A stretch of DNA of 64,000 nucleotides from Gemmatimonadota bacterium (lineage in GTDB: Bacteria > Gemmatimonadota > Gemmatimonadetes > Gemmatimonadales > GWC2-71-9). Below are positions 1 to 64,000 of this stretch, piece after piece. How positions within the stretch are numbered: position 1 is the stretch's first letter; every line of letters starts with the position of its first letter. The DNA is taken from NCBI GenBank assembly GCA_039588055.1, contig JBDHAN010000001.1:26014-90013 (forward strand), written 5' to 3'. The notes beneath the pieces were generated by a model, which saw only the letters and a list, made by a program, of their open reading frames with translations, had not been told where the DNA came from and did not search any database. The position numbers and the translations under genes are program-made.

Positions 1-1686
<1,686 letters not shown>

Positions 1687-1749
1687 GCAGCTGCCGGGTT
1701 TCAACTATCAGCAGTCAGCAGGTGAGGGTCGAGGGATAACGGGTAAGGG

Positions 1750-1801
1750 GTGAGGATGAGTGGGGAACGGCGATCCGCTGCATCCCCCACTCGTGACTCA
1801 C
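1750..1801. terminator. Long imperfect hairpin in the convergent intergenic region (possible factor-independent terminator)
   Basis: GTGAG-GATGAGTGGGGA...TCCCCCACTC-GTGA-CTCAC lies between the 3' ends of the malic enzyme (+) and dodecin (-) genes. There is no clear U-tract. Confidence 0.3.
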
Positions 1802-1919
1802 CACGTTCGGCACACAACTCATGGTTCCAGTCCTACCGAATAGCTCGTCACGAATTCCATGACCTTCGACACCGCGAGGATGTCCTCCCCTACATAGCGG
1901 ATACTGTGGGTGTCAGCCC

Positions 1920-2129
1920 TCAGTCATCGAGCGTGAAGCCGATCCGCAGCATGACCTGCCAGTGGGCCAATGCGCCGTCCTCGATGTGGCCGCGGATCTG
2001 GGACACTTCGAGCCATCGCATGTTGCGCACGGTACTTTTGGCCTTCGCAAGCGCGTTGGACACGGCGGTCTCGATGCTTTCCGGAGACGTGCCAACGACC
2101 TCGGTCATCTTGTAGACGTGGTCGGTCAT
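1920..2129 (-). CDS. Dodecin family flavin-binding protein
   Basis: MTDHVYKMTEVVGTSPESIETAVSNALAKA...WLEVSQIRGHIEDGALAHWQVMLRIGFTLDD matches the dodecin pattern. I chose the ATG at 2129 because GGAGG lies 8 nt upstream. The track ORF extends to a GTG at 2177. Confidence 0.8.
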   Translation of the reverse strand: MTDHVYKMTEVVGTSPESIETAVSNALAKAKSTVRNMRWLEVSQIRGHIEDGALAHWQVMLRIGFTLDD

Positions 2130-2269
2130 GAATACTGCCTCCTGTTGAGGTAGCACGGGGCCGATCGGCTGTTTCACCGAACCTGCGATGGAACCGCTTG
2201 CCGGTGCGTGCGTCGGTCGGCATGTTACCGCTCCGACACTCGGATGTCGAGAGGGATAGAAGAGATCGA

Positions 2270-3310
2270 ATGAAACGGCGATCGGCCAGGGCGCGGCAGC
2301 TGCGAATGCGCCGGAAGCTTCTGCAATTCGGCGTCGCTTACCTCGCGATCGTGGCGGCCGGGACCACGGGCTACCTGCTGATCGAGCGGTGGACCGCTCT
2401 CGAATCCCTGTATATGACGGTGATCACGCTCTCCACTGTCGGCTTCAAGGAAGTCCGACCGCTGTCACCCGCGGGGCAGCTGTTCACTGCCGGACTCATC
2501 GTCGCGGGTGTCGGAGCGGTCACCTATCTCTTTGCAGCCATCAGTCAATACATCGTGAGCGGTGAGCTCACAGGTTCCATCCGGAAGGCGCGTATGCAGC
2601 AACGCATTGACGAGTTGAGTGGCCACTACATCGTGTGTGGTTATGGTCGAGTGGGTCAGCAGGTCGTAGTCGACCTTCTCGAGCAGCGGAAGGTGTGCGT
2701 CGTGGTCGAGCTGCAGGAAGAGCCGGTCAGTGGTGCGCCGCAGGGCGCCTATTCCGTGGTGGGTGACGCCTCGGACGACGAGGTACTGGGACGGGCCGGA
2801 ATCGACCGTGCGGCCGGACTCGTTGTGGCGACCGGTGACGACGCCATCAATCTGTTCGTGACCTTGACCGCACGGACGCTCAATGCGGGTCTCACGATCG
2901 TGGCGCGGGCAAACCAGCCGTCCACGGAACCCAAGCTGCGCCGTGCAGGGGCCTCACATATCATCTCGCCTTACACAATCAGCGGGCACCGGATTGCCCG
3001 ACAACTGCTCTACCCGCAGATCATCGACTTTCTAGAAGTCGTGATGCACTCGGACAATCTGGAGTTGGTGCTCGAGCAGTGCCGGGTGCAGCCTGGCAGC
3101 AATATCCACGGCAAGACGGTTGCCGAGGCCGAAGTCCGCAAGCAGACTGGTGCGAACGTGCTGGCGGTCCGCCGACACGATCAAGGGGCAATCCTGACCA
3201 ATCTGCCATCCGAGATGCGGTTTGAGCCGAAGGACGTCATCATCGCGTTGGGCACGCACGAGCAGTTACAGACGCTGGCGGACCTCGCAGGCGACCGCGC
3301 GACCCAGTAA
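2270..3310 (+). CDS. Potassium channel with RCK (TrkA-N / TrkA-C) domains
   Basis: It has two TM helices flanking the selectivity-filter-like TLSTVGFKE, then IVCGYGRVGQ (Rossmann TrkA-N) and a C-terminal TrkA-C. The start is uncertain: ATG at 2270, or an upstream start at 2198. Confidence 0.8.
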   Translation: MKRRSARARQLRMRRKLLQFGVAYLAIVAAGTTGYLLIERWTALESLYMTVITLSTVGFKEVRPLSPAGQLFTAGLIVAGVGAVTYLFAAISQYIVSGELTGSIRKARMQQRIDELSGHYIVCGYGRVGQQVVVDLLEQRKVCVVVELQEEPVSGAPQGAYSVVGDASDDEVLGRAGIDRAAGLVVATGDDAINLFVTLTARTLNAGLTIVARANQPSTEPKLRRAGASHIISPYTISGHRIARQLLYPQIIDFLEVVMHSDNLELVLEQCRVQPGSNIHGKTVAEAEVRKQTGANVLAVRRHDQGAILTNLPSEMRFEPKDVIIALGTHEQLQTLADLAGDRATQ

Positions 3311-3375
3311 CACACGTACACGCGGCCGAGCACTTCTGCACCCGGCCGCGTCACGCGCAATCGAAACGACCGCTG

Positions 3376-3897
3376 CTACCGGCTCAGCGAGCCCGTGAAC
3401 AAGTAGTCGTTGTCCGCCTGCTGAGCATGGCACCCCTGGCATCCACCGACCCGGCCCTGCGCTTCGACCGTGCCGTCGGCCAGACGCTTCACGAAGAACC
3501 AGTTGCCGAAGTCCGGATTGTAGCCGTCCACCTTATACATGATGGTCACCGCGGCGAGCATGCTGTCGGGCATGTAATTCTCTTTCACCACGATGGCCCC
3601 CGCCGGCATCGTGCCCGTCTTGTTGGTCAACGCGTCGAGCGCGGGGCCGTTCACATAGGTCGTGAGCAGCATTCCGTGCGGCTCGGTGCCGGGGTACAAC
3701 TCGCCCTTTCCGGGCCACAGCGGCCAGTCGGCCGTGTAGCTGGCATCCGTCAGGTGTGCCCACAGCGACGCTGCAGTCGTGTCCGGCATCGTCGCCTGCA
3801 TGGACGGCGTGTCTTCAGCCTGCTCCTGCTCGGCCGGCGCACACGCCCCCACCGCCAGTACCACCACAGCAAGTGTAATTCCCGTGAATCGCCTCAT
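3376..3897 (-). CDS. Cytochrome P460 family protein (exported)
   Basis: Signal peptide MRRFTGITLAVVVLAVGACAP and a single C-terminal haem motif CQGCH. The overall pattern (WPLWPG...YVN...VKENY...NWFF) resembles cytochrome P460. Start chosen at the internal ATG 3897. Confidence 0.65.
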   Translation of the reverse strand: MRRFTGITLAVVVLAVGACAPAEQEQAEDTPSMQATMPDTTAASLWAHLTDASYTADWPLWPGKGELYPGTEPHGMLLTTYVNGPALDALTNKTGTMPAGAIVVKENYMPDSMLAAVTIMYKVDGYNPDFGNWFFVKRLADGTVEAQGRVGGCQGCHAQQADNDYLFTGSLSR

Positions 3898-3946
3898 GTC
3901 TCTCTCCATTTCAGCTGGTGAATTTCGTTTCTCCAAGAGTTCGTGA

Positions 3947-5302
3947 TCAGCGCGGCAGTGGTTGCGGGAGATCGGCGACGACATAAGCCATCACCGCCAT
4001 CGCCGCAACACAGCGAGCCATGTCTGCCGGGTCCAGCTTGTCGATCGTATCCGCATCCGAGTGGTGGTACCAGAAGTACTTGGAGCCGTCCACGGTGAGC
4101 CCCATTCCTGGGACCCCCTCACGCATGATCGGGCCAATGTCTGCGCCGCCACCTCGCGGCGTTACGGTACCAGCGTCGATGGGCTCCAAAAGGTTCCCGA
4201 TCTGCCGAACCACCGCGTACGCCTCGTCGGACCCTCCGAACCCGAAGCCCCTGGGCTGGAACACGCCGGCGTCCGACTCGATCGCGAGCACGTGCTTGTC
4301 GAGCTCCTGCCGGTGGCTGTCCCGGTAGGCGATTCCACCCCGAAGGCCGTTCTCCTCGTTGGCCCAGAGCACCACTCTGAGCGTCCTACGGGGCCTCAGG
4401 CCGAGGCGCTGGATAAGTCGCACGGCCTCCCACGCCGCCACGCTGCCGCCACCATCGTCCATGGCACCCTGCCCCACGTCCCACGAATCGATGTGACCGC
4501 CCAAGACGACGACCTCGTCAGGTCGCTCGGAGCCCCGAAGTTCTGCGACCACGTTCCGGGATGCCACGTCGGGGAGAGTGCGCGCTGCGAGTCTGAGCCG
4601 CACCACCACCTGGTCGCCGCGATCCACCATCCGCTGCAGCATCTCGGCATCCTCCACCGTGATCGCCGCGAAGGGGATGCGCGGCACACCATCGGCATAG
4701 CTCATTGCCCCGGTGTGGGGGGTCTGCAGCGAGTGCGGTGTCACCGACCGCAGGAGCGCAGCAACGGCCCCGACCCGCGCCGCCGCAATGGCGCCACCTC
4801 CACGGTAGCGCACGGTCTGTCCGTAGGTGGTGAATGGCACATTGAACAGCACGATCTTGCCTCGGGCTTCACCCGCCCGAGCTTCGAGCTCCTCGTAGCT
4901 TCGGACGACGACCACCTCACCGGCAATGCCGTCCGGCGGCGTCCCGACACTCCCGCCGAGGCTCAGCATCGGCAGCTCACGACGCCGTGGTTCGAGCAGC
5001 TCCGCCGACTCTTCGCCTCGAACCCATCGGGGCACCATCACGGGTTCGCCGCGCACGTCCTCCAGTCCATCACGGGCCATCTCCGCGAGGATCCAGTCCA
5101 GCGCGTGCTCCAGGTTCTCCGATCCACTGAACCGCGCGCCGAACCGGTCGACCAATTCCGCGAGTCGCTCATAGGCCCCGCTGTCCGACAACGCAGCGTG
5201 GATGATCCGATTGGCAACGGGTCGATATCGCTCGACGGCCTCCGCTTCTTGAGCCTCCAACGGCGCAGCGTGTATGATTGCAGCCGTGGCCATGCAGGAC
5301 AT
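3947..5302 (-). CDS. M28 family metallopeptidase with PA domain
   Basis: HIDSWDVGQGAMDDGGG, WANEENGLRGG and WYHHSDADT are M28 zinc-ligand motifs. The start was moved to ATG 5302 to avoid overlap with the upstream gene and to give a signal-like N-terminus. Confidence 0.8.
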   Translation of the reverse strand: MSCMATAAIIHAAPLEAQEAEAVERYRPVANRIIHAALSDSGAYERLAELVDRFGARFSGSENLEHALDWILAEMARDGLEDVRGEPVMVPRWVRGEESAELLEPRRRELPMLSLGGSVGTPPDGIAGEVVVVRSYEELEARAGEARGKIVLFNVPFTTYGQTVRYRGGGAIAAARVGAVAALLRSVTPHSLQTPHTGAMSYADGVPRIPFAAITVEDAEMLQRMVDRGDQVVVRLRLAARTLPDVASRNVVAELRGSERPDEVVVLGGHIDSWDVGQGAMDDGGGSVAAWEAVRLIQRLGLRPRRTLRVVLWANEENGLRGGIAYRDSHRQELDKHVLAIESDAGVFQPRGFGFGGSDEAYAVVRQIGNLLEPIDAGTVTPRGGGADIGPIMREGVPGMGLTVDGSKYFWYHHSDADTIDKLDPADMARCVAAMAVMAYVVADLPQPLPR

Positions 5303-5354
5303 GGCGCTGCAGCACCGCCGGAGCAATGCTCGGGTGTTCGGTTGGCTCACTGGT

Positions 5355-6956
5355 CTAGTCCTCGGGAACGCGGAGAATCGGGTAGTAACGGGCACCATCG
5401 AGGCTCTCGTCCACCACATTCCAATTGACGACGCCGTCGTCGGCGCGTGGCTCGAGCAGCGCAAACGCGAGCCGGCCCAACGGCTGCGCCACGGGTACGC
5501 GCACCGTCCCGCCCGGAACCGTAGTCTCTAGCCACTCATATGAACCGTGGACGGTGCGTTCGCGATGTCCCTGGAACTCCCGCCCCATGACGGTGGTGGA
5601 ATCGATAACGAACCGCTCAACCAGGAACCGTTCATCGCGCGTGAGCCGCGTCGATCGCACTCCATGATCCGCCAACAGCCGGAGCACGGGCGTGAGTTCC
5701 GCCGGCACCAGGTATGCGACCGGCGCCGGCGACGCCTCGCTCGCGCGAAACGCGCCGAACTCGGGCATGCGCTCAGGATGGACGACATCCAGGCGGCGGT
5801 ACATGGGCCGCCCAGTGTAGGGATTGCGCTCCTCGGTGACTTCGCCCAGCAGCACCGTTACCGAATCCGGAGATCGTCGCGGGACGGCTCGGAGGGTTAG
5901 CTCACGCCCAACGATGCTCGTCCTGTCTGCCGATTCGACTACGGTCCGGATGCTGGACGCATGCCGGTACGCGAAGTCGACCACTTCTTCGACAAACCAC
6001 CGCGTCCCATTGATGCGGTCCTCGAACGTGGCGTACGCATAGGCCTCGCTCAGGATCGCGAACCGATTGCGCAGTCCAATGTAGTTGGTGTTGAACCGCG
6101 CCCGGTGATCAAAGGTGTACCACCCACGTTCGGCGCGGCTGCCCCGCCACGGCAAATTGCCGTAGTAGTAGTAGTCCCACCCGCGTTCGTCCTTGATCAC
6201 CTGCGTCACTGCCGGGAGCCACTCGCGACGGAGCAAGTCCGTGATACCCGAATCGGTATCAGGATGGAGCCCAGGTGCGTAGAGCAGTTGATAGGCCCGT
6301 CGCGTTCCGTTCGTGGTGTGAAGGTCCAACAGTACATGCGGATCCCACCGGTTCATGAATGCGACCAGCGACCGCGCCTCCGGCGACTCAAGCTTCATGT
6401 GATCGCGGTTGAGATCCAACCCCTGGGCATTCGCACGCTGTCCCATCCCACCGACTGGACCGTGTTGCCCCGGCCGGTTGGTGAGCCGTACCCGCTCGTT
6501 GCCGTCGGCGTTGTAGATGGGCGAAAAGATCAACACCAACGAATCGAGCCACTCACCGTGCTCGCCGGCCGCAATTTGCCGGAGCAGGATCTGCACGGCT
6601 TCCTTTCCGCACACTTCGCCGGCATGAATGTTGGCCTGCACGAAGACACGCGTCTTTCCCGAGGCCCGCACAGCATCCGGGTCCGCCCCACGTATGTCAC
6701 CGACCACAATCACGGGTAGTGGACGTCCCTCCAACGAGTAGCCGAAGGTCGTGACGTGGATGCGCGACGAGGATGCCGCCACCTGATCGACGAAGCGGAT
6801 GACATCGTCGTACGTGCTGGTCTCCCGATATTGTGTGCGTTCCGGTCTGGTCAAGAGAGTCGTCAGGTTCGCCGCCTGGGCATGTGAACGCGGGACGAAC
6901 ATCATGGAACTCATGGCAACGACTATGACCGTGTGGTATGACCGCACTGCGTTCAT
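5355..6956 (-). CDS. M14 family zinc carboxypeptidase (secreted)
   Basis: QANIHAGEVCGKEA (HxxE zinc motif), LDLNRD and LDLHTTNG. Signal peptide MNAVRSYHTVIVVAMSSMMFVPRSHAQA starts at ATG 6956. Confidence 0.8.
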   Translation of the reverse strand: MNAVRSYHTVIVVAMSSMMFVPRSHAQAANLTTLLTRPERTQYRETSTYDDVIRFVDQVAASSSRIHVTTFGYSLEGRPLPVIVVGDIRGADPDAVRASGKTRVFVQANIHAGEVCGKEAVQILLRQIAAGEHGEWLDSLVLIFSPIYNADGNERVRLTNRPGQHGPVGGMGQRANAQGLDLNRDHMKLESPEARSLVAFMNRWDPHVLLDLHTTNGTRRAYQLLYAPGLHPDTDSGITDLLRREWLPAVTQVIKDERGWDYYYYGNLPWRGSRAERGWYTFDHRARFNTNYIGLRNRFAILSEAYAYATFEDRINGTRWFVEEVVDFAYRHASSIRTVVESADRTSIVGRELTLRAVPRRSPDSVTVLLGEVTEERNPYTGRPMYRRLDVVHPERMPEFGAFRASEASPAPVAYLVPAELTPVLRLLADHGVRSTRLTRDERFLVERFVIDSTTVMGREFQGHRERTVHGSYEWLETTVPGGTVRVPVAQPLGRLAFALLEPRADDGVVNWNVVDESLDGARYYPILRVPED

Positions 6957-7134
6957 CGGGCGTGCCCCCGGGAGAAGAGATCCGCCGAATGTAATCGGTC
7001 GTCTGAGGTCACGCTCCCCCGACGCGGAGGTCAAGGGCGACGATTGGCAGCTGGAACGATGGAAGCCACCAATCCCACAGACCAGTGGCTTCCGATGTCT
7101 CGTCTGCTCGGCGCGCCCGCCGCAGAGCCGCCGG

Positions 7135-7602
7135 TTACCCACCCACGGCAAACGCGAATACGGTCGGCTTCACGAGTTGCTCGAAATCCCGGTATGCGAG
7201 CCTGATCAGCTCCGTGTGTGTGCACGCGTTGAACGCGATCTCATCGTCGGCGGCGAGCTGACGATCGGCGAAGACCGGCATGTCGTAGAGATTGCCGAAG
7301 GGCGGCATTGCTCCGACTTCACACTCGGGGAACTTGTGGCGGAAATCCTCCTCGCTGGCGAGCTCGACGCGCGCACCACCGAGGCCTTCCTTGAGGCGGG
7401 CGAAGTCGACCTGTGACGGCGCCGGCAGCACTGCCATGGCCAATTTCCCGTCGACTTTGATGACCACAGTCTTCGCGAGTTCCTTGCCCGGCACATGCGC
7501 GGTCGCGGCCGTCTTCTGCGACGTGTACGCCGGCGAATGGCGAACAGTCTCATAGGCAACCCGGTTCTCGTCGAGAAACTTCTTGAGCGTATTGAGCGGC
7601 AT
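7135..7602 (-). CDS. YbaK/ProX-like aminoacyl-tRNA editing (deacylase) domain protein
   Basis: 155 aa. The segments LAKTVVIKVDGKLAMAVLP..., GAMPPFGNLY and DDEIAFNAC fit the YbaK/EbsC fold. A strong SD (GGGAGGGGGA) precedes the ATG. Confidence 0.75.
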   Translation of the reverse strand: MPLNTLKKFLDENRVAYETVRHSPAYTSQKTAATAHVPGKELAKTVVIKVDGKLAMAVLPAPSQVDFARLKEGLGGARVELASEEDFRHKFPECEVGAMPPFGNLYDMPVFADRQLAADDEIAFNACTHTELIRLAYRDFEQLVKPTVFAFAVGG

Positions 7603-7964
7603 GATGTCCCCCTCCCGGAGCCACTTATAATCCTGTGCTCAGCGTACCGTTGATGGCAAGACGCCAAGCTTCATCGGGGATTCACACTCGTTTTAGGACG
7701 TCGGACGCATTTTTTCCCCGGTAGGGTATGTCGCTCCCTTACCCACCTCAGGATGGCGCGCTGAGGTGCCGTACAAGAAGAGCAATTCGCGACAGGCTCT
7801 GACTTGCAGCGCTCACATTGGCGAACCATGCGGTCGCGGCCGAACCGTATGGGAATGGAGGCCGGAGCTTCCCGTCGCCCTACCGCGAACCCAAATTGAG
7901 GCACCGGCGGCGAGGGAAAGAAGAACGGAGGGAGCAATCCCCCGTCCCCGGCTAACTGATGTGT

Positions 7965-8006
7965 GGGGCGCCCGATCACAACCGGAGCGGGCGCCCCAGT
8001 TTTTTT
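7965..8006 (+). terminator. Rho-independent terminator with no upstream plus-strand CDS
   Basis: Perfect 10-bp GC stem GGGGCGCCCG (7965-7974) / CGGGCGCCCC (7988-7997) with a 13-nt loop, then AG and TTTTTTT (8000-8006). Confidence 0.7.
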
Positions 8007-8075
8007 AGCGTGTGACCGCGCGCGCCCACGCACAGTATCTGAGGGTGGATCAGCACCGTCGCAGGAGGGTCTCAC

Positions 8076-8555
8076 TTGGCGCTCACCCACCCACGCCGCC
8101 GCGTCGCCACGATCCTAGTCTCCGTGGGAACCGTGCTTGCATGTAGTGACCGCCTCGGACCCCTACCAGCCCCCGGCGTCGAACTCATCCCGACGGGTCT
8201 CGTCACAACGCTCGATCCTGCCGCGGCTGCCGGTGCTCCCTACACGATCGACTCCCTACGTGTTCAGTCCGACAGTCTCTATCTGGGCGTTTCGTACGCG
8301 GGTGGGTGTCGGCAGCATCAGTTCCAACTCGTGTTGTCGACCAGTTTCATGGAGTCGGAGCCGGTGCAGACACGGGCTGTGTTGTCACATGACGATCATG
8401 AGGACGCGTGTGAGGCGCTCCTGCAGGACGTGCTGAGCGCGACGCTCGAGCCGATCAAGCACGAGTGGCAGCGGTCGTACCAGTCGCCGTCCGGGACGAT
8501 TCTCCTCAGGCTCTGGACGGCCGCCGAGCCGATCACGATTCCGTACACCTTCTAG
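8076..8555 (+). CDS. Hypothetical lipoprotein
   Basis: TTG start with AGGAGG 8 nt upstream. Lipobox-like signal VGTVLAC. Contains a YAGGC...HQF...ESEPVQ...SHDDHEDAC pattern. I recognise no family. Confidence 0.55.
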   Translation: MALTHPRRRVATILVSVGTVLACSDRLGPLPAPGVELIPTGLVTTLDPAAAAGAPYTIDSLRVQSDSLYLGVSYAGGCRQHQFQLVLSTSFMESEPVQTRAVLSHDDHEDACEALLQDVLSATLEPIKHEWQRSYQSPSGTILLRLWTAAEPITIPYTF

Positions 8556-8580
8556 ACCATGCCGCGCCGCCGCGGCATGG

Positions 8581-10707
8581 TCACATGGTGCTGTGGGCAA
8601 AGCGCTGCTCGAGCTGCCGCAGACCGGCCGGAGTGCCGATGATCGTGAGGCGATCGCCTTCCCGCAGCACGGTTCGGCCCTGAGGGACCAGCATCTCGCC
8701 GTACCGACGGATCAACGCGATCAGGCACCCGGGCGGTAGGTCGAGATCGCGAATCGGATGACCGATCAGCGATTCCGTCGCTGCCTCCGATCGAATCTTC
8801 AGCGACATGAACCGGTCGTCGCGGAGGAGAGTCTCCTTCAGATCCTGCTCATGTCGACTGTCGAGCCAAGCCGGCATGAAGCTCTCGTCCTCGACCCTTC
8901 CGGCTAGCTGCGCGAGAATGCGGAGATGCTGGCCTGGATCCAACTCGCCGCTCACGAGGAAAAAGACCGCCCGGATGGGTACGTCTGCTGCTTGCCGCAC
9001 CATGTCCTCGTCCTCGCTCGGCACTTGCACGCCCTCGGTGCACCGTACGAGCACCATCGCCGACGTTTCGAGCGTGGGAAGCCGAGTGTGCAGAAGCGCT
9101 GCGCCGTGCGAGACCGGCGTCCCACCCATCTGCACGCCTCGGCCAAACGCCTCGAACAACTCGTCGCTCCGGACGGGAAGGCGTCGATCCAGCCGGTCTG
9201 AGGCCTCGCGAATGACGCTCTCGAGTCTGACCGAGACGCTGAAGTCCAGGACCGCCGCGCGGGCCACGACTTCGTCAAAAGGATCCTCCGCGCGAAGGCC
9301 CTTTTCTTTCATGAGGTCGCGCAGCTCGCGGTCCAACCCAGCATAGCGCCGCTTGCCGAGCCGCTCAAACACGTGGTAGATCGCTCCGTCACGTCCGATG
9401 CGCGGCTTCGCGTAATAGGTGTACCAGCCAAAACAGAGTGCGGTGACCCCGACGGTGGCGAGCACCGGCATCCAGCCCATTTCTGCCACGAGCACGACTG
9501 GGACGAACAGACCGATCAGCTGTACCCACGGATAGAGCGGTGTCTTGAAACCCGGGTCATACGACTCGATGCGGCTCTCGCGCATGACGATGACGGCCAC
9601 GTTGATGAGCGCGAAGAGGAGGAGCTGCAACGCGCTCGCAAGCTTCGCCACCTCCTCAACGTTCAGCACGACGAGAAAGAGCCCCAACAAGCCACATGTG
9701 AGCAGGATGGCCTTCGTGGGCGTTCCCCGCCGCCCCGTTGCGGTCAGATGCTCAGGGAAGATTCTGTCCCGCGCCATGGCGAGCGGATAGCGTGATGCCG
9801 CGAGAATGCCAGCGTTGGCCATCGAGGCAAACGCGGCAATGGCCGCCAGCACCACCAGCCAGACCACTGCGCGCGTCGGCAGCACGGCCGTGAAGCCCTC
9901 GGCCGTCGCCGCAACCGGCGTGAGGCTATTGCTCAGGCCCTCCGCACCCAGCACCATGACCATCAGGAACACGCCGGCGACGTACACAACCACCACCGTG
10001 AGGAGGGCAAGCATCATCCCCAACGGGATGTTGCGTTCCGGGTCTTCGACCTCCTCTGCGAGACTCGCAACCTTGGTCAACCCGATATACGAGATGAAGA
10101 CCAACCCTACCGTCCCCAGCAGCCCGTCAACACCGTTCGGCAACAGCGGCGTGAATCGGTCGCGCACACTCGGCATCTCACCGCCAACGCCCAGTTCGAG
10201 GAAGCCTGCGACGATGAAGAACGCCAGTATCGTCAGCAGCGCGACCACGAAGATCCGAAGCAGACCGCTCGACTGCTTCGCCCCGGCAATGTTGAGGACC
10301 CCAAAGGCCACCGTCATCACGAGCGCGGTTGGGATGGGCGGCACATTCAGCACCAGTGCCAAGTAGGCGCCCATGCCGATGAGCGCAAAGGCACTCTTGA
10401 GCACCAGGGCGAGCCACGTGCCGACACCGCCAATGGTCCCCATCAGAGGCCCAAGCGTGCGGTCGAGGAAATAGTAGGCTCCGCCGGCTCTCGGCATTGC
10501 TGTCGCCAGCTCGGCCTGACTCAGCATGGCCGGGATGATCAGGAGTCCCGAAATGGCATATGCGAGCACCACACCCGACCCAGCGCCCGCGGCCGCCACA
10601 CCCGGGAGGAGGAAGAACCCCGAGCTGACCATGGCGCCCGTGCTGATCACATAGACGTCGAACAGCCTCAGCTGCTTCTTGAGCCTCGCGAAATCGCTAA
10701 CGGCCAT
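8581..10707 (-). CDS. APC-superfamily amino acid permease fused to C-terminal PTS-EIIA(type 2)-like and TrkA-C domains
   Basis: About 12 TM helices with the APC-like N-terminus FDVYVISTGAMVSSGFFLLPG. The C-terminus has an EIIA-2-like block (GGTPVSHGAALLHTRLP...AVFFLVSG...HLRILAQLA) and then TrkA-C (LPPGCLIALIRRYGEMLVPQGRTVLREGDRLTIIG). Confidence 0.8.
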   Translation of the reverse strand: MAVSDFARLKKQLRLFDVYVISTGAMVSSGFFLLPGVAAAGAGSGVVLAYAISGLLIIPAMLSQAELATAMPRAGGAYYFLDRTLGPLMGTIGGVGTWLALVLKSAFALIGMGAYLALVLNVPPIPTALVMTVAFGVLNIAGAKQSSGLLRIFVVALLTILAFFIVAGFLELGVGGEMPSVRDRFTPLLPNGVDGLLGTVGLVFISYIGLTKVASLAEEVEDPERNIPLGMMLALLTVVVVYVAGVFLMVMVLGAEGLSNSLTPVAATAEGFTAVLPTRAVVWLVVLAAIAAFASMANAGILAASRYPLAMARDRIFPEHLTATGRRGTPTKAILLTCGLLGLFLVVLNVEEVAKLASALQLLLFALINVAVIVMRESRIESYDPGFKTPLYPWVQLIGLFVPVVLVAEMGWMPVLATVGVTALCFGWYTYYAKPRIGRDGAIYHVFERLGKRRYAGLDRELRDLMKEKGLRAEDPFDEVVARAAVLDFSVSVRLESVIREASDRLDRRLPVRSDELFEAFGRGVQMGGTPVSHGAALLHTRLPTLETSAMVLVRCTEGVQVPSEDEDMVRQAADVPIRAVFFLVSGELDPGQHLRILAQLAGRVEDESFMPAWLDSRHEQDLKETLLRDDRFMSLKIRSEAATESLIGHPIRDLDLPPGCLIALIRRYGEMLVPQGRTVLREGDRLTIIGTPAGLRQLEQRFAHSTM

Positions 10708-10885
10708 AGTCTTGCTAAGTTCTTTTCCCTAGCTATTTTATCCCCCTGCCAGCCGAGCAGGGCGGACGGCGTCCGCCGTCCGGTTTGAGCGGTCTACAAC
10801 AGTACGCTTGACACGCGGTGGAGGCTAGAAGGCTGCCAGCCAGCGGCCATCGCCGGTATGGATTTTGCGCTCTTGGAGATACAGG

Positions 10886-12328
10886 ATGGAGAACGTCCAG
10901 ATTCCACAGCTCTCGTTCGACCGGTTCTTGGCGATCATTGGCCGGACCGGGGCGGAGCGTCTGCGCCACACTGTCGACGACGCGAAGTCGATTCTGGACG
11001 GGCGGACAATCTGGCACATCAACTCCACACGGTCCGGCGGCGGCGTGGCGGAAATGCTCCAGACGTTTCTGGGCTATGAGCGGGGTGCCGGGATCGACGC
11101 GCGTTGGCTGGTCATTGACGGCGACGCCGACTTCTTCACCTTGACCAAGCGGATTCACCACCACCTTCACGGGCGGAACGGCGACGGCCCACGCTTTTCC
11201 GCCGGTGACGAGGATCACTACCTCGAGATCGCGCAGCGCAATGCCCGTGCGGTGCTTCAGCACGTTCGGGCGGGTGACGTCGTCGTGCTGCACGATCCCC
11301 AGACGGCCGGGCTCACTGCTCCCCTCAAACGGGCGGGGGCGCTCGTCGTGTGGCGGTGTCATGTGGGGTGCGACCGAGTCAACCAGATCGTGCACGGTGT
11401 GTGGAAGTTTCTGCGGCCACACCTCGAGCAGGCGGACGCGTTCGTGTTCTCACGGCCTGAATATGTTCCGGCCTGGCTCAGAGACGGGCCGACCCACATC
11501 ATGCCACCGGCCATTGACGCGTTCGCGGTCAAGAACATGCCGATCTCGCGCGGATCGGTGCGTGCCATTCTGCATCAGATTGGCCTGCTTGCCCATGGAT
11601 CGACCAACGGCGAGCTCAATTTCATGCGGACCAACGGGTCCCTCGGCCGCGTCCAGCGACATGCAGAGATCCTTCAGACCGCGCCGATCCCCAACTGGCG
11701 AGTTCCGGTCATCACGCAGGTCTCCCGCTGGGATCCGCTCAAGGACATGCAGGGCGTCTTGCGTGGTTTTGCCGCCCACCTCGACGCCATGGGCTCAGCC
11801 CACTTGGCACTGGTCGGCCCGGACGTGTCCGGTGTCACCGACGATCCCGAAGGTGCCCAAGTATGGAATGAGTGCATCACCCTCTGGCGGGATCTCCCCG
11901 ACCGCGCGAAGGACCACATTCACCTCGTGAGCCTCCCGATGGACGACGTCGAGGAGAACGCGGTGATGGTGAATGCACTCCAGCGGCACTCCACGGTGGT
12001 GGTACAGAAGAGCCTCGAGGAGGGCTTCGGACTCACGGTGACCGAAGCGATGTGGAAGGGGCGCGCCGTTGTCGCCAGCGCCATCGGCGGCATTCAGGAC
12101 CAGATCGTCGACGGTACCCACGGCCTGCTCCTGGAGGATCCCGCAGACCTCTCCGCGCTTGGCACCGCGCTCCAGCGTTTGCTGCACGACCATGCGCTCG
12201 TGCGGCGTCTTGGCCGTAACGCGCGCCAACGGGCAATCACCAGGTTCCTCGCACCACGGCGCCTGGCGCAGCTGGTCGACGTGGTCTACGCGATGGAAGG
12301 ACGGGAGCGAGCGACGCAGGCAGCGTAA
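10886..12328 (+). CDS. GT4-family glycosyltransferase (trehalose-synthase-like)
   Basis: The N-terminal WHINSTRSGGGVAEML block and the C-terminal EGFGLTVTEAMWKGRAVVAS (the GT-B E-x7-E region) support the call. ATG 10886 has GGAG 8 nt upstream. Confidence 0.7.
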   Translation: MENVQIPQLSFDRFLAIIGRTGAERLRHTVDDAKSILDGRTIWHINSTRSGGGVAEMLQTFLGYERGAGIDARWLVIDGDADFFTLTKRIHHHLHGRNGDGPRFSAGDEDHYLEIAQRNARAVLQHVRAGDVVVLHDPQTAGLTAPLKRAGALVVWRCHVGCDRVNQIVHGVWKFLRPHLEQADAFVFSRPEYVPAWLRDGPTHIMPPAIDAFAVKNMPISRGSVRAILHQIGLLAHGSTNGELNFMRTNGSLGRVQRHAEILQTAPIPNWRVPVITQVSRWDPLKDMQGVLRGFAAHLDAMGSAHLALVGPDVSGVTDDPEGAQVWNECITLWRDLPDRAKDHIHLVSLPMDDVEENAVMVNALQRHSTVVVQKSLEEGFGLTVTEAMWKGRAVVASAIGGIQDQIVDGTHGLLLEDPADLSALGTALQRLLHDHALVRRLGRNARQRAITRFLAPRRLAQLVDVVYAMEGRERATQAA

Positions 12329-12330
12329 GG

Positions 12331-12358
12331 AGCTTTCAGCTTTCAGCTTTCAGTTTTC
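12331..12358. repeat. 7-bp tandem repeat (AGCTTTC x3 plus AGTTTTC)
   Basis: Read directly from the sequence in the 69-bp convergent intergenic region. Confidence 0.8.
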
Positions 12359-12370
12359 GGGTGTCCCCTA

Positions 12371-12410
12371 CTCGTCTCTCCTCGTCTTCACTCGTCCTTA
12401 GTCGTCTTTT
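12371..12410. repeat. 10-bp periodic repeat (CTCGTCYYNN x4)
   Basis: CTCGTCTCTC CTCGTCTTCA CTCGTCCTTA GTCGTCTTTT. The last units overlap the stop codon and the final codons of the beta-propeller gene. Confidence 0.6.
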
Positions 12411-13396
12411 CCCACCCACGCCATCCCGTCGGGCTCGTCGCCTGCCACCACTTCACCGTCGAGACGCCACTCGACCAGATTGATCACTGAGATCTTGTCG
12501 TCCTGCGTGTTGGCCACGTAGGCGGTGCGATCATCGGGTGTGATGAGGATCCCGACGGGGACCGCGCCGACCGACAGTCGACGAACGACCTCCCAGGTCT
12601 CGAGATCCACTGCCGCGACCTCGTTCCCCTGTGCGTTTGAGACCAGTGCCTCGCGCCCGTCGGGCCGAATCTTTACGCGTATGGGGAACGCACCTACGTT
12701 GAGATGCCGAGTGACCGTGTTCGAGGTCACGTCGATCTCTGACAGCGTGCCAGCCGCTCGATTCGTCACGTAAACCTTTGAGCCATCCGGCGTCACGTCG
12801 ATGCCCTCGGCCCCGGCCCCGGTCGGCAACTGACTCACCACGGTGCCGGCGACGGCGTCCACCACCGTGACGGTCCCGCTCCCAATGTTGGCGGTGTACG
12901 CTAGGCCCGCCCGTTCGGCGACGACCACCATGTGCGTGACCTGCTGACCGGTCTCGACCGCCTGCAGAATCTCCCGGGTGTCCGGGTCTATCTGCAGCAC
13001 GTGTCGCGAACCCTCGGTCGTCACCCAGATCGTACCGTCGCGAGCCACCGCAATGCCATGCGGCCGGGTGTGCGTGCCAAGGTCGATGGCACCGAGGGCC
13101 TCGCCCGTCTCGAGATCCACGATCGTGATGGTATTCCCTGGTGCTGAACCCGTCCCGTAGTCCGTCACGTAGGCGAAGCGGCCGTCTGCGGAGACGGCGA
13201 CCTCGTGTGGCGCAAACCCGGTTGGGATCGTCGTCAGCGTCTCGCGAGATGTCGGATCGATCACCGAGATCGTGCTGGCGCTCTTGTTCACTACGACGAG
13301 ACGCTGTGCCTGAACGTCTTCGGGTGCCGCGACACAGGCAGCCACTGTACCACCGAGCACGGCCGCAGTGATGATCGGGAGGGTCTTCGAGCTCAT
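12398..13396 (-). CDS. YVTN-family beta-propeller repeat protein (exported)
   Basis: Repeated blades: AYVTDYG, AYTANIGSGTVTVVD, VYVTNRAAGTLSEID, ALVSNAQGNEVAAVD, AYVANTQDDKISVIN. Signal peptide starts at ATG 13396 (MSSKTLPIITAAVLGGTVAAC). Confidence 0.8.
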   Translation of the reverse strand: MSSKTLPIITAAVLGGTVAACVAAPEDVQAQRLVVVNKSASTISVIDPTSRETLTTIPTGFAPHEVAVSADGRFAYVTDYGTGSAPGNTITIVDLETGEALGAIDLGTHTRPHGIAVARDGTIWVTTEGSRHVLQIDPDTREILQAVETGQQVTHMVVVAERAGLAYTANIGSGTVTVVDAVAGTVVSQLPTGAGAEGIDVTPDGSKVYVTNRAAGTLSEIDVTSNTVTRHLNVGAFPIRVKIRPDGREALVSNAQGNEVAAVDLETWEVVRRLSVGAVPVGILITPDDRTAYVANTQDDKISVINLVEWRLDGEVVAGDEPDGMAWVGKDD

Positions 13397-13662
13397 GCGT
13401 TTCTCCAACTGGAGGTCTATCGGATGTGCGAGCATGCAAACTCGCAGGGCTCGGCTGCTCGTGCCACCCCCGCCCGTCAATAAGGCCAACCGCGTGCGCG
13501 AGGCTCCCCATCAGGATGGCAACGGAGCTGAGCTTCGACCACTCAGCGTTGAGCACGACTCAGATCGTACTTCCGGCGGGGCACTTTCGCGCTGAGCCCT
13601 TGCGTCCTCGATAGGGCCCCTCACACGTTTCGCAATCCCACAAACCACGGGAATCGAGCTCC

Positions 13663-14355
13663 ATGCAGGTTCTGGCAGGTACGAGCGGCTACGCCTACAA
13701 AGAATGGAAGGGTTCGTTCTACCCCGAGGACTTACCGAACGACGGGATGCTCGGCTTCTACGCCACACAGTTCGGAACAGTCGAGATCAACAATACGTTC
13801 TATCGCATGCCCTCGGAGCAGGTGCTCTCACAGTGGGCCGACCAAGTTCCGGACACCTTCGCATTTGTGCTCAAAGCCTCGCGACGCATCACGCATCAAA
13901 AACGCCTCAAGGCCGCGGACGACGCCCTCACATACCTTGTGCAGAACGCCAGAGTTCTCGGCGAGCGCCTAGGGGCGATCCTCTTTCAACTCCCGCCCAA
14001 CCTGAAAAAGGACACCGACCGGTTGCGCGACTTCGTGCAGCTCCTTCCGGATGGTCTCGGCGCGGCGTTCGAATTCCGCCATGTCTCTTGGTTCGATGAG
14101 GACGTGTACCACATCCTCGGCGATCACCGAGTCGCCCTGTGCATCGCAGATACCGGTGACGGCACGACACCGCGTGAGATCACTGCGCCGTACGGCTATC
14201 TCCGACTACGCCGGGAGCAGTATGACGAGGCCGAGCTCAATAGCTGGGCTGAGTGGGTCGGGAAACAGCCGTGGGACCGCGCCTTCGTCTTCTTCAAGCA
14301 CGAAGATGCCGGTGCGGGGCCTGCCCTCGCGAAGCAGTTCCTCGCTTCCCTCTAA
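13663..14355 (+). CDS. DUF72 (YecE/UPF0759) family protein
   Basis: The N-terminus GTSGYAYKEWKGSFYPEDL, then VEINNTFYRMP and AILFQLPPN, are typical of DUF72. Confidence 0.85.
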   Translation: MQVLAGTSGYAYKEWKGSFYPEDLPNDGMLGFYATQFGTVEINNTFYRMPSEQVLSQWADQVPDTFAFVLKASRRITHQKRLKAADDALTYLVQNARVLGERLGAILFQLPPNLKKDTDRLRDFVQLLPDGLGAAFEFRHVSWFDEDVYHILGDHRVALCIADTGDGTTPREITAPYGYLRLRREQYDEAELNSWAEWVGKQPWDRAFVFFKHEDAGAGPALAKQFLASL

Positions 14356-14370
14356 GCGACAGGTCGCGCG

Positions 14371-14781
14371 CTACCGACCGCCCAGCTTTCGGATCCGATC
14401 CCACTGGATCTTCGACGCTGGCATCACCGAGAGCCGCGGCATCCGGACCAGCGCGAGATCCTTGAACGCGCGATCGGCCTTGATGGTCTTGAGTTCCACT
14501 GGCTCGGGCAGACGCTCGCGCGCCTTGATGTCGAAGACAACGAGCTTGTCATCGCCTGCCTCCGGATCGGGATACGGAGCCGACACCACACTCGCCTCTC
14601 CAACCACGGCCTTTTCCTTCCCCGAGTGGTAGACGAACACGTGATCACCTTTGCGCATCGCGCGGATGTGCTTGAGCGCAAGGTTGTTGCGGACGCCGTC
14701 CCACACGGTCTGTCTGTCGCGCTCGAGATCGTCGTAGCTATACGCCGATGGCTCCGATTTCACGATCCAGTAATTCGCCAT
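14371..14781 (-). CDS. EVE (PUA-like) domain protein
   Basis: MANYWIVKSEPSAYSYDDLERDRQTVWDGVRN...MRKGDHVFVYHSG is the canonical EVE N-terminus. The start lies 7 nt after the upstream hydrolase stop. Confidence 0.85.
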   Translation of the reverse strand: MANYWIVKSEPSAYSYDDLERDRQTVWDGVRNNLALKHIRAMRKGDHVFVYHSGKEKAVVGEASVVSAPYPDPEAGDDKLVVFDIKARERLPEPVELKTIKADRAFKDLALVRMPRLSVMPASKIQWDRIRKLGGR

Positions 14782-14788
14782 ACGCCCC

Positions 14789-15631
14789 TCACAACTGGTC
14801 CGCCCAGGCAGTGAGCGCCTGGACTAGTTCGGTCATTACGTCCTCGTGGGTCTTTCCGCTCGCCTTCGGCACTTTGAATGAATGGCCTCCGCCATCTACC
14901 TCGTGCAGCGACGCCTTCGGGCCCAGCGCCGCACAGACGGATCTCATCGCGCCCAAGTCCGCCAACGAGTCCCGCGTGCCTTGCAGGAACAGCATGGGCA
15001 CGTCGACCACCTTCAGGTGCTCGGCCCGCTCAGTCCCTGCCACGCCCGGCCGGTGAAGCGGAAGACCGAGCAATGCGAGTCCGACGACGCCCTGCAGAGC
15101 GGATTCGGATTGTGCTGTCGAGGTCATGCGGCCTCCGAAAGACTTCCCGCCGACGATGAGCCGACAGGCCGGAGCGTGCACCATTGCTGCGGCGACCGCT
15201 CCCCGCACGGTAGCCGTCGCCACCGGCGGCGAATCGGGCCGTCCACGACCTCGCTCCATGTAGGGGAAGTTGTACCGCAGCGTCGCAACGCCGCGCGCCC
15301 CCAGACCCATCGCCACACGCTCCATGAACGGGTGCGTCATGCCCGCCCCGGCCCCATGAGCCATGACGTAGAGCAAGGAGGAGTCCTCGGGCAGCATTAG
15401 CAGACCGGACACGTGGCTACCGTCTGGCAACGAGATCTCCACTAATCTTGCCGACTGGGACGACATTGACGACTGAGACGACTCTCTTGCTGAAGCCATG
15501 CTGCCGCTCTGCCGCGCTGCCGCCCTGCCACCTTTCTTCTGCCCCCTCTGCCCCCTCTGCCCCCTCTGCCCCCCCTGCCCCTTCTGCCCCTTCTGCCCCT
15601 TCTGCCTCTTCTGCCTCTTCTTCACCCCCAT
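14789..15631 (-). CDS. Alpha/beta hydrolase (KANL3/Tex30 / dienelactone-hydrolase-like) with a basic (Q-K/R-G)n N-terminal tail
   Basis: Nucleophile elbow GGKSFGG, then LQGTRD and a C-terminal GGGHSF. ATG 15631 lies 1 nt after the ligD stop (TGAGATG) with AGGAG 10 nt upstream. An alternative start at ATG 15499 would exclude the repeat-encoded tail. Confidence 0.7.
   Translation of the reverse strand: MGVKKRQKRQKGQKGQKGQGGQRGQRGQRGQKKGGRAAARQSGSMASARESSQSSMSSQSARLVEISLPDGSHVSGLLMLPEDSSLLYVMAHGAGAGMTHPFMERVAMGLGARGVATLRYNFPYMERGRGRPDSPPVATATVRGAVAAAMVHAPACRLIVGGKSFGGRMTSTAQSESALQGVVGLALLGLPLHRPGVAGTERAEHLKVVDVPMLFLQGTRDSLADLGAMRSVCAALGPKASLHEVDGGGHSFKVPKASGKTHEDVMTELVQALTAWADQL
15540..15620. 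repeat. 9-bp tandem repeat, 9 units (TGCCYCYTC on the plus strand; GARGRGGCA on the minus strand), flanked by degenerate copies at 15502-15539
   Basis: Read directly: 3x TGCCCCCTC, 1x TGCCCCCCC, 3x TGCCCCTTC, 2x TGCCTCTTC. Confidence 0.9.
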
Positions 15632-15632
15632 C

Positions 15633-18185
15633 TCACATCCGCTCCTGCAGCCGCGCGAGTGCGACTGCCAAATCCGGCTTGAGCTGCAGCACCGCCCGAA
15701 GCGGGTCTTCCCCCAAGCGCTTCATGCGCCGGGCGGCGTTCTTGATCGTGTACCGTCCGATGTCCAGCCGGGCGTTTACCTCACGCCAGCGCAGCGGCAT
15801 CGAGACCAGCGCGCCGGGCACGGGTCTCACACAGAACGGTACGACCAGGAGCTTTCCGTGGCCGTTCTGGAGATAGTCCACATAGACTTTGCCTTCGCGC
15901 TGCGAGGGTCTTCGGGCAACGGTCGCGATTTCGGGCAGCTCGTGAGCCACCACCCGCGCGAGGAGCTCACCAAGAGTCCGTGACTGATCATGCGTACACT
16001 GCCGCCCCAACGGAACGAGCACGTGGAGTCCGGACGATCCGCTCGTCTTGACGAAGCAGGGAAGCTCGATCTCGTCACAGAGGGCGCGAAGGGCCTTTGC
16101 GACGTCCACCACATGCCGGAACGGCGCGTCCTTAGGATCGAGATCCAGAATGCACCAATCGGGCTGCTCGAGCGTGCCAATGCGGCTGGCCCAGATATGC
16201 AGCGGGATGGAGGCCAGGTTGATGACGTAGAGCAGCGACTCGTCGTTATCGCACACGAAGTACTTGAGTTCTCGCTCCGTCTGCTCACTCCACACGGTCT
16301 CCGTCCTGAGCCACGGAGGCGCAAAGTCCGGCGCGTCCTTCTGAAAGAACGACTTGCCATCGATGCCGTCCGGAAACCGTGTCATCACCAGAGGGCGGTC
16401 ACGCAGGTAGGGAACGATCCACGGAGCGATCGCCCGGTAATAGTCGATGAGATCTCCCTTGGTGTAGCGTTCTTCCGGCCAGAAGACTTTGTCGAGGTTG
16501 CTGAACTGGAGATCGGGCGCAGGGAAGGCGCCGCCCTCCCCATCTTCCGGGAACTCGTCGTCGGCCCCTTCCCGTTGACCCGATCCAGGAAACAGACACT
16601 CGTCGGCAGGCTTGTCGTCGCGGAAACGGAGAAACACGGGTTGCCTGAGCAGTCCGTCTTCCGTCCATTCCTTGAATCGCACCTCGCAGACGAACTCAGG
16701 TTCCACCCACGCGTGAGCTTCACTTCGAGGAGCGCCGCTGCACGGAGGGTCCGATCGGAGCGACCCCTCAAGACCGTCACGAATCTCGTCCAGCTGCGCG
16801 CTGGTGAACCCAGTGCCGACCCGACCTGAGTAGATCAGCTGCTTCTCGTCATAGGCAGCCAGGTGCAGCGCCCCGAAGCCGCTGCGCGAGCCCTTGGGTC
16901 GCGTGAATCCTACGACGACGAAGTCGCCGGTCCGGTCGGCGCGGAGCTTGACCCAGTTGGGAGATCGGCCGGCGCGGTATGTGGAGCCGGACTTCTTGGC
17001 GACGATGCCCTCGAGGCCGAGCTTTTGTACTTCCTCGAAAAACTCTTCGCCGTGCTCATCAACGTGATCGGAGAACCGAATCGGTCCGACGGTGGGCAGG
17101 GCCTGGCGAAGCAGATCTTTCCGCGTCGTAAGCCCAAGCGACCGGAGATCGTATTCCTCAAAGGCCAGGAGATCGAACGCGTAGAATGTGACCGGCCGTT
17201 CGGACGCCGCCCGGCGGACGTCCAGCGGCCGCGTCAAACGCGCCCGTTTCTGGAGCCGCTGGAAGGAGGGCTTGCCGGCATCATCGTGCACGACGACCTC
17301 GCCGTCCACGACCACGTCCTGAAACGGAAGGTGCCGCAGGGCACTCACGATCTCGGGAAACGCGTGCGTCGCGTCCCGTCCGTTACGGGTGACGAGGTGG
17401 GGCTCACCGCTATCGAGTGCAGCAAGCAGACGGTACCCATCATATTTGATCTCGAAGACCCACCCGGGCTTGGAGAACGCGCGCTTGCGCGTCTCAGCGA
17501 GCATTGGCTTGACATCTCGCACGTGGACCGAATGCTTCTTCGCACGCTTACGCTCGAGCTCGTTCCGAATGTCGTCCGCCGGCCCCCCGGCCGCTTTCAG
17601 CTGCTCCACCGTGAGCCCTGAGAGTACCGAGTCCTGGGGGAACTCGTCTCCCGGCGTTGCAACGAGCCGATCTCGTTCCTTGATGAGCAGCCAATCTTTC
17701 TCACTCTTCTTGAGCTTCACCAATGTCCACGCGCCACGAAGCTTGTAGCCGCGTAGTTCGAAGAGGAGTTTGCCCTTCTCGAACCCTTCGTCGACATCAG
17801 CCAACGGGATCCACACGCCACGGTCCCACACGATCATGGCACCGGCACCGTAGTTGCCTTCGGGAATCACGCTTTCGAAATCGCCGTACTCCAGCGGATG
17901 GTCCTCGACTTTGACGGCGAGCCGCTTGTCTGTGGGATCCCGCGATGGGCCCTTGGGCACCGCCCACGATTCGAGCACACCTCCCATCTCCAGACGGAGA
18001 TCGAAGTGGAGCTGCCGGGCAGCATGCTTGTGCACGACGAACAACCGTCCGCTCCGGTCTGCAACGGTGCCGGCAGGCTCGGGCGTCCGCTCCACTGCAC
18101 GCTTGGCGCGGTAGGATTCCAGCCGATCGCTGTCCTTCTCTTGACTCTTCGGCATGAGGGGAGGATTAATCTGACCCGTAACCAC
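15633..18185 (-). CDS. ligD: Multifunctional DNA ligase D (phosphoesterase-ligase-polymerase order)
   Basis: N-terminal PE domain (YRAKR...TPEP, FVVHKHAARQLHFDLRLE), central ATP-ligase domain (EIKYDGYR, the KxDG motif), and C-terminal primase-polymerase domain (FVKTSGSSGLHVLVPL). An alternative ATG start is at 18155. Confidence 0.95.
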   Translation of the reverse strand: MVTGQINPPLMPKSQEKDSDRLESYRAKRAVERTPEPAGTVADRSGRLFVVHKHAARQLHFDLRLEMGGVLESWAVPKGPSRDPTDKRLAVKVEDHPLEYGDFESVIPEGNYGAGAMIVWDRGVWIPLADVDEGFEKGKLLFELRGYKLRGAWTLVKLKKSEKDWLLIKERDRLVATPGDEFPQDSVLSGLTVEQLKAAGGPADDIRNELERKRAKKHSVHVRDVKPMLAETRKRAFSKPGWVFEIKYDGYRLLAALDSGEPHLVTRNGRDATHAFPEIVSALRHLPFQDVVVDGEVVVHDDAGKPSFQRLQKRARLTRPLDVRRAASERPVTFYAFDLLAFEEYDLRSLGLTTRKDLLRQALPTVGPIRFSDHVDEHGEEFFEEVQKLGLEGIVAKKSGSTYRAGRSPNWVKLRADRTGDFVVVGFTRPKGSRSGFGALHLAAYDEKQLIYSGRVGTGFTSAQLDEIRDGLEGSLRSDPPCSGAPRSEAHAWVEPEFVCEVRFKEWTEDGLLRQPVFLRFRDDKPADECLFPGSGQREGADDEFPEDGEGGAFPAPDLQFSNLDKVFWPEERYTKGDLIDYYRAIAPWIVPYLRDRPLVMTRFPDGIDGKSFFQKDAPDFAPPWLRTETVWSEQTERELKYFVCDNDESLLYVINLASIPLHIWASRIGTLEQPDWCILDLDPKDAPFRHVVDVAKALRALCDEIELPCFVKTSGSSGLHVLVPLGRQCTHDQSRTLGELLARVVAHELPEIATVARRPSQREGKVYVDYLQNGHGKLLVVPFCVRPVPGALVSMPLRWREVNARLDIGRYTIKNAARRMKRLGEDPLRAVLQLKPDLAVALARLQERM

Positions 18186-18265
18186 TTGAAAAACAATCTG
18201 TTAGACCGTGAGCTCCGCGGGACGTTCTTGCGACAGCCCTGGGAACGCTCTATAGTCTCTCGCCT

Positions 18266-19105
18266 ATGCCAGCAAGACCTATCAGCAGTGCTACCGTCTC
18301 GTTCGGACTCGTGTCCGTCCCGATCAAGCTCTACTCGGCGGCCGAATCCCAGTCGAAGATCAGCTTCAACTGGCTGCACAGGGACTGCGGCTCGCGCCTT
18401 CGCCAACAGTACGTCTGCAAGAAGCACGGCGACATCGTCGAGAAGGACGACATGGTCAAGGGCTACGAGTTCGCCAAGGACCAGTACGTACTGTTTACGT
18501 CGGAGGAGCTCAAAGAGGTCGAAGCGAAAGCGACGGAGTCGATCGAGATCGTGGAATTTGTGCCGGCAGAGCAGGTCGATCGCCATTACCTCAGCAAGGT
18601 TTACTACCTCGGTCCCGACAAGGGTGGGGATCGGGCGTACAAGCTGCTGAGCCGCGCCATGCAAGAGACCAAGCTCTGCGCCCTCGCCAAGTATGCCGCC
18701 CGCGGCAAGCAATACCTCGTGCTCGTACGGCCCATGGGTGAGGGGCTGGCCATGGAGCAGCTGCATTACCCCGATGAGCTCCGCTCTTTCGATGAGGTGC
18801 CGCTGGGCGAGAGCGAGATCAAAGACGAAGAGCTGAAACTCGCCGTGGAGCTCATCAAGCAGGCCGCCTCCGAGGAGTTTCATCCCGAGAACTTCGAGGA
18901 CGAGGTCCGCAAGCGAACGCTTGAGCAGATCGAACGGAAGGTTGCCGGCGAAGACATCACGCTGGCTCCGACCGAGGAGCCCAAGACCCAGATCATCGAC
19001 CTGATGGAGGCGCTCAAGGCCAGCTTGGCGAAGGGTGAGCAGCGCGCCGCTGAGCAGCAGGCATCGAAGAAGGCCAAGGCGACACCCAAACGAAAAAAGG
19101 CATGA
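18266..19105 (+). CDS. ku: Ku DNA end-binding protein
   Basis: RPISSATVSFGLVSVPIKLYSA, KGYEF..DQYV and YYLGPDKGG are typical bacterial Ku. The C-terminal tail is Lys-rich (SKKAKATPKRKKA). The gene is divergent from ligD across an 80-bp spacer. Confidence 0.95.
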   Translation: MPARPISSATVSFGLVSVPIKLYSAAESQSKISFNWLHRDCGSRLRQQYVCKKHGDIVEKDDMVKGYEFAKDQYVLFTSEELKEVEAKATESIEIVEFVPAEQVDRHYLSKVYYLGPDKGGDRAYKLLSRAMQETKLCALAKYAARGKQYLVLVRPMGEGLAMEQLHYPDELRSFDEVPLGESEIKDEELKLAVELIKQAASEEFHPENFEDEVRKRTLEQIERKVAGEDITLAPTEEPKTQIIDLMEALKASLAKGEQRAAEQQASKKAKATPKRKKA

Positions 19106-19239
19106 GTGCCATAGCCGTGGCTGCTGGATGCCCCCCCAAAGACCACGCGACAATCACATCATGGAACCAAACGGGCCCGCGCGGTCTTTCAGATCGCAGA
19201 GCCTCGTAATCATTTGACCACAGCAACGGGAGCCCGCTC

Positions 19240-19662
19240 ATGAGCCACAATCAAGATCCCTTTGCGATCGTCTCGCACAACGCTCTCCGTATCGTCGTGG
19301 GGATCCTCTTCTTCATCCGCGGCGCCCAGAAACTGTTTGGATGGTTTGGAAGAGGCGGAGAGACCGTGGAGTTCCTGAGCAGATTCGGGGTGGCTGGTGT
19401 CTTGGAGACGTTCGGTGGGCTCCTCATTGCCCTTGGACTCTTCACGCGGCCTACGGCGTTCGTCCTCTCTGGTCAGATGGCCGTGACGTACTTTTGGATG
19501 CACGTGATCGGGAATGGGAGCCTCTGGTGGTGGGCCAACAGAGGTGAGCTTTCCATGTTGTTTGCGTTCGTCTTTCTCGCACTCTCGGCATTGGGCGCCG
19601 GCACGCTGAGCCTCGATGCAAAGATTGCCGAAAAGAAGTCCGGCGCGACGCCGGCCGGGTAG
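19240..19662 (+). CDS. DoxX family membrane protein
   Basis: 140 aa with four TM helices. LRIVVGILFFIRGAQKLFGWFG is a DoxX signature. Confidence 0.8.
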   Translation: MSHNQDPFAIVSHNALRIVVGILFFIRGAQKLFGWFGRGGETVEFLSRFGVAGVLETFGGLLIALGLFTRPTAFVLSGQMAVTYFWMHVIGNGSLWWWANRGELSMLFAFVFLALSALGAGTLSLDAKIAEKKSGATPAG

Positions 19663-19698
19663 GCCATTGGAAGTCGCTGGATATTCCCTGGATGCGTA

Positions 19699-21318
19699 GT
19701 GGCTGATATCAGGTTGGCGGCCGCGATGTCCACTCCGCAGGGGAGAGCGACAGCACCGCTCGTCTCCCTCCCCTCGGACGTCATCGAGCAGTCCTGCAAA
19801 CGTGTCGGCATTCTCGGGATCGTCTTTGCGCTATTCTGGGCCCTCGCGCTGTTCATGGGCAACGTGGTGCACGGCTTTATCGAACCGGCCGTTCGCATGA
19901 CCGAGTTTGCCTTTCCGATGCCTGGCAACGTGTTTGCCACCATCGGACTGGCCATGTCGCTCGGTATGGTCGTGCTCGCCGGCAGGCTGCAGGACCGCCC
20001 CAACCTGCTGCTGGACCTGAGCCTCGTCTTCATGGTGCTGACGGCCCTCTTGATCGGCATTCTCAATCAGTGGATCCCGAACTTCGAGGGTAGAGGTATC
20101 TCCTGGATCTGTGTCGTCATTCTCGTGTACCCTGCGATTGCGCCGAATACGCCGGGAAAGATCTTACTGGCCGGCGTTCTCGCCGCCTCCATGGATCCGT
20201 TCGGTCTTCTTGTGACAGAGCTGCGCGGGGTGGAGTACGACGCGCCGCGCTCCGCCCTCGGCTTCAAGTTCCTGGCGAACTATTTGTGCGCCCTGCTGGC
20301 CGTCGTGCCAGCCAAGATGATCCGCGTGCTAGGACGGCACGCCCGGCGGGCACGCGACTTAGGGAGCTACCGGCTGGGCGATGAGCTGGGACGCGGCGGC
20401 ATGGGAACCGTGCACCGGGCCGAGCATCGTCTGCTGGCGCGACAGGCGGCCATCAAACTCATTCGGCCGGAGCTGCTTGGCGCCCGAGATCCGGACACGG
20501 CACGCATCATGGTCGAGCGGTTCAAGCGCGAGGCTCAAGCCTCGGCCTCACTCCGCTCGCCACACACCATCGAGTTGTACGACTTCGGCGCCACCGAAGA
20601 CGGCGCGTTCTACTACGTGATGGAGCTGCTCGACGGCATGAGCCTGGATGAGCTCATCGAGCGCAACGGCCCGGTTCCCGCGGAGCGGGCCATCGCGATC
20701 ATCCGACAGGTGTGCCTATCGCTCGCCGAGGCGCACGCCCGCGGTCTCATTCATCGGGACGTCAAGCCGTCGAACATCTTCTTAACGCGTATGGGCTTGC
20801 AGGTCGACTTCGTGAAGGTGCTCGACTTTGGGCTCGTCAAGGCACAGGAGAGCCGCGAACAGACACTGCTCACCCAGCAAGGAATGACCACAGGCACACC
20901 GGCTTACATGGCACCGGAAATGGCGATGGGAGAAAGCGACATCGACAGCCGGGTCGATGTCTACGCGGTCGGATGCGTGTTGTACTATCTCCTCACCGGA
21001 CAACTCGTGTTCGAAGCCGACACGCCAATGAAGATGATGCACCGCCACATCAGCGACGCGCCGGCGCCCCCGTCCCACCGAACCGAGCTCCCGATTCCGG
21101 CTGAGCTCGAGCAACTCGTCATGGATTGTCTCGCCAAAGTGCCCGACGGCCGTCCGGCGAGCGGCGCCGCGGTTGCACAGCGACTCACCGTCATTCCGGT
21201 TCGTGAGCCATGGACCGATGAGCGTGCCCACCGTTGGTGGCACACCAACCGTCCAGAGACACTGGAAGAGTGCGCTTGTGACCAGGGCGTGCTCTGCCCG
21301 GCCATGGTGACAGCGTGA
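19699..21318 (+). CDS. Ser/Thr protein kinase with an N-terminal polytopic membrane domain
   Basis: The N-terminal ~215 aa is multi-TM. The Hanks kinase domain follows (GRGGMGTVHRA...AIK, HRDVKPSNIF, DFG, GTPAYMAPE). Confidence 0.85.
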   Translation: MADIRLAAAMSTPQGRATAPLVSLPSDVIEQSCKRVGILGIVFALFWALALFMGNVVHGFIEPAVRMTEFAFPMPGNVFATIGLAMSLGMVVLAGRLQDRPNLLLDLSLVFMVLTALLIGILNQWIPNFEGRGISWICVVILVYPAIAPNTPGKILLAGVLAASMDPFGLLVTELRGVEYDAPRSALGFKFLANYLCALLAVVPAKMIRVLGRHARRARDLGSYRLGDELGRGGMGTVHRAEHRLLARQAAIKLIRPELLGARDPDTARIMVERFKREAQASASLRSPHTIELYDFGATEDGAFYYVMELLDGMSLDELIERNGPVPAERAIAIIRQVCLSLAEAHARGLIHRDVKPSNIFLTRMGLQVDFVKVLDFGLVKAQESREQTLLTQQGMTTGTPAYMAPEMAMGESDIDSRVDVYAVGCVLYYLLTGQLVFEADTPMKMMHRHISDAPAPPSHRTELPIPAELEQLVMDCLAKVPDGRPASGAAVAQRLTVIPVREPWTDERAHRWWHTNRPETLEECACDQGVLCPAMVTA

Positions 21319-21329
21319 CCAAAGCCTCT

Positions 21330-22928
21330 CTACGACTTGACCGTTGGAGGCTCGCCGTCGCGCACTTGTGGCGCCGGCACCAACTCTGGCAAATTCGTCC
21401 GCCACCACCGCTCCGCCAGCTCTGCCGTCCAGGGATCACCGACATCACAGGAGGCCAGCAACCGACCGAGCGTCATCGCGTCGGCTGGTCGGCGCTCGCG
21501 GTCCTTCTCGATGCAGGTGAGCAGGAGCTCGTCCAACTCACGAGTGACCGGAAGCTCGGAGTGATACGACGCAGGCAGCGGCGTGTTCCGAATGTGCGAC
21601 ATCATCATCTTCATGGGCGTCTCCGCCTCGAAGACCAGGCGGCCCGTAAGCAGCCAATACGCGACACACCCGAGCGCATAGATGTCGCTCCGACCGTCGA
21701 TCTCTTCACCCCGGGCCAGCTCTGGTGACATGAAGGCCGGGGTGCCCGTGGCCATGTTCGGCGCGGTGAGCTTGGCCTGCTCCGTCTCGCTCGCGAGCCG
21801 CCCTTTGACCAGGCCGAAATCGAGCACTTTGAGGAAGTCCGCTTCCAGTCCCACCCAGCAGGTGTAGAGGTTGGCCGGCTTCACGTCCCGGTGTACAAGC
21901 CCGATGGCGTGTGCTTCGGCCAGAGCGCGGCAAGCCTGTTGCAGCAGATACGTGGCACGTGCCGGCCGCATCGGACCGAAGCGCTCGATAAGCGTCTCGA
22001 GGTTGAGCCCCCGTAGGAGCTCCATCACGTAGTAAAAGTCGCCCGCGTCCGTGACACCGAAGTCGTAGAGTGCGATGGCATGTGGTGAATGCAGGCTCGA
22101 CGCGGCCTCGGCCTCCCGCTTGAACCGTCGTACGATGGTCGCGGGTGGTTCGGCCTCACCCGTGCTCAACATTGCCGGCCGAACCAACTTGACCGCCGCG
22201 GGACGGCGGAGCAGCCGGTGTGTCGCCGCATAGACCTCGCCCATTCCCCCGCGGCCTAACAAGTCGCCAAGCTGGTAACTACCGAGCTCGCGAGCGTGGC
22301 GAACCTGATTGCTCAGCCGTGTGATGACGTGGGACGGCAATACGGCGAGAACGGCACACAGGTAGTTGGGCAGAACCGCCCAGACCAACACCGGAACTGA
22401 CGGCAATTCGACACCGCGTGCCCCGGTTATCAGTAGCCCGACGGGATCCATGCTCGCGGCGACCAGCGCTGCGACGAGGGTGCGTCGCCTGGTACTGGGC
22501 ACGATGGCCGGAAACACCAGCACCAACACACAAATCCATGAGAGTCCAGTCGTGTTCGGTGTCCACTGATTCACAATGCCGATTGCGAGCGCAATCACAA
22601 CTTCGTACGCAAGCCCGAGGTCCAGCAGCCGTCGCGTTCCGGCAGCGGCGCTCCGGGTATAGCCATAGACCACGAACGAGGTGACGATCACGACAAGCGC
22701 CGCCGGGTTGCCCGGTACCGGCCACGCGTCGTCCAGCGGCGCCCCCGGCGAGAGAATGGGACTCACGAAGTTGTTCAGCGCGAGCTGCAGTAGCCAAAGC
22801 CCTGCTCCAACGAGGCACGCAACGCCCAGGCGCTTGGTGGCAATCTGAAGGAGATCGGCCGGAACTTCCTCGATTGCACCGAGAGGCCCGGTCCGCACGT
22901 TGACGTCTGGGAATTCCGCTGGGTCCAT
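21330..22928 (-). CDS. Ser/Thr protein kinase, paralog of 19699..21318 with the same architecture
   Basis: The membrane domain shares blocks with its neighbour (NQW.PN..G.SWICV.VLV.PAI.P, AASMDP.GLL.T..RGVE). Kinase motifs are GRGGMGEVYAA...AVK, HRDVKPANLY, DFG and GTPAFMSPE. Confidence 0.85.
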   Translation of the reverse strand: MDPAEFPDVNVRTGPLGAIEEVPADLLQIATKRLGVACLVGAGLWLLQLALNNFVSPILSPGAPLDDAWPVPGNPAALVVIVTSFVVYGYTRSAAAGTRRLLDLGLAYEVVIALAIGIVNQWTPNTTGLSWICVLVLVFPAIVPSTRRRTLVAALVAASMDPVGLLITGARGVELPSVPVLVWAVLPNYLCAVLAVLPSHVITRLSNQVRHARELGSYQLGDLLGRGGMGEVYAATHRLLRRPAAVKLVRPAMLSTGEAEPPATIVRRFKREAEAASSLHSPHAIALYDFGVTDAGDFYYVMELLRGLNLETLIERFGPMRPARATYLLQQACRALAEAHAIGLVHRDVKPANLYTCWVGLEADFLKVLDFGLVKGRLASETEQAKLTAPNMATGTPAFMSPELARGEEIDGRSDIYALGCVAYWLLTGRLVFEAETPMKMMMSHIRNTPLPASYHSELPVTRELDELLLTCIEKDRERRPADAMTLGRLLASCDVGDPWTAELAERWWRTNLPELVPAPQVRDGEPPTVKS

Positions 22929-23145
22929 GGTGCCGTCCTCGATCCGCCCTACGTTACCACGCTGCGAGGGTCTTCGGGACCCGGTCCCTGTGGTAGCTTG
23001 CGCCGGCCTCCGCCAGGGGTATTCTCCGGATCATCCGGCAGGTCCGGATGTGCATGGAACGAGAGGGCACACGGTGATTCGGAAATCGGCCAGCTCGACA
23101 CCTCCCCCAGAGACGTGGCAGCCGGCGCGCCGCGCAGCCGAGGCG

Positions 23146-24516
23146 ATGTTCCGCCCGATCGAGCGCTTCCTGCACGTCGAGGCCGCAAGCGGCATTCTCC
23201 TGCTTCTCGCTGCTGCGGTGGCGCTCGTATGGGCTAACTCGCCGTGGGCCGCCAGCTACGATACCCTGTGGCACACGCCGATTCGGTTCGGCGCCGGGGA
23301 GTGGACCGTCCAGAAATCGCTCCACTTCTGGATCAACGATCTCCTCATGGCCGTGTTTTTCCTCCTTGTGGGCCTCGAGATCAAGCGGGAGATGGTGCAC
23401 GGGGCGTTGTCGGACAGGCGTCGTGCGGCCCTCCCTGTCGCGGCAGCCATCGGCGGCATGGTAATTCCGGCCGGCATCTACTTCGCGGTCAATCCCAGCG
23501 GGCCTGGCGTCTCGGGGTGGGGTGTGCCGATGGCGACCGACATCGCATTTGCCGTTGGCGTTCTCGTTCTCCTGGGTAAACGGGTGCATCCCGCGCTGCG
23601 CGTTCTCTTGCTGGCCTTCGCCATCATCGACGACATCGGCGCCATTCTCGTCATCGCCATCTTCTATTCGAGTGGGTTTGCCGTTCAAGGACTGGCCGTG
23701 GCGGTCGGCGGCTTTCTGCTCACCGTGGTGATGTTGTGGGTCGGCATTCGGCCGGGCCTGGTGTTCGTGTTTCCCTTCCTGCTCATGTGGATCGGGCTGT
23801 ACCAAGCAGGGATTCATCCGACCATCGCAGGCGTAGTGCTGGGTCTCACGATGCCGGTCCGAGCGTGGTTCGGTCCTGAGGGCTTCGTCAACGTGGCGCG
23901 GACCGCGATACGCGACTTCGAACAACGCGTTGCAGAAGGCGTTCGGGACCACGACCTGCTTGAACCGTTGGGACGCCTTGCTGAAGCCCGTCGGGAAGCC
24001 GTGTCCCCGGGTGTCCGTGGCGAGGCTGCGCTGCATCCCTGGGTTGCGTACGGCATCATGCCGCTCTTTGCTCTCGCGAATGCCGGCGTCAATTTGGGTG
24101 GCATCGAGCTGCAGGCCGTCGGCGCCACGACCGTCATGCTGGGCGTCACATTGGGCCTTCTCGTCGGTAAGCCGGTTGGCGTGCTCGCTGCAAGCTGGAT
24201 CAGCGTACGACTGGGCCTGTGCGTGCTTCCCCAGGGGGTCACGTGGAGGAGCATGGGCATTGTCGGAGTGACGGCGGCCATCGGCTTCACGATGGCCATC
24301 TTCATCTCAGAATTGGCGTTCACCGACCCCAGCCTCCTGGCCGTCTCGAAGCTGGGTGTGCTCGTGGCCACGGGCGTCGCGGGAGCGGTGGCGCTCCTGG
24401 GTGGACGGATCTTGTTGCCGCTTGCGGAGCCGGCGGTGGGCGAGTCCATCGGCGAGAGTAACGCCGAAGTCGAAGCGCTCTGGTCGGGTGAGCTCGAGGG
24501 AGCCGGCTTCCCGTGA
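23146..24516 (+). CDS. nhaA: Na+/H+ antiporter NhaA
   Basis: FLHVEAASGILLL, WINDLLMAVFFLLVGLEIKRE, ATDIAFAVGVL and AIIDDIGAILVIA are collinear with E. coli NhaA as I remember it. The start is ambiguous: ATG 23146, or in-frame GTG at 23074 or 23050. Confidence 0.9.
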   Translation: MFRPIERFLHVEAASGILLLLAAAVALVWANSPWAASYDTLWHTPIRFGAGEWTVQKSLHFWINDLLMAVFFLLVGLEIKREMVHGALSDRRRAALPVAAAIGGMVIPAGIYFAVNPSGPGVSGWGVPMATDIAFAVGVLVLLGKRVHPALRVLLLAFAIIDDIGAILVIAIFYSSGFAVQGLAVAVGGFLLTVVMLWVGIRPGLVFVFPFLLMWIGLYQAGIHPTIAGVVLGLTMPVRAWFGPEGFVNVARTAIRDFEQRVAEGVRDHDLLEPLGRLAEARREAVSPGVRGEAALHPWVAYGIMPLFALANAGVNLGGIELQAVGATTVMLGVTLGLLVGKPVGVLAASWISVRLGLCVLPQGVTWRSMGIVGVTAAIGFTMAIFISELAFTDPSLLAVSKLGVLVATGVAGAVALLGGRILLPLAEPAVGESIGESNAEVEALWSGELEGAGFP

Positions 24517-24549
24517 TCGGGTGTTCGTGAGACGAAAGGCGGTGCCACA

Positions 24550-25995
24550 ATGACGACGGAACCACAGCGAGGTCCGTTCGATCGCTTCCTGCGGCTCTTC
24601 ACCGACATCCGGACGGGCGAGTCGACGACGGCGCTCCTCCTCATGCTCAACATCTTCCTGATCTTCGTGGCGTATTCGATCATGAAGGTGCTGCGAGAGG
24701 TGCTGGTTCTCAGCCAGGCAGAGGTCGAGGGTAAGGCCCTATCGGCGGGCGGGCAGGCACTCGTCCTGCTGGCAGCCGTTCCGCTTTACGGCATGATCGC
24801 CTCACGCGTGCCGCGTCGCCGCCTGATCAATGTCGTTACCGTCTTCTTCGTGGCCTGCCTCGGGGTGTTCTATGCCCTCTACACGCTAGAGATACCGATC
24901 GGCATTGCATTCTTCATCTGGCTTGGGGTCTTCAACGTGATGGTGATTGCCCAGTTCTGGGCGTTCGCCAACGACGTCTATACCACCGACGAAGGCAAGC
25001 GCCTGTTTCCCATCGTCGGCTTTGGATCAGCTTCGGGGGCTGTGGTCGGAGCGTGGGCCACTGGTGTGCTGCAAAGCGCGGTTGGCATCGGGTTTGCCTT
25101 GCTCATCGCTGCCGGCCTCCTCCTTCTCGGAGTGGCCGTCACCAACATGGTCGACAGCAGGGAGCGACGTCGCACCGAAGCGCATCTCCCGGACATCCAC
25201 ACGACAGGCACGATGCCTGCCGCCACCGGGCAATTCCGAGCAGCGACCGGCGAGTTTCGCGTGCCGGATGCGGAGTACCAAAAAGAAAGCGGGACGTTCC
25301 AGGCGATTACGTCAGAAGAATCGATGGCAGACGAGCCCCCGAAGTCGACGGGCGGCGCATTCCAACTCGTGTTCCGCAATCGCTACCTGCTGTTGATGGC
25401 GCTGCTGGTGTTGCTGCTCAATTGGGTCAACACGAGCGGAGAGCTGATACTCTCTGCATTCGTGACAGACGCGGCCGACCGTGCGGTGGCGAGCGGACAG
25501 GCAACGCAGGAAGAGATCATCGGGCGCTTCTATTCCGGGTTCCAGGGAACCGTGAACCTCGTCGGGATGCTGGTCCAACTCTTTCTCGTGTCGCGGATCA
25601 TCAAGTACTTGAACATCCCTGCAGCACTCTTGATCTTGCCCGTCGTATCCTTTGCCGCATACTCGCTGATTCTCTTCGTTCCCCTGCTGGCAGCGGTCCG
25701 GTGGGCGAAGACCGGCGAAAACGCTACCGACTATTCGCTGAACAACACGGTGCGACACGCACTGTTCTTGCCCACGACACGAGAGGAGAAATACAAGGCG
25801 AAGCAGGTGGTCGACTCGTTCTCACAGCGGGTCGGCGACGTGCTGGCAGCGCTGACGTGGTTGGGTGGAACAGCGCTCCTGGGTTTCGCCTATACACAGC
25901 TGGCCGCGGTCAACCTCGTGCTCGTGGGGGTCTGGATCGTCATAGCGGTGCTGATCGGGAGACGCTACAAGCGGGTGGCCGCCGTAGCTGCTTGA
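24550..25995 (+). CDS. TLC/NTT-like (Npt1/Npt2 family) putative nucleotide transporter
   Basis: About 12 TM helices. The N-terminal pattern (ALLLMLNIFLIFVAYSIMKVLREVLVL) and FWAFANDVYT are typical of ATP/ADP-translocase-like MFS proteins. A ~90-aa hydrophilic central loop carries three (A/S)TGxF(R/Q) heptads. Confidence 0.65.
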   Translation: MTTEPQRGPFDRFLRLFTDIRTGESTTALLLMLNIFLIFVAYSIMKVLREVLVLSQAEVEGKALSAGGQALVLLAAVPLYGMIASRVPRRRLINVVTVFFVACLGVFYALYTLEIPIGIAFFIWLGVFNVMVIAQFWAFANDVYTTDEGKRLFPIVGFGSASGAVVGAWATGVLQSAVGIGFALLIAAGLLLLGVAVTNMVDSRERRRTEAHLPDIHTTGTMPAATGQFRAATGEFRVPDAEYQKESGTFQAITSEESMADEPPKSTGGAFQLVFRNRYLLLMALLVLLLNWVNTSGELILSAFVTDAADRAVASGQATQEEIIGRFYSGFQGTVNLVGMLVQLFLVSRIIKYLNIPAALLILPVVSFAAYSLILFVPLLAAVRWAKTGENATDYSLNNTVRHALFLPTTREEKYKAKQVVDSFSQRVGDVLAALTWLGGTALLGFAYTQLAAVNLVLVGVWIVIAVLIGRRYKRVAAVAA

Positions 25996-26018
25996 TCAGG
26001 GAGGCGCGCCGCCCAGGG

Positions 26019-28265
26019 CTACTTGTCGCCTTGTGAATCACGCAATTTGCGTAGCTGCTCGAGGTTGAGCGCAATCGACTGATTCGACTGCATGAGGTCG
26101 TCGAGGACTTCCTCGGCCGAGCGACGGGCTGCCGGCTTGACGGCTGGGACCTCCAAGAACGGCCACAACTGCGAGCGAATCCGTTCGGGCAGGGCCGTCT
26201 CCAGATACTCTAGTGCTGTGCCGCGCAGCAGCCGGTCGTTCGTGTGAAGACCGCGGAACGCCACCTTGAGCGGCTGGGGCGGCAACACGAGCGCCAAGAT
26301 GGTGAACACGTGTTCGAGAGCCCGATTCGCCCGCTCCCGCAACACTTCGTCCACTACAGGTGACCACTCGTCATCCTCCATGCGGTCCAGCAGGCGGTGG
26401 CTTTCCCACACGCCTCGATCGACCTTGACCTCCCGAAGGACCACCTCGTACGCGCGCTCCCGACCGACCTGGAGCTCGGGATTGAGGGTCATGAGCCGGC
26501 TGAGCGCGCGGCCACAGCGGTAGCGTACCTCGAAACGCGAATCCTCGAGCCCGCGGAGCAGCCCGTCGACGGCACGATCGGACGGGCACGACGCAAGCAC
26601 CATCGGGAGGCGTCGCCGCACCGCGAACTCCTCGTCTCGATCGAGCAAGCGGTCGACCAGCTGGCCGGTCACGCGCGGAGCGACCTCGCGGAGGGCGAGG
26701 ATCGCCTCATGAAGCACTTCATCCCATGCCAGGAGCGGGACGACGTGAGGCACATGAGTGGCTCTGAGCGGCCCCTCCCGCAGCGCCTCGCGAACGCGCG
26801 TGGCATTCCGCGTACGGAGAGCCGCAATGCGCTGTACCTCTGGGTCGAGCGGCGCATGGGGTTGTGACGGCGCGGCTCCTTGTGCAGGCTCCGCGTCCTT
26901 AGGAGTTGATTCGATATGCTCGACACTGGGTCGAACCCGAGTCAGACCCAACGTCGCCGCACTCTGGAGCACGGCCGTGCGTGTCACGGCGTCCTGAACC
27001 TCGTCCAAATCGAGCTCGACGGCGCGTGACAACAGACTTCGCTCCAGCGTTCGCACATACCCGGCGCGGAGCTGCAGCGCAACGACGACCGCAGCGACCG
27101 ACAACACGATCGCGATGACCAGCAGCGAGCGAGTCGCAACGCCAACGGCTAGTAGCAACATCACCTGCACGATCCCACCGCCAACAACGTCGCCGAGTCG
27201 GACCGCGCCGACATCGATGAGGGCCTTTGCCGCTCGTTTCCGCCGCGCAGCAACCGGCGTGAACAGCAGCTCATATCCGGCGCGGTACAGCCCATTTCGC
27301 AGAACTGACTCGGCACCACGCGCAGCCATGGCACTGGCCAATCCCGGCACCACTAGGGCACCCAGACTCCCGATCGCAGCCCCGGCCGGCAGTAGCGCCA
27401 CGGTCCGCGTGAGGCCGAGGTTCTGGAGAGCTTGCCGGCTGGCTGCTGCCTGGACGACGACGGTGAGGAAAGCAACTCCCGTGTAGAACAGGGCGAACAA
27501 CCGCAGCAACTCCTCGCCTCCGCCATACTCTTGGGTCGCCCTGGCTTTGAACACGTAGTCAATGAGCACTTCACTGACCGTCGCCAGTAGCACCAGGGCC
27601 ACAAGCCCCCGGAGGTACGGCGTGGCGGCAATGATCTTGAGGCCGGAGCGTTCGGCCGACTCCATGTCCGCGAGTGCTGCACCGGCCGTGGTCGTCTCAC
27701 CGCGGTGCCGCACGGCGAGCACCAGCACGGCGCAGCACACGTGCAGTGCCGCCAGGATCGGAAGCATAGTCACCACCGAGAGGTAGGCACCGACGCGCTC
27801 GGCGAGCAGACCGCCGACCAGCCCGCCAACCGTACCGCCCGCGGCAATGCGACCGATGTACCTCTTGGCCGTCCGCGGATCGAACCGCTCATTGACAACC
27901 GACCAGAACCCCGAGATCAGGATCGCCCCGAGGGCGCCATAGTGCAGATAGACGACGATGGCGGCGGCCTGCGGCATCCGGACTGCAAACGCCGATTCGA
28001 TGATGAGCAGCAGCGCGCTGGCGGCGAACGCCGACGGGACCAGTCGCCCCGGCCCCAGCCGGGTCATCCACCGCGAGGCCGCGAGCGCGGCCACGAGGGA
28101 GATGATGGCTGACGTGACGACCATTCGGGGCAGCTTGTCGACGTCAAAGCTCGAGAGAAACAGCGCGTCCCGCGTGGCCTTGCCGCCGACCTGGAAGGCG
28201 ATCATCAACGTGGCAACTGCCACCGCCGCTACGTATGCGCGCTGCTGATCTTGCTCCTCGGCCAC
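26019..28265 (-). CDS. TLC/NTT-like transporter domain fused to a C-terminal HEAT-repeat-like domain
   Basis: The N-terminal ~420 aa is polytopic (GKATRDALFLSSF, FWSVVNERFD). The C-terminal ~320 aa is all-helical with repeated LL..L.D....VR motifs consistent with HEAT/ARM repeats. Confidence 0.6.
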   Translation of the reverse strand: MAEEQDQQRAYVAAVAVATLMIAFQVGGKATRDALFLSSFDVDKLPRMVVTSAIISLVAALAASRWMTRLGPGRLVPSAFAASALLLIIESAFAVRMPQAAAIVVYLHYGALGAILISGFWSVVNERFDPRTAKRYIGRIAAGGTVGGLVGGLLAERVGAYLSVVTMLPILAALHVCCAVLVLAVRHRGETTTAGAALADMESAERSGLKIIAATPYLRGLVALVLLATVSEVLIDYVFKARATQEYGGGEELLRLFALFYTGVAFLTVVVQAAASRQALQNLGLTRTVALLPAGAAIGSLGALVVPGLASAMAARGAESVLRNGLYRAGYELLFTPVAARRKRAAKALIDVGAVRLGDVVGGGIVQVMLLLAVGVATRSLLVIAIVLSVAAVVVALQLRAGYVRTLERSLLSRAVELDLDEVQDAVTRTAVLQSAATLGLTRVRPSVEHIESTPKDAEPAQGAAPSQPHAPLDPEVQRIAALRTRNATRVREALREGPLRATHVPHVVPLLAWDEVLHEAILALREVAPRVTGQLVDRLLDRDEEFAVRRRLPMVLASCPSDRAVDGLLRGLEDSRFEVRYRCGRALSRLMTLNPELQVGRERAYEVVLREVKVDRGVWESHRLLDRMEDDEWSPVVDEVLRERANRALEHVFTILALVLPPQPLKVAFRGLHTNDRLLRGTALEYLETALPERIRSQLWPFLEVPAVKPAARRSAEEVLDDLMQSNQSIALNLEQLRKLRDSQGDK

Positions 28266-28410
28266 CGTTTCTCCTCAGATGAGGCTCGTGTGCCCCTAAA
28301 CTAGTGAATCCTGCCTCCACCGCGACCTCGACCCGTGGACTGGTCAAGACGACGCTTCGACATCACTTTGAAAGATCGTGACGATCGGGACTTCTTCGGG
28401 GGGGCACGAC

Positions 28411-29052
28411 GTGCGACGGCACCAGAGAGCACTGTTGACGGGACTCTTCGGAATCCTGTGGCTGGGTTGCACAGAGGATCGGCCTGACGACGCCAGTGCG
28501 GCCGATACAACCGCGGCGCCCGCTGAGATCGATCCCACACCAGGCGTGGTTTTAGAGACCAACCTCGGACGCATCGTGCTGGAGCTGGACCGTGAGACTG
28601 CCCCCCGCAGTGTCGAGAACTTCCTTCGCCACGTCGAGATCGGGTTCTACGACTCGCTCATCTTCCACCGCGTACGACCGGGGTTCATGGTGCAGGCGGG
28701 CACGTATACACCTGAGCTGGCACGCCGCCGCTCTTCGGCTCCTCCCATCCGGAACGAGAGCGATAATGGCGTGAGAAATCTCCGCGGCACGATCGCCATG
28801 GCCCGGCAGCCCGATCCGCACAGTGCGACCACACAGTTCTTCATCAACCTGGTCGACAACGCCGGCCTCGATTATCGCGACACGCGCGAGATCCCCTGGG
28901 GCTACGCGGTGTTCGGCAACGTGACCGACGGGATGGCCGTCGTCGACTCGATCGCCAAGGTTCCCACCCAGCGACGCGGATCGAACGAAGCGGTCCCGCT
29001 GGAACCCATCGTGATCACCCGGGCGTTCCTGCTGGAGGAGCCGACCACCTAG
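28411..29052 (+). CDS. Cyclophilin-type peptidyl-prolyl cis-trans isomerase (lipoprotein/exported)
   Basis: FHRVRPGFMVQAG, GTIAMAR and TQFFINL are cyclophilin motifs. The GTG at 28411 gives the signal VRRHQRALLTGLFGILWLGC. The track ORF starts at GTG 28378. Confidence 0.85.
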   Translation: MRRHQRALLTGLFGILWLGCTEDRPDDASAADTTAAPAEIDPTPGVVLETNLGRIVLELDRETAPRSVENFLRHVEIGFYDSLIFHRVRPGFMVQAGTYTPELARRRSSAPPIRNESDNGVRNLRGTIAMARQPDPHSATTQFFINLVDNAGLDYRDTREIPWGYAVFGNVTDGMAVVDSIAKVPTQRRGSNEAVPLEPIVITRAFLLEEPTT

Positions 29053-29108
29053 CCGATCGGCCGGTCCAGCGTCAGCCTTCCGTTCTCCTGACCTCCCGAA
29101 GGAGCTCC

Positions 29109-32100
29109 ATGACCCAGCCCAACGGTCGCACGCAGTGGGAGAAGGGCATCTGTGGTATCTGCCCGGCCGGGTGCTGGGTGGAGGTGGGTCTGGATGACGG
29201 CAGGCTGGTCGACATACGCCCCGATTCGGGCCACCCCCTCGGCATGATCTGCCGTCGGGGCCAGCATGCCCCGGAGATCGTCTATTCGAAGCATCGGATT
29301 CCACATCCCCTCAAGCGTGTTGGTCCGAAAGGGACTCACGATTTCGAGCGCATCACGTGGGACGAGGCGTATGACATCATCGTCGACCGGCTCTCAACGA
29401 TTCGCTCGGAATCCGGGCCCGAGGCGGTAGCAGTCTACACGGGCCGTGGGGCGTTCGAGCTGTCCCTGTGCGACATGTTTCAGCCAGAAGGCGTTGCCGT
29501 GTCCTCTGCGTCGAACGTGCTGTTCCCGTTCGGCTCCCCCAACACCATGGGGGTCGGCGCGTTGTGCTACGTGTCATTCGCTATGATCGCGCCGCACGTC
29601 ACGATGGGCCGCATGCTCGTCAACATGTTCTCAGACATGGAATCGGCCGAATCGCTGGTGGTGTGGGGCGCAAACCCGGCGACCGACTCGCCCCCGCTCG
29701 ACATGGCACGCCTCGAAGCCGCGGCCTCTCGCGGCGCAGACATCATCGTCATCGATCCGCGGCGCACCGAGACCGTCACCCGCACAGGAGCCGAGTGGGT
29801 GCCGATTCGGCCCGGCACCGATGGCGCGCTCGCATTGAGCATGATCGAGGTCTTGATCGAAGAGGATTTGTACGACGAGGATTTCACTGACCAGTGGTGC
29901 CACGGGTTCGACGAACTGCGGCAGTACGTGCAGCATTTCACGCCGGAGGTTGCGGAAACCATCACCGGCATACCCGCCGACACGATCCGGGATCTCGCCC
30001 GTCGTATCGGCCGCGCCACGGGCGCGTGCCCGGTCATGTACACGGGCCTCGAATACTCCAATAGCGGCATTCAGGCCATCCGAGCCGTCCACATCCTGTT
30101 CGCCCTGGCCGGTCACCTCGATGTGCCTGGCGGCATCGGGCTCGCGATGCGCGGCTCACATTTCCCGATCAACCGATCGTGTAACCAGTCGAACCCCGAT
30201 CTCGCGCGCGCGGTGGCCAGAGACAAGTATCCCGTGTACTCGGAGTACCGCGGTGAGTCGCACGCGAGCGGATTAGTCTCGTCCGTGCTGCACGGAGATC
30301 CCTATCCCATTCGCGGCCTGATCATTCACGGGGCTTCACTGCTCACGTCGTGGCCCGAGACTTCGATCTGGCGCGAGACGTTGGCCAAGCTGGACTTCGT
30401 GGTCTCCATCGATCGGCAGCTCACCGCGGATGCCGCCTATGCAGACGTCGTGCTGCCTGCCACGACGATGTTCGAGATCGATTCGTACATGGTCTACGGT
30501 CCGATCTTCCGGCTACGCGAGAAGGTGGTCGAACCTTTCGGTGAGGCGCGAAACGACTACCTCATCATGGCCGAGCTCGCCGCCAGGCTGGGGTACGGCG
30601 ACCTATATCCCCAGACGGAAGAGGGGCTCGTCCGGTTTGCGCTCGAGGGCTCTGGATATTCGCTCGAGGAGGTGCGCGACGCCGGCGGATCGGTCAAACT
30701 GCCCTCCCCCATCATGGAGTACAGGAAGTGGGAGAAAGGTGGGCTGCGCGAGGACGGTACGCCCGGTTTCGAGACACCAACCGGGAAGTTCGAGATCTGG
30801 TCGACCGTGCTCGAAGACTATGGCCACGAGGCGCTGCCAAAATACACTGAGCCAGTCGAAGGGCCGCAGGCTCGACCCGATTTGGTGAGCGAGTTCCCTC
30901 TCGTGTTCAATTCCGGTGCCCGCCCGCACACCGACTTTCGCTCACAGCATCATGGCATCGAGGGGCTGAACCGCGACAACCCCGAACCCGCGGTAGAACT
31001 CAGTAGACATGACGCAGAAGCCCGTGGCATCGACGACGGCGATCTCGTGGAAGTCAAAACACCGCGTGGCGCTGTTCCCTTCCGGGCACGAGTCACCGAC
31101 GACATCGTGCCCGGCGCAATCGAGTGCAACATGGGCGGCGGCACACCGGTCGGTCCCACCGCGTGGAACGAGTGGAACGTCAACGAGCTTACGGACTTGA
31201 GCAACGCCGATGAGATCTCGGGATTCCCGGTCTACAAGGCGTTGCTGTGCGAGGTGGTCAAAGTCGCGAGCGGCGACGGTCGGGCCACAACGTGCGATCG
31301 AGGTGCCAGTTGTGGGCCCGTCTTGCTCGACAACGTGCAGCAGCGGCAGCAGCCCAAGCGCCGCATCTATCTTGACAACAACGCCACATCACAGGTCGCG
31401 GACGCCGTCCGAGAGGCAATGCTCCCCTACCTGGGCGACGCACTCGGCAACCCCTCGAGTATTCACAGTACAGGACGCGACGCCCGCTCAGCGATCGACA
31501 CCGCGCGCCGACAGGTCGCTCGCCTCATCAACGCACGCCCCCGGCGCATCATCTTTACGGCGGGCGGCTCCGAAGCCGACAATCTGGCACTCAAAGGCAT
31601 CGCGTTCGCGCGCCGCGAACACGGCAACCACATCGTGACAAGCGCCATCGAGCACCCGGCGGTGCTCGAGGCGTGTCGCTTTCTCGCGACGATCGGCTAC
31701 GACGTGACCTACCTCCCCGTCGACCGTCTCGGCATAGTCACACCGAGCGCGCTTCGCGAGGCTCTCACCGACCGTACCATCGTGGTCTCGATCATGATGG
31801 CCAACAATGAGGTCGGGACGGTGCAGCCGATCAGGGACCTCTGCGCCATCGCGCATGAGCACGACGTGCCGTTCCATACCGATGCGGTGCAGGCAGCGGG
31901 CAAGATCCCAATCAGTGTCGAGGAGCTCGGCGTCGACCTCCTGAGCCTCTCGGGTCACAAGTTCCACGGGCCCAAAGGCGTCGGTGTCCTGTACGCAAAG
32001 AAGGGCATCGAGTTGGCGCCCCTCATCCACGGTGGGAAGCAGGAGGCAGGCGTGCGCGCCGGGACCGAAAACGTCCCGGCGATCGTGGGAATCGGCAAAG

Positions 32101-32516
32101 CTGCCGAGCTAGCTCTCGAGGCGTCGACCGACAGTTCACCGGTAGCACGACTGCGCGACCGGCTCGAGCAGGAAGTCCTTCGGCTCATCCCGGGGGCGAC
32201 GATCAATGGAAGCGTCAAGCATCGGCTGCCCAACACGTCCAACCTCACGCTGCCCGGTTTGCGGGGGGAATCACTCGTGGTCGCGCTCGACCAGCATGGA
32301 ATTGCACTGTCCTCAGGCTCGGCGTGCAAGTCCGGGTCGCCCGACCCCACGCACGTGCTCATCGCCATGGGGCTCCCACCCGAGCAGGTGCACTGCTCGA
32401 TTCGGCTCTCCCTGTCGCGCGACACGACCGAGGAAGACGTCGAGGATACCGTTGCGGCCCTCGAGCGGGTGTTGGAGGAACTCGAGACGACGGTGCGGTT
32501 CCTGCCCTGCAAATAG
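29109..32516 (+). CDS. Fusion protein: molybdopterin (Mo/W-bisPGD) oxidoreductase N-terminal ~740 aa plus NifS/IscS-type cysteine desulfurase C-terminal ~385 aa
   Basis: N-terminal 4Fe-4S motif CGICPAGCW...ICRRG, MopB-type blocks (VVWGANPA, VIDPRRTET, RPGTDGAL) and a C-terminal molydopterin dinucleotide-binding barrel (GDLVEVKTPRGAVPFRARVTD). After a ~40-aa linker come YLDNNATS, GGSEADN, SGHKFHGPKGVG (PLP lysine) and SSGSACKSG (catalytic Cys). It is one uninterrupted frame. Confidence 0.85.
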   Translation: MTQPNGRTQWEKGICGICPAGCWVEVGLDDGRLVDIRPDSGHPLGMICRRGQHAPEIVYSKHRIPHPLKRVGPKGTHDFERITWDEAYDIIVDRLSTIRSESGPEAVAVYTGRGAFELSLCDMFQPEGVAVSSASNVLFPFGSPNTMGVGALCYVSFAMIAPHVTMGRMLVNMFSDMESAESLVVWGANPATDSPPLDMARLEAAASRGADIIVIDPRRTETVTRTGAEWVPIRPGTDGALALSMIEVLIEEDLYDEDFTDQWCHGFDELRQYVQHFTPEVAETITGIPADTIRDLARRIGRATGACPVMYTGLEYSNSGIQAIRAVHILFALAGHLDVPGGIGLAMRGSHFPINRSCNQSNPDLARAVARDKYPVYSEYRGESHASGLVSSVLHGDPYPIRGLIIHGASLLTSWPETSIWRETLAKLDFVVSIDRQLTADAAYADVVLPATTMFEIDSYMVYGPIFRLREKVVEPFGEARNDYLIMAELAARLGYGDLYPQTEEGLVRFALEGSGYSLEEVRDAGGSVKLPSPIMEYRKWEKGGLREDGTPGFETPTGKFEIWSTVLEDYGHEALPKYTEPVEGPQARPDLVSEFPLVFNSGARPHTDFRSQHHGIEGLNRDNPEPAVELSRHDAEARGIDDGDLVEVKTPRGAVPFRARVTDDIVPGAIECNMGGGTPVGPTAWNEWNVNELTDLSNADEISGFPVYKALLCEVVKVASGDGRATTCDRGASCGPVLLDNVQQRQQPKRRIYLDNNATSQVADAVREAMLPYLGDALGNPSSIHSTGRDARSAIDTARRQVARLINARPRRIIFTAGGSEADNLALKGIAFARREHGNHIVTSAIEHPAVLEACRFLATIGYDVTYLPVDRLGIVTPSALREALTDRTIVVSIMMANNEVGTVQPIRDLCAIAHEHDVPFHTDAVQAAGKIPISVEELGVDLLSLSGHKFHGPKGVGVLYAKKGIELAPLIHGGKQEAGVRAGTENVPAIVGIGKAAELALEASTDSSPVARLRDRLEQEVLRLIPGATINGSVKHRLPNTSNLTLPGLRGESLVVALDQHGIALSSGSACKSGSPDPTHVLIAMGLPPEQVHCSIRLSLSRDTTEEDVEDTVAALERVLEELETTVRFLPCK

Positions 32517-32537
32517 CGTTGTTCGCTCAGCGCCGGC

Positions 32538-32984
32538 TCAGAACAATTTGAGATAGTAGCTGAGTGCCGACGTCTCACGCTGCATCCGCCAGCCGGTGAC
32601 ACTGGAGTACCGCATGCGAAAGCACCGGGTGGTCTTCCCATCGGGTGGAGCACCGCCGTCAACCGAAATCTCAACACGCACCGCGAGATCGTCGGGTGTG
32701 CCTCGCGCAGTCATCGAGACAAAATCAATCCGGCTCCGGGCAATGATCTCCTGCGCCTGCTCCGATGCCGCCTGCGCGTTGCCGCTCGCCACGGCCTCCT
32801 CCAACGCCGGCAGTCCTTCGCGCTGGTACTCGGCGGCGAGCCAGAACCGGAGCTCGTCAGCTCCGGCCGACTGCAGCGTGGTTCGTGCCCCGACATAACG
32901 ATATCCGGCAATCGCGACCACCACCGCGAGAACGGCGATGGCCTTCCAGCCAGTCAGCCGGACCTTGATGCTACGCTCCCCCAC
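32538..32984 (-). CDS. Hypothetical membrane-anchored protein
   Basis: 148 aa with a single N-terminal TM helix (WKAIAVLAVVVAIAGY). No recognisable domain. It lies 9 nt downstream of the previous gene on the same strand. Confidence 0.45.
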   Translation of the reverse strand: MGERSIKVRLTGWKAIAVLAVVVAIAGYRYVGARTTLQSAGADELRFWLAAEYQREGLPALEEAVASGNAQAASEQAQEIIARSRIDFVSMTARGTPDDLAVRVEISVDGGAPPDGKTTRCFRMRYSSVTGWRMQRETSALSYYLKLF

Positions 32985-32993
32985 TGCCCTCCA

Positions 32994-34076
32994 TCACACT
33001 TGCCGACATTGCCGTAGAATCTCTCGTTCGGTCTTTCGTGAGTCGTTGATGATCTCGTAAAACTCATCGAAATATTCGAGGGTCCGTTCGAGGCGGCGCT
33101 CCTCCAACCCGTCCTGCCTGCGCCAGATGTCGTAGATCGCCTCTCGGCGCTCGTTGAAGAGATTGAAGGGCGGCACAAACTCCTCAGGCGGTCGGCAGAT
33201 ACCCCAGTACCGTCGGTCCCGCACGCGACGGACGCCGACCAGCGGATCCGGTTTAGCATACGGTGCGGAGATCACGCCCGACCAGTCGAAGTCGTACGGT
33301 ATCGGAACCACCGGTCCGATCATCGTGCCAATGAGCTTGGCGTTGTGACAGCAGCTCTCGCCAGGGACGGCTTGGAAGGCACTCCAGTCCGTATTGCCGA
33401 TGAGGAACTGAAACACCTCGAACAGGAGCAGGCTGGGGGGATCCTGCTGGTCCGGGGGGACAATCGGCACCTCGAGCACTTCCCAGCCATGCCTCGCGGC
33501 CAGCATGTCGAATGGCTCGAGGATGAACATGTACTTGGTCAGCGAATCACGTTTGTCGTCGGTATCGATGTAGGTCGTACGTGCGAGCCGCACGCGGACA
33601 CTCCGATCGGACAGTTGATTGAACGTGCGGTAAATCAGATACTCCTGCAACGTGAACTGCTCGTATTCGTCCTTTTTGTCCTGACAGTGGGCGACGATCG
33701 AGATCCGATTCTGACCGGCAAACACCGTATTCTCGACCTGCCGCCGACGGAAGTTGACGTGGAGATTCGGGAAGCCACACGTCCGCTTCTGCAGCCGGAA
33801 CTTGCCACGGGTTCTTGCCCGCATGTCGAGCACCACGGAATCGCCGCTCTCGTCGACGTAGGAAACCGTGCCAGGATGGTATGTGCTTTCTTGCTCCCGG
33901 TCCTTGAAGATCGTGTTGAACGGCGCCTCGATCCGCAGCTCGAGCACGTCGTGTGACGCGAACAACGGAGCCGTTTCCGCCACTTCCCGGAGCGAGTCGA
34001 CCGCGGCATCGTCCTGAGCGTTGAGCCCAGAACCAGCCAGCAGCATGGCCGCAAACACGGAGAACAAGCGCTTCAT
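32994..34076 (-). CDS. Hypothetical secreted protein (possibly distantly CotH-like)
   Basis: Signal peptide MKRLFSVFAAMLLAGSGLNAQ. The motif order RARTRGKF...FPNLHVNF...LIGNTDWS...CCHNAKL...PYDFDWSG is reminiscent of the CotH kinase fold, but this is only a tentative impression. Confidence 0.55.
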   Translation of the reverse strand: MKRLFSVFAAMLLAGSGLNAQDDAAVDSLREVAETAPLFASHDVLELRIEAPFNTIFKDREQESTYHPGTVSYVDESGDSVVLDMRARTRGKFRLQKRTCGFPNLHVNFRRRQVENTVFAGQNRISIVAHCQDKKDEYEQFTLQEYLIYRTFNQLSDRSVRVRLARTTYIDTDDKRDSLTKYMFILEPFDMLAARHGWEVLEVPIVPPDQQDPPSLLLFEVFQFLIGNTDWSAFQAVPGESCCHNAKLIGTMIGPVVPIPYDFDWSGVISAPYAKPDPLVGVRRVRDRRYWGICRPPEEFVPPFNLFNERREAIYDIWRRQDGLEERRLERTLEYFDEFYEIINDSRKTEREILRQCRQV

Positions 34077-34170
34077 GTTTCCTCCTCAGCAAATCTGCGA
34101 TCCTGCGTATAGCGGAATTCTGGTTCTCGTCGGCTGGACCGCAACCCCTACGCCGCTGTAGAGTAGTCCC

Positions 34171-34782
34171 ATGGCACTCAGGCGCGATGGGGCACGACGC
34201 ATCGTCTGGCTGGCGATGGTCTTCGAGGCGAGCTTGCTGGTGTTTGCGCTGCCAGCGGGTTGGCTCCTCGGCGTCTCGCCATTCGACGATCTGGACCTCA
34301 CCGTGCAGGCAGCTGCTGCCGGGTTCGGAGCTACTGTTCCGCTGCTCCTGCTTATGCTGCTGTTCACGCGCGTGTCGTGGTCACCCTTCCGACGCCTCAT
34401 GCGGGAGCTGGACGAGCACTTGCTCCCGTTGTTTCGGCACTCCTCGACACTGGAACTCGCGCTGGTGGCGTTGGCTGCCGGGCTGGGCGAAGAAGCGTTC
34501 TTTCGTGGCGCGATCCAAGGCGGGGTCACACACATATCCGCCCCTCTTGTGGGGCTCGCGGTCGCCAGCGTGCTTTTCGGCCTGGCACATCTGATCACAC
34601 CCACCTACGCCGTCCTGGCGGGTCTCGTCGGGCTATACCTGGGAGGGCTCTTCCTACTGACCGGCAACCTGCTGGTTCCCATGGTGGTCCACGCGACCTA
34701 CGACTTCGTTGCGCTTAGCTACTGGATCCACTCCCGAGCCGATGAGCGCGACAGCCAGGTGTCCGGCATCGACGCAGACTGA
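34171..34782 (+). CDS. CPBP family intramembrane glutamic endopeptidase (CAAX protease/Abi)
   Basis: GLGEEAFFRGAIQ (EExxxR), FGLAH and VVHATYDF are the three CPBP motifs. The protein is multi-TM. Confidence 0.8.
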   Translation: MALRRDGARRIVWLAMVFEASLLVFALPAGWLLGVSPFDDLDLTVQAAAAGFGATVPLLLLMLLFTRVSWSPFRRLMRELDEHLLPLFRHSSTLELALVALAAGLGEEAFFRGAIQGGVTHISAPLVGLAVASVLFGLAHLITPTYAVLAGLVGLYLGGLFLLTGNLLVPMVVHATYDFVALSYWIHSRADERDSQVSGIDAD

Positions 34783-34797
34783 TCGGCACCACAAGCA

Positions 34798-35466
34798 TCA
34801 TCCGGCCGAGAGTGCCGACGCACCCATGGCCCATGCCGTCACAGCCTCCACGTAGCTCCGGGCCGGCAGATCCAGGTGCAGTCGATCGCGCGCGTTGCAC
34901 ACGGCAGCGCGGGCTCGTTCGAGCAGCGGAGGCGAGGAGTCACGGTCGAGACCCGCCAGGTCCTCGATCCCGATGGACGTAATCAGCTCAGGCTCGGAGA
35001 TCTCGACCCGCTCGACGCGGACCACCGTATCTCCGACGTCTAGCGCCACGCTCGCTCGCCTCTTCAGTACAGTGACAATGCGCGCCGCTGGGAGTGCGCC
35101 TGTGATGTGATGGATGAGTGCTTCATCACCGACTGGGCGGCTCGCGCGCATGGGCGGAACACCGAGCTCGACGAGCACCCGCGCCGCCGCCTCGGCAGCC
35201 ATGGGCAGTGAGTGGTCGTCTTCGGGATACTCCGCCCAAAGCTGGACTCCCAGCTGCGCATCCGCGTCCAACAGCCGCTTGAGCTTGAGACTCCGGCCAC
35301 CCGACCACGCGCGCAGCTTGACGTTGATTCGGCTTTCCGGAAGCCAAAGGTAGCGGTCAACGACCGCTTCGGTCCGACTCGGAAAGGCGAGCTCCGACAG
35401 CCGCTGCACAGACAAACCGTCTGGCGTGCCGAATCCACGCCACTCCCAGTGGAGCCCGTAGGCCAT
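34798..35466 (-). CDS. CYTH-like (triphosphate tunnel metalloenzyme-like) domain protein
   Basis: The N-terminal HWEWRGFG (a variant of ExExK) is followed by alternating basic beta-strand motifs (VDRYLW, INVKLR, SLKLKRLL, TVLKRRASVAL, VVRVERVEI). The assignment is tentative. Confidence 0.45.
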   Translation of the reverse strand: MAYGLHWEWRGFGTPDGLSVQRLSELAFPSRTEAVVDRYLWLPESRINVKLRAWSGGRSLKLKRLLDADAQLGVQLWAEYPEDDHSLPMAAEAAARVLVELGVPPMRASRPVGDEALIHHITGALPAARIVTVLKRRASVALDVGDTVVRVERVEISEPELITSIGIEDLAGLDRDSSPPLLERARAAVCNARDRLHLDLPARSYVEAVTAWAMGASALSAG

Positions 35467-35550
35467 GGACGACCCTTCGCAACGAGTGGTGCCTGGAACC
35501 TACGGGACTATCGGCGTGAACTCCATGCATACAACCGGCGTCCCGTCGAC

Positions 35551-36267
35551 TCAGAAGAGCTGTCTGATCAACACAGCGACCCCGGATGCTGCAGACACGA
35601 ACAGCACCGCCGTCCGCGTGCGACCGCGATCGAGCACCCCCGCCACACCTCGTGACAGGATGAAGCCGATGAGTATCCCAGGCAGGAGCTGGAGTGCCAG
35701 CAGGAACTCCGTGAGGCCGAACCGACCCACGAGGTGGAGCCCAATGAGCGAGATGCTCACGCCCAACACGAAATAGGCCGAGAGTGTGCCACGGATCCGT
35801 GGCCCCGACTCGTGCTGGTAGAGGAGCGCGACCGGCGGACCGCCGATCGAGACCACCGTGCCCATGAATCCGGACACGGTGCCGGCGCTCATGAGCGTTC
35901 GCGGTGATACGCGGAGCCGAAGGCCCGAGATGCTGACTCCCACTGCAACGAGTACCAGCGCACCGAACAGGAGTGCCAGCGCGTCGGTGGGGATGATCGC
36001 AAGCACCGCCACGGCGACCGCAACGCCCACGATCCGGCCCGCCAAGGCCCATTTGATGTCGGTAACCCTGATGGCGTGCCATTCACGATGCGTCAGGAGC
36101 AGGGTGAGGGCCATCGACGAGCAGAGGAGCGGACCGGGAATGAGCGCGGGAGCAACGAGCAGCAACAACGGCACCGAGAACATGCCGAGCCCGAACCCGA
36201 CCGAGCCCTGCAAGGTGGCGCCGATCGTGACGATGACGGTCGCGATGAGGAGGGTAGTGACAGCCAT
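35551..36267 (-). CDS. TauE/SafE family sulfite/anion exporter
   Basis: 238 aa with 7-8 TM helices. N-terminus TIGATLQGSVGFGLGMFSVPLLLL, with an internal repeat GGPPVALLY. Confidence 0.8.
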   Translation of the reverse strand: MAVTTLLIATVIVTIGATLQGSVGFGLGMFSVPLLLLVAPALIPGPLLCSSMALTLLLTHREWHAIRVTDIKWALAGRIVGVAVAVAVLAIIPTDALALLFGALVLVAVGVSISGLRLRVSPRTLMSAGTVSGFMGTVVSIGGPPVALLYQHESGPRIRGTLSAYFVLGVSISLIGLHLVGRFGLTEFLLALQLLPGILIGFILSRGVAGVLDRGRTRTAVLFVSAASGVAVLIRQLF

Positions 36268-36282
36268 CTGGCCTACGGTGCC

Positions 36283-38235
36283 CTATGCCCTCCTTCGCTT
36301 CACGTGCCAGACGAGCCATGCGACCATGGCGGCAATGGTCGCCAACGCGAGCAGCTGTTGGTTCGTGTCGGAGACATCCAGCGGGAAACCGTGGATTGGC
36401 TCGCCGCCCCGCGCGCCGACCCACAGCGCGAGGAGCACCCCCGTGAGTCCGCCACCACCGACGAGTCCGGACCCAAACAGAATACCTTCTTCGCGCCGTC
36501 GCTCCGCTTCGGCGGGCTCTTGGTTGCGCGTGAGCATCCACCGCGTGACGCCACCGATGAAGACCGCGGCCATCGTTGACAACGGCAGGTACACACCGAC
36601 GGCGAAGGCAAGCACGGGGATTCGGAACATCGACGCGACGAGCCCGATCCCCACACCGATGAAGATGAACATCCAGGGAAGGTTCTGATCCAATACGCCG
36701 TCGATCACGAGCTTCATCAACACGGCCTGCGGGGCGGGAAGCTCTGCGCCGCCCAAGCCCCCGGGGACGTTCTGGTGGAGCAGCGTCACCACTAGGCAGA
36801 CAGCACCCGCCGAGGTGACGACACCAATCAGCTCACCGATCTGCTGGAGTCGTGGCGTGGCACCAAGGACGAACCCGGTTTTGAGATCCTGCGACGTGTC
36901 ACCCGCGATCGACGCAGCGATACATACCGAGGTACCGACCATGAGCGCGGTGGCCTTCCCCGCCAGATCGGTCCACCCCATGAGGAAGAAGATGAGGCTC
37001 GTGCCCAGGAGCGTCGCGATCGTCATGCCGGAAGTCGGGTTCGACGTCACACCGACGAGACCCACGATGCGCGAACTCACGGTCACGAAGAAGAACGCAA
37101 AGATGGCAATCAGCAGCGACGCCATCGCCCGAACGCCAACCGAATCGAGATATCCCAAAATGCCCGGGACAAAGGTCAGGATCGCCAGCACCGACAGGAG
37201 CAACAGGCCCGCAATCTTATACGAGAGGTCCAGGTCGGTGCGGTCGATGACCTCGCTGACCGCACCAGCTCGGGCCGTTATCCGGCTCACTCCCAACCGA
37301 AAAGATTCGATCATGGTCGGGATCGACCGGATCAAGGTGACGACACCACCCGTGGCTACTGCGCCGGCACCGATGTAGCGCACATACCGGTGCCAGATCT
37401 CGCCGGACGACATGTCTCGGATGAGCAACTCGGTTTCGGGGAACACGGGCTCAGTGAGTCCAGCTCCCCAGAAGTTGATCGCTGGGATAATGATGAGCGC
37501 GGAGAGCGCTCCGCCGGCCACCATGACGGTCGCGATGCGGATGCCGAGGATGTAGCCAACACCAATGAGCGGAGGGGAGACGCTCGCCGCAACGCTCGCT
37601 TTGTATCCGAGCGATACCTGGAATGTGCCCTGTACGACCTTGAACCCGTCGGTGATGAGCTTGAATAGCATCCCGACGCCGAGCCCCCAGAACACGCCCG
37701 CCGCTTGTTTCCCACCTCCCTCCGCTGCCACCAGCACCTCGGCGCACGCCATGCCTTCGGGATAGGGCAGCTTGCCATGTTCGCCCTTGATGAGGTATCG
37801 GCGAAGCGGAATCATGAAGAGCACGCCGATCAAACCGCCCGCCATGGTGAGCAGGGTGATTTGCCGCCATGCAGGGCTCATCCCCCAGATGAACAGCGCG
37901 GGGATCGTGAACAGCACGCCCGAGGCAACCGAGGAGCTCGCTGACCCGATGGTCTGCGACATGTTGCTCTCGAGAATCGTGTGGCCAATCCCGAGCGACG
38001 TCAGCACGCGGAACACCACCACCGTGAGCACTGCAACCGGTATGGACGTGCTGATGGTCAGTCCGGCTTTGAGCCCCAGGTACGTGTTCGCTGCACCGAA
38101 GATGATGCCGAGGATGGCACCGGCGATGACGGCCTTGATCGTGAACTCGGCGAGCGTCTCGCCCTTCGTGAGAGGAACGAACGTCTCGCCCTCTTTTAGC
38201 TCGTATGCCGTTGACGGAAGCTTGCGACCGTTCAT
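36283..38235 (-). CDS. OPT family oligopeptide transporter
   Basis: About 650 aa and polytopic. The N-terminus ELKEGETFVP...EFTIKAVIAGAILGIIFGAANTYLGLKAGLT is characteristic of bacterial OPT proteins. Start at ATG 38235. Confidence 0.85.
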   Translation of the reverse strand: MNGRKLPSTAYELKEGETFVPLTKGETLAEFTIKAVIAGAILGIIFGAANTYLGLKAGLTISTSIPVAVLTVVVFRVLTSLGIGHTILESNMSQTIGSASSSVASGVLFTIPALFIWGMSPAWRQITLLTMAGGLIGVLFMIPLRRYLIKGEHGKLPYPEGMACAEVLVAAEGGGKQAAGVFWGLGVGMLFKLITDGFKVVQGTFQVSLGYKASVAASVSPPLIGVGYILGIRIATVMVAGGALSALIIIPAINFWGAGLTEPVFPETELLIRDMSSGEIWHRYVRYIGAGAVATGGVVTLIRSIPTMIESFRLGVSRITARAGAVSEVIDRTDLDLSYKIAGLLLLSVLAILTFVPGILGYLDSVGVRAMASLLIAIFAFFFVTVSSRIVGLVGVTSNPTSGMTIATLLGTSLIFFLMGWTDLAGKATALMVGTSVCIAASIAGDTSQDLKTGFVLGATPRLQQIGELIGVVTSAGAVCLVVTLLHQNVPGGLGGAELPAPQAVLMKLVIDGVLDQNLPWMFIFIGVGIGLVASMFRIPVLAFAVGVYLPLSTMAAVFIGGVTRWMLTRNQEPAEAERRREEGILFGSGLVGGGGLTGVLLALWVGARGGEPIHGFPLDVSDTNQQLLALATIAAMVAWLVWHVKRRRA

Positions 38236-38524
38236 GCTCGCTCCTTGGTCCTCCCCGCACATGGGACGCGGCCCAGCCGGCCGCATGAAGCTGCGCGAAT
38301 CTTCACCGGCGCCCGCGGCTTGGCAACCCGTTGATGTAAGACCTGTTCACGCCGTGACTGACGCGCCGCGCGCCGCCGGCTATCTTGGACCATGACCTAT
38401 CGCCGATGTCGGCGGCGTCACTGCCTGGAGACCGCACATTCACGCCCTTGACCTTCTCACTGCTGCCGCGCAGTCGGGCATTGCCGACACGATCCAAGAT
38501 CGGCCGCTCGTCACGCTCCTTGCA

Positions 38525-39169
38525 TTGTTCGGTGCCGGGGTTGCAACGAGTCTGACACCGTGCATCTACCCCATGATTCCGATCACCGCGGGCGTCCTCG
38601 CCGCGTCCACGGACCGCCACACCTCACGGTGGCGAACCGTCCGCCTCACGCTCACCTACGTGTCCGGCCTCGCGCTGCTCTACGCATTCCTCGGCATGCT
38701 CGCCGGACTCACCGGGTCGCTGTTCGGCAGCGTGGCGTCGAATCCGTGGGCCCGGTTCGCCATCGGAAACGTGCTGCTCCTCTTTGCCCTGGCCATGCTC
38801 GACGTCATTCCGGTAGCAGCCCCACAGCGAATCGTCGCGTGGGCCGGAAAGCTCGGTGGTGGATCGTATCCGGCCGTGTTCCTGCTGGGGGCGACGTCCG
38901 GGCTCGTTGCTGCTCCCTGCGGCGCACCGGCGTTTGCCGTTGTCTTGACGTGGGTGGCCACCACCGGCAACGCCGCGCTCGGGTTCATGTACCTCTTCGT
39001 GTTCTCCATCGGCATGACGGCACTCCTTATCGCGGTCGGGGTATCCTCAGGAACGCTGGCGGCCCTGCCGAAGTCCGGGCAGTGGATGGTGTGGATCAAG
39101 CGGCTCGCCGGCCTCGCGATGCTGGCAATGGCAGAGTACTACTTCATTCAGATGGGGATGGTCTGGTAA
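38525..39169 (+). CDS. ccdA: Cytochrome c biogenesis / thiol-disulfide transporter CcdA (DsbD-beta family)
   Basis: FGAGVATSLTPCIYPMIP and LVAAPCGAPAF carry the two conserved membrane cysteines. The only canonical start is TTG 38525, but the protein-like frame continues upstream to 38396 (see findings). Confidence 0.8.
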   Translation: MFGAGVATSLTPCIYPMIPITAGVLAASTDRHTSRWRTVRLTLTYVSGLALLYAFLGMLAGLTGSLFGSVASNPWARFAIGNVLLLFALAMLDVIPVAAPQRIVAWAGKLGGGSYPAVFLLGATSGLVAAPCGAPAFAVVLTWVATTGNAALGFMYLFVFSIGMTALLIAVGVSSGTLAALPKSGQWMVWIKRLAGLAMLAMAEYYFIQMGMVW

Positions 39170-39699
39170 TGCGCACTCGTTGGCTGACCGTCGGGACGAT
39201 CGCGGCACTGCTCACTGGCGCACACGTGCCTGCGCTCCACGCGCAGGCCACGAATGCGGTCGGTCTGCCGGTCGGGTCCACGCCCGAGGCGACGGTCGTC
39301 GAGGATCTCGAGGGGAACGCAGTGGACCTCGGTGCGCTCGTGGGACAGAAGCCGGTGCTCGTGGAGTTCTGGGCCACATGGTGCAACGTGTGTGAGGAGC
39401 TCGCACCGACCATGCAGGCCGCACACGATCGGTTCGGCGAGCAGGTCGACTTCCTCGTCGTCGCCGTTGGCGTCAATCAGAGCCGCCGGTCAATCCGACG
39501 CCACAGGGAACGGCACCCAGCGCCCTTCCGGTTCGTGTTCGATGCCCGCGGCCGCGCGACCCGCGCCTTCAAGGCCCCGACAACCGCGTACGTCGTCATA
39601 CTCGACGCAGATGGGAAGGTCGCCTATACCGGAGTTGGCGCAGACCAGGATCTCGAGGGCGCGCTCGAGCGGGTCCTCAGCGGGCCCGGAAGCCCCTAG
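39169..39699 (+). CDS. TlpA/ResA-like periplasmic thiol:disulfide oxidoreductase (thioredoxin fold)
   Basis: The ATG overlaps the ccdA stop (TAATG). Signal peptide MRTRWLTVGTIAALLTGAHVPALHA and active site FWATWCNVCEE (WCxxC). Confidence 0.8.
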   Translation: MRTRWLTVGTIAALLTGAHVPALHAQATNAVGLPVGSTPEATVVEDLEGNAVDLGALVGQKPVLVEFWATWCNVCEELAPTMQAAHDRFGEQVDFLVVAVGVNQSRRSIRRHRERHPAPFRFVFDARGRATRAFKAPTTAYVVILDADGKVAYTGVGADQDLEGALERVLSGPGSP

Positions 39700-39702
39700 C
39701 AC

Positions 39703-39736
39703 AACGGGCTCGGCAACGGCCGAGCCCGTTTTCGCG
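39703..39736. terminator. Bidirectional hairpin terminator between tlpA (+) and the peroxiredoxin (-)
   Basis: 12-bp perfect stem AACGGGCTCGGC / GCCGAGCCCGTT with a 4-nt loop, followed on the plus strand by TTCGCGTTTC. Confidence 0.6.
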
Positions 39737-39764
39737 TTTCGTCACGCGCGTTCGGCCGGCAGCA

Positions 39765-40328
39765 TCATAACCCGGAATCCGCCGGCGTCACTTCATCAAT
39801 CGCGTCTTCCAGCTCCTCATAGGCCGTCGGATCGATCTCCCTGAACGGCGCCGCGACATAGCTGATTGTGCCACTCGGATCGATCACGAACAGCGCGCGG
39901 CTCCGGGGAGCACCATACAGCCTTCCGACGTTCGCTCCTTCATCGCTGCCGAACAAGAACGGGAACTCATCGTCCTTGGCCCAGGAGGCCAGCGCTTCGG
40001 GTGAATCCGTGCTGATGGCCACGAGCACCACGTTGCGGCCATTCCGAAACAGTTGCGCGTACTGATCACGGTACGCGTGCATTTGGATCGTTCAGCCACG
40101 GGTCCGTGCTCGAAAGAAGAACGCGAGCACGACGGTCTTGCCACGGAAATCGTTCAGCGTGACCTGGTCTCGCAACACGCCGAAGCGTGTCGCGCCCGGA
40201 AGCTCGAAATCCGGAGCCACGGTCCCGACCTGGAGGGGCTCCGCACGCTCCTGACAGGCTGCCGGTGTCACCGCGACTACGGCCGCGCCTGCCGCCGCGA
40301 GCAAAGCAAAGGTCTGCCTGCGCATCAC
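39765..40328 (-). CDS. Putative selenocysteine-containing peroxiredoxin (AhpC/TSA-BCP fold), exported; in-frame TGA at 40092..40094
   Basis: ORFs 40328..40092 and 40082..39765 are in the same frame and are separated only by TGA plus three sense codons. The joined sequence ...GKTVVLAFFFRARTRG[U]TIQMHAYRDQY...VAISTDS...FPFLFGSDE is collinear with BCP-type peroxiredoxins, with the TGA at the peroxidatic Cys position. The N-terminus MMRRQTFALLAAAGAAVVAV is Tat-like. Confidence 0.65.
40056..40077 (-). promoter_or_regulatory. Candidate bacterial SECIS hairpin
   Basis: On the mRNA, 14 nt after UGA: CGCGUAC-CGUGAUCA-GUACGCG, a perfect 7-bp stem with an 8-nt loop containing GU. Confidence 0.45.
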
Positions 40329-40398
40329 TGATTACTCCAATTCAGAATGGTCTCCAAGTATGCACGGCCGCGCGGCACGCGCCACGAACCGCCGTGCG

Positions 40399-41970
40399 TT
40401 ATCTCAGAAGCTCTTTCACTTCTCGGCGTCCGGCCAGTTCGGCGTCAATCTGCACGCCGATCTCACGCGCACGCTCTAAGTCGGCCGTGAGGTCGTCCAT
40501 CGTTGCCATTCCCGCCTGTACCTTGAGCAGCCCGAGCCGTACGTTCTCGAGCGCGGCCACGGTAGTGGCCAGCCGCTCTCCCGTATCGCCGCGGCGGCGC
40601 AACGCCTCGGCGTCGTGCTCCAGCTGCCGTATGACCTCGGGTACTTCCGGCATCCGCCGACGCATGTCACTGGGCAGATCCTGATACAAATCCGCTGCGG
40701 CGCGCCCAAGCACGATCTCGGTTGCATCGCTCGAGGGCAATACGCGATGCTTGGGCTTCTTGAGCCCAAACCCGACCGCGCGGAAGTATGTGCGGCCGAA
40801 CCAGCCGGCCCAGAGCCGGTTCCACAAGCCGTTAACCCGTCGCATGAACTTGCCCGACCCTGCCGCCTCTGCCTCTTCCTCCAGCGCCTGAGCCTCGGCC
40901 AGCAACGCCGCTCGGATGTCCTCGAAACTGTACCCCACATTGAGCAGGCGCCGCGCTCGGGCGACGAGTTGAATGAATAGCGCCAAAAGGATGAAGTTGA
41001 GGAGTCCCGAAAAATTTCCGGCTTCCTGCGAGACCATGGCCGCCGTGATAAACACGGCTGTCGTAACCTCGGCGTTGCGGAGGAAACCTCTGATGAGTGG
41101 AGGAGCTCTGAGCTCCCGGCCACGCATCTCACCGATTGCCTGCGCCAGCTCCTCGCCACTGGGGTAGCGAGCGTCGGGCATCTTCTCCAGACACTTGCCG
41201 ATGAGACCCGAGAGCTTTGCCGGGACCTCGCGGCGGAACTGGGTCACCGCCGGAGCTGGCTCGGCAACGTGCTTGGCCAACAGGGCCGGCACATTCGTCG
41301 CCTCGAATGGGGCGCGACCTGTGAGGGCAAAGAACGCCGTCGCGCCGAGGGAGTACAGATCGCTGCGCGCATCGGTCGGCTCGCCGGCGGCCTGCTCCGG
41401 ACTCATGTATCGCGCGGTCCCGACGACGTGACCCTGTTCCGCCGGCTCATCGACGTCCTCCACATGAGCGATGCCAAAGTCTGTCAGCAGCGCGCGGCCG
41501 GTCGCCTGATCAAACATGATGTTTTCGGGCTTGATATCGCGATGCACGATGCCGCGCTGATGCGCGTACGACAGCCCCCATGAGATCTCCTGCACGAGCC
41601 GCATCGTTTCACGGGGTGACAGCGGTCCGGCGCGGATCACCCGGTCCCGTAGGGTCTCGCCGTCGACATAGCCCATCACAAAGAAGACCAACGTGCCGTG
41701 TTCCTCGACAGAATGGATCGGGACGACATTCGGATGGGACAGCCCGGCCGACGTCCGGGCCTCGCGGAGAAACCGTTCCCGGCGCTCGGGATCTTCCGCC
41801 AACTGCAGAGGGAGCAGTTTCATTGCCACTAAACGATCGAGCGCCACGTCGCGGGCGAGGAGCACGATGCCCATGCCACCTCGCCCCAACTCACGCTCGA
41901 GCGAATAGCGGCCTTTCACGGCGTCCTGCAGGGTCAAGAACTCGGGGCTCAGCATCTCAGCCATGGCCAT
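40399..41970 (-). CDS. Ser/Thr protein kinase with a C-terminal TM hairpin and coiled-coil region
   Basis: GRGGMGIVLLA...AMK, HRDIKPENIMF, DFGIA and GTARYMSPE, followed by two TM segments and a ~190-aa helical tail. I prefer the ATG start at 41970; the track ORF begins at GTG 42009. Confidence 0.85.
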   Translation of the reverse strand: MAMAEMLSPEFLTLQDAVKGRYSLERELGRGGMGIVLLARDVALDRLVAMKLLPLQLAEDPERRERFLREARTSAGLSHPNVVPIHSVEEHGTLVFFVMGYVDGETLRDRVIRAGPLSPRETMRLVQEISWGLSYAHQRGIVHRDIKPENIMFDQATGRALLTDFGIAHVEDVDEPAEQGHVVGTARYMSPEQAAGEPTDARSDLYSLGATAFFALTGRAPFEATNVPALLAKHVAEPAPAVTQFRREVPAKLSGLIGKCLEKMPDARYPSGEELAQAIGEMRGRELRAPPLIRGFLRNAEVTTAVFITAAMVSQEAGNFSGLLNFILLALFIQLVARARRLLNVGYSFEDIRAALLAEAQALEEEAEAAGSGKFMRRVNGLWNRLWAGWFGRTYFRAVGFGLKKPKHRVLPSSDATEIVLGRAAADLYQDLPSDMRRRMPEVPEVIRQLEHDAEALRRRGDTGERLATTVAALENVRLGLLKVQAGMATMDDLTADLERAREIGVQIDAELAGRREVKELLR

Positions 41971-42183
41971 ATCTGCGTTGGGGCGATCATCCACCACACG
42001 ACAAATCACGATTCGCGCGACAACAACTGCTCATGCGGCGTCGCCCGTAAGCTACGTGTCCCCCGACCGCACGACCAGCCATGCACACATGACCGTCTGC
42101 CCACCACGCTTGACCGTCCACCGGCCCTCGGGCATTATCCGCAACGGCCTTTTGGCGGCATGCGCCGCAAGGAGCGCAGCAGG

Positions 42184-42690
42184 GTGATTCAGAAGAAGAT
42201 CTGCATGGTCGGCGTATATGGGACTGGGAAGACGAGCCTCGTCCAGCAATTCGTCCACGCCAAATTCTCCGAGCGCTATCACTCGACCGTCGGTGTGAAG
42301 ATCGACCGCAAGCCGGTGACGGTGGACGGGACCGACGTGAATCTCCTGCTCTGGGACTTAGAGGGTCGCGACGGTGTGCAAGACATCCAGACGAGCTACC
42401 TGCGGGGGGCATCCGGGATCATCTACGTTGCCGACGGAACGAGACTCGAGACGTTCGAGCAGATCCTCGAGCTTCGTGTCGTGGCCAAGAAGGCCATTGG
42501 CGATGTGCCGTCCGTGTGCGCGGTCAACAAGGTCGATCTCACCGAGGAGTGGAAGATCTCCGATGCGCAGATCGAAGGACTGGACGCCCCGACATGGCAC
42601 TCGCTCAAGACCAGCGCAAAGACGGGTGCGGGGGTGGAAGAGGCGTTCCACTGGCTCGCGGCCACAATGATCGGAGGCGCCGAGGCATGA
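42184..42690 (+). CDS. Ras-superfamily small GTPase (Rab/Ras-like)
   Basis: G1 GVYGTGKTS, G2 T in YHSTVG, G3 WDLEGRD (DxxG, with Arg replacing the catalytic Gln), G4 NKVD, G5 TSAK. GTG 42184 has AAGGAG 9 nt upstream. An alternative ATG is at 42160. Confidence 0.8.
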   Translation: MIQKKICMVGVYGTGKTSLVQQFVHAKFSERYHSTVGVKIDRKPVTVDGTDVNLLLWDLEGRDGVQDIQTSYLRGASGIIYVADGTRLETFEQILELRVVAKKAIGDVPSVCAVNKVDLTEEWKISDAQIEGLDAPTWHSLKTSAKTGAGVEEAFHWLAATMIGGAEA

Positions 42691-43571
42691 CCGAGCCGGA
42701 CTTGGATCAAACCCAACCACTTGACGCCGTACCGGAGCCGCCGGTGCGCATCGATGCCTATGGCATCACTGACACGGGCAAGGTTCGACAGCAAAACGAA
42801 GATCAATTCGCCGTCGGCCGCATGACGAGGTCACTCGAGCTCACACATACGAGCCTCGGCACTGTTTCGTCACTCGACCGCCTTGGCAAAACCGCGGCAG
42901 ACATTTACATCGTGGCGGATGGCGTGGGAGGAGTGGCTGGTGGCCAGTTAGCGAGCGGGATCGCTGTGGAGGCCCTGACAGAGTACCTCGCGCAGACGGC
43001 GGGATGCTTCTATCACACGGACATTGCTTTGGAGCACGAGCTCCTCGAGCGCCTGGAACAGGCGGCGCAGCATGCGCACGAGAGGGTCCGGGCTTTTTCG
43101 CCGAAGGGCCAGGGCCCGGCAACAACGCTCACCATGGTGACACTCCTCTGGCCACGCGCATACATCGTGCACATCGGAGACAGCCGGGGATACTACCTGC
43201 GCGGTGAGCGTCTTCGGCAGTTCACCAGAGATCAGACGATGGGCGAGTTGCTGGTGGACGAAGGAGTGGTCACGGAGCAGCAGGCCCGAGATTCCGGACT
43301 GGACAATGTGCTCGCCAGTGCGGTGGGTGCTGACATCAATCCCTCGATTGGCCTGCTGGACCTGCAGTACGATGACACAGTGCTGCTATGCTCCGACGGA
43401 CTCACCAAACACGTCTCGGACGAAGAGATCTCTGCGTTTCTGCAGGAAGGACAGGACGCCGCATCCACGTGCCGCCGGTTGGTTGACGCAGCGCTCGAGG
43501 GTGGCGGAACTGACAACATCACGGTCGTTGTCGCCCGTATGGGACGGCCGGCGAGTCCCTCCAGCGACTGA
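42687..43571 (+). CDS. PP2C-family Ser/Thr protein phosphatase
   Basis: The ATG overlaps the GTPase stop (ATGA). Motifs: TDTGKVRQQNEDQF, VADGVGG, HIGDSRGY, LLCSDGL, GGTDNITVVV. Confidence 0.9.
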   Translation: MTEPDLDQTQPLDAVPEPPVRIDAYGITDTGKVRQQNEDQFAVGRMTRSLELTHTSLGTVSSLDRLGKTAADIYIVADGVGGVAGGQLASGIAVEALTEYLAQTAGCFYHTDIALEHELLERLEQAAQHAHERVRAFSPKGQGPATTLTMVTLLWPRAYIVHIGDSRGYYLRGERLRQFTRDQTMGELLVDEGVVTEQQARDSGLDNVLASAVGADINPSIGLLDLQYDDTVLLCSDGLTKHVSDEEISAFLQEGQDAASTCRRLVDAALEGGGTDNITVVVARMGRPASPSSD

Positions 43572-43719
43572 GACGGTCAGTCGAGCCCGGTTCCCTGCGA
43601 CCGCTCACTCGGCTCGTCACCCTCAGGATCTTTGGCATCGGCCCACCTCTCTATGCGAAAGCCCCGGTGTCCCTATCGGACGCCGAGGCCTCATCAATTT
43701 CGGAAGCAATGTGCCGTCA

Positions 43720-43792
<73 letters not shown>

Positions 43793-43974
43793 TGTGGGCG
43801 AAGAACATCGCCAGGAGCGCGGAGCGGCGCAACCCGTCGGCGCAGGCTCCGGTATCTGAACAGTTCTCTCCCCATCGTGTTCACTCGCCTCGAGACAACC
43901 GCGCACGTGAACATTGCCGAAGCTCAAAGGTACCATATACGCGCTGACCGAACCATCGAGTACATTGTGTCCCC

Positions 43975-46104
43975 ATGATCGCCTCTGCCGCTCTGCTCGC
44001 TGCAACTGCGCTCACCGCAGGACAGCAGGACACGACCGCAATGCCTGACACCGTCATCGTCCTCGACGAGATGGTCGTCAGCGCCATGCGCTCGACGGAA
44101 GTGCAGCGACTGAACCAGCCGTTGAGCTTGTCAGTCGCCCAGCCAACCCTCGCCTCGCGATCCGCGGGATCCGTGACCGCACACCTGCTCCGTGATGTCG
44201 CGGGCGTCCACGTTCAACAGACGTCAGCAGGTCAGGGGGCCGTTGTGCTCCGCGGAATGGTCGGCAACCAAGTGCTTGTCCTGGTGGACGGCATCCCGAT
44301 GAACAACGGCACGTACCGCGACGGTCCCGGCCAATACCTTGCGACGATCGACCCGGAAACAGTCGAGCGCATCGAGATCGTTCGAGGACCTGCCTCCGTG
44401 CTCTACGGATCCGACGCGCAGGGAGGTGTTGTCAACATCATCACGACGTCCCATTCCCACGCCGGGGGTGCGAGCGTTCGTGCTGCCGGCGTCGGGTCGT
44501 CGGCTGACAACAGCGTGCGAGGCCGGTTTTCGGCGGGATACCGGGGAGCGCGGTGGACGATCGGTGTGGGTGGGAGCCTGTCCTCGGTCGGCGATCTGCG
44601 GGCGGGCGGTGACGTCGGCACCCAGACACCTACCGGCTTCACGACCACGGGGCTTGACGCGGAAGTGGAATTCACACCGTCTGCACGCCATTCGTTCAAC
44701 GGCGTCGTGCAACAGTTTAGCTTGAGCGACGTCCCGCGATACGATCGATATGTGACCTTCCGGGCCCCGGTGCCCGGTCGCGATGCTGAACACCTGTTCA
44801 ATCCACAAACCCGGCAGCTTGCGCACGCGCGGCACATCTTCGAGCCCGGAAAGGCCGGTCTGACACGGTTGGTGTCTACGGTGAGCCTGGCGACGCAGCG
44901 GGAGGGTCGCAGTCGGATCTCCCTCGAGGGCGACGGACAACCGGCCGACGAGCGCACGTTCTGGCGGGATGACGTCTACACGCCCGGTGCCAGCGTCGTG
45001 GGATCGAGCTTCTTCGTCGTGGCGGGCCGGCCCATCATGCTTTCCTGGGGCGCCGACTGGCAGCACGACATCTTGAACAGCAGCGGATACCTGGAGGACC
45101 TCACGAACGGCACGCGCACGCCACTCGTGATCGACGCTGGCACCGGCATCATCGAAACGGGAAACTTTCCTGACGGGGCCGAAGCGGATCGGGTCGGGGT
45201 CTTCCTCTCAGCAGAAGCTCCGCTGGCCGAGGCCGTGCGCCTCTCGCTTGGCGGGCGCTGGAGTCGGTTCCACAACGCGGCGACGCTCGACGCCGACTTC
45301 GGCGGGACCGTCTCGAACTCCAGCGCTGCGCTCACCGGCCAGCTCGGGCTCGTTCTCGCGCCGGCACCCCCCTGGCGCGTTGCAGTGCGTATCGCCCAGG
45401 GGTTCCGCGCGCCCAATCTGTACGACCTCACTCGCGTTGGACCCGTACCCGGAGGGATCGCCCTTCCCAATCCCGACGCGGAGCCTGAACACTCGGTGAG
45501 CGCAGAGGTCACGGTGCGCTACGCCACCGCGCGCGCCGCTTTCGACGTCACGGCGTACTACACACGGGTGACCGACTTCATCGATCGCGTCCCCGGTGAC
45601 TTCCTTGGTGACACGCTTTTCAACGGCGAGCGGGTCTTCCAAGGACGCAATGTGGGCACCGCTCGGATACGGGGCATCGAAGCCGAAGCGGCGGCCGGCC
45701 TCGGTCCCCTGCGGCTCCAAACCTCCGTGCAGTACACGCACGGCGACCAAAAAACTCCCGGTGGCGGGGACGAGCCGATGTCGAAGATCCCGCCGCTTGG
45801 CGGCCACGCGAGCGTTCGGTGGAACGTCCCGGTGCGTTCTCTCTCGGTCGAGTATCTGCTGCGTTGGTCCCTCGAGCAAGACCGGCTCGGCTCCCGCGAC
45901 CTCCAAGACCCACGCATTCCGTCTGGCGGCACGACTGGGTTCGCCACGCATGGGGTCCGGGCGTCAGCGGCTATCAGCCCGCTCCTCAACATCTCAGCTG
46001 GCGTCGAGAACCTCACGGACGCGCTGTATCGCACGCACGCCAGCGGCGTGGACGCCGCGGGCCGGCATGTCTGGCTCGGACTATCTGTCGTCGGCGGTTT
46101 ATAG
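43975..46104 (+). CDS. TonB-dependent outer-membrane receptor
   Basis: Signal peptide, a plug domain (VVSAMR...VHVQQTSAGQGAVVLRGM...VLVDGIPMNN, IEIVRGPASVLYGSDAQGGVVNIIT), and then a long beta-barrel with alternating hydrophobic residues. Confidence 0.85.
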   Translation: MIASAALLAATALTAGQQDTTAMPDTVIVLDEMVVSAMRSTEVQRLNQPLSLSVAQPTLASRSAGSVTAHLLRDVAGVHVQQTSAGQGAVVLRGMVGNQVLVLVDGIPMNNGTYRDGPGQYLATIDPETVERIEIVRGPASVLYGSDAQGGVVNIITTSHSHAGGASVRAAGVGSSADNSVRGRFSAGYRGARWTIGVGGSLSSVGDLRAGGDVGTQTPTGFTTTGLDAEVEFTPSARHSFNGVVQQFSLSDVPRYDRYVTFRAPVPGRDAEHLFNPQTRQLAHARHIFEPGKAGLTRLVSTVSLATQREGRSRISLEGDGQPADERTFWRDDVYTPGASVVGSSFFVVAGRPIMLSWGADWQHDILNSSGYLEDLTNGTRTPLVIDAGTGIIETGNFPDGAEADRVGVFLSAEAPLAEAVRLSLGGRWSRFHNAATLDADFGGTVSNSSAALTGQLGLVLAPAPPWRVAVRIAQGFRAPNLYDLTRVGPVPGGIALPNPDAEPEHSVSAEVTVRYATARAAFDVTAYYTRVTDFIDRVPGDFLGDTLFNGERVFQGRNVGTARIRGIEAEAAAGLGPLRLQTSVQYTHGDQKTPGGGDEPMSKIPPLGGHASVRWNVPVRSLSVEYLLRWSLEQDRLGSRDLQDPRIPSGGTTGFATHGVRASAAISPLLNISAGVENLTDALYRTHASGVDAAGRHVWLGLSVVGGL

Positions 46105-46196
46105 GTCGCATAACGCCAACGCACCAAGGGTCGATCGGGTTGCGTGTCAGACATGCCCGCTGCGATATTTGTCCCCCGGCATCCGCGCCGATCCGT

Positions 46197-46268
46197 GGCG
46201 GTATCGTCTAGGGGTTAGGACGCAGCCCTCTCAAGGCTGAAACACGGGTTCGATTCCCGTTACCGCTA
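46197..46268 (+). tRNA. tRNA-Glu (anticodon CUC)
   Basis: Manual fold: GGCGGUA-UC-GUCU-AGGGGUUA-GGAC-G-CAGCC-CUCUCAA-GGCUG-AAAC-ACGGG-UUCGAUU-CCCGU-UACCGCU-A. The G1-U72 pair is a wobble. Confidence 0.8.
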
Positions 46269-46299
46269 TATTTCCCACCATCGCCACAGCTGGTGGCTC

Positions 46300-46371
46300 G
46301 CCCCCATCGTCTAGCGGTCAGGACACCACTCTTTCAAGGTGGGGACAGGGGTTCGACTCCCCTTGGGGGCA
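46300..46371 (+). tRNA. tRNA-Glu (anticodon UUC)
   Basis: Manual fold: GCCCCCA-UC-GUCU-AGCGGUCA-GGAC-A-CCACU-CUUUCAA-GGUGG-GGAC-AGGGG-UUCGACU-CCCCU-UGGGGGC-A. Confidence 0.9.
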
Positions 46372-46658
46372 CTCTCTTCTGCCCACCCCACACCACACCA
46401 CCGCAGCAGGAGCAGCACGCCCGACCGCGAGCACCCAACCACCTGACAAGCGGCATTTGCTGAAGGCTCATGGCTGAGAGTTGACGCTACGTGCGGCAGG
46501 GCGGCAGAAGTGGGAGGGCGGCGGCTGAGGACTGAAAACTGTCAACCGATTACTACTCGCTTTCGACACCCTCCCATAGCCTCTCGTCTCGTAGTAAGAT
46601 CTCCGGTACGCTACGAAACCGTGCCTCGGATCGTCCGTAGGGCCACTCGGGAGACGTT

Positions 46659-47057
46659 ATGGATACCAGCGACATTTCTGACCGCTCGCGCGGTCTCGCG
46701 CTCGTGTTGGCCGGCCCACTCGGGTGGTGCGGAGGCCACCGTTTCTACGCGGGCAAACCCGTGACCGGTGTCCTGATGCTGCTGACGGCAGGTGGGCTGG
46801 GATTGTGGTGGCTCTACGACGTGATCATCCTCGCGGCGGGCGCGTTCCGCGACGATGAGGGCAAACGACTGGTCCGCTGGTGGGAAACGAGCCCGCCTCC
46901 AGGCTTGAACAGTCAAATGGCACAGCAGCTCGATCTGGTGCTCGAAGAGCTCGACGTGCTGCGCGTGGAGATGGGCGACCTGGGTGAGCGGGTGGATTTC
47001 ATGGAGCGCGTCGTGACACGAGCCAAGGAGCGTAACGCCCTCCCGCCGCCTGAGTAG
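46659..47057 (+). CDS. TM2 domain-containing membrane protein with a C-terminal coiled coil
   Basis: LALVLAGPLGWCGGHRFYAGK...GLGLWWLYDVIIL is the TM2 signature. The C-terminus is helical (LDLVLEELDVLRVEMGDLGERVDFMERV). Confidence 0.75.
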   Translation: MDTSDISDRSRGLALVLAGPLGWCGGHRFYAGKPVTGVLMLLTAGGLGLWWLYDVIILAAGAFRDDEGKRLVRWWETSPPPGLNSQMAQQLDLVLEELDVLRVEMGDLGERVDFMERVVTRAKERNALPPPE

Positions 47058-47162
47058 GAGAGGGACAGAGGGGGCAGGAGGGGCGAGGGGCAGAACGCCC
47101 ACCCACTAACCGCCTCGCCACACCGGTTGACTCCACCACAGCGGGAGGCTATTGCAAGGGGC

Positions 47163-48281
47163 ATGCTGAGGCCGTTCCACGTCCCGACCCCACCTTCTGC
47201 AGGAAGATCTTCCCACGAAATCGAGTTCGAACGATTGCTTCGGCGGGTGCGCCTGGCGTTCGGTGCCCTGGTGCTCGTGACTGCGGTCGGCGTGCTCGGC
47301 TTCGTGATCATCGGCGGGAGCGGCTACGGGATCATCGACGCGATTTACATGACGGTGATCACCCTCACCACCGTTGGGTTTGGAGAGATCATCGACATGT
47401 CGCAGAACCCGGCCGGCCGCGCATTCACGGTCGTGCTCGTCCTCGTGGGCATGGGGATCGTCGCCTACACCGTTCCCATGCTCGCCGCACTGATGATCGA
47501 GGGGCAGCTTCACAACATTTTTGCGAGGCGCAGGATGCAGAAGACGATCGGCAAGATGTCGGAGCACTACATCGTCTGTGGCGACACCACGGCGACGTGG
47601 CATGTCGCGGAGGAGTTGACCCGAACACAACGCGATGTCGTCGTCGTTGCTCCGACCCAAGAGTCGCTTGGAGACGTGCAAACGCGGGTCGGTGAAATCC
47701 CATCGGTGATAGGCGACCCTTCGGACGACCAAATACTCCGTTCCGCGGGGGTCGAGCGGGCCGCCGGGCTCGTGTTCTCGATGGGAAGCGACAAGGACAA
47801 CGTCATCGGGGTGTTGACCGCGCGGCGACTGGCCCCGGATGCCCGTATCGTCGGCGCCACAGAGGAACCCGAGACCGAGGCAAAACTCAGAACCGTCGGG
47901 GCGGACGCGGTTGTAAGCCCGAGCCGTATCGGCGGCCTTCGCATGGCATCGGAACTGGTGCGACCAGCGGTCGTGACCTTCTTAGACAAGATGCTGCGCC
48001 AGAAAGGGGGGACGCTCCGCGTCGAGGAGGTCACGATTCCCGCCGACGCCGACATGGGCGACCGCACGCTCGGATCGCTCCGAATCGAGGACATCCCTGG
48101 AGCGCTGCTCGTGGCCGTACGGCTTCCCAAGACCGGCGAGTTCGAATTCAAGCCGGTGCTGTCGACGCCCCTGCAGGCCGGAATGACGATTGTCGTGATG
48201 GCGGATGCGGACGGACTCGAACGCCTTCGGTCACGGTTCCGCAGCGCCACCGGCGCCTATCTCAAGATCGACGAATCGTAG
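47163..48281 (+). CDS. Potassium channel with RCK (TrkA-N / TrkA-C) domains, paralog of 2270..3310
   Basis: Filter-like TLTTVGFGE, then IVCGDTTATW (degenerate Rossmann) and TrkA-C. The start is uncertain: ATG 47163 or TTG 47127. Confidence 0.8.
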   Translation: MLRPFHVPTPPSAGRSSHEIEFERLLRRVRLAFGALVLVTAVGVLGFVIIGGSGYGIIDAIYMTVITLTTVGFGEIIDMSQNPAGRAFTVVLVLVGMGIVAYTVPMLAALMIEGQLHNIFARRRMQKTIGKMSEHYIVCGDTTATWHVAEELTRTQRDVVVVAPTQESLGDVQTRVGEIPSVIGDPSDDQILRSAGVERAAGLVFSMGSDKDNVIGVLTARRLAPDARIVGATEEPETEAKLRTVGADAVVSPSRIGGLRMASELVRPAVVTFLDKMLRQKGGTLRVEEVTIPADADMGDRTLGSLRIEDIPGALLVAVRLPKTGEFEFKPVLSTPLQAGMTIVVMADADGLERLRSRFRSATGAYLKIDES

Positions 48282-48297
48282 GCACCACCTTCCGTCC

Positions 48298-50796
48298 ATG
48301 AGCCACGGTCATCTGATCAGCGGGGTCGTCGGGGTCGTCGCCCTCCTCCTGGTAGCTGCGGCCGCCGCCATTGGGTTCAAGCGCACGAGCTTGCCGTATA
48401 CGGTGGGCCTGGTGCTAGTGGGTCTGGCGCTCGGCGCGATCAGTGACCGAGTCGACGCCCTGGGACCGCTGGAGCAGCTGACGCTCTCACCCGAGATCAT
48501 CTTGTTTGTCTTTCTACCGACCCTGATCTTCGAGTCGGCGTTCAACCTCGACAGCAGACTCCTCTCGCGAAATCTGGTCCCGGTGCTCGCGCTCGCGGCC
48601 CCCGGGCTCCTCATCTCCACGGTCATTGTCGGCTCACTGCTCGCGTGGCTCACGCCACTCGGATTCGGGCCCGCACTGCTCTTTGGCGCCCTGATTTCCG
48701 CGACTGACCCCGTGGCCGTGATCGCGCTGTTCAGGGAGGTTGGCGCCCCGAAGCGCCTGGCGATTCTGGTCGAGGGTGAGAGTCTCTTCAATGACGCCAC
48801 AGCCATTGTTCTGTTCCGGATCATTCTCGGCGTACTCATTGGGGGAGTGGCCTTTGGCGCGGCAACCGTCGGACGCGGTATCCTCGAGTTCTTCGTTGTC
48901 TTCGTGGGCGGTCTGACTGTCGGTGCTTTGATCGGCTACTTGATGATCCGGACGATCGCCCTGGCTGATGACGAGCCGCTGGTGGAGGTAGCGCTCTCGA
49001 CGGTGGTGGCATACGCCGCATTCATCGTGGCGGATCACTACCTGGAGGTATCGGGGGTCATGGCAACGGTCGGCGCCGGGCTGGTCGTTGGCACGCTTGG
49101 CTCAACCCGGTTCACTCCCGCGGTACGCGCCTACCTGCACCAGTTCTGGGAATACGCGGCGTTTGTCGCGAACAGCCTGATCTTCCTCATGGTAGGCATC
49201 TCGGTCAGCCTCGGTGGGTTGGTAGAGTTTCTCGGTCCCATAGGCTGGGCCATCGTGGCCATCATGATTGCCCGCATCATCACTGTCTTTGGGCTGATCC
49301 CCGTAGTGGGTCGCTTGCCCGGTGCGGAGCCCATCGATTGGCGGGTGAAGAGCGTGCTCTTTTGGGGTGGGCTGCGGGGCGCCGTTGCGCTCGCCCTGGT
49401 GTTGAGCCTGCCAACCGACTTCGTCCAGCGCGACCTCCTGGTGAGCCTGGCGGTGGGAGTTGTGCTGTTCACGTTGCTGAGTGGCGGCATGACCATGGGA
49501 CCACTGATCCGCCGGCTTGGTCTTAATCGGCCGTCGCTGTTCGAACGGGTCGCTCACGCGCAGGCGTCGTTGGCGGCAAAGGGCGAAGCGCTGCGCCGGA
49601 TAGCAGACCTCGGTGTCTCACAGCACTTCTCCAACCGCCTCGTGACGGACCTCGAGCACAGCTACCAAGACCACGTTGCAGAGGTCGAGCGGCAGCTCGA
49701 CACGTTGCGCGAGGAATGCACGTCGATGGAGATGCGCCGGGTCGTGTGGTCCGAGGCGTTGAGTACCGAGCGCAACGTCTATCGCGAGCTCTTCGATCAC
49801 GGACTCATATCCGAGCCTGTGCTGCGCGAACTCGAACTGTCCGTGGACTTGCGTCGTGACCGACTGAAGCGTGACGACGTCCAACAGGACGTTCCGGCGG
49901 CGCGTCCAATCGAGGTGCGGATCGCGTCACGATTCATGGCTCTGCTCGAGCGTGTTGCACCGAAGAGCCGTGCCGTGCGGCGGCACCGGATGCGCGCGCT
50001 GGCGGCGGAGTATGAGTTCGATACGGCCGTTCTCGCCGCCAGCACACGGGCCGGCCAGGTCGTCAAAGATCTTGCGGAGCTGGGAGGGGCAAGCACCGAA
50101 CTCGTTGAAGAATGCCGTGCATGGTATCGTCAGCGCGGCGAATCAGCGATTCAACGAATCGATACGGTCGCCGAACACTTTCCCGAGTATGTGCATGCCG
50201 TCCAGCGGCACACAGCTCGTCGCATTGCATTGGATGGCGAAGCCGCCGCCATCGAGCGGCTGGCGGCCGGAGGCGGCATCCCCGAAACGGTCGCGCGCGA
50301 GGCACGCCGCACCGTTGAGCGAGAACAACGTCGTCTCATGCGACAACCCGTGACGGCACTCGAGCCGCGCCCTGAGGAGCTGCTCGCTAAAGTCCCCTTT
50401 TTCCAGGACATCGATCCTGACGATTTTCAGCGCGTGGTCGACGCACTCGTTCCCCGTACCGTCCTCGCCGGAGAGTCGGTCGTGCGGCAGGGCGAAAAGG
50501 GCACGTCCCTGTTTCTCATCGCCCGGGGTGTGGTCGCCGTGATCGTGGCGGCGCCGGGCGCGCCACCCAAACGGGTCGCGTCACTCCACGCCGGCGAGTT
50601 CTTCGGAGAGATGGCGCTGCTCACCCAGGAGGCCCGTTCCGCCACCGTCACGGCCGTCACGGGCTGTCAGATGTTCGAGCTCTCGAGCAAGGATGTCGAT
50701 GCACTCTGTGAAGTATCGCCTGGCGTGCGCGACGCGTTGGTCAACGCCTACGAGGAGCGCCGAAAGGGCGGCATCAGGCCGTCATTGGCCAGCTAG
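48298..50796 (+). CDS. CPA1-family Na+(K+)/H+ exchanger fused to a long helical linker and a C-terminal cyclic-nucleotide-binding domain
   Basis: The N-terminal ~420 aa is a polytopic NhaP-like domain (ISATDPVAV, EGESLFNDATAIVLF, WGGLRGAVALAL). The C-terminal CNBD has GEKGTSLFLIARG...GEFFGEMALL...RSATV. Confidence 0.85.
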   Translation: MSHGHLISGVVGVVALLLVAAAAAIGFKRTSLPYTVGLVLVGLALGAISDRVDALGPLEQLTLSPEIILFVFLPTLIFESAFNLDSRLLSRNLVPVLALAAPGLLISTVIVGSLLAWLTPLGFGPALLFGALISATDPVAVIALFREVGAPKRLAILVEGESLFNDATAIVLFRIILGVLIGGVAFGAATVGRGILEFFVVFVGGLTVGALIGYLMIRTIALADDEPLVEVALSTVVAYAAFIVADHYLEVSGVMATVGAGLVVGTLGSTRFTPAVRAYLHQFWEYAAFVANSLIFLMVGISVSLGGLVEFLGPIGWAIVAIMIARIITVFGLIPVVGRLPGAEPIDWRVKSVLFWGGLRGAVALALVLSLPTDFVQRDLLVSLAVGVVLFTLLSGGMTMGPLIRRLGLNRPSLFERVAHAQASLAAKGEALRRIADLGVSQHFSNRLVTDLEHSYQDHVAEVERQLDTLREECTSMEMRRVVWSEALSTERNVYRELFDHGLISEPVLRELELSVDLRRDRLKRDDVQQDVPAARPIEVRIASRFMALLERVAPKSRAVRRHRMRALAAEYEFDTAVLAASTRAGQVVKDLAELGGASTELVEECRAWYRQRGESAIQRIDTVAEHFPEYVHAVQRHTARRIALDGEAAAIERLAAGGGIPETVAREARRTVEREQRRLMRQPVTALEPRPEELLAKVPFFQDIDPDDFQRVVDALVPRTVLAGESVVRQGEKGTSLFLIARGVVAVIVAAPGAPPKRVASLHAGEFFGEMALLTQEARSATVTAVTGCQMFELSSKDVDALCEVSPGVRDALVNAYEERRKGGIRPSLAS

Positions 50797-50808
50797 GGAA
50801 CGGAAGCT

Positions 50809-51459
50809 CTACAGCCCGCCGAGCGCCCTCCAGCGAAAACACCCCACGAGGTGATCATTGACCATCCCGGCGGCCTGCATGAAGGCATAGCAGATCGTGG
50901 ACCCCACAAACGAAAAGCCGTCAGCGCGGAGCGCACGACTCATCGCATCCGACGTCGGCGTCTTTGCCGGTAGCCTGTCCTGAGTGGGCCAGCGGTTCTG
51001 CTGCGGGGTGCCGTCCACAAACTGCCAGATGTATGTGTCGAACGACCCATGGCGCTCTTGCACATCGAGGAACGCCCGGGCGTTTCGCACTGTTGCTTCG
51101 ATCTTCTGGCGATTGCGAATGATGCTCGGATCCAGACGCAGCTGTTCGACGCGGTCCGCGGAGAAGTCGGCGACGTCATCGGGACTGAAGCCGGCGAACG
51201 CCCGACGGAACCCCTCTCGCTTCTTGAGAACGATCGCCCAACTGAGGCCGGCTTGAAACGCATCGAGCACGAGGTATTCGAACAGCTTGCGGTCGTCGTG
51301 CGCCGGCACGCCCCACTCGCGATCGTGATACTCGATCATGCGTGTCGAGGACAGGCACCACGGGCACCTGAGCTGGGCGTCGCCGGCGCGTTCACTCGTG
51401 ATGGGCTCGAGAACCGGTCGCGCCACCTCGCGCTTGGGTTTCTTCGGTGCGTGCCCCAT
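50809..51459 (-). CDS. tag: DNA-3-methyladenine glycosylase I
   Basis: RCPWC...YHDREWGVP..DDRKLFEYLVLDAFQAGLSW... is characteristic of Tag, including the zinc-snap Cys/His residues. Confidence 0.9.
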   Translation of the reverse strand: MGHAPKKPKREVARPVLEPITSERAGDAQLRCPWCLSSTRMIEYHDREWGVPAHDDRKLFEYLVLDAFQAGLSWAIVLKKREGFRRAFAGFSPDDVADFSADRVEQLRLDPSIIRNRQKIEATVRNARAFLDVQERHGSFDTYIWQFVDGTPQQNRWPTQDRLPAKTPTSDAMSRALRADGFSFVGSTICYAFMQAAGMVNDHLVGCFRWRALGGL

Positions 51460-51497
51460 GGCTCAGCGTCGTGCGATGGGTGAAAGGGGTTGCCGGC

Positions 51498-52163
51498 TCA
51501 CGCGTCCATCCACTCGACCAGGGTTGTGAGATCCGGTACTTCGGCCGTCGGACGGGCGGTACCGGTGGATTGCTCGCCGTTCCGATTCACCCATACGACA
51601 CGGACACCGAATGCACACGCGGGTTCCACGTCGTGAAAATAGCTCTGCGCCACATGCAGCCATCGACGATGTCCGACGATCTCACGCGCACGCTCGAAGT
51701 GGCCGATCGCCGGCTTGTACGAGCGAATCTGCTGGGCGGTGACGTGGAATTCGAAGTCAATGGTGAAGTGTTGCCGCGTCCCGGCCAAGAGATCGTCGTC
51801 GACGTTTGAAAGGATACCCAGCGCGATCCCCTTCGCTGCCAGGGCTTCGAGTGCCGCATTGGTGTCCGGGAACGGAGGCCAACTTGGCAGGCTGTCTGGA
51901 AGAAACGCCGCCTGATCTCGTGATATCCGCCACCCAAAGCGCCGCGCCGTCTCAGTCGCAGCAGCGGTGAGCACAGCACGGTACGGCTGAAACCGACCGG
52001 CCTGCACCTGGGGTTCGACGGCAGCGTAGGTCTCGAGCACTGCTTCCCGATCCAGCGTCACTCCCTGCGCCCCCGCTGCCCGCAAAAACGCCTCGGCGAT
52101 CCCGGTTTCCCAGTCGATTAGCGTGCCGTAGCAGTCGAATGTGAGAACGTCGATCGCTGGCAC
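51498..52163 (-). CDS. HAD-superfamily hydrolase (haloacid dehalogenase type II-like)
   Basis: The GTG start overlaps the upstream stop (TAGTG). Motifs: motif I LTFDCYGTLIDWE, motif II ILSN, motif III/IV YKP...HVAQSYFHD. Confidence 0.8.
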   Translation of the reverse strand: MPAIDVLTFDCYGTLIDWETGIAEAFLRAAGAQGVTLDREAVLETYAAVEPQVQAGRFQPYRAVLTAAATETARRFGWRISRDQAAFLPDSLPSWPPFPDTNAALEALAAKGIALGILSNVDDDLLAGTRQHFTIDFEFHVTAQQIRSYKPAIGHFERAREIVGHRRWLHVAQSYFHDVEPACAFGVRVVWVNRNGEQSTGTARPTAEVPDLTTLVEWMDA

Positions 52164-54883
52164 TACAGCTCAGACAGCTGGGTTGCCAACAGATCGGCTG
52201 CTCGATCGGCGCTCACTGGTTCGGAGAAGAGAAAGCCCTGGCCGTGTTCGCATTCCAGGTTCCGCAGGCTCTCGAGCTGTTGTGACGTTTCGACGCCCTC
52301 GGCAATCACATTGATCCCGAGATCGCGGGCCAGCCGGATGATTGCCTCAACGACCACGGTTCGCTCACCCGCGGAGCCAAGGCTGTTGATGAACGACCGA
52401 TCGATCTTGAGCGTGTCGATGTGCAGGCGATTCAAGTACGACAGTGACGAATAGCCGGTCCCGAAATCGTCGATCTGCACTTGCACACCCAGATCGTTGA
52501 GCCTCTGTACAACGGACGTGCTGTAGTCGGGATCGTCCATGAGCACTGTCTCGGTCACTTCCAACCGCAGCCGCTCAGGATGGATCTTGGACTGCGTGAG
52601 GATCTCTGACACTTCGTTCACGAGATCGGCCTGCTGCAACTGCTTGCCCGACAGGTTGACACTGATGCTGAGGTCCGGGTGGTTCGGGAACCGATCTTCC
52701 CAGTGCGACAGCTGGCGGCATGCTTCCTCGAGCACCCATCGCCCGAGCGGCACGATCACGCCCGTTTCCTCGGCGATGGGAATGAACTCGATGGGTGGCA
52801 CCAGGCCTCGCTCCGGATGCTCCCAACGGATGAGCGCCTCGAAGCCCGTGATGTTCGTGGAGCCAAGCGAGACCACCGGCAGGTAGACGAGACGGAATTC
52901 TTCGCGCTCGATGGCGGCACGGAGGTCGCTTTCGAGCTCGAGCACCCGCATGGCCCGCTCGTGCATCGCTTTGTCGAACACCTCGAAGCGGGCGCGGCCG
53001 CGAGACTTGGCGCGGTACATTGCTGTGTCCGCATCGCGTAGAAGGTGCTCCGGACCGTCGGTGTAATCCTCGCTCGTCGCAATCCCGATGCTTGCACTGG
53101 CGAACACACGGTGTCCGTTGAGGTTGAACGGCGGCTTGAGCTCTTCCTGCACGCGCTCGGCAACGCGCATCGCGTCGTTGGCATCGGCGATCGCGTCGAC
53201 CAAGATGCAGAACTCGTCGCCCGCCAGGCGGGCTACGACGTCACCGGGACGGAGGCACCGCTCCAACCGCTCCGCGACTCCCACCAGCAGCTGATCGCCG
53301 GTGTCGTGGCCGAGGCTGTCGTTTACCAGCTTGAACCGGTCGAGATCCAGGAACAGCACGGCGAACCGGTAATCGCTCCGACGCCGAATCCGCCGAACGG
53401 ACCGCTCGAGCAGATTGGTGAAGAACGCACGGTTCGGGAGCGCCGTCAGTGGATCGTAGAGCGCATCACGTGCCAGCTGCTCTTCCACACGCTTCCGAGA
53501 CGATATGTCCGTGAGGGAGCCCGCCATTCGTTGCGGCTGTCCACCGGCGTCACGCACCGCGATACCACGCATGAGTACCCAACGAAACGAGCTGTCCTTG
53601 TGGCGGACTCGATGCTCGTTCTCGAACTGCTCCGTCTTTCCCTGGAAGTGTGAGTCAAGCTCTGCTTGAACCCGCTCGATGTCCTCATTATGCACTCGTC
53701 TCAGCCACGCATCGATGGAGTTGGGCAGATCGGCAGGCTCGAACCCGAGAATCGCCTTCCACCGATCGGAGAAATACGCCCGCTCGGCTTGCACTTCCCA
53801 GTCCCACAGGCCGTCGTTCGCTCCGCGTGCTGCGAGCGCATACCGCTCCTCGCTCTGACGCAGGGCCTGTTCGGCCTCCTTGCGGCGAGTAATGTCTTCG
53901 CATGTCGTGACCATGCCGATCACGCTACCCTGCGCGTCACGGACAACGTCCGACATCAGGTTGACTGGAAAGACCGTGCCGTCCCGCCGTTTGTTGATAG
54001 CCTCGCGCCGCCAGCTCGACGCTCGCTCGAGTTGCCCAGTGGCAATGCCGGGTGTCTGGGGATCCGCCGCAAAGATCCGGACGTCCTTGCCGAGCAGTTC
54101 GTCGACTGTCCACCCGTGCATGGTCGCTTCCGCCGGATTCGTGTACACGATCTTGCCCTCGGCGTTTGTCACCGTCACACCCAGCTGTGTGGTCTCAACA
54201 GCTTTCTCGAGACGCCGCAGCTCGCGCTCGAGACGCTTTCGTTCCGTGATGTCGCGGTAGCTGGCAAACACCGCGATCTGCCCGGTCGCGTCCTGCACAG
54301 GCGCACCGACGATCGCAACCTCGACTGAGATGCCGTTCTTTTTTTGGCGCACTGCCTCGACACTCACGCGCTCGCCCGAGGCAACCCGCTGGGCGAGGCT
54401 GCGGGAGCTCTCGGCGAACTCCGGTGGCGTGAGGAGTGCGTCGACCTCGCGTCCCAATGTCTCCTCGGGCTCATAGCCAAACAGCTCGGTGAACGGGTGA
54501 TTGATGCGTCGGATGTGCCCCTCCCTGTCGATCAACGCGATCGCCTCGGGAGAGCTCTCCATGAGCTCTGCGAGATAGGCGCGCTCGGCACCAAAGGCCT
54601 GTTGCACCCGGCTCTGCTCGGATGCCACCCGGCTGAACAGAAGGACCGTGAGTGCTACAGCAACCGCCGTCCCGAAGGCCGGGAGGTCCACCGATTCAAA
54701 CGGGGCAACGATCGACCACGATTCGAGCTGCATCGCGAGGACAAGCAGAATCCCCAGGGACAGGAGCGCCAGGAACCCCGCGAACAGCTGCAGATAGAGC
54801 CCCGAGTACCTGACGGCAAGCACCGCTGCCCACACGGCGCTCGCGAGGAGGATCAGCAGTGAGAGCAGTACCAGTAGTGTCAT
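52163..54883 (-). CDS. Membrane-anchored PAS-PAS-PAS-GGDEF-EAL signalling protein (c-di-GMP turnover)
   Basis: It has N-terminal TM helices and three PAS blocks. The GGDEF domain has the variant motif RLAGDEF, preceded by RPGD (I-site-like). The EAL domain has EALIRW, QIDDFGTGYSS and EGVE. Start at ATG 54883; the track ORF extends further upstream without support. Confidence 0.9.
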   Translation of the reverse strand: MTLLVLLSLLILLASAVWAAVLAVRYSGLYLQLFAGFLALLSLGILLVLAMQLESWSIVAPFESVDLPAFGTAVAVALTVLLFSRVASEQSRVQQAFGAERAYLAELMESSPEAIALIDREGHIRRINHPFTELFGYEPEETLGREVDALLTPPEFAESSRSLAQRVASGERVSVEAVRQKKNGISVEVAIVGAPVQDATGQIAVFASYRDITERKRLERELRRLEKAVETTQLGVTVTNAEGKIVYTNPAEATMHGWTVDELLGKDVRIFAADPQTPGIATGQLERASSWRREAINKRRDGTVFPVNLMSDVVRDAQGSVIGMVTTCEDITRRKEAEQALRQSEERYALAARGANDGLWDWEVQAERAYFSDRWKAILGFEPADLPNSIDAWLRRVHNEDIERVQAELDSHFQGKTEQFENEHRVRHKDSSFRWVLMRGIAVRDAGGQPQRMAGSLTDISSRKRVEEQLARDALYDPLTALPNRAFFTNLLERSVRRIRRRSDYRFAVLFLDLDRFKLVNDSLGHDTGDQLLVGVAERLERCLRPGDVVARLAGDEFCILVDAIADANDAMRVAERVQEELKPPFNLNGHRVFASASIGIATSEDYTDGPEHLLRDADTAMYRAKSRGRARFEVFDKAMHERAMRVLELESDLRAAIEREEFRLVYLPVVSLGSTNITGFEALIRWEHPERGLVPPIEFIPIAEETGVIVPLGRWVLEEACRQLSHWEDRFPNHPDLSISVNLSGKQLQQADLVNEVSEILTQSKIHPERLRLEVTETVLMDDPDYSTSVVQRLNDLGVQVQIDDFGTGYSSLSYLNRLHIDTLKIDRSFINSLGSAGERTVVVEAIIRLARDLGINVIAEGVETSQQLESLRNLECEHGQGFLFSEPVSADRAADLLATQLSEL

Positions 54884-55058
54884 GCCTAGTCTCTTAAACT
54901 CCCGGGCGTAGGATCGCCGAACGCCGCAATTTGGGGAATGCCGGTCGGATATGCAAAGCCCCACGGGTTTCCCCGATATGGACGCGCCCGAATCCTCGAT
55001 TATGATCTCTACAGAGAGGACGAACACTGCCCACTTCATGGCTGGGAGGGGAGGAACC

Positions 55059-55727
55059 ATGGGTATCACGCTCACGTTCTTCGGACACGCCGGATTCCTG
55101 CTGGACGATGGCTCGCACCAGGTGGCCATCGACCCGTTCCTCACGGGCAACCCCGTCGCAACCCTGACGCCCAACGACGTGACCTGCCAGTCCATCGTGC
55201 TGACGCACGGTCATGCGGACCATTTCGGGGACACTGTTGCGATCGCCAAGGCGAACGGGGCGACGGTCTTTGCAGCGTTCGAGATCGCGGAGTATCTCGG
55301 TGAGCAGGGTGTCACCTGCGAGCCCGGGAACCCCGGAGGAAAGATCGATGCGCCCTTTGGCTGGGTCGCATTCACGCAGGCGTTCCACTCATCGTCGTAC
55401 AACGGTCGCTACATGGGACTGCCATGCGGAGCCGTCGTACATCTCGGAGGCATCACGATCTATCACCTAGGAGACACGTCACTGTTCAGCGACATGAAAC
55501 TCCTGGGAGAGATCTACAAGCCGGACATCGCTCTCATTCCCGTGGGCGACCGCTTCACGATGGGACCAGAACTTGCAACCCGGGCCGCTGAAATGATCCG
55601 GCCCAAGGTCGCAATCCCAATCCATTACAAGACGTGGCCACTCCTGAAGCAGGATACGACGGGGTTCGAGCCGCGAGTCGTCGACGTGAAGGTCATGGAG
55701 CCCGGGGAGTCGTGGAGCTACACGTAG
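55059..55727 (+). CDS. UPF0173-type metallo-beta-lactamase-fold hydrolase
   Basis: MGITLTFFGHAGFLLD, LTHGHADHFGD and IPIHYKTWP. GGAGG precedes ATG 55059. Confidence 0.85.
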   Translation: MGITLTFFGHAGFLLDDGSHQVAIDPFLTGNPVATLTPNDVTCQSIVLTHGHADHFGDTVAIAKANGATVFAAFEIAEYLGEQGVTCEPGNPGGKIDAPFGWVAFTQAFHSSSYNGRYMGLPCGAVVHLGGITIYHLGDTSLFSDMKLLGEIYKPDIALIPVGDRFTMGPELATRAAEMIRPKVAIPIHYKTWPLLKQDTTGFEPRVVDVKVMEPGESWSYT

Positions 55728-55744
55728 TCAACAGGCTCTCATGA

Positions 55745-56704
55745 GTGCCTGGAGGATTGGCGGCCGCCCTGTTGGCGCTGGACGGCCGCGAGACCGCTGA
55801 CGTGCCTCTTTCCGTCGTCTGGCACCAGGACTACGAGGTAGACATCGGACCGCACGTCTTCCCGACGGCTAAGTATCGGCTTGTCCGCGCGCAGCTGCTG
55901 GACGAGCAGCTCCTGGCACCTGATGACCTCGTCCCCCCTTCACCAGCGACGGATGACGACGTGCGGCTCGTGCACACTGGCGCCTACGTCGAGAAGATTC
56001 TAACGGGCAGTCTCTCCGTCGCTGAGCAACTCATGTTGGAAGTTCCCTTTTCGTCGGAGTTGCGCGAAGCCATGTGGCTGTGCGCGGGCGGCTCGATCAG
56101 CACCGCGCGCCTCGCGATCGAGCACACGATCGCCGTGCACCTGGGCGGTGGATTCCACCATGCCTTCCCTGATCACGGCGAGGGGTTCTGCCTGATCAAC
56201 GATGTGGCGATCGCAATTCGTGCCCTCCGCCGCGACGGCGCGCTCGAGCGAGTCTTGGTCGTCGACTGCGACGTCCACCATGGAAACGGTACGGCGCAGG
56301 CGTTCGCTGACGACTCCGCAGTGTTCACCATGTCCATGCACCAAGAAGCCAACTACCCGGCGTGGAAGCCGCCGAGTGACCTCGATCTTGGCCTGTCGGA
56401 CGGCACGGGAGACGTCGAATACCTGCAGCTCCTGAGCGAGCACCTGCCCCGAATCGTGCGCGAGCACTCGCCCGACCTCACGTTCTATCTGGCGGGGGCA
56501 GACCCGTACGCCGAGGATCAGCTAGGCGGTCTCGCCATGACAATCCGCGGTTTGCGTCGACGCGACGATTTCGTGTTCGAAACCCTCCACCAGGCGAACG
56601 TGCCGATTGCAGTCGTGCTTGCCGGCGGATACGCCCGCCGTCAGGACGACACCGTGGAGATCCACTGCAATACGGTGCGGGCTGCAGAGGCCCTAAGACA
56701 CTGA
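55745..56704 (+). CDS. Histone deacetylase-family (acetylpolyamine/acetoin-utilisation type) deacetylase
   Basis: GGGFHHAFPDHGEGFCLINDVA, VVDCDVHHGNGT and GADPYAEDQLG. The start is ambiguous: GTG 55745 or GTG 55802. Confidence 0.85.
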   Translation: MPGGLAAALLALDGRETADVPLSVVWHQDYEVDIGPHVFPTAKYRLVRAQLLDEQLLAPDDLVPPSPATDDDVRLVHTGAYVEKILTGSLSVAEQLMLEVPFSSELREAMWLCAGGSISTARLAIEHTIAVHLGGGFHHAFPDHGEGFCLINDVAIAIRALRRDGALERVLVVDCDVHHGNGTAQAFADDSAVFTMSMHQEANYPAWKPPSDLDLGLSDGTGDVEYLQLLSEHLPRIVREHSPDLTFYLAGADPYAEDQLGGLAMTIRGLRRRDDFVFETLHQANVPIAVVLAGGYARRQDDTVEIHCNTVRAAEALRH

Positions 56705-56762
56705 GGCGGCCCCCCCGAGGGGGCCGCCTCACGTCATGAATGGTCCGCCAGCCACTCGAGGC

Positions 56763-57398
56763 TCAGCCGGAGGCGCGCTCCAGATAGAGAATGATCTCCT
56801 GTATCTCCCGCTGCGGCGGTGACTGCCGCAGCATCTGCACGGAGTACTGTCGCATCCGGATCACCACCGCCGCCCAGTCACTGGGCGAATGCTGCCGCGG
56901 ATCTGGCAGCTCATGGCACTGGGCGCAGGCCCCCACGAAGAGATCCCGCCCCGCCCCTGCCGGAAGCTCATCGGTCGTGACCCGTAACGGATAGTCGAGC
57001 AGATAGTTCAGCAGAAGTACCCGCTCGCGGGTGTCCGGGACCGGGATGTCGTAGTCCTCTATGACCCCGTCCGTGCGGAGCCACATGCGCCTCAGGACGA
57101 CCGGCCAATCGGTCGCCGAGTGGGTGGCCGGACTGGGAAGGGGGTGGCAGGCCGTGCAGTACTGCACCAACGCTTGCGCGCCTTCCGAGTCGGGCTCTGG
57201 CAGATCTTCGGGCGCCGTCCCAGGAGGTGGGAGGGCGACGCTGGCTGATGCGAGGACCAGATCGCTCGCCGACGGCGCGGGTTGCTGGCTGGTTTCCTCT
57301 CCGCCCGGCGCGGGTTCGCACCCCGCAAGCCACAGCACCATCATCGGAATCCCAATCAACAACCGGATGTCCGCGCGGCTCAGAAGCGACCTCACCAT
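56763..57398 (-). CDS. Dihaem c-type cytochrome lipoprotein (internal duplication)
   Basis: Signal/lipobox MVRSLLSRADIRLLIGIPMMVLWLAGC. There are two CxxCH motifs in duplicated modules (CTACHPLPSPATHSATDWPVVLRRM and CAQCHELPDPRQHSPSDWAAVVIRM). Confidence 0.65.
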   Translation of the reverse strand: MVRSLLSRADIRLLIGIPMMVLWLAGCEPAPGGEETSQQPAPSASDLVLASASVALPPPGTAPEDLPEPDSEGAQALVQYCTACHPLPSPATHSATDWPVVLRRMWLRTDGVIEDYDIPVPDTRERVLLLNYLLDYPLRVTTDELPAGAGRDLFVGACAQCHELPDPRQHSPSDWAAVVIRMRQYSVQMLRQSPPQREIQEIILYLERASG

Positions 57399-57482
57399 GG
57401 TTTCCCCTCTGCAGTTGCTGTCCAAGGGTCTAACGCACCGAGAACGAAGATTCTATGAAGATCGGATGAACGACGACTTCAT

Positions 57483-57938
57483 TCAGGCTGGCGCCCGCTC
57501 GGGCTCCAGCCGCTCGACCATGATCTCCCGAGCAATCGCGGCGTCCAGCGCCAGTTCCGTCTCCCCCACGCGCACAACGGGAGCCGGACGCTGTTGCACC
57601 ACCTCGACCTCGGCCCCCGGCACGAGGCCGAAAACCGCCAGGTTGTTATGACGCGTGGCCGTCCCCGCCCCAAGACATAACACGCGACCACGCTCGCCGC
57701 CCCGCAAGTCCCGAACGGTGAGCACGTTCTCCGGAAGCTCCACGGCAGGACGTTGCCGCCTCCGGAAGAGTCCACTCAGCCACGACACGGCCGGCGGCTT
57801 GTCCGCGAACTCGTACTGACAGCTAGGACAACGAATGAGCTGGCACATGCTGCCCAGGGGACACCCGTGCCGGCAGAGGGTGTCCTCTTTGGCAAACTCA
57901 AACCCGCAGAACGGGCAGCTCAGATATTCGACAGCCAT
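57483..57938 (-). CDS. Cys-rich (zinc-ribbon-like) N-terminal domain fused to a FeoA (SH3-like) domain
   Basis: MAVEYLSCPFCG...CRHGC...C....CPSC (7 Cys), then LTVRDLRGGERGRVLCLG...GLVPGAEVEVVQQRPAPVVRVGETELALD, typical of FeoA. The ATG at 57938 overlaps the feoB 3' end by 19 nt. This is the C-terminal third of track ORF 57483..58883. Confidence 0.7.
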   Translation of the reverse strand: MAVEYLSCPFCGFEFAKEDTLCRHGCPLGSMCQLIRCPSCQYEFADKPPAVSWLSGLFRRRQRPAVELPENVLTVRDLRGGERGRVLCLGAGTATRHNNLAVFGLVPGAEVEVVQQRPAPVVRVGETELALDAAIAREIMVERLEPERAPA

Positions 57939-59917
57939 CGTCCGATGAAGTTGACCGCCCCGCCGACAAAGAAGGCAAATGGAAAGATGAACCCAGCCAT
58001 CCGCCACGCCACCTTGAGTCCATGCTCTTTGGCAATCATCAGAAAGTTGGCAAAGCAGGGCATGAACAGCGTGATGGTAACCATCGCCACCAGGATCTGA
58101 TGTGTCGAGAGCACCGGGACAGGACCGGTCGCCGCGTCGAGGATGTACACCGCGCCAAAGTCGCGCCGCATGAATCCGACGAGAAACGCGTTGGCCATCT
58201 CCTGTGGCAGACCCAGCCACCCGCTGACGAGCGGCTGCATGAGCCGCCCGATTCCTCCGAGGATCCGGAGCCAATCCAGCAGGAACAGGAGTGCTGTGCC
58301 AACCACGAAGAGCGGAATGACCTCTTTGAGATACCAGTTGAGCCGACTCGTAGTCTTGATCAGAACATTTGACAGCTGCGGCCGGCGCATCGGCGGGATC
58401 TCGAGAATGAAGTCGCTCGCCTCGCCGCCAATGATGCGCGCGGTGAGCCACCCCACGAGCACGATGACGCCGAGGACCAGTCCCATCCACACGAGCGCGC
58501 CGACTGGCGACAACGTCGCCATCAGCGCCAGGAGCACACCGAGCTGCGCCGAGCATGGGATCGCAAGCGCCAGCAGCATGGTCGTGACCAGTCTCTCCTT
58601 GCGCGTCTCCAGGATTCGCGTGGTCATCGTGGCCATGGTGTCGCACCCCAGTCCCAGGATCATCGGCAGCACGGCTTTGCCATTGAGACCCATGAACCGG
58701 AACACGCGATTCACCATGATCGCCATACGTGGGAAATATCCCGAGTCCTCGAGAATGCCGAAAACGAAGAAGAACGTGGTGACGATCGGGAGCACGATAG
58801 CGAGAGCGTAGCTCAGCGCCATTGTGAGCGCGCCGTACTCTCCCACCAGAAAGTCGTGAATGAACCGAGTGATGGCTTGCCACCAGGAGAGCTCGACGCC
58901 GGGCGTCAGTGTATACGCCTCTGTCGATACGATACGGTCGATCGTCGCAACACCGACGTCATGCGCCGGTGAGAGGGGAATCGACATTTCGTAGCTGACC
59001 GGTGCGACCACATGCTCGTGAGGGAAAGGGAGCACCGCGTCGGTCAGCCACATGATCCCCGGATTGAGGCGCTGCTGGAACACCCCCATTTCGAGGAAGT
59101 CCACCAGCGTTCCCGCGCCAAACAGTCCAACGAACCAGAACACCGCGAGCAGCACTAAGGCCAGAAAGCCGATCCCGCGGAGCGGATGCATCGCCCAAAA
59201 ACCGAGCCGGATACCGAACGCGGGGTGAGGAGGCTGCACTACCGAGTACGTCTCCGCGAGCATTTCGTGCACCTTGGCCAGCAGGGCGCGGTTGCGCTCG
59301 TAGTCCGACCGGGCTTCCGTGTCGACGCCAGAGAATTCTCGCAATGGTCGGGCCGCCGGAAGCGCGCGAACGAGCTCCGCGGTCCCCCTGTTTGCCGGTG
59401 CCACCGTTGCCACGACCGGCACGCCAAGGAGAGCACTCAATCGGTCGATGTCGATCTTCCCACCCCGTTCTTCCAGCTCATCGAACATGTTGAGGACGAG
59501 CACGGTCGGGTGGCGTAACTCGGCGAGTTGGAGCGTGAGCAGCAGTGCGCGGCGCAGGTTCTTCGCGTCAGCCACCTGCACGACCGTGGCGTCGGCGTGC
59601 TCATCCAGCACCTGTCGAGTCACACGGGCGTCATCACTCCGCGGTGTGAGGTCGTTGATCCCCGGTGTGTCAACGATCTCGATCTGACGGCCATTGAAAT
59701 TGGCTCGCGCACGAACGATCTCGACCGTCGTGCCCGGGATGTTGGAAACCGTGACGTAGCGACTCGTGAGGTTCTTGAAGAGCAGGCTCTTCCCAACATT
59801 CGGATTGCCGACCAGGATGGTGGTTGCCTGGGCCGGCGCTCCCGCAGATGCGCCAGCCGAGCCCTCTGCGGGCGCGTGGTCGGCGCGTCCTTCGTCAGGT
59901 CGCAGGAACTTCATCAT
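57920..59917 (-). CDS. feoB: Ferrous iron transporter FeoB
   Basis: N-terminal G-domain (LVGNPNVGKSLLFN, DTPG, NMFD) followed by a polytopic permease with gate motifs. Confidence 0.9.
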   Translation of the reverse strand: MMKFLRPDEGRADHAPAEGSAGASAGAPAQATTILVGNPNVGKSLLFKNLTSRYVTVSNIPGTTVEIVRARANFNGRQIEIVDTPGINDLTPRSDDARVTRQVLDEHADATVVQVADAKNLRRALLLTLQLAELRHPTVLVLNMFDELEERGGKIDIDRLSALLGVPVVATVAPANRGTAELVRALPAARPLREFSGVDTEARSDYERNRALLAKVHEMLAETYSVVQPPHPAFGIRLGFWAMHPLRGIGFLALVLLAVFWFVGLFGAGTLVDFLEMGVFQQRLNPGIMWLTDAVLPFPHEHVVAPVSYEMSIPLSPAHDVGVATIDRIVSTEAYTLTPGVELSWWQAITRFIHDFLVGEYGALTMALSYALAIVLPIVTTFFFVFGILEDSGYFPRMAIMVNRVFRFMGLNGKAVLPMILGLGCDTMATMTTRILETRKERLVTTMLLALAIPCSAQLGVLLALMATLSPVGALVWMGLVLGVIVLVGWLTARIIGGEASDFILEIPPMRRPQLSNVLIKTTSRLNWYLKEVIPLFVVGTALLFLLDWLRILGGIGRLMQPLVSGWLGLPQEMANAFLVGFMRRDFGAVYILDAATGPVPVLSTHQILVAMVTITLFMPCFANFLMIAKEHGLKVAWRMAGFIFPFAFFVGGAVNFIGRWLSNI

Positions 59918-60085
59918 TTCACGGCGCCTCGAACATCACGAATGGCTTCCCCCTTATGGCGTCCCGAGTCAGGGTAGGCAACACGGCTGCCAATCGCCCT
60001 AAACGAACGATGAAGGGAATCTCAGACACGGCAGGGCGGCAACCCCGAGAGCCACCGCCCTGTCATCCCCTGTGCGCGATCGTGC

Positions 60086-61636
60086 TCAGTTCGTCGCTGG
60101 CGGCGGAACCTTTCGGGGCATCATCTCGTCGCGCATTGCCAGGTGGTAGACGGTCGCCGCTACCACCACCGCCGCCTGCTTCAGATCATCGAGCATCAGA
60201 GCGTCGAACGTATCCACATACGTGTGGTGCGTTCGAATGCCGTACTCGATGGGATCCTGAATGAAGTTGAACCCGGGGATGCCCGCTCCGTCAAACGCGA
60301 GGTGATCGGTGCCGCCCGTGTTCCCGTGCCGTACGGCGACGACGCCCACGTCCCGAAACGGCCAGAGGATTTGCTCAAACACCGGGATCGCTCTCTCGTT
60401 CATCTGGTCCCAGATCCCGCGGACTCGTCCGGTACCGTTGTCGACGTTCACGTAGGCCGAGATGCGCTCGTGGAGCTCTGGATGATTGCGGACCCAGGCA
60501 CGGGAGCCCAAAAGCCCCTGTTCCTCTCCGCTCCACAGCCCGATCCGGATCGTGCGGCGCGGCTGGAGATCGAGTGCCTTGAGAATGCGTAGCGCTTCCA
60601 TCATCACGACCGAGCCAGCCCCATTGTCGGTGGCACCGCCACCGTAGTGCCACGAGTCAAGGTGGGCACCCAGCATGACGTATTCGTCCGCCTTATCAGA
60701 GCCCGGCAGCTCGGCCAGCGTGTTGTACGCCTGGAGGTCCGACTCGTGAAACCGGTTCTGAACGTTGAGCTCGAGCCGAACCGGAACTCCTGCTTCCACG
60801 TTTCGATAGATCTGGTTATACTGCTCGCGAATCACCACGACTTCCGCAACCGGCATCGGATTCGCCGGATTGCGGCCCGACGCGCTCCCGCCCCCACGAA
60901 TGACACCGTAGTTGCGAGACGACGGCGTGAGAACGGCACCGACGCCTTCTTCGGTGAGCATCTGACCCATCTGCTGCCTCACCTCCCGCATGGCACGGAA
61001 TCGCGCCATCATCTCCTCGCGCTGCCGCGCTCGTTCCGCAGCGCGCCGAGCCCGTTCCTCGGGATCCATCCCCTCAGGCTGCGCGAGCAGCTCCTCGCTC
61101 GATGTGCGCCGGTCGGTCCATTCCCATTCCGGCTCGACGTCCGGAGCCGGCTGCACCAAGACGATGGCGTCACGTAGCTGGCCTCGGTAGCGCTCCAGGT
61201 CCTCCACGCTCTCCCCCGTGACCACCACCGCCTCGCCCGTCACCGTGCCGTTCGTCGAACCCGTCCACGCGACTGCCTGCCCGTAGAGCGGTTGCACGAA
61301 CGGCGAGAGGATGCGACCGCTGTATTCCACCCGCTCCCAACCGCGACCGAACTCTCCCCACGGTTCCACCGTCACGTTAGATAGCCCCCACTCGCGGAAC
61401 TTGCTCGCCGTCCACTCGTTGGCCTTCATCATTCCCGGTGAGCCCGTGAGCCGTGGCCCAATGACCTCAACCAAGTGTCGAGCGAGTTGGGGCAGCTGGG
61501 ACCGCTCGAGACCTTCTTCGCGGATCTGCTCGATGACGGCGAGATCCACCGATTCCTGGGCCACTTGCGCACCGGCTGTGACCGGAACGCTCAGCAACAC
61601 GATGAAGCTCAGGGTAGCCAGACAGTGACGTCGCAT
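60086..61636 (-). CDS. M28 family metallopeptidase with PA domain (secreted), second copy in the window
   Basis: Signal peptide MRRHCLATLSFIVLLSVPVTAGA. Motifs: GAHLDSWHYGGGATDNGAG, LWSGEEQGLLGS, GGTDHLAF. Confidence 0.85.
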   Translation of the reverse strand: MRRHCLATLSFIVLLSVPVTAGAQVAQESVDLAVIEQIREEGLERSQLPQLARHLVEVIGPRLTGSPGMMKANEWTASKFREWGLSNVTVEPWGEFGRGWERVEYSGRILSPFVQPLYGQAVAWTGSTNGTVTGEAVVVTGESVEDLERYRGQLRDAIVLVQPAPDVEPEWEWTDRRTSSEELLAQPEGMDPEERARRAAERARQREEMMARFRAMREVRQQMGQMLTEEGVGAVLTPSSRNYGVIRGGGSASGRNPANPMPVAEVVVIREQYNQIYRNVEAGVPVRLELNVQNRFHESDLQAYNTLAELPGSDKADEYVMLGAHLDSWHYGGGATDNGAGSVVMMEALRILKALDLQPRRTIRIGLWSGEEQGLLGSRAWVRNHPELHERISAYVNVDNGTGRVRGIWDQMNERAIPVFEQILWPFRDVGVVAVRHGNTGGTDHLAFDGAGIPGFNFIQDPIEYGIRTHHTYVDTFDALMLDDLKQAAVVVAATVYHLAMRDEMMPRKVPPPATN

Positions 61637-61756
61637 GACCTATTCTCCGAGAGAGCTTTGCGCAGGCATGGAATCGGGGAGTCTAGCCCCGAAGCCACGT
61701 TCCAGCAAACACGTTTCGGTGAGAGCGGGTCGACGAACAGGGTACCGCGCCTGATC

Positions 61757-62989
61757 TCACGTACGGCGCAACACGAGCGCTGCGTTCACCCCGCCAAATC
61801 CAAAGGAGTTCGAAACCACGCAGTCCGGTCGAGCGAAGAGACCTCCGTTGGCAAGGTAGTTCAAATCGCACGCCGCATCGGGCTCTTCCAAGTTCACCGT
61901 GGGCGGCAGCCATCCGCGATCCATGCCCAGCGCACAGATGCCCGCTTCGATTGCCCCACTCGCCCCCAGCGCATGACCGTAGTAGCCCTTGGTGCCGCTG
62001 ACCACCAGCCGATCCGCGTGTCTTCCAAATGCCGATCGGAGGGCGACCGTCTCGGTCGAGTCGTTGAGCGGCGTCGACGATCCATGGGCGTTCACATACT
62101 CGACCACAGCTGGCTCGACGTTGCCGTCAGCGAGCGCCAGGGTCACGGCTCGCGCCGCCTCGCGACCATCGGGCTTGGGCGCCGACATGTGGTATGCGTC
62201 GTTGGTCAGCGCGTAGCCGACGATCTCGGCGTAGATGCGGGCGCCCCGCGCCACGGCTCGATCATACCGTTCCACGACCAGCACGGCCGACCCTTCTCCC
62301 ATCACAAAACCGTCACGCGCGGCATCAAATGGACGAGACGCGCGATCCGGCTCGTCGTTTCGCGTGGACATCGCACGAATGAGCGTGAATGCACCGAAGC
62401 TGAGCGGTGCGAGGGGTGCCTCCGCCCCACCTGCGAGCATCACGTCTGCCCGCCCCGCACGGATCGCATGAAAGGCATCGCCGATCGCGACAGCACCCGA
62501 GGCACAGGACATCCCGTTGGTCGCGTTGGGACCTGTAGTTCCAAACTGAATGGCGATGTTGCACGAGACCGCACCGCCGAATACCGACGTCGCCAGCGTA
62601 GGCTCCACGTGCCGCAGACCGTGCTGCAGGTACATCGCCGACTGCGTCTCGGCCTGGGCAACTCCACCAAGAGCAGATCCCATCATGACACCGATACGAT
62701 CGCGGTTCTCCGCCTCGAGATTCAACGCCGCATCCTCGACGGCGAGCCGTGCGGCCACCACACCCAGCTGCGAAAACCGATCCAGCCGGCGTGCGGCCTT
62801 CGCCGGCAGGTGGTCAGCGGCGCGGAAGTCGTCGATTTCCGCAGCAATGCGACAACGAAACGGCGTTGGGTCGAAGCACGTGATCGTACGAACCGCCGAT
62901 CGCTTCGCTTCGAGACCGGCCCACAGCCCGTCGACACCCGTGCCGATCGGCGTCACGCAGCCGATACCCGTCACCACCACTCGTATCAT
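61757..62989 (-). CDS. Beta-ketoacyl-ACP synthase II-like condensing enzyme (Cys-His-His)
   Basis: MIRVVVTGIGCVTPIG, active-site GMSCASGAVAIG, YHMSAP and VNAHGSSTPLND. The ATG overlaps the upstream stop (ATGA). The track ORF extends upstream to 63340 without support. My manual base count of the start differs by 1 nt from the frame-derived value; I give the frame-derived value. Confidence 0.85.
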   Translation of the reverse strand: MIRVVVTGIGCVTPIGTGVDGLWAGLEAKRSAVRTITCFDPTPFRCRIAAEIDDFRAADHLPAKAARRLDRFSQLGVVAARLAVEDAALNLEAENRDRIGVMMGSALGGVAQAETQSAMYLQHGLRHVEPTLATSVFGGAVSCNIAIQFGTTGPNATNGMSCASGAVAIGDAFHAIRAGRADVMLAGGAEAPLAPLSFGAFTLIRAMSTRNDEPDRASRPFDAARDGFVMGEGSAVLVVERYDRAVARGARIYAEIVGYALTNDAYHMSAPKPDGREAARAVTLALADGNVEPAVVEYVNAHGSSTPLNDSTETVALRSAFGRHADRLVVSGTKGYYGHALGASGAIEAGICALGMDRGWLPPTVNLEEPDAACDLNYLANGGLFARPDCVVSNSFGFGGVNAALVLRRT

Positions 62990-63462
62990 TGTCGCTCTGC
63001 TTCCAGTCTGACCCCTGAGAGGGTGCGCGCGGCAATACCGTGAATGAACACCGGCCCGATCACGAGCTCGGCGACGATCGTACCGATCAGGGGCCAGCGC
63101 GGTCCACGCCACTCGTGAATGATCGTCACGTCGACCCCTGACTCCCCCGACACCAGACGCCAGACAACGTCCATGTCGGTCGTAATGCCGCGGACGTGTC
63201 GGTACCGGATTTCCTGACGTTCTGGCTCGATGTGCATCTCCGAGACCCACCACGTGGGGTACTTGAGCACACCGAACGGCCGCCAGGCAGCCATCTCCAC
63301 GACCCCTCCACCCTCCCGACGTTCCAACATCCGCACCCACCGATAGTGTGGCAGGAACTCGGGCCAGCGCTCGACCTCAGACGCGAGTCGAAATACGCGA
63401 TCTATCGGCGCTGCGATGGTCGCCCGATCAACCGTCCGCACCAGCAGTCTCCCAGTAGGCAA
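62986..63462 (-). CDS. SRPBCC (START/cyclase-dehydrase-like) domain protein
   Basis: VDRATIAAPIDRVFRLASEVERWPEFLPHYRWV...IRYRHVRGITTDMDVVWRL fits the SRPBCC/polyketide-cyclase-like fold. The start is uncertain (TTG 63462 or GTG 63441). The track start at 63570 would overlap the methyltransferase by 143 nt. Confidence 0.55.
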   Translation of the reverse strand: MPTGRLLVRTVDRATIAAPIDRVFRLASEVERWPEFLPHYRWVRMLERREGGGVVEMAAWRPFGVLKYPTWWVSEMHIEPERQEIRYRHVRGITTDMDVVWRLVSGESGVDVTIIHEWRGPRWPLIGTIVAELVIGPVFIHGIAARTLSGVRLEAERQ

Positions 63463-64000
63463 CGAGACGGTAGCCCGGCCGCCGTTCCACCACCCCGTGG
63501 ATCTTTGCTCGCTCGAGAAGACCCGACAGCTCTCGGCGCGTGTACCCACGTCGCACCGAAATGAGACCATCGCGTCGGCTCACGGGGTGGAACCGGAGGA
63601 TGTGCGACGCCATCCAGATACCCCACTCCGCGAGGCGGGCGCGTCGAAGGTCCGCGACGACCACCCCGACGCGTGCAGCCCTGGAGAGCTCCTCGAGAAG
63701 GAGCGTGGCGGCCTCGTTGCTGTAGTGATGTGCCAACTGGCTCGCCACGACGATGTCCACGCCATCCGTCGCGACCGGGAGCACGCGTCCATCGCCTACG
63801 ACAGCCGGAACGGTCGCTTCATCGCACATCTTCGCGGCCTCGCGATGCCAGTCGAGGGCCCTTGCAGCAATCGACCATCCTGCCCGCGACCACCGCTGCT
63901 CGAGATAGCGAGCGATATCCCCACAGCCCGCTCCCACGTCGAGCAGTGTCAGGGGACCCGGGGATCTATGCACGAAGAGGCGTGAGACGCCGTAGGCCAC
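63428..64000 (-). CDS. Class I SAM-dependent methyltransferase (5' end at or beyond the window edge)
   Basis: LLDVGAGCGDIARYL (motif I) and DIVVASQLAHH. The first in-window codon is GTG at the last three bases, so the gene may continue outside the window. Confidence 0.7.
   Translation of the reverse strand: MAYGVSRLFVHRSPGPLTLLDVGAGCGDIARYLEQRWSRAGWSIAARALDWHREAAKMCDEATVPAVVGDGRVLPVATDGVDIVVASQLAHHYSNEAATLLLEELSRAARVGVVVADLRRARLAEWGIWMASHILRFHPVSRRDGLISVRRGYTRRELSGLLERAKIHGVVERRPGYRLVAYWETAGADG

Follow-up and report, generated by a model that had tools for sequence, protein, structure and literature searches.

A serine hydrolase gene packed against the stop codon of ligD in a Gemmatimonadota genome belongs to a family, Abhydrolase_11, whose association with Ku and LigD is seen again in six or more lineages of phylum or class rank, with differing gene orders. 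The window, that is, the whole stretch of 64,000 nucleotides that was analysed, carries, judged from its sequence, a canonical Ku/LigD non-homologous end joining (NHEJ) locus of a Gemmatimonadota bacterium, extended to a ligD-hydrolase-EVE operon and flanked by a gene for a DUF72 protein (Table 1). We see about an even chance that this is an extended NHEJ locus in which the hydrolase and the DUF72 protein are accessory DNA-end-processing factors and the EVE protein is a lineage-specific addition.

Table 1. Features of the ku-ligD locus in the window.
Feature	Coordinates	Strand	Remarks
ku (279 aa)	18266..19105	+	PF02735 E=1e-53; TIGR02772 Ku_bact
ku-ligD divergent spacer	18186..18265	.	length set by LigD start choice
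ligD, three-domain	15633..18185	-	domain order PE, ligase, Prim-Pol
Abhydrolase_11 serine hydrolase (KANL3/Tex30-like, COG3571-type)	14789..15631	-	PF20408 E=4.5e-46
9-bp tandem repeat, 9.6 copies, at hydrolase 5' end	15536..15621	-	TRF
standalone EVE-domain protein (136 aa)	14371..14781	-	PF01878 E=8.6e-41
DUF72 protein (230 aa)	13663..14355	+	PF01904 E=6.9e-60; convergent on EVE

The four open reading frames listed in a first-pass annotation of this DNA (ku, ligD, hydrolase and EVE) are all present where it had placed them. Ku scores 285 bits against the NCBIfam equivalog TIGR02772 (cutoff 150), which identifies it as a bacterial-type Ku, and its Lys-rich C-terminus, as described earlier, ends in ...SKKAKATPKRKKA. 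LigD scores 539 bits against the equivalog TIGR02776 (cutoff 373); the domains PF13298, PF01068+PF04679 and PF21686 lie in one 850-aa ORF, which thus holds the ligase, the polymerase/primase and the 3'-phosphoesterase. The divergence of the two genes was read correctly, but the 80-bp spacer given for them holds only if LigD starts at GTG 18185. The start is ambiguous, with ATG 18155 as the other candidate, and the spacer is therefore 80 or 110 bp long; in a near-identical contig (L169), the gene call takes the ATG that corresponds to 18155 as the LigD start, which gives a protein of 840 aa and a spacer of 110 nt. The spacer contains one sigma-70-like match (18228-18256, plus strand), which is not above the number expected from shuffled sequence.

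Both junctions downstream of ligD agree with the earlier description. The hydrolase ATG lies 1 nt past the ligD stop (ATG TGA g ATG GGG), with an AGGAG that ends 10 nt before the ATG, and the EVE ATG follows the hydrolase TGA by 7 nt. No terminator-like sites were found in or near either junction, the two minus-strand consensus matches falling inside ligD; folding of the ligD-hydrolase junction was no better than that of shuffles (z=-0.26) and revealed neither hairpin nor terminator. Searches with Rfam families, 6S RNA included, had no match at the locus. Because the three genes lie on one strand and are packed with gaps of 1 nt and 7 nt and no hairpin between them, ligD, the hydrolase and EVE are very probably co-transcribed and translationally coupled. 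Beyond EVE, the convergent DUF72 gene ends 15 bp from the EVE stop; this gene was absent from the first-pass annotation, and it is part of the conserved neighbourhood. At a distance of two genes (10865-12328) the window encodes a TreT-like trehalose synthase, and L169 has one as well.

The close packing of ligD and the hydrolase is shared by relatives. Of 33 related loci in which the hydrolase follows ligD, 30 have a start codon in the hydrolase frame at -17 to +36 nt relative to the ligD stop, and gene callers predict overlaps of 4 nt and 17 nt between the two genes in L001 and L002. Judged by these spacings, the tight coupling of ligD and the hydrolase across Gemmatimonadota exceeds chance.

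The hydrolase matches PF20408 (Abhydrolase_11) over residues 88-277 with 157.5 bits (gathering score 27). This domain is also present in the eukaryotic proteins TEX30 and KANSL3. The GxSxG nucleophile is intact, as had been noted, and reads GKSFG around S164; the triad S164/D221/H250 is invariant among 83 aligned sequences. The AF2 model has block-mean pLDDT values mostly above 90 in the core (residues ~60-280) and below 50 in residues 1-58. In a Foldseek search against the PDB, the model matched 2o2g, 2fuk, 3trd and 2i3d with probability 1.0; these are lid-less alpha/beta hydrolases of ~20% identity, and the predicted fold is accordingly of the lid-less alpha/beta hydrolase type. The structure did not point to a function: at identities of ~20% or below, Foldseek and a PDB-sequence profile search found no more than generic lid-less hydrolases, dienelactone hydrolases and esterases. 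Among these nearest structures the lid-less hydrolases are uncharacterised, and none is a nucleic-acid-acting enzyme. The charge of the core domain was rejected as a proxy for DNA binding, as NHEJ-linked and unlinked homologues are alike in this respect (median pI 9.1 vs 9.3, p=0.82). These searches gave the hydrolase no close relative that has been characterised, and in the literature searched, we found no described function for any PF20408 member.

Linkage to NHEJ genes was scored in 80 species drawn from the hydrolase side only, with LigD or Ku within 10 kb of the hydrolase counted as linkage. By this measure 24 of the 80 species are linked; the chance expectation is of the order of 1% per locus. 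Linked hydrolases were found in Gemmatimonadota (15/25), Betaproteobacteria (4/6), Bacteroidota (2/2), Verrucomicrobiota (1/1), Rudaea of the Gammaproteobacteria (1/1) and Xanthobacteraceae (1). Among the Alphaproteobacteria, 1 of 40 is linked and 39 are not, including Bradyrhizobium, which has fatty-acid genes beside the hydrolase. When 46 unrelated loci (317 kb), whose EVE proteins are less than 60% identical to that of the window, were run through the same pipeline as a control, they gave 0 matches to LigD, Ku or the hydrolase. The NHEJ-linked members are spread over many clades of the hydrolase tree, and the linked loci show at least six gene arrangements. A common one has a DUF72->hydrolase pair divergent from ligD<-ku<-MerR-TPR; others are ligD>ku>MerR-TPR>hydrolase (L035), MerR-TPR<ku<ligD next to DUF72>hydrolase (L029/L076) and a convergent arrangement (L071). 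The cross-lineage linkage and the coupling at the ligD stop together support co-expression and make a repair-related role plausible; a direct part for the hydrolase in end joining is likewise plausible on this genomic evidence.

A plasmid collection yielded only 6 hydrolase matches, too few to serve as an independent sample. The hydrolase on a Caballeronia plasmid is not near NHEJ genes, and on a Variovorax plasmid a gene for a TatD-family hydrolase overlaps the start of the Abhydrolase_11 hydrolase gene.

Three further proteins recur in these neighbourhoods. The DUF72 protein of the window (PF01904, 203 bits vs 25.3) is a homologue of TM1631 (1vpq, E=1.6e-18). In 15 loci a DUF72 gene is found no more than 10 kb from the hydrolase, and DUF72, hydrolase and LigD occur together in L029, L050, L066, L074, L076 and Gemmatimonadota. 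DUF72 is a TIM barrel that has been computationally predicted to be an endonuclease IV/UVDE-like repair enzyme, and it is enriched near polB2 damage-response operons (PMC3828134, PMC4939058, PMC11791011). Directly downstream of the hydrolase, 7 loci encode a UvrD helicase into which an RNase_T exonuclease is inserted; it, and not EVE, occupies this position in three Gemmatimonadota ligD-hydrolase loci (L024, L045, L080). A MerR-TPR protein after Ku recurs in the hydrolase-NHEJ loci of relatives. Both the MerR-TPR and the UvrD-exonuclease partners are absent from the window itself. In L002, a Y-family polymerase is encoded three genes after EVE. As the hydrolase and DUF72 lie near Ku and LigD in several phyla, they are credible candidates for extra parts of the pathway.

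As accessory end-processing factors, the hydrolase and the DUF72 protein would free termini of blocks or damage, such as damaged nucleotides and adducts with an ester or peptide linkage, before LigD fills and seals the break. The core reaction would not need them, their use being in dormant or desiccated cells, and the EVE protein, as a lineage-specific addition, might read modified or damaged bases. In a broader version, which we regard as rather unlikely, Abhydrolase_11 and DUF72 would form a previously unrecognised end-cleaning module of NHEJ, joined in many lineages by the MerR-TPR protein as regulator or scaffold and by the UvrD-exonuclease, with damage sensing by EVE in the lineage of the window. 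An end-processing role has to be set against the observations that most sampled relatives of the hydrolase are not linked to NHEJ and that its nearest folds are not nucleic-acid enzymes. It also has to be set against the established finding that Ku and LigD are enough for end joining in the systems studied (see also PMC6379672, PMC7969030).

In a different account, which we consider rather unlikely, ligD and ku belong to a regulon for survival in stationary phase or on desiccation, and the other three genes are passengers of their expression. The hydrolase, DUF72 and EVE would then have no direct role at DNA ends and would serve unrelated functions, for instance as a small-molecule esterase or an RNA-modification reader. 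In its favour, most of the hydrolase homologues sampled have metabolic surroundings and no NHEJ genes nearby, the closest folds belong to generic esterases, and the trehalose synthase gene lies close by in both the window and L169. In Pseudomonas, too, ku and ligD presumably lie in a region of stress or trehalose/glycogen genes. Proteobacterial standalone EVE proteins occur in housekeeping contexts such as ZapAB-6S RNA-EVE (PMC7641849). However, the partners that recur (UvrD-exonuclease, DUF72 and the MerR-TPR protein after Ku) are themselves proteins assigned to DNA repair, and the linkage has survived rearrangement into six or more architectures. That the hydrolase start overlaps the ligD stop across the phylum furthermore implies matched expression, which goes beyond a shared regulon.

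EVE stands apart from the hydrolase in its distribution. The window's protein matches PF01878 with 139.8 bits (gathering score 23), and its closest solved relatives are Rpa0253 (2gbs, E=5e-31), Atu2648, PSPTO5229 and THYN1. The first-pass annotation had treated both genes downstream of ligD as possible NHEJ factors, to be judged by their linkage in other genomes; that comparison bears out the linkage of the hydrolase (24/80 species, six lineages) but not that of EVE, which is linked in one lineage only. EVE homologues follow the hydrolase where they are at least ~60% identical to the window's EVE, and as the linkage is confined to this lineage, the EVE link could be inherited synteny. That EVE, and perhaps all of this clade's extension, reflects synteny without functional meaning, a housekeeping EVE of the lineage lying downstream by chance, is a reading to which we give slightly less than an even chance. 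It fits the identity limit and the lack of LigD, Ku and hydrolase at all 46 of the more distant EVE loci; several Gemmatimonadota ligD-hydrolase loci, moreover, have no EVE, and a published census of EVE contexts makes no mention of NHEJ. It accounts less well for the persistence of the ligD-hydrolase-EVE block in the lineage while both flanks change (DoxX vs MerR-TPR beside ku; DUF72 vs Thx and a Y-family polymerase beyond EVE), for the many loci whose EVE start lies at -8 to +12 nt relative to the hydrolase stop, and for L114, in which EVE follows ligD directly without the hydrolase. For the hydrolase itself, the multi-phylum data exclude such synteny. The known contexts of EVE (ZapAB-6S RNA-EVE and fusions with McrBC, restriction-modification and toxin-antitoxin systems) were not encountered here, where its neighbours are ligD, the hydrolase and DUF72. 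Reading EVE, the hydrolase and DUF72 as a defence system found no match among PADLOC models.

The first-pass annotation had given the hydrolase a Lys/Arg/Gln/Gly tail. Such a stretch exists, but it sits at the N-terminus (residues 1-~44), where it would be translated from the 9-bp repeat. The repeat encodes a putative (K/R)GQ-rich N-terminal extension, which is predicted to be disordered. It is shorter by 36 nt, or 4 units, in L169, and it contains the sole four-tract G4+ quadruplex-type motif that a regex scan found in the window (15542-15599, sense strand). The extension was rejected as a trait of the family, being absent outside the window's small clade. As far as the DNA allows a reading, it is clade-specific, repeat-generated and variable in copy number, and its translation is putative. 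If translated, the basic extension acquired in this clade would tether the hydrolase to DNA like the Lys-rich tail of Ku.

It is possible, though we think it doubtful, that this extension is an artefact of annotation, the repeat being a spacer without coding function, or an element prone to slippage or G-quadruplex formation, and the hydrolase starting at M45, M57 or M79. The gene caller starts the hydrolase of the near-identical contig at M79 (P0001, 202 aa), and in family members that do not belong to the clade the VSGLL strand is preceded by no more than ~15-20 residues, as a start at M57 would give. The low pLDDT (<50) of residues 1-58, the variation in repeat copy number between near-identical genomes and the atypical codons 45-73 (GC3 0.62 vs 0.78 in the core) point the same way. 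Against these stand the ATG beside the ligD stop, which is where the two genes were ancestrally coupled in the phylum, the AGGAG 10 nt upstream of it, and a GC3 of 0.93 for the repeat codons in the hydrolase frame. The frame is also open from the ligD-adjacent ATG to the core in the window, L169, L001, L087, L088 and P0002-P0008, sequences of 57-70% overall identity that share MGVK...GQ...SGRAAARQSG in protein. The open frame through the repeat is weak evidence, because 9-bp units preserve the frame automatically and stops are rare in GC-rich DNA.

The ligD-coupled hydrolase and the nuclease-like DUF72 protein are specific candidates, open to inexpensive tests, for end-processing steps that are missing; they would address a gap in how bacterial NHEJ handles dirty ends beyond the phosphoesterase and polymerase of LigD. 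If the broader version is true, bacterial end joining in many soil phyla would be a multi-component pathway, and PF20408 and DUF72/YecE, two large families, would gain a first biochemical function. Candidate regulators (MerR-TPR) and partners of the helicase-nuclease kind are suggested by the locus as well. Were the genes only co-regulated stress genes, the locus would still be a conserved dormancy or desiccation repair island of Gemmatimonadota and other soil bacteria.

The components of the locus can be compared with described systems. The hydrolase resembles the rest of PF20408 in its full-length HMM match, intact Ser-Asp-His triad and predicted lid-less fold, whereas the window's clade adds the repeat-encoded basic N-terminal extension. 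Like the standalone EVE proteins Rpa0253, Atu2648, PSPTO5229 and THYN1, the EVE protein is a single domain of ~136 aa; unlike the EVE contexts in the survey of Bell, Wolf and Koonin 2020, who mention neither LigD, NHEJ nor Gemmatimonadota, its gene lies in ligD-hydrolase-EVE and not in ZapAB-6S RNA-EVE, restriction or toxin-antitoxin surroundings. The DUF72 protein is of the TM1631/YecE type by its PF01904 match and TM1631 homology; it differs from described DUF72 proteins in its association with Ku/LigD and the hydrolase across phyla, which we did not find in the literature searched.

Other repair enzymes have been linked to Ku and LigD. Mycobacterial UvrD1 and Sir2 interact with Ku. Noncanonical PolX exonucleases are encoded beside LigD in Alphaproteobacteria (PMC9226535). 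The present case is similar in that a proposed end processor is associated with Ku/LigD and, in relatives, a UvrD-family helicase is encoded beside the hydrolase; it is unlike those links in that the families are an alpha/beta serine hydrolase and a DUF72 TIM barrel, for which activity on nucleic acids is only predicted or putative. The NHEJ literature searched did not name the hydrolase, EVE, DUF72, MerR-TPR or UvrD-exonuclease as partners, and we found no description there tying PF20408/COG3571, DUF72 or EVE to Ku/LigD. A published neighbourhood analysis considered ku-ligD proximity alone (PMC7719229).

The window's LigD has the PE-LIG-POL domain order described for Agrobacterium LigD (PMC1920237). 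Its Ku and three-domain LigD are adjacent and divergent, and the Ku carries a Lys-rich C-terminal extension, as in two-component NHEJ. That system, Ku plus a multidomain LigD, is known from Mycobacterium, Pseudomonas, Bacillus and Sinorhizobium, and bacterial NHEJ is taught and modelled as this minimal machine. Unlike it, the ligD of the window is the first gene of a predicted three-gene operon, followed by the hydrolase and EVE and abutted by DUF72, and the loci of relatives further include a MerR-TPR protein following Ku and a fusion of UvrD with an exonuclease.

The ORF map and the sequence bore out the layout claimed by the first-pass annotation, in which ku is divergent from ligD and the latter is followed by the hydrolase and EVE genes; that inventory had left out a DUF72 gene that faces EVE tail to tail, their stops 15 bp apart. 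The Pfam matches of Ku, LigD, hydrolase, and EVE were all far above the gathering thresholds, and both Ku and LigD passed NCBIfam equivalog cutoffs. As claimed, the hydrolase ATG lies 1 nt past the ligD stop (TGA-g-ATG) and an AGGAG ends 10 nt ahead of it; the EVE ATG lies 7 nt past the hydrolase TGA, and the nucleophile motif GKSFG is present. The reported 80-bp spacer between ku and ligD holds if LigD starts at the GTG at 18185, but becomes 110 bp with the ATG at 18155. The gene call in L169, a contig near-identical to this locus, begins LigD at the ATG equivalent to 18155 (MPKSQEK..., 840 aa); the start remains ambiguous between these two codons. An Rfam search returned no family at the locus, no hairpin was found at the ligD/hydrolase junction, and no terminator-like site was found in or near the ligD/hydrolase and hydrolase/EVE junctions. 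Next to ku and DoxX lie two genes for paralogous Ser/Thr protein kinases that converge on each other and whose hydrophobic N-terminal halves are alike; the same pair was found in the homologous locus L001.

Coordinates of features in the window and in homologous loci (L numbers)
Feature	Source	Position	Strand	Assignment or remark
ku	window	18266-19105	+	ORF map, Pfam PF02735
ligD	window	15633-18185	-	PE (PF13298), ligase (PF01068/PF04679), Prim-Pol (PF21686), in this order
hydrolase, 280 aa	window	14789-15631	-	PF20408 Abhydrolase_11 over residues 88-277
EVE protein, 136 aa	window	14371-14781	-	PF01878
DUF72 gene	window	13663-14355	+	PF01904, E=7e-60
9-bp tandem repeat, 9.6 copies	window	15536-15621	-	ligD/hydrolase junction; codes for basic extension
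18/9-bp tandem repeat	window	15448-15483	-	Ser/Ala-rich linker
8-bp tandem repeat	window	15501-15529	-	same linker
TreT-like trehalose synthase	window	10865-12328	+	PF21269 + GT1
Ser/Thr kinase, ~535 aa	window	19699-21318	+	
Ser/Thr kinase, ~535 aa	window	21330-22928	-	
stretch with shortened repeat	L169	3771-3970		
TreT-like trehalose synthase	L169	7040-8482		
post-ku (MerR-)TPR gene	L002	5724-6566		
post-ku (MerR-)TPR gene	L018	5698-6537		
post-ku (MerR-)TPR gene	L029	4708-5637		
post-ku (MerR-)TPR gene	L035	1530-2519		
post-ku (MerR-)TPR gene	L076	4717-5604		
post-ku (MerR-)TPR gene	L071	7538-8644		
post-ku (MerR-)TPR gene	L012	5948-6571		
post-ku (MerR-)TPR gene	L079	10634-11272		
UvrD-RNase_T fusion	L045	2248-5274		
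UvrD-RNase_T fusion	L008	10669-13560		
UvrD-RNase_T fusion	L070	10642-13584		
TatD-family hydrolase, overlapping Abhydrolase_11 homologue	L168	8105-9621		Variovorax paradoxus CP063167.1
EVE to Y-family polymerase	L002	10782-12967		

The close spacing recurs in relatives. Of 33 loci with ligD ahead of the hydrolase, 30 have a start codon in the hydrolase frame at an offset of -17 to +36 nt relative to the ligD stop, and the values -17, -14, -4, and +1 recur; in independent gene calls the two genes overlap by 4 nt in L001 and by 17 nt in L002-L005. For EVE, many loci have the start at -8 to +12 nt relative to the hydrolase stop.

One genome per species was scanned with a hydrolase alignment, and the best 80 matches gave 80 loci that were searched with the window's Ku, LigD, EVE, and DUF72 using tblastn; loci were sampled only by way of the hydrolase and of EVE, and lineage labels were taken from record titles. 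LigD and/or Ku were located within 10 kb of the hydrolase in 24 of these best 80 matches: Gemmatimonadota (15/25, two more being without upstream flank), Betaproteobacteria (4/6), Bacteroidota (2/2), Verrucomicrobiota (1/1), Gammaproteobacteria (Rudaea, 1/1), Alphaproteobacteria (1/40, a Xanthobacteraceae MAG), Acidobacteriota (0/3), and unclassified records (0/2). The Bradyrhizobium homologues sit among fatty-acid genes. Chance linkage would be on the order of 1% per locus, given a 20-kb window, a genome of about 5 Mb, and one or two ligD copies; 46 unrelated EVE loci (317 kb) run through the same pipeline as a control gave no matches to LigD, Ku, or the hydrolase.

The linked hydrolases are spread over many clades of a quick NJ tree, and their gene orders differ: ligD>hydrolase>EVE in Gemmatimonadota; MerR-TPR<ku<ligD divided from DUF72>hydrolase (L029, L076); ligD divided from DUF72>hydrolase (L074, a truncated contig); ligD>ku>MerR-TPR>hydrolase (L035); the hydrolase converging on TPR<ku<ligD (L050, L079) or on ligD (L071); and ligD divided from hydrolase>DUF72 (L066). 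Because the linkage outlasts such extensive rearrangement, these comparisons argue that it reflects selection, rather than shared ancestry of one segment.

Linkage with ligD in other genomes was thus upheld for the hydrolase, but for EVE it did not extend beyond one lineage. The window's EVE protein, an ordinary standalone EVE (5e-31 to Rpa0253), was used in a metagenome scan whose best 80 matches were taken as loci. Where EVE is about 60% or more identical to the window's, hydrolase and ligD precede it wherever the flank suffices; hydrolase, LigD, and Ku were absent from all 46 loci below 60% identity among these 80 matches. Two loci within the lineage depart from this: L114 has ligD>EVE but lacks the hydrolase, and L106 has hydrolase>EVE but no ligD in the nearest 8 kb. 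For standalone EVE proteins, Bell, Wolf and Koonin report different contexts, likewise lineage-specific, with NHEJ and Gemmatimonadota unmentioned (PMC7641849). Given these contexts and the identity-limited linkage, the EVE-NHEJ link is lineage-restricted. It may be inherited synteny only, although the ligD-hydrolase-EVE block is retained while both flanks change.

The basic tail attributed to the hydrolase exists, but at the N-terminus, as the conceptual translation of a 9-bp tandem repeat. In the AF2 model residues 1-58 are disordered (pLDDT <50), and the core is a confident alpha/beta fold. The closest relatives (hydrolase proteins P0002-P0008 and loci L001, L087, and L088; 57-70% identity) have MGVK..KGQ..SGRAAARQSG in common and lack the repeat expansion; more distant homologues have merely ~15-20 residues ahead of the first strand. 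The copy number varies, since L169 has 36 nt, or four repeat units, fewer in an otherwise identical stretch. From these alignments the extension appears clade-specific and unstable. It is rather unlikely to be an annotation artefact: one gene caller picked an internal Met as start and open frames are weak evidence in GC-rich DNA, but a start at the ligD stop is ancestral for the phylum, and the frame is open from the ligD-stop codon to the hydrolase core in every clade member, both of which favor translation. Across the 64-kb window, the repeat is the sole quadruplex-type motif of the form (G≥4 N1-7)x4; it lies on the sense strand, and could alter hydrolase translation or act as a slippage hotspot. 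Two further short tandem repeats fall within the Ser/Ala-rich linker that joins the basic tract to the core; their stretch (15448-15529) has atypical codon composition (GC3 0.62).

ORFs of the linked loci were clustered and then scanned with Pfam. A MerR-HTH and TPR protein directly follows ku in Gemmatimonadota, Beta- and Gammaproteobacteria; in Bacteroidota, Verrucomicrobiota, and the Xanthobacteraceae MAG this position holds a related TPR protein without detected MerR domain, which in the MAG has a weak BRCT-like N-terminus. The MerR-TPR protein may serve NHEJ as a regulator or scaffold not described before. A UvrD-family helicase (~1000 aa) that carries an RNase_T (DnaQ-like) exonuclease domain as an insertion directly follows the hydrolase in seven Gemmatimonadota loci (those tabulated and L024, L028, L044, and L080), three of them with no LigD or Ku detected, and lies within 10 kb in L020 and L077. 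Both the MerR-TPR gene and the UvrD fusion are absent from the window. DUF72 occurred in 15 loci. Beta- and Gammaproteobacteria, Verrucomicrobiota, and Gemmatimonadota all have cases of it next to the hydrolase and Ku/LigD, frequently with DUF72>hydrolase as a pair that diverges from ligD. In L168, the start of the Abhydrolase_11 homologue shares 4 nt with the gene of a TatD-family hydrolase (a TIM barrel of nuclease type), which parallels this pairing. In L002, from another Gemmatimonadales lineage, EVE is followed on the same strand by ribosomal protein Thx, a 127-aa ORF, and, as third gene beyond EVE, a Y-family (IMS/DinB-type) polymerase.

S164, D221, and H250 of the hydrolase are invariant in 83 sequences. 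The modelled enzyme is compact and lid-less, with an alpha/beta hydrolase fold whose closest structures (~20% identity) are uncharacterised structural-genomics proteins and dienelactone hydrolases; having no lid, the active site would be open to a macromolecular substrate. DUF72, a TIM-barrel homologue of TM1631, has been predicted to act as a repair enzyme of the endonuclease IV/UVDE kind and was found near damage-response polB2 operons (PMC3828134, PMC4939058, PMC11791011). We give about even chances to the hydrolase and DUF72 being accessory end-cleaning factors co-expressed with LigD, with EVE as a lineage-specific add-on. The main alternative, which we consider doubtful, is that these genes belong to a stress island and share its regulation but play no direct part at ends; it draws support from the many members of the hydrolase family that are unlinked to NHEJ genes and from a nearby TreT-like trehalose synthase. 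This synthase, two genes off the locus and kept in L169, is in keeping with NHEJ genes that serve during desiccation or dormancy.

In the literature searched (EVE, DUF72, COG3571/PF20408/TEX30, MerR/TPR, and NHEJ neighborhoods), nothing ties these families to Ku/LigD. The main comparative study of NHEJ considered ku-ligD proximity alone (PMC7719229), and a review of LigD leaves accessory factors unmentioned. The core Ku/LigD system is known; the extension, proposed here purely from comparative genomics, appears to be new. Its nearest precedent is the noncanonical PolX encoded beside LigD in Alphaproteobacteria (PMC9226535).

Follow-up and report, generated by a model that had tools for sequence, protein, structure and literature searches.

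A gene on a Gemmatimonadota-type chromosome probably encodes an ortholog of MES, a metallopterin-dependent ergothioneine synthase

The fusion of a molybdopterin (MopB) module to a NifS-type cysteine desulfurase came to light in 2022, when it was expressed, subjected to mutagenesis, and given the name MES (Beliaeva & Seebeck, JACS Au; PMC9516567). MES transfers sulfur from cysteine to N-alpha-trimethylhistidine (hercynine), and the product is the antioxidant ergothioneine. Its discovery began from EgtD-encoding genomes, and all four enzymes (hvMES, CaMES, EaMES, and AbMES) yielded ergothioneine in E. coli, which readily imports hercynine for the reaction (PMC9516567). In CaMES, the mutations K952A, C1074S, C1135S, and C153S nearly eliminated ergothioneine production, with C1135S causing an approximately 2000-fold loss of activity (PMC9516567). 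Co-expressed K952A and C153S variants failed to complement each other; thus, transfer of sulfur within one polypeptide is obligatory (PMC9516567). The metallopterin site of the desulfurase-dead K952A variant still exchanges 34S between ergothioneine and hercynine, and the desulfurase therefore serves turnover rather than maturation. Sulfuration recurs in each catalytic cycle and the sulfur ends in the product (PMC9516567). Purification of the full-length enzyme has never been achieved, and the authors term the catalytic cycle tentative (PMC9516567). The copy of the PDB that we searched contains no MES structure, and a literature search for follow-up structural or mechanistic work on MES or for ergothioneine genes of Gemmatimonadota yielded nothing beyond reviews in which the 2022 paper is cited.

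Transfer of persulfide sulfur to the molybdenum cofactor is a feature that MES shares with NifS/IscS desulfurases and with Moco sulfuration by IscS-FdhD, XdhC, and ABA3/MOCOS. These systems sulfurate the cofactor once, before its insertion, and usually in trans, whereas the sulfido sulfur of MES is consumed and renewed with every turnover of a single polypeptide (PMC9516567). ABA3 differs further in that its NifS domain is joined to a MOSC domain rather than MopB; Pfam analysis revealed no MOSC domain in the protein described below. MES resembles the O2-dependent non-heme iron sulfoxide synthases EgtB/Egt1 and the rhodanese-like enzyme EanB in using hercynine as substrate, in forming ergothioneine as end product, and in being normally paired with EgtD, but the folds and chemistry of these enzymes are unrelated to those of MES.

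The stretch of DNA analyzed here (64 kb in length, hereafter designated the window) contains an open reading frame of 1135 codons that extends from an ATG start to a TAG stop at 29109..32516 on the + strand, which also holds all features given below. Rereading of this frame disclosed no interruption, in agreement with the first-pass annotation of this DNA. Comparison with known sequences leads us to conclude, with a probability of roughly 0.85, that this Gemmatimonadota-type chromosome carries an ortholog of MES and that the encoded protein acts as a metallopterin-dependent ergothioneine synthase. BLASTP over ~1125 residues showed identities of 66% with hvMES (A0A3B1C0R1), 57% with CaMES (A0A7V4WV16), 56% with EaMES, and 54% with AbMES; these are minimum values, since OCR errors affect the reference sequences taken from the published supplement. 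In a neighbor-joining (NJ) tree, the window protein lies inside the MES family in the hvMES-type clade. CaMES, EaMES, and AbMES fall in the other main branch, so the deepest split has validated enzymes on either side. The window protein and MES share a three-part architecture, their lengths are 1135 and 1136 amino acids, and their residue numbering differs by no more than one. The host is of Gemmatimonadota type rather than Caldithrix, Methanoculleus, or Abyssubacteria; Gemmatimonadetes homologs are nevertheless present in Table S1 of the MES paper (PMC9516567). The first-pass annotation had treated the architecture as not known to be characterized and the substrate as unknown, while allowing that database searches might show the architecture to be described already. 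This proved to be the case because MES was characterized in 2022, and hercynine is the substrate of the family (PMC9516567).

Pfam analysis revealed four domains in sequence within the single 1135-amino acid frame. The Fe4S4-binding domain (PF04879 Molybdop_Fe4S4, 1.3e-07; residues 9–60, 29133..29288) contains the cluster cysteines Cys15 (29151), Cys18 (29160), Cys22 (29172), and Cys48 (29250), which correspond to Cys14, Cys17, Cys21, and Cys48 of CaMES and account for the C-x2-C-x3-C...C motif observed initially. The MopB/bis-MGD-binding catalytic core (PF00384 Molybdopterin, 9.7e-39; residues 63–492, 29295..30584) includes Cys153 (29565..29567; CaMES Cys153), the predicted ligand of Mo/W, within the invariant motif GALCYVSFAMIAPHV. 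The molybdopterin dinucleotide-binding β-barrel (PF01568 Molydop_binding, 8.5e-21; residues 604–711, 30918..31241) completes a MopB module that spans residues 9–711, consistent with the complete MopB-type module that had been placed at residues ~1–740. A linker of ~40 residues (residues 712–752, 31242..31364) that includes Cys729 and Cys735 fills the gap between Pfam domains; it had been read as 31255..31365 (residues 716–753), with which both the gap and the variable segment agree. In an alignment of 33 genomic homologs, the linker is the sole poorly conserved, length-variable segment, ranging from 35 to 54 amino acids with a mean majority-residue frequency of 0.40 as compared to 0.73–0.80 for the domains.

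The class-V PLP cysteine desulfurase module (PF00266 Aminotran_5, 1.4e-82; residues 753–1112, 31365..32444) is complete, as the first reading of the sequence had stated, and, like the MopB module, looks functional. It contains the PLP lysine Lys951 (31959..31961; CaMES Lys952) in the motif SGHKF (residues 948–952), the persulfide-forming Cys1073 (32325..32327; CaMES Cys1074) in the motif SSGSACKSG, which begins at residue 1068, and the conserved Cys1096 (32394..32396; CaMES Cys1097). A C-terminal tail (residues 1113–1135, 32445..32513) ends in VRFLPCK, which is identical to the hvMES type, and provides the penultimate Cys1134 (32508..32510; CaMES Cys1135), the proposed relay of the persulfide to the metal site. 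Cys15, Cys18, Cys22, Cys48, Cys153, Lys951, and Cys1073 occur without exception in 33/33 genomic homologs; Cys1096 and Cys1134 do so in all 32 that reach these positions, and the same number extend to the C-terminus and retain the tail motif VRF[LIV][PSA]C[KR]-COOH. Thus, the FeS, metal-ligand, PLP, persulfide, and relay residues of MES, together with its C-terminal tail, are all kept in the window protein. Architecture, orthology, and conservation of functional residues are established by these data; activity, the roles of individual residues, and transfer in cis are drawn from the literature on MES.

Mapping of the published CaMES scheme onto the window sequence (PMC9516567) suggests a model in which the C-terminal PLP domain (Lys951) would desulfurate L-cysteine to yield alanine and a persulfide on Cys1073. 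The penultimate Cys1134, located on a flexible tail, would then relay the sulfane sulfur within the same polypeptide to the Mo/W-bis-MGD center of the N-terminal module (ligand Cys153), generating Mo(VI)=S. Attack of the imidazole C2 of hercynine on the sulfido ligand would allow ergothioneine to depart, after which Mo(IV) would be re-sulfurated; the net result would be insertion of S(0) into a C-H bond. The first-pass annotation had offered two possibilities. One of these, sulfuration by the NifS domain of its own N-terminal Mo site in cis, agrees with the lack of complementation between CaMES variants, whereas the other, reduction or oxidation of a sulfur or selenium species by the N-terminal domain, gives way to the formation of a C-S bond in MES (PMC9516567). 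The overall reaction is likely redox-neutral, which would explain why an electron-transfer partner is not needed and why the protein would be cytoplasmic and lack a twin-arginine (Tat) signal; the N-terminus, MTQPNGRTQWEKGIC, contains no RR motif. A scan of neighboring genes agreed with the original observation that no electron-transfer partners (FeS, cytochrome, or membrane subunits) are encoded near the MES gene, which fits a reaction that requires none.

Genes that neighbor MES in the window encode a cyclophilin, MFS transporters, and hypothetical proteins. An operon with these neighbors was considered and rejected: the upstream cyclophilin gene and the genes for MFS/HEAT, MFS, NhaA, Ser/Thr kinases, an Rce1-like protein, TauE, and OPT are kept only among close Gemmatimonadota contigs, and the same genes were not found beside MES in other phyla. 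We identified no homolog of EgtB (FGE-sulfatase/DinB) or EanB next to the MES gene. A globin, considered as a marker of an aerobic lifestyle, is encoded in one syntenic locus (L084) but is absent from the window.

One difference from MES concerns the source of hercynine. EgtD (PF10017), the histidine N-alpha-methyltransferase that is the partner of MES, adjoins it in 19–20 of ~38 related loci, as well as in a locus (L083) whose MES is 73% identical to the window protein, but it is neither adjacent to the MES gene of the window nor encoded elsewhere within the 64 kb. For the window, tblastn queries with seven EgtDs (six of them linked to MES, the other from M. smegmatis) yielded only noise, and Pfam analysis of 46 open reading frames found no EgtD. 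Moreover, none of the syntenic Gemmatimonadota loci has an EgtD at a distance of up to 10 kb from MES, and two protein searches with MES-linked EgtDs revealed no Gemmatimonadota-labeled EgtD among the best 120 matches listed, most of which are unnamed. Many other members of the window gene's clade lack an adjacent EgtD (Gemmatimonadota, Calditrichia, Fidelibacterota, Marinacidobacterales, and some Chromatiales and Dehalococcoidia). We infer that the window protein has the activity of MES and that its hercynine is either made by an EgtD whose gene lies in another part of the genome or taken up.

Another reading of these observations is that the enzyme would carry out MES chemistry in another physiological role, in a genome devoid of EgtD, by acting on imported hercynine or on another imidazole or heterocycle, or by accepting selenocysteine as donor to form selenoneine. 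We regard this as unlikely, and none of the present results favors the selenium idea. NifS-like enzymes can serve as selenocysteine lyases, and the selenocysteine lyases 3gzc and 3a9x in the PDB are distant matches to the desulfurase module. The import of hercynine by E. coli speaks for such a role, as does the proposal by the MES authors that other heterocycles may commonly undergo oxidative sulfurization (PMC9516567). However, hvMES, which belongs to the same clade and is sister in the NJ tree to a member that has no adjacent EgtD (L008), does make ergothioneine from hercynine. The surroundings of the metal ligand are nearly identical in EgtD-linked and EgtD-unlinked members, and genes of a shared pathway need not be adjacent. 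In addition, MES was found through genomes that encode EgtD, and Table S1 includes Gemmatimonadetes (PMC9516567). Adjacency of EgtD is an association rather than a strict requirement. Should the EgtD-unlinked clade truly be devoid of EgtD, its MES might salvage environmental hercynine or sulfurate or selenate another heterocycle, an outcome that we consider doubtful. If true, the formation of C-S bonds by metallopterin enzymes would reach further than the biosynthesis of ergothioneine, possibly to lineages that are not strictly anaerobic. The steady lack of adjacent EgtD in one large clade poses a small question about the origin of the substrate.

Among solved structures, the best match to the N-terminal module is acetylene hydratase (2e7z; residues 14–658, E 3.3e-66), a W-bis-MGD enzyme that likewise contains a cysteine metal ligand and an N-terminal Fe4S4 cluster. 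Acetylene hydratase is cytoplasmic, works without an electron-transfer partner subunit, and requires for hydration Asp13, which lies beside the second cluster cysteine. It differs from MES in being a stand-alone protein of ~730 amino acids with no fused desulfurase and in catalyzing C-O rather than C-S chemistry. A local alignment of the N-terminal module places CDINC of acetylene hydratase opposite CPAGC of the window protein; the replacement of catalytic Asp13 by Pro19, together with the fused desulfurase, led us to reject this identity. The second-best structural relative, PsrA/PhsA (2vpw, E 1e-63), contains Mo-bis-MGD and handles sulfane sulfur at this metal site. PsrA is exported by the Tat pathway and acts with PsrB/PsrC partners and quinol, whereas the window protein has neither a Tat motif nor partner genes. 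Assignment as a thiosulfate/polysulfide reductase was rejected on the same grounds (no RR motif, no PsrB/PsrC-type genes) and by a score of 265.9 bits against NF012032, whose cut-off is 694. The formate dehydrogenase alpha subunit was also rejected; TIGR01591 gave 298 bits against a cut-off of 666, and only residues 14–497 aligned.

The matches below threshold to the Fdh-alpha and PhsA models and the match to PsrA raise the question of whether the NifS domain could load a sulfido ligand a single time onto a conventional redox molybdoenzyme, similar to formate dehydrogenase or polysulfide/thiosulfate reductase, that acts on another substrate. Delivery of a sulfido ligand by IscS/FdhD is well established for formate dehydrogenases, and the MES paper cites the sulfuration of the FDH cofactor in E. 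coli (PMC9516567). Set against this are the distance of the Fdh-alpha and PhsA scores from their curated cut-offs, the absence of a Tat signal and of nearby FeS, cytochrome, or membrane partners, and the finding that CaMES K952A keeps a metallopterin site active in 34S exchange (PMC9516567). One-time maturation is therefore highly improbable for the window protein, the published isotope exchange having largely refuted it.

For the desulfurase module, the best matches in the PDB are the cysteine desulfurases 9wep and 5wt2. It scored 512.5 bits against the NCBIfam NifS model TIGR03402, just below the cut-off of 530.75, and 379–383 bits against IscS models with cut-offs of 548–643. These scores, the fusion of the domain, and its MES-specific cysteine tail exclude a stand-alone NifS/IscS (~380–400 amino acids). 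GC content is even across the junction between the two modules (0.62–0.66). Assemblies from NCBI, JGI, ENA, and Logan contain more than 100 full-length fusions of 1129–1161 amino acids that are 73–79% identical to the window protein, and the junction is in frame in 33/33 full-length genomic loci, which come from many phyla, archaeal as well as bacterial, and whose linkers differ in sequence and length. A merger of separate MopB and nifS genes through a missed stop or frameshift in the linker, a concern of the first-pass annotation whose only support is that such an error would hide in this least conserved segment, is scarcely credible and is ruled out by these comparative data from independent assemblies and pipelines, as well as by the requirement of CaMES for the fusion (PMC9516567), all of which indicate that the fusion is genuine.

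As a discovery the fusion matters little, given that MES was named in 2022 with Gemmatimonadetes homologs in that paper's table. Homologs are labeled "cysteine desulfurase NifS", "IscS subfamily cysteine desulfurase", or "aminotransferase class V-fold PLP-dependent enzyme", names that under-describe the protein, and the copies of Pfam and NCBIfam that we searched contain no model of the whole family. Scans will therefore keep flagging MES as novel. In a collection with one genome per species, 597 stretches are related to the query; many match the desulfurase half only, and ~40 of the best 80 of these 597 loci are full or near-full length. The MES family is thus far larger and more widely spread than the at least 27 entries in the accessible part of the 2022 table (PMC9516567).

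The fusion of molybdopterin oxidoreductase (MopB) and NifS-type modules encoded at 29109..32516 (+), which the first-pass annotation regarded as uncharacterised and of unknown substrate, is already known as the architecture of metallopterin-dependent ergothioneine synthase (MES), reported from Caldithrix abyssi by Beliaeva and Seebeck (JACS Au 2022; PMC9516567). The two modules of MES jointly transfer sulfur from cysteine to the acceptor N-alpha-trimethylhistidine (hercynine), and four members of the family (CaMES, hvMES, EaMES, and AbMES) make ergothioneine in E. coli (PMC9516567). Full-length BLASTP alignment of the window protein revealed identities of 66% to hvMES, 57% to CaMES, 56% to EaMES, and 54% to AbMES, which are lower bounds with reference sequences from the paper's OCR-noisy supplement. 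All functional residues (Cys15/18/22/48, Cys153, Lys951, Cys1073, Cys1096, and Cys1134) can be mapped, offset by one, and none varies among the genomic homologs that extend to its position. The C-terminus, VRFLPCK, fits the family signature VRF[LIV][PSA]C[KR]-COOH. In a neighbour-joining tree, the window protein groups with Gemmatimonadota sequences in a large clade that holds hvMES; CaMES, EaMES, and AbMES belong to the other main branch, so that the deepest split has validated enzymes on either side. The family looks novel because of an annotation gap: database entries for homologs read "cysteine desulfurase NifS", "IscS subfamily cysteine desulfurase", or "aminotransferase class V-fold PLP-dependent enzyme", and no curated model for the whole family was found in the Pfam and NCBIfam copies searched.

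The MES ORF runs in one frame of 1135 codons from an ATG start to a TAG stop. Pfam profile scans located Molybdop_Fe4S4 at residues 9-60, the Molybdopterin domain at 63-492, Molydop_binding at 604-711, and Aminotran_5 at 753-1112 (E 1.4e-82), with a linker between them (residues 712-752) that matches no domain. The ORF check and these scans uphold the uninterrupted frame and domain split claimed at first pass. The cluster motif is Cys15-x2-Cys18-x3-Cys22...Cys48; Lys951 lies within SGHKF and Cys1073 within SSGSACKSG. The NifS equivalog model scored 512.5 bits on the C-terminal half, ~18 bits short of its cut-off of 530.75, and models for Fdh-alpha, PhsA, DmsA, and similar enzymes gave sub-threshold matches to the N-terminal half. 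Where the two modules join, GC content stays level.

Among 5.8 billion clustered proteins searched, more than 100 homologs span the full length (1129-1161 aa) at 73-79% identity and share all of these domains. Their assemblies come from NCBI, JGI, ENA, and Logan and bear the labels Gemmatimonadota, Calditrichaeota, Deferribacteres, Acidiferrobacterales, and Gammaproteobacteria; a JGI entry that covers 85% of the query matches it there at 100% identity. Scanning one genome per species identified 597 stretches with a relative of the query, and about 40 of the best 80 loci are full or near-full length, in hosts that include bacteria and methanogenic archaea. The linker (35-54 aa) is in frame in all 33 full-length genomic copies aligned and is the sole weakly conserved part (majority-residue frequency 0.40 versus 0.73-0.80 in the domains). 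The abundance of full-length homologs, together with these 33 in-frame copies, rules out an artefactual fusion. The linker contains Cys729 (31293..31295) and Cys735 (31311..31313), with a cysteine set in a brief C-G/E/A-P stretch (window protein: ASCGPVLL) that is shared by about 10 hvMES-type clade members (among them loci L001, L002, L008, L010, L014, L032, L036, and L042) and is absent from the CaMES-type clade. This cysteine may serve as an additional site of persulfide relay or have no significance.

Among solved structures, acetylene hydratase (2e7z; E 3.3e-66) comes closest to the N-terminal half, with polysulfide/thiosulfate reductase (2vpw) second. In the alignment, the second FeS-cysteine motif reads CD in acetylene hydratase and CP in the window protein; thus, Asp13 of the hydratase, which has a role in hydration, corresponds to Pro19. 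The C-terminal half matches the cysteine desulfurases 9wep, 5wt2, and 1p3w, and the PDB copy searched held no MES structure. For the N-terminal half, the same nearest structural relatives were given for MES in PMC9516567.

In CaMES, the K952A, C1074S, C1135S, and C153S mutations nearly abolish ergothioneine production, and C1097S halves it (PMC9516567). Co-expression of the K952A and C153S variants does not lead to complementation, indicating that sulfur transfer is intramolecular and bearing out, for CaMES, the earlier proposal that the Mo site is sulfurated in cis. K952A retains 34S exchange between ergothioneine and hercynine, which argues that turnover, not maturation, requires the desulfurase (PMC9516567). 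Mapping the published model, which its authors labelled tentative (PMC9516567), onto the window protein suggests the following cycle. PLP on Lys951 would desulfurate cysteine and load a persulfide on Cys1073, from which sulfur would pass through Cys1134 in the C-terminal tail to the Cys153-bound Mo/W centre, generating Mo(VI)=S. C2 of the hercynine imidazole would then attack the sulfido ligand, releasing ergothioneine, and Mo(IV) would be re-sulfurated. The net reaction would place S(0) into a C-H bond and is, we infer, redox-neutral; this would fit the missing Tat signal in the window protein and the missing electron-transfer partner genes near the MES ORF.

Unbiased clustering of flanking ORFs revealed a family of ~334 aa that adjoins MES in 19 of 38 loci. 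Its Pfam match is PF10017, a histidine-specific methyltransferase, that is, EgtD, the maker of hercynine and the expected pathway partner of MES. Across related loci L001-L042 and L081-L085, EgtD directly adjoins MES in 19-20 of ~38. EgtD is absent from the window, where six MES-linked EgtDs and that of M. smegmatis, used as tblastn queries, returned noise only, and from every Gemmatimonadota locus within the flanks examined; in those flanks it also never adjoins MES in Calditrichia, Fidelibacterota, or Marinacidobacterales members of the hvMES-type clade. This clade is not uniformly EgtD-unlinked, since locus L083, whose MES is 73% identical to the window protein, encodes EgtD immediately downstream. 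Among the 120 best matches listed for MES-linked EgtDs, most of them unnamed, none was labelled Gemmatimonadota. MES was discovered starting from EgtD-encoding genomes, and Table S1 includes at least three Gemmatimonadetes MES entries (PMC9516567), which suggests that EgtD may sit elsewhere in these genomes. A role of EgtD-unlinked MES in salvaging hercynine, or in acting on a different acceptor, seems improbable.

Upstream of MES lie a cyclophilin gene (28378..29052, +), an MFS/HEAT protein of 748 aa with a C-terminal HEAT-repeat region (26019..28265, -), and an MFS protein (24550..25995, +). Two convergent hypothetical ORFs follow downstream, one of 148 aa immediately adjacent (32538..32984, -) and one of 360 aa (32994..34076, -). 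Neither has a Pfam match; both are conserved in Gemmatimonadota loci L001, L002, L032, L042, and L084. Further neighbours encode NhaA, Ser/Thr kinases, a Rce1-like protein, TauE, and OPT. This gene order is common to Gemmatimonadota MAG contigs over ~20 kb (~71% nucleotide identity) but was not found at MES loci of other phyla, and therefore reflects lineage rather than function. Both MFS-type transporters show weak TLC (ATP/ADP transporter) similarity and keep this position, shortly upstream of cyclophilin and MES, in every syntenic Gemmatimonadota contig; the idea that they import or export hercynine or ergothioneine is pure speculation.

MES is stated to occur only in anaerobes (PMC9516567). 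The window contains an ORF resembling cytochrome P460 and a weak match to a cbb3-type cytochrome c domain (3376..3984, -; 56763..57425, -), and the syntenic Gemmatimonadota locus L084 encodes a globin (22150..22644) that the window lacks. In contrast to that statement, these ORFs hint that MES hosts of this lineage may be other than strict anaerobes.

Elsewhere, the window carries ordinary chromosomal genes, among them those for malic enzyme, K+ channels, TreT, LigD/Ku, a TonB-dependent receptor, a PAS-GGDEF-EAL protein, and FeoB. The TreT-type trehalose synthase (10865..12328, +) lies ~17 kb from MES, and another is found in the unrelated locus L083 (17572..18810), ~4 kb from its MES-EgtD pair; the proximity may be due to chance or reflect a loose tie of compatible-solute genes to stress genes. 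LigD (15633..18185, -; 850 aa, with phosphoesterase, ligase, and primase-polymerase domains) and the divergent Ku (18266..19105, +) make up a module for bacterial non-homologous end joining. Within ~24 kb around MES lie three Ser/Thr protein kinases and a PP2C phosphatase (19699..21318, +; 21330..22928, -; 40399..42009, -; 42516..43571, +), and the kinase adjoining NhaA is conserved in syntenic Gemmatimonadota contigs.

What the first reader, a model, noticed from the sequence alone, without database searches (positions are those of the whole stretch)
39765..40328. Peroxiredoxin with an in-frame UGA at the peroxidatic-cysteine position: probable selenoprotein that gene callers would split or call a pseudogene
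Seen in sequence:
- Minus-strand ORFs 40328..40092 and 40082..39765 share one reading frame.
- The only interruption is TGA at 40092..40094, followed by ACG ATC CAA and then ATG.
- The joined 187-residue product reads ...VGTVAPDFELPG...VTLNDFRGKTVVLAFFFRARTRG-[UGA]-TIQMHAYRDQYAQLF...VVLVAISTDSPEALASWAKDDEFPFLFGSDE...ALFVIDPSGTISYV.
- This is collinear over its whole length with BCP/AhpC-TSA peroxiredoxins. E. coli BCP, as I remember it, reads ...FYPKAMTPGCTVQACGLRD...GISTD...
- The UGA falls where the catalytic Cys of the T-x-x-C motif sits (TRG-U-T versus TPG-C-T).
- Conservation continues normally on both sides of the UGA, which argues against decay.
- A perfect 7-bp hairpin begins 14 nt after the UGA (see the separate finding).

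Established knowledge: Sec-for-Cys replacement at redox-active sites is the norm for bacterial selenoproteins, and Sec-peroxiredoxins have been described in a few anaerobes.

Inference: this organism uses the Sec machinery, and this gene is a Sec-Prx.
Basis: partly seen in the sequence, partly recalled or inferred. Interest (0 to 1): 0.75.

Follow-up and report, generated by a model that had tools for sequence, protein, structure and literature searches.

The report
Selenocysteine peroxiredoxin in a Gemmatimonadota genome
The apparently broken peroxiredoxin gene is almost certainly intact, with its UGA encoding selenocysteine at the catalytic site; the same UGA and a near-invariant RNA hairpin recur in more than 120 related sequences across the soil phylum Gemmatimonadota, where annotation pipelines split the gene in two.

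Summary
A perfect 7-bp hairpin starts 14 nt after it.

The Sec reading is strongly supported by comparison:
- The TGA aligns with the peroxidatic Cys of every full-length homolog.
- It recurs at 127 sites in fetched loci, including 46 of 63 Gemmatimonadota species representatives.
- Both gene halves are under purifying selection.
- A 20-nt hairpin core is invariant in TGA forms but not in Cys forms.
- The closing base pair covaries (U-A 38, C-G 37, G-C 8).
- The hairpin meets all four published bacterial SECIS constraints.
- TGA is also the commonest true stop here, so the codon is not reassigned.

Not shown: selA/selB/selC/selD, which are absent from the window and all flanks and could not be searched genome-wide.

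Sec-peroxiredoxins (TxxU) are known. Three things are new:
- The family is widespread in Gemmatimonadota and not modelled by NCBIfam.
- It is apparently exported and usually paired with a convergent CcdA + TlpA-like reductant module.
- The "absolutely conserved" active-site Pro is Phe/Tyr in Sec forms (105 of 106) but Pro in Cys forms (125 of 126).

The parts
39765..40325 (-). Sec-peroxiredoxin gene. The probable ATG start is 40325 (an upstream GTG at 40328 is also possible) and the stop TGA is 39767..39765. Residue numbers below count from the GTG at 40328 (187 aa).
   Evidence: single frame, Pfam AhpC-TSA 9.7e-27 over the full model; the relative L005 starts at the ATG; the family model has a peroxiredoxin fold.
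40254..40325 (-). N-terminal export signal, MRRQTFALLAAAGAAVVAVTPAAC|Q. It has a positive n-region, a hydrophobic core and a lipobox-like AAC. More distant homologs end in AxA|Q instead.
   Evidence: Read directly from the sequence. Alignment A1 shows every full-length homolog has such an N-terminus. The first ~30 residues of the model are low-confidence. No signal-peptide predictor was available.
40113..40115 (-). Phe72 (TTT) at the position of the conserved Pro of the Prx PxxxTxxC motif.
   Evidence: Unique sequences: Cys forms have Pro in 125 of 126; Sec forms have Phe, Tyr or Ile in 105 of 106.
40101..40103 (-). Thr76 of the TxxU motif.
   Evidence: Thr in 117 of 124 Sec forms (Ser 5, Gly 2).
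40092..40094 (-). UGA codon 79, the proposed selenocysteine at the peroxidatic position.
   Evidence: It aligns with the invariant Cys in homologs. TGA is conserved at 127 sites in fetched loci.
40078..40091 (-). 14-nt spacer between the UGA and the hairpin (ACGAUCCAAAUGCA). The Gln codon is CAA in 110 of 126 Sec forms but CAG in 17 of 17 Cys forms.
40056..40077 (-). SECIS-like hairpin: 7-bp stem (40077..40071 pairs with 40062..40056) and 8-nt loop CGUGAUCA (40070..40063). The loop starts 21 nt after the UGA.
   Evidence: MFE -9.4 kcal/mol; the 20-nt core is invariant in 90 of 94 unique sequences. RNAalifold predicts the same helix, and the closing pair is UA 38, CG 37, GC 8, other 9. Sec forms -9.0 +/- 0.6 versus Cys forms -3.8 +/- 2.5 kcal/mol; all four bSECIS model constraints are met.
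39897..39899 (-). Arg144, the conserved active-site Arg of peroxiredoxins (SRALFVID).
   Evidence: Invariant column. It aligns with the Arg of solved BCPs (KRAVFVID).
39169..39699 (+). Convergent neighbour: an exported TlpA/ResA-like thioredoxin-fold protein (176 aa) with a WCNVC motif, the proposed direct reductant of the Sec-Prx.
   Evidence: Redoxin, Thioredoxin and ResA-subfamily hits; present and convergent in 62 of 77 evaluable TGA loci. WCxxC is kept in all loci.
38525..39169 (+). CcdA-type DsbD transmembrane electron transporter. The start is uncertain (relatives aa). Its stop overlaps the TlpA-like start (TGATG).
   Evidence: PF02683 DsbD_TM, 1.6e-45; co-occurs in 62 of 77 TGA loci; same arrangement in L005.
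39703..39730 (.). 12-bp G+C-rich hairpin between the convergent Prx and TlpA-like genes, possibly a bidirectional transcription stop. It has no U tract.
   Evidence: -33 kcal/mol for the 65-nt intergenic region, z = -2.7. Not flagged by the terminator scan.

Best explanation
The gene encodes one 186/187-residue peroxiredoxin of the BCP/PrxQ-AhpE type. Codon 79 (UGA) is recoded as selenocysteine at the peroxidatic position (F-x-x-x-T-x-x-U).

**Recoding.** The hairpin 14 nt downstream directs recoding. It has a 7-bp stem and a loop CGUGAUCA that begins 21 nt after the UGA. It is a bacterial SECIS element, which by the established mechanism is bound by SelB-GTP-Sec-tRNASec. This step is inferred: the RNA element is shown, the machinery is not.

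**Location and chemistry.** The protein has an N-terminal export signal and no second Cys in the mature part. It would therefore act outside the cytoplasm as a '1-Sec' peroxidase, in which the selenolate attacks the peroxide to give a selenenic acid.

**Recycling.** The selenenic acid is proposed to be reduced by the exported WCxxC thioredoxin-like protein encoded convergently next door. That protein would in turn be reduced by the adjacent CcdA-type membrane electron transporter, using cytoplasmic thioredoxin. This step is inferred from conserved synteny and from analogy with the Caulobacter ScsB-TlpA-PprX pathway.

**Active site.** In Sec forms the otherwise universal active-site Pro is Phe or Tyr. 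This suggests the selenolate active site has different packing or activation requirements from the thiolate one (hypothesis).
For: **Family**
- Pfam AhpC-TSA covers the full model at 9.7e-27.
- Solved BCP/PrxQ proteins are the best sequence matches.
- The AF2 model of a family member has pLDDT 87.5, and Foldseek hits BCP/PrxQ and AhpE with TM-score up to 0.88.

**UGA at the catalytic Cys**
- All full-length homologs read RARTxGCTIQM.

**Conservation**
- The five closest contigs have TGA and are otherwise intact. Synonymous versus non-synonymous changes for L003 are 14/8 upstream and 32/9 downstream.
- There are 127 TGA sites, 16 TGC and 1 TGT among the fetched loci.
- 46 of 63 Gemmatimonadota species-representative loci carry TGA, at only 49-72% amino-acid identity to the window.

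**RNA element**
- Codons +6 to +11 are GCG TAC CGT GAT CAG TAC in 126 of 126 TGA loci (GAT->GAC in 5). Cys forms use TAT/TAC about equally, CGC in 15 of 17 and GAC in 15 of 17.
- The closing pair is UA 38, CG 37, GC 8, unpaired 9. None of 500 shuffles reach the observed covariation score, and RNAalifold finds the same helix.
- MFE is -9.0 +/- 0.6 kcal/mol in Sec forms and -3.8 +/- 2.5 in Cys forms.
- All four bSECIS constraints of PMC13188914 are met: loop 8 nt (allowed 3-9), stem 7 bp (allowed 4-16), G at loop position 2 followed by U, 21 nt from UGA to loop (allowed 16-37), and MFE below -7.5.

**No codon reassignment**
- TGA ends 18 of 39 Pfam-supported genes in the window.

**Partner module**
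- TlpA-like plus CcdA lie convergently downstream in 62 of 77 evaluable TGA loci.
- One Cys lineage (P0067) sits in the same cassette.
- The PprX precedent is described in PMC3322552.

**Pro swap**
- Counts are Cys with Pro 125, Sec without Pro 105, Sec with Pro 1, Cys without Pro 1.
- Upstream codons vary freely at synonymous sites, so the swap is a protein-level feature, not an RNA constraint.
Against: - No selA, selB, selD or tRNA-Sec lies in the window or in 1.6 Mb of flanks from about 170 related loci. The rest of the genome could not be searched.
- No paper in the searchable library reports Sec use in Gemmatimonadota.
- No Rfam family matches the hairpin.
- Only one of the seven stem pairs covaries. 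The other six never vary, so they say nothing by covariation.
- The UA and CG variants partly follow clades, so the shuffle control overstates significance.
- The peptide A-Y-R-D-Q-Y-A is intrinsically near-palindromic at the codon level, and 9 of 17 Cys forms can still form 5-7 bp there.
- The loop does not obviously fit the common N1-G-[G/U]-N-N2 closing-pair pattern.
- Export and the TlpA/CcdA electron path are inferred from sequence and synteny only. 15 of 77 TGA loci lack the pair.
Confidence: 0.88

Rival explanations
1. SelB-type recoding of this UGA inserts cysteine, not selenocysteine, through a selC*-like opal-decoding tRNACys. The hairpin would still be a SECIS-type element, but the product would be an ordinary Cys-peroxiredoxin.
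For: Such systems (selC* tRNACys with a second SelB* and CysRS*) are described in Deltaproteobacteria (PMC7609411; PMC5389517). None of my evidence identifies the inserted residue, and the machinery was not seen.
Against: - If the product were a Cys-Prx, there would be no reason for the active-site Pro to be lost specifically in UGA forms (105 of 106) and kept in Cys forms (125 of 126).
- The known selC* systems come from other phyla.
- Maintaining a costly recoding element across a phylum just to insert Cys is hard to explain when TGC is one mutation away, and some lineages have taken that step.
Confidence: 0.05
2. The hairpin stimulates generic stop-codon read-through, or termination followed by re-initiation at the ATG 9 nt downstream. 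Either an ordinary amino acid (such as Trp) is inserted, or two separate polypeptides are made.
For: An ATG lies 9 nt after the TGA, and gene callers do call a 105-aa downstream ORF. One source translated the TGA as W.
Against: - That ATG is the family-invariant Met of T-I-Q-M, present in Cys forms too. No purine-rich ribosome-binding site precedes it.
- A product with Trp, or one split at the peroxidatic residue, would have no catalytic nucleophile. Yet both halves are under purifying selection, and Thr and Arg of the active site are kept.
- The 'W' is a translation choice by the source; the DNA is TGA.
Confidence: 0.03
3. The gene is a pseudogene (nonsense mutation), or the TGA is a sequencing or assembly error for TGC/TGT.
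For: - NCBI and JGI annotate only a 105-aa fragment.
- One low-coverage contig has TTA at this codon, so lesions or errors do occur.
Against: - The same TGA occurs at 127 sites from independent assemblies, spanning 49-99% amino-acid identity.
- There are no other disruptions.
- Synonymous changes far outnumber non-synonymous ones on both sides.
- A structure-constrained hairpin is present only in TGA forms.
Confidence: 0.01

Closest known systems
Sec-containing peroxiredoxins (TxxU), including PrxU of Eubacterium acidaminophilum (Sohling et al. 2001; NCBIfam NF040737) and the 'Prx' selenoprotein family of Zhang et al. 2006 (PMC1794560) and Peng et al. 2016 (PMC5029168)
   Same: - AhpC/TSA fold.
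- UGA at the peroxidatic Cys of T-x-x-C, with Cys orthologs in other lineages.
- A downstream in-frame hairpin.
- Repeated Cys/Sec interconversion is typical of this family (5 Cys->Sec events are listed in PMC1794560).
   Different: - It is not the PrxU family: 46 bits against a cutoff of 270.
- The motif is F/Y-x-x-x-T-x-x-U, not the 'highly conserved PxxxTxxU'.
- The protein has a signal peptide and a CcdA/TlpA-like partner module.
- The host phylum is Gemmatimonadota, which is not mentioned in the papers and supplements I searched.
- Two Acidobacteriota Sec-BCPs fetched here keep the Pro (FFPKANTPG-U) and have a different hairpin.
BCP/PrxQ peroxiredoxins (E. coli BCP, Sulfolobus Bcp1/Bcp4, Xanthomonas PrxQ) and the 1-Cys peroxiredoxin AhpE of Mycobacterium tuberculosis
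   Same: - They are the best sequence and structure matches (2ywn at 6.5e-13; 3hjp, 3drn, 5ima and AhpE 4x0x with TM-score 0.88).
- Thr, Arg and the position of the peroxidatic residue are conserved.
- There is no resolving Cys, as in AhpE.
   Different: - Sec replaces Cys, and Phe replaces Pro.
- The protein is exported.
- It scores below the BCP equivalog cutoff (62 against 140 bits).
- It has the family-specific motifs RARTxG(C/U)TIQM and DEFPFLF.
Caulobacter crescentus ScsB -> TlpA -> PprX cell-envelope peroxide-reduction pathway (Cho et al. 2012, PMC3322552)
   Same: It combines a PrxQ-type peroxiredoxin with a signal sequence, a thioredoxin-like TlpA and a DsbD-family membrane electron transporter. 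Here the three genes are adjacent.
   Different: - The transporter is the minimal CcdA type (TM domain only), not ScsB.
- The peroxidase uses Sec, lacks a resolving Cys and lacks the Pro.
- No experiment supports electron flow here.
Bacterial SECIS elements (E. coli fdhF/fdnG type; consensus bSECIS model reviewed in PMC13188914)
   Same: It is an in-frame stem-loop just 3' of the UGA. It has G then U at loop positions 2-3, 21 nt from UGA to loop, a 7-bp upper stem and MFE below -7.5.
   Different: - The sequence is unrelated to E. coli SECIS.
- The loop is 8 nt with no evident closing N1-N2 pair.
- The 20-nt core is unusually invariant across a whole phylum.
- No Rfam model matches.

Membership tests
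Peroxiredoxin (AhpC/TSA, PF00578) | Thioredoxin-type peroxiredoxin fold and a significant full-length profile match | tested here: met
   Pfam 93.8 bits against a cutoff of 26, covering model positions 1-123 of 124. The AF2 model of family member P0057 has pLDDT 87.5, and its top Foldseek hits are BCP/PrxQ and AhpE.
Peroxiredoxin (AhpC/TSA, PF00578) | A peroxidatic Cys (or Sec) in T-x-x-C at the start of helix 2 | tested here: met
   T76-R-G-[UGA79]. The column is Cys in all full-length homologs.
Peroxiredoxin (AhpC/TSA, PF00578) | The conserved Pro of PxxxTxxC, called 'absolutely conserved' in PMC3322552 | tested here: not met
   The window has Phe72 (TTT, 40115..40113). Sec forms have F 61, Y 61, I 1 and P 1; Cys forms have P in 17 of 17 loci. 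Over unique sequences, 125 of 126 Cys forms have Pro.
Peroxiredoxin (AhpC/TSA, PF00578) | The conserved active-site Arg | tested here: met
   R144 is an invariant column and aligns with the Arg of KRAVFVID in 2ywn and 2cx3.
Bacterial selenoprotein | An in-frame UGA aligned with Cys in homologs and conserved among orthologs, with coding constraint on both sides | tested here: met
Bacterial selenoprotein | A bSECIS stem-loop immediately downstream (loop 3-9 nt, stem 4-16 bp, G in the first two loop positions, 16-37 nt from UGA to loop, MFE <= -7.5 kcal/mol) | tested here: met
   Loop 8 nt (CGUGAUCA), stem 7 bp, G at position 2, spacing 21 nt, MFE -9.4 to -10.5. The element is conserved and partly covarying.
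Bacterial selenoprotein | The genome encodes selA, selB, selC (tRNA-Sec) and selD | not testable with these tools
   They are absent from the 64 kb window and from 1.6 Mb of related flanks.
Bacterial selenoprotein | Selenium is physically present in the protein | not testable with these tools
   This needs 75Se labelling or LC-MS/MS.
PrxU selenoprotein equivalog (NCBIfam NF040737) | Score at or above the curated cutoff (270 bits) | tested here: not met
   46.2 bits. It works like PrxU but is not a member of that family.
BCP thiol peroxidase equivalog (NCBIfam NF006960) | Score at or above the curated cutoff (140 bits) | tested here: not met
   62.4 bits.
Envelope peroxide-reduction pathway of the ScsB/TlpA/PprX kind | The peroxiredoxin carries an export signal | tested here: inconclusive
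   The N-terminus MRRQTFALLAAAGAAVVAVTPAAC|Q looks like a signal or lipoprotein peptide and is present across the family. It is low-confidence in the model. No dedicated predictor was available.
Envelope peroxide-reduction pathway of the ScsB/TlpA/PprX kind | An exported CxxC thioredoxin-like protein and a DsbD-family membrane transporter are associated with the peroxiredoxin | tested here: met
   A TlpA/ResA-like protein (WCNVC) and a CcdA (PF02683, 1.6e-45) are adjacent. The pair is present in 62 of 77 TGA loci. The transporter is CcdA-type, not ScsB.
Envelope peroxide-reduction pathway of the ScsB/TlpA/PprX kind | Electrons flow from the transporter to the TlpA-like protein to the peroxiredoxin | not testable with these tools
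   This needs genetics or biochemistry.

The most novel reading that the evidence does not exclude
Gemmatimonadota is an abundant, largely aerobic soil phylum that is not mentioned in the selenoproteome papers and supplements I could search. It may carry a phylum-wide, unannotated, exported selenoperoxidase module made of Sec-Prx, a TlpA-like protein and CcdA.

Within this one family, use of Sec instead of Cys is coupled almost perfectly (230 of 232 unique sequences) to replacement of the 'absolutely conserved' peroxiredoxin Pro by Phe or Tyr. At least one switch occurred in the same genomic cassette.

If that coupling is functional and not just shared ancestry, it is a natural experiment. It would show that a selenolate active site needs a different architecture from a thiolate one, and would give a direct handle on the old question of what Sec does that Cys cannot.
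Probability: 0.4. Interest if true: 0.7.

Novelty: new variant of a known kind. Interest (0 to 1): 0.55.

Why it matters
**Annotation.** NCBI and JGI currently call this gene as a 105-aa fragment, and no NCBIfam model captures it. The same mis-annotation therefore affects at least 46 GTDB species representatives and many soil metagenome contigs.

**Biology.** The result implies that many Gemmatimonadota decode Sec, and that they use it for peroxide defence outside the cytoplasm.

**Enzymology.** The Pro-to-Phe/Tyr swap that tracks Sec is a simple, testable hypothesis. Four variants could be compared: P/C, F/C, P/U and F/U.

**Synthetic biology.** The 20-nt invariant hairpin, embedded in a fixed peptide (A-Y-R-D-Q-Y-A), is a compact SECIS that could be useful for studying SelB-SECIS specificity in a new phylum.

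Tried and rejected
- **Sec machinery.** ARAGORN and Rfam on the window found only tRNA-Lys and two tRNA-Glu. Pfam on about 40 window genes found no SelA, SelB or SelD. tblastn with E. coli SelA, SelB and SelD, plus ARAGORN, on 1.6 Mb of flanks found nothing. Extending beyond the window edges failed or added only about 6 kb with no sel genes.
- **Literature on Sec in Gemmatimonadota.** Nothing relevant turned up, including in the supplements of the tRNA-Sec and ISME J surveys.
- **Rfam permissive scan of the gene.** No SECIS family matched, only chance hits with E above 2.
- **Other TGA-interrupted genes in the window.** The other candidates were antisense shadow frames or neighbouring genes in the same frame.
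- **Structure prediction of the joined window protein.** I used P0057, the natural Cys-plus-Tyr form, instead.
- **RNA-level explanation for the Pro swap.** Rejected, because upstream codons vary freely at synonymous sites.
- **'Cassette only with Sec forms' (0 of 13 Cys loci).** Rejected as a general rule after finding a Cys form (P0067) in the same cassette.
- **'At least 10 independent Sec/Cys switches'.** I do not rely on this. NJ trees of a 145-aa protein are weakly resolved, and the identical SECIS core argues for a single origin of the Sec form followed by some reversions.
- **Residues W, L or V at the catalytic position in database proteins.** W is a source's translation of TGA. L is TTA on a 1.6x-coverage contig. 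V (P0119) was not resolved.
Full report
**1.

On the minus strand, ORFs 40328..40092 and 40082..39765 are in one frame. The only interruption is TGA at 40094..40092, followed by ACG ATC CAA ATG. The joined 187-residue product matches Pfam AhpC-TSA over the whole model (E = 9.7e-27).

A perfect 7-bp hairpin follows the TGA after a 14-nt spacer. Its arms are CGCGUAC and GUACGCG and its loop is CGUGAUCA (40077..40056). Its MFE is -9.4 kcal/mol, and 2 of 200 shuffles fold as well. On the single sequence that is only mildly unusual. The real evidence comes from comparison with relatives.

**2. The source organism**

Exact-sequence look-ups place the window on a 160.9 kb contig of a Gemmatimonadota MAG. 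GC content is 63.5%.

**3. The TGA sits at the catalytic Cys**

More than 2000 homologs exist. Every full-length homolog has Cys at the TGA column, in the motif RARTxGCTIQM.

The closest relatives (85-99% identical) were present in the database only as 105-108-aa C-terminal fragments. Their contigs (L001-L005) show why. Each has the same in-frame TGA, is otherwise intact, and has the same 9-nt distance to the conserved Met codon.

Synonymous changes greatly outnumber non-synonymous ones on both sides of the TGA. For L003 the counts are 14/8 upstream and 32/9 downstream. This rules out decay or a sequencing error.

**4. The feature is phylum-wide**

I scanned GTDB species representatives with the family alignment. 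I scanned metagenomes with the C-terminal half only, so that the query did not depend on the catalytic codon.

Classifying the catalytic codon gave 127 TGA sites, 16 TGC and 1 TGT. tblastn resolved the remaining loci as TGA forms too. These include:
- a complete chromosome (CP070812.1, L020);
- a 3.1 Mb contig with two tandem TGA paralogs (L048).

Of the 63 Gemmatimonadota species-representative loci, 46 carry TGA and 17 carry Cys. The sample is biased towards relatives of the query. The TGA forms span Gemmatimonadales, Longimicrobiales and Gemmatimonadaceae, at only 49-72% identity to the window.

**5. The RNA element**

| Feature | TGA forms | Cys forms |
|---|---|---|
| Codons +6 to +11 | GCG TAC CGT GAT CAG TAC in 126 of 126 (GAT->GAC in 5) | vary |
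| Tyr codon | TAC | TAT/TAC about equal |
| Arg codon | CGT | CGC in 15 of 17 |
| Asp codon | GAT | GAC in 15 of 17 |

So a 20-nt core (GCGUACCGUGAUCAGUACGC) is frozen only when the codon is TGA.

On 92 distinct sequences, RNAalifold predicts the same helix. The closing pair is U-A in 38, C-G in 37, G-C in 8 and unpaired in 9. None of 500 shuffles reach the observed covariation score.

There are limits to this evidence. Only one pair covaries, the other six never vary, and the variants partly follow clades.

Folding energy of the homologous 22-mer is -9.0 +/- 0.6 kcal/mol in TGA forms and -3.8 +/- 2.5 in Cys forms. Cys genes closest to the Sec clade have a decayed hairpin.

The element meets all four constraints of the published bSECIS model: 8-nt loop, 7-bp stem, G then U at loop positions 2-3, 21 nt from the UGA, and MFE below -7.5. 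Rfam has no matching family.

**6. Rival explanations**

- Genome-wide UGA reassignment is excluded. TGA terminates 18 of 39 Pfam-supported genes in the window.
- Re-initiation at the downstream ATG is unlikely. That Met is invariant in Cys forms too, and it lacks a ribosome-binding site.
- Read-through with an ordinary residue would leave no nucleophile, yet the active-site Thr and Arg are conserved.
- SelB-type insertion of Cys by a selC*-like tRNA (PMC7609411) cannot be excluded. It does not explain the active-site change described in section 8.

**7. What was not shown**

No selA, selB, selD or tRNA-Sec lies in the window or in 1.6 Mb of flanks. I found no paper reporting Sec use in Gemmatimonadota. 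The Sec machinery is therefore inferred.

**8. What kind of peroxiredoxin it is**

The best solved relatives are BCP/PrxQ proteins and the 1-Cys AhpE. The family model is confident (pLDDT 87.5), apart from the N-terminal ~30 residues.

The mature protein has no second Cys, so a 1-Sec mechanism with an external reductant is expected.

The N-terminus looks like a signal or lipoprotein peptide. This holds across the family.

Convergent with the gene are two genes whose stop and start overlap:
- a CcdA-type DsbD transmembrane protein (38525..39169);
- an exported WCxxC TlpA/ResA-like protein (39169..39699).

This pair is present in 62 of 77 evaluable TGA loci. The arrangement parallels the Caulobacter ScsB-TlpA-PprX envelope peroxide-reduction pathway (PMC3322552).

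The distant Cys clade lacks the pair (0 of 13 loci). One Cys lineage near the Sec clade (P0067) has the same cassette. At least one Sec/Cys switch therefore happened in place.

**9. An unexpected active-site change**

The Pro of PxxxTxxC is called absolutely conserved in peroxiredoxins, and 'PxxxTxxU' is described as highly conserved in Sec-Prx. Here it is Phe.

| Unique sequences | Pro | Not Pro |
|---|---|---|
| Cys forms | 125 | 1 |
| Sec forms | 1 | 105 |

- Upstream codons vary freely at synonymous sites, so this is a protein-level feature.
- Two Acidobacteriota Sec-BCPs fetched by chance keep the Pro, so the swap is specific to this family.
- NJ trees interleave Sec and Cys forms, with a Fitch minimum of 10-21 changes over 40 bootstraps.
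- I treat that count cautiously. The protein is short, and the identical SECIS core argues for one origin of the Sec form followed by reversions.

**10. Comparison with what is known, and verdict**

This is not the PrxU or the BCP equivalog: it scores 46 against a cutoff of 270 bits, and 62 against 140. It differs from known Sec-Prx in four ways:
- the phylum;
- apparent export;
- the partner module;
- the missing Pro.

I rate it a new variant of a known kind, of moderate interest. It has clear annotation consequences and offers a testable enzymological hypothesis.

Noticed in passing
window 29109..32516 (+); also L005 17310..20108: A 1135-aa fusion protein. The N-terminal part is a molybdopterin oxidoreductase (4Fe-4S, Molybdopterin and Molydop_binding domains; Fdh-alpha-like at 298 bits, below cutoff). 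The C-terminal part is a NifS-type cysteine desulfurase (PF00266, 1.4e-82; TIGR03402 at 512 bits against a cutoff of 531). JGI names it only 'cysteine desulfurase NifS'. The architecture is unusual and its role is unknown.
   Followed up: no
L048 about 10046..10492 and 10731..11186 (JAXHMG010000003.1); L020 10091..10528 (CP070812.1): One Gemmatimonadota genome carries two tandem TGA-peroxiredoxin paralogs, each with the hairpin. In the second paralog, and in L020, the Thr of TxxU is also replaced, by Gly (RARGSG-U and RARGRN-U). Both 'invariant' activating residues can therefore be missing in Sec forms.
   Followed up: partly
L072 about 10126 and L078 about 10174 (Terriglobia/Terriglobales MAGs): Two Acidobacteriota BCP genes have TGA at the peroxidatic position with the classical motif FFPKANTPG-U-NVEASEF. 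Their downstream hairpin is different and starts right at the UGA. These look like ordinary Sec-BCPs that keep the Pro.
   Followed up: partly
window 40082..40084 (Gln codon CAA, third codon after the UGA): The Gln codon in the spacer between the UGA and the hairpin is CAA in 110 of 126 Sec forms but CAG in 17 of 17 Cys forms. This constraint lies outside the predicted stem and is unexplained.
   Followed up: no
L170 (ENA contig, 864 bp) position about 332..334; L169; P0119: One relative has TTA (Leu) at the catalytic codon with an intact hairpin, on a 1.6x-coverage contig. It is either an error or a fresh lesion. One JGI protein shows W where the DNA has TGA. P0119 shows V at that position and was not resolved.
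   Followed up: partly
window 39703..39730: A 12-bp G+C-rich hairpin lies between the convergent peroxiredoxin and TlpA-like genes. It has no U tract and is not called by the terminator scan. It may be a bidirectional transcription stop.
   Followed up: partly
window 40399..43571: A Ser/Thr protein kinase (40399..42009, -), a Ras/Roc-like small GTPase (42160..42690, +) and a PP2C phosphatase (42516..43571, +) lie just upstream of the peroxiredoxin. The kinase is conserved next to the gene only in close relatives (6 of 77 loci). Two more Ser/Thr kinases are at 19699..21318 and 21330..22928.
   Followed up: partly
window 15633..19105: A full bacterial NHEJ pair: multidomain LigD (phosphoesterase, ligase and primase-polymerase; 850 aa) divergent from Ku (279 aa).
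   Followed up: no
window 43720..43792 and 46196..46372: tRNA-Lys(CTT), and a tandem of tRNA-Glu(CTC) and tRNA-Glu(TTC). There is no tRNA-Sec.
   Followed up: yes
L171-L174 1867..2547 and 1040..1870: The Cys form P0003, found on many soil contigs, sits near SCO1/SenC and CtaG, which are cytochrome oxidase copper-assembly genes, and not near CcdA/TlpA. Different members of the family therefore sit in different redox neighbourhoods.
   Followed up: no
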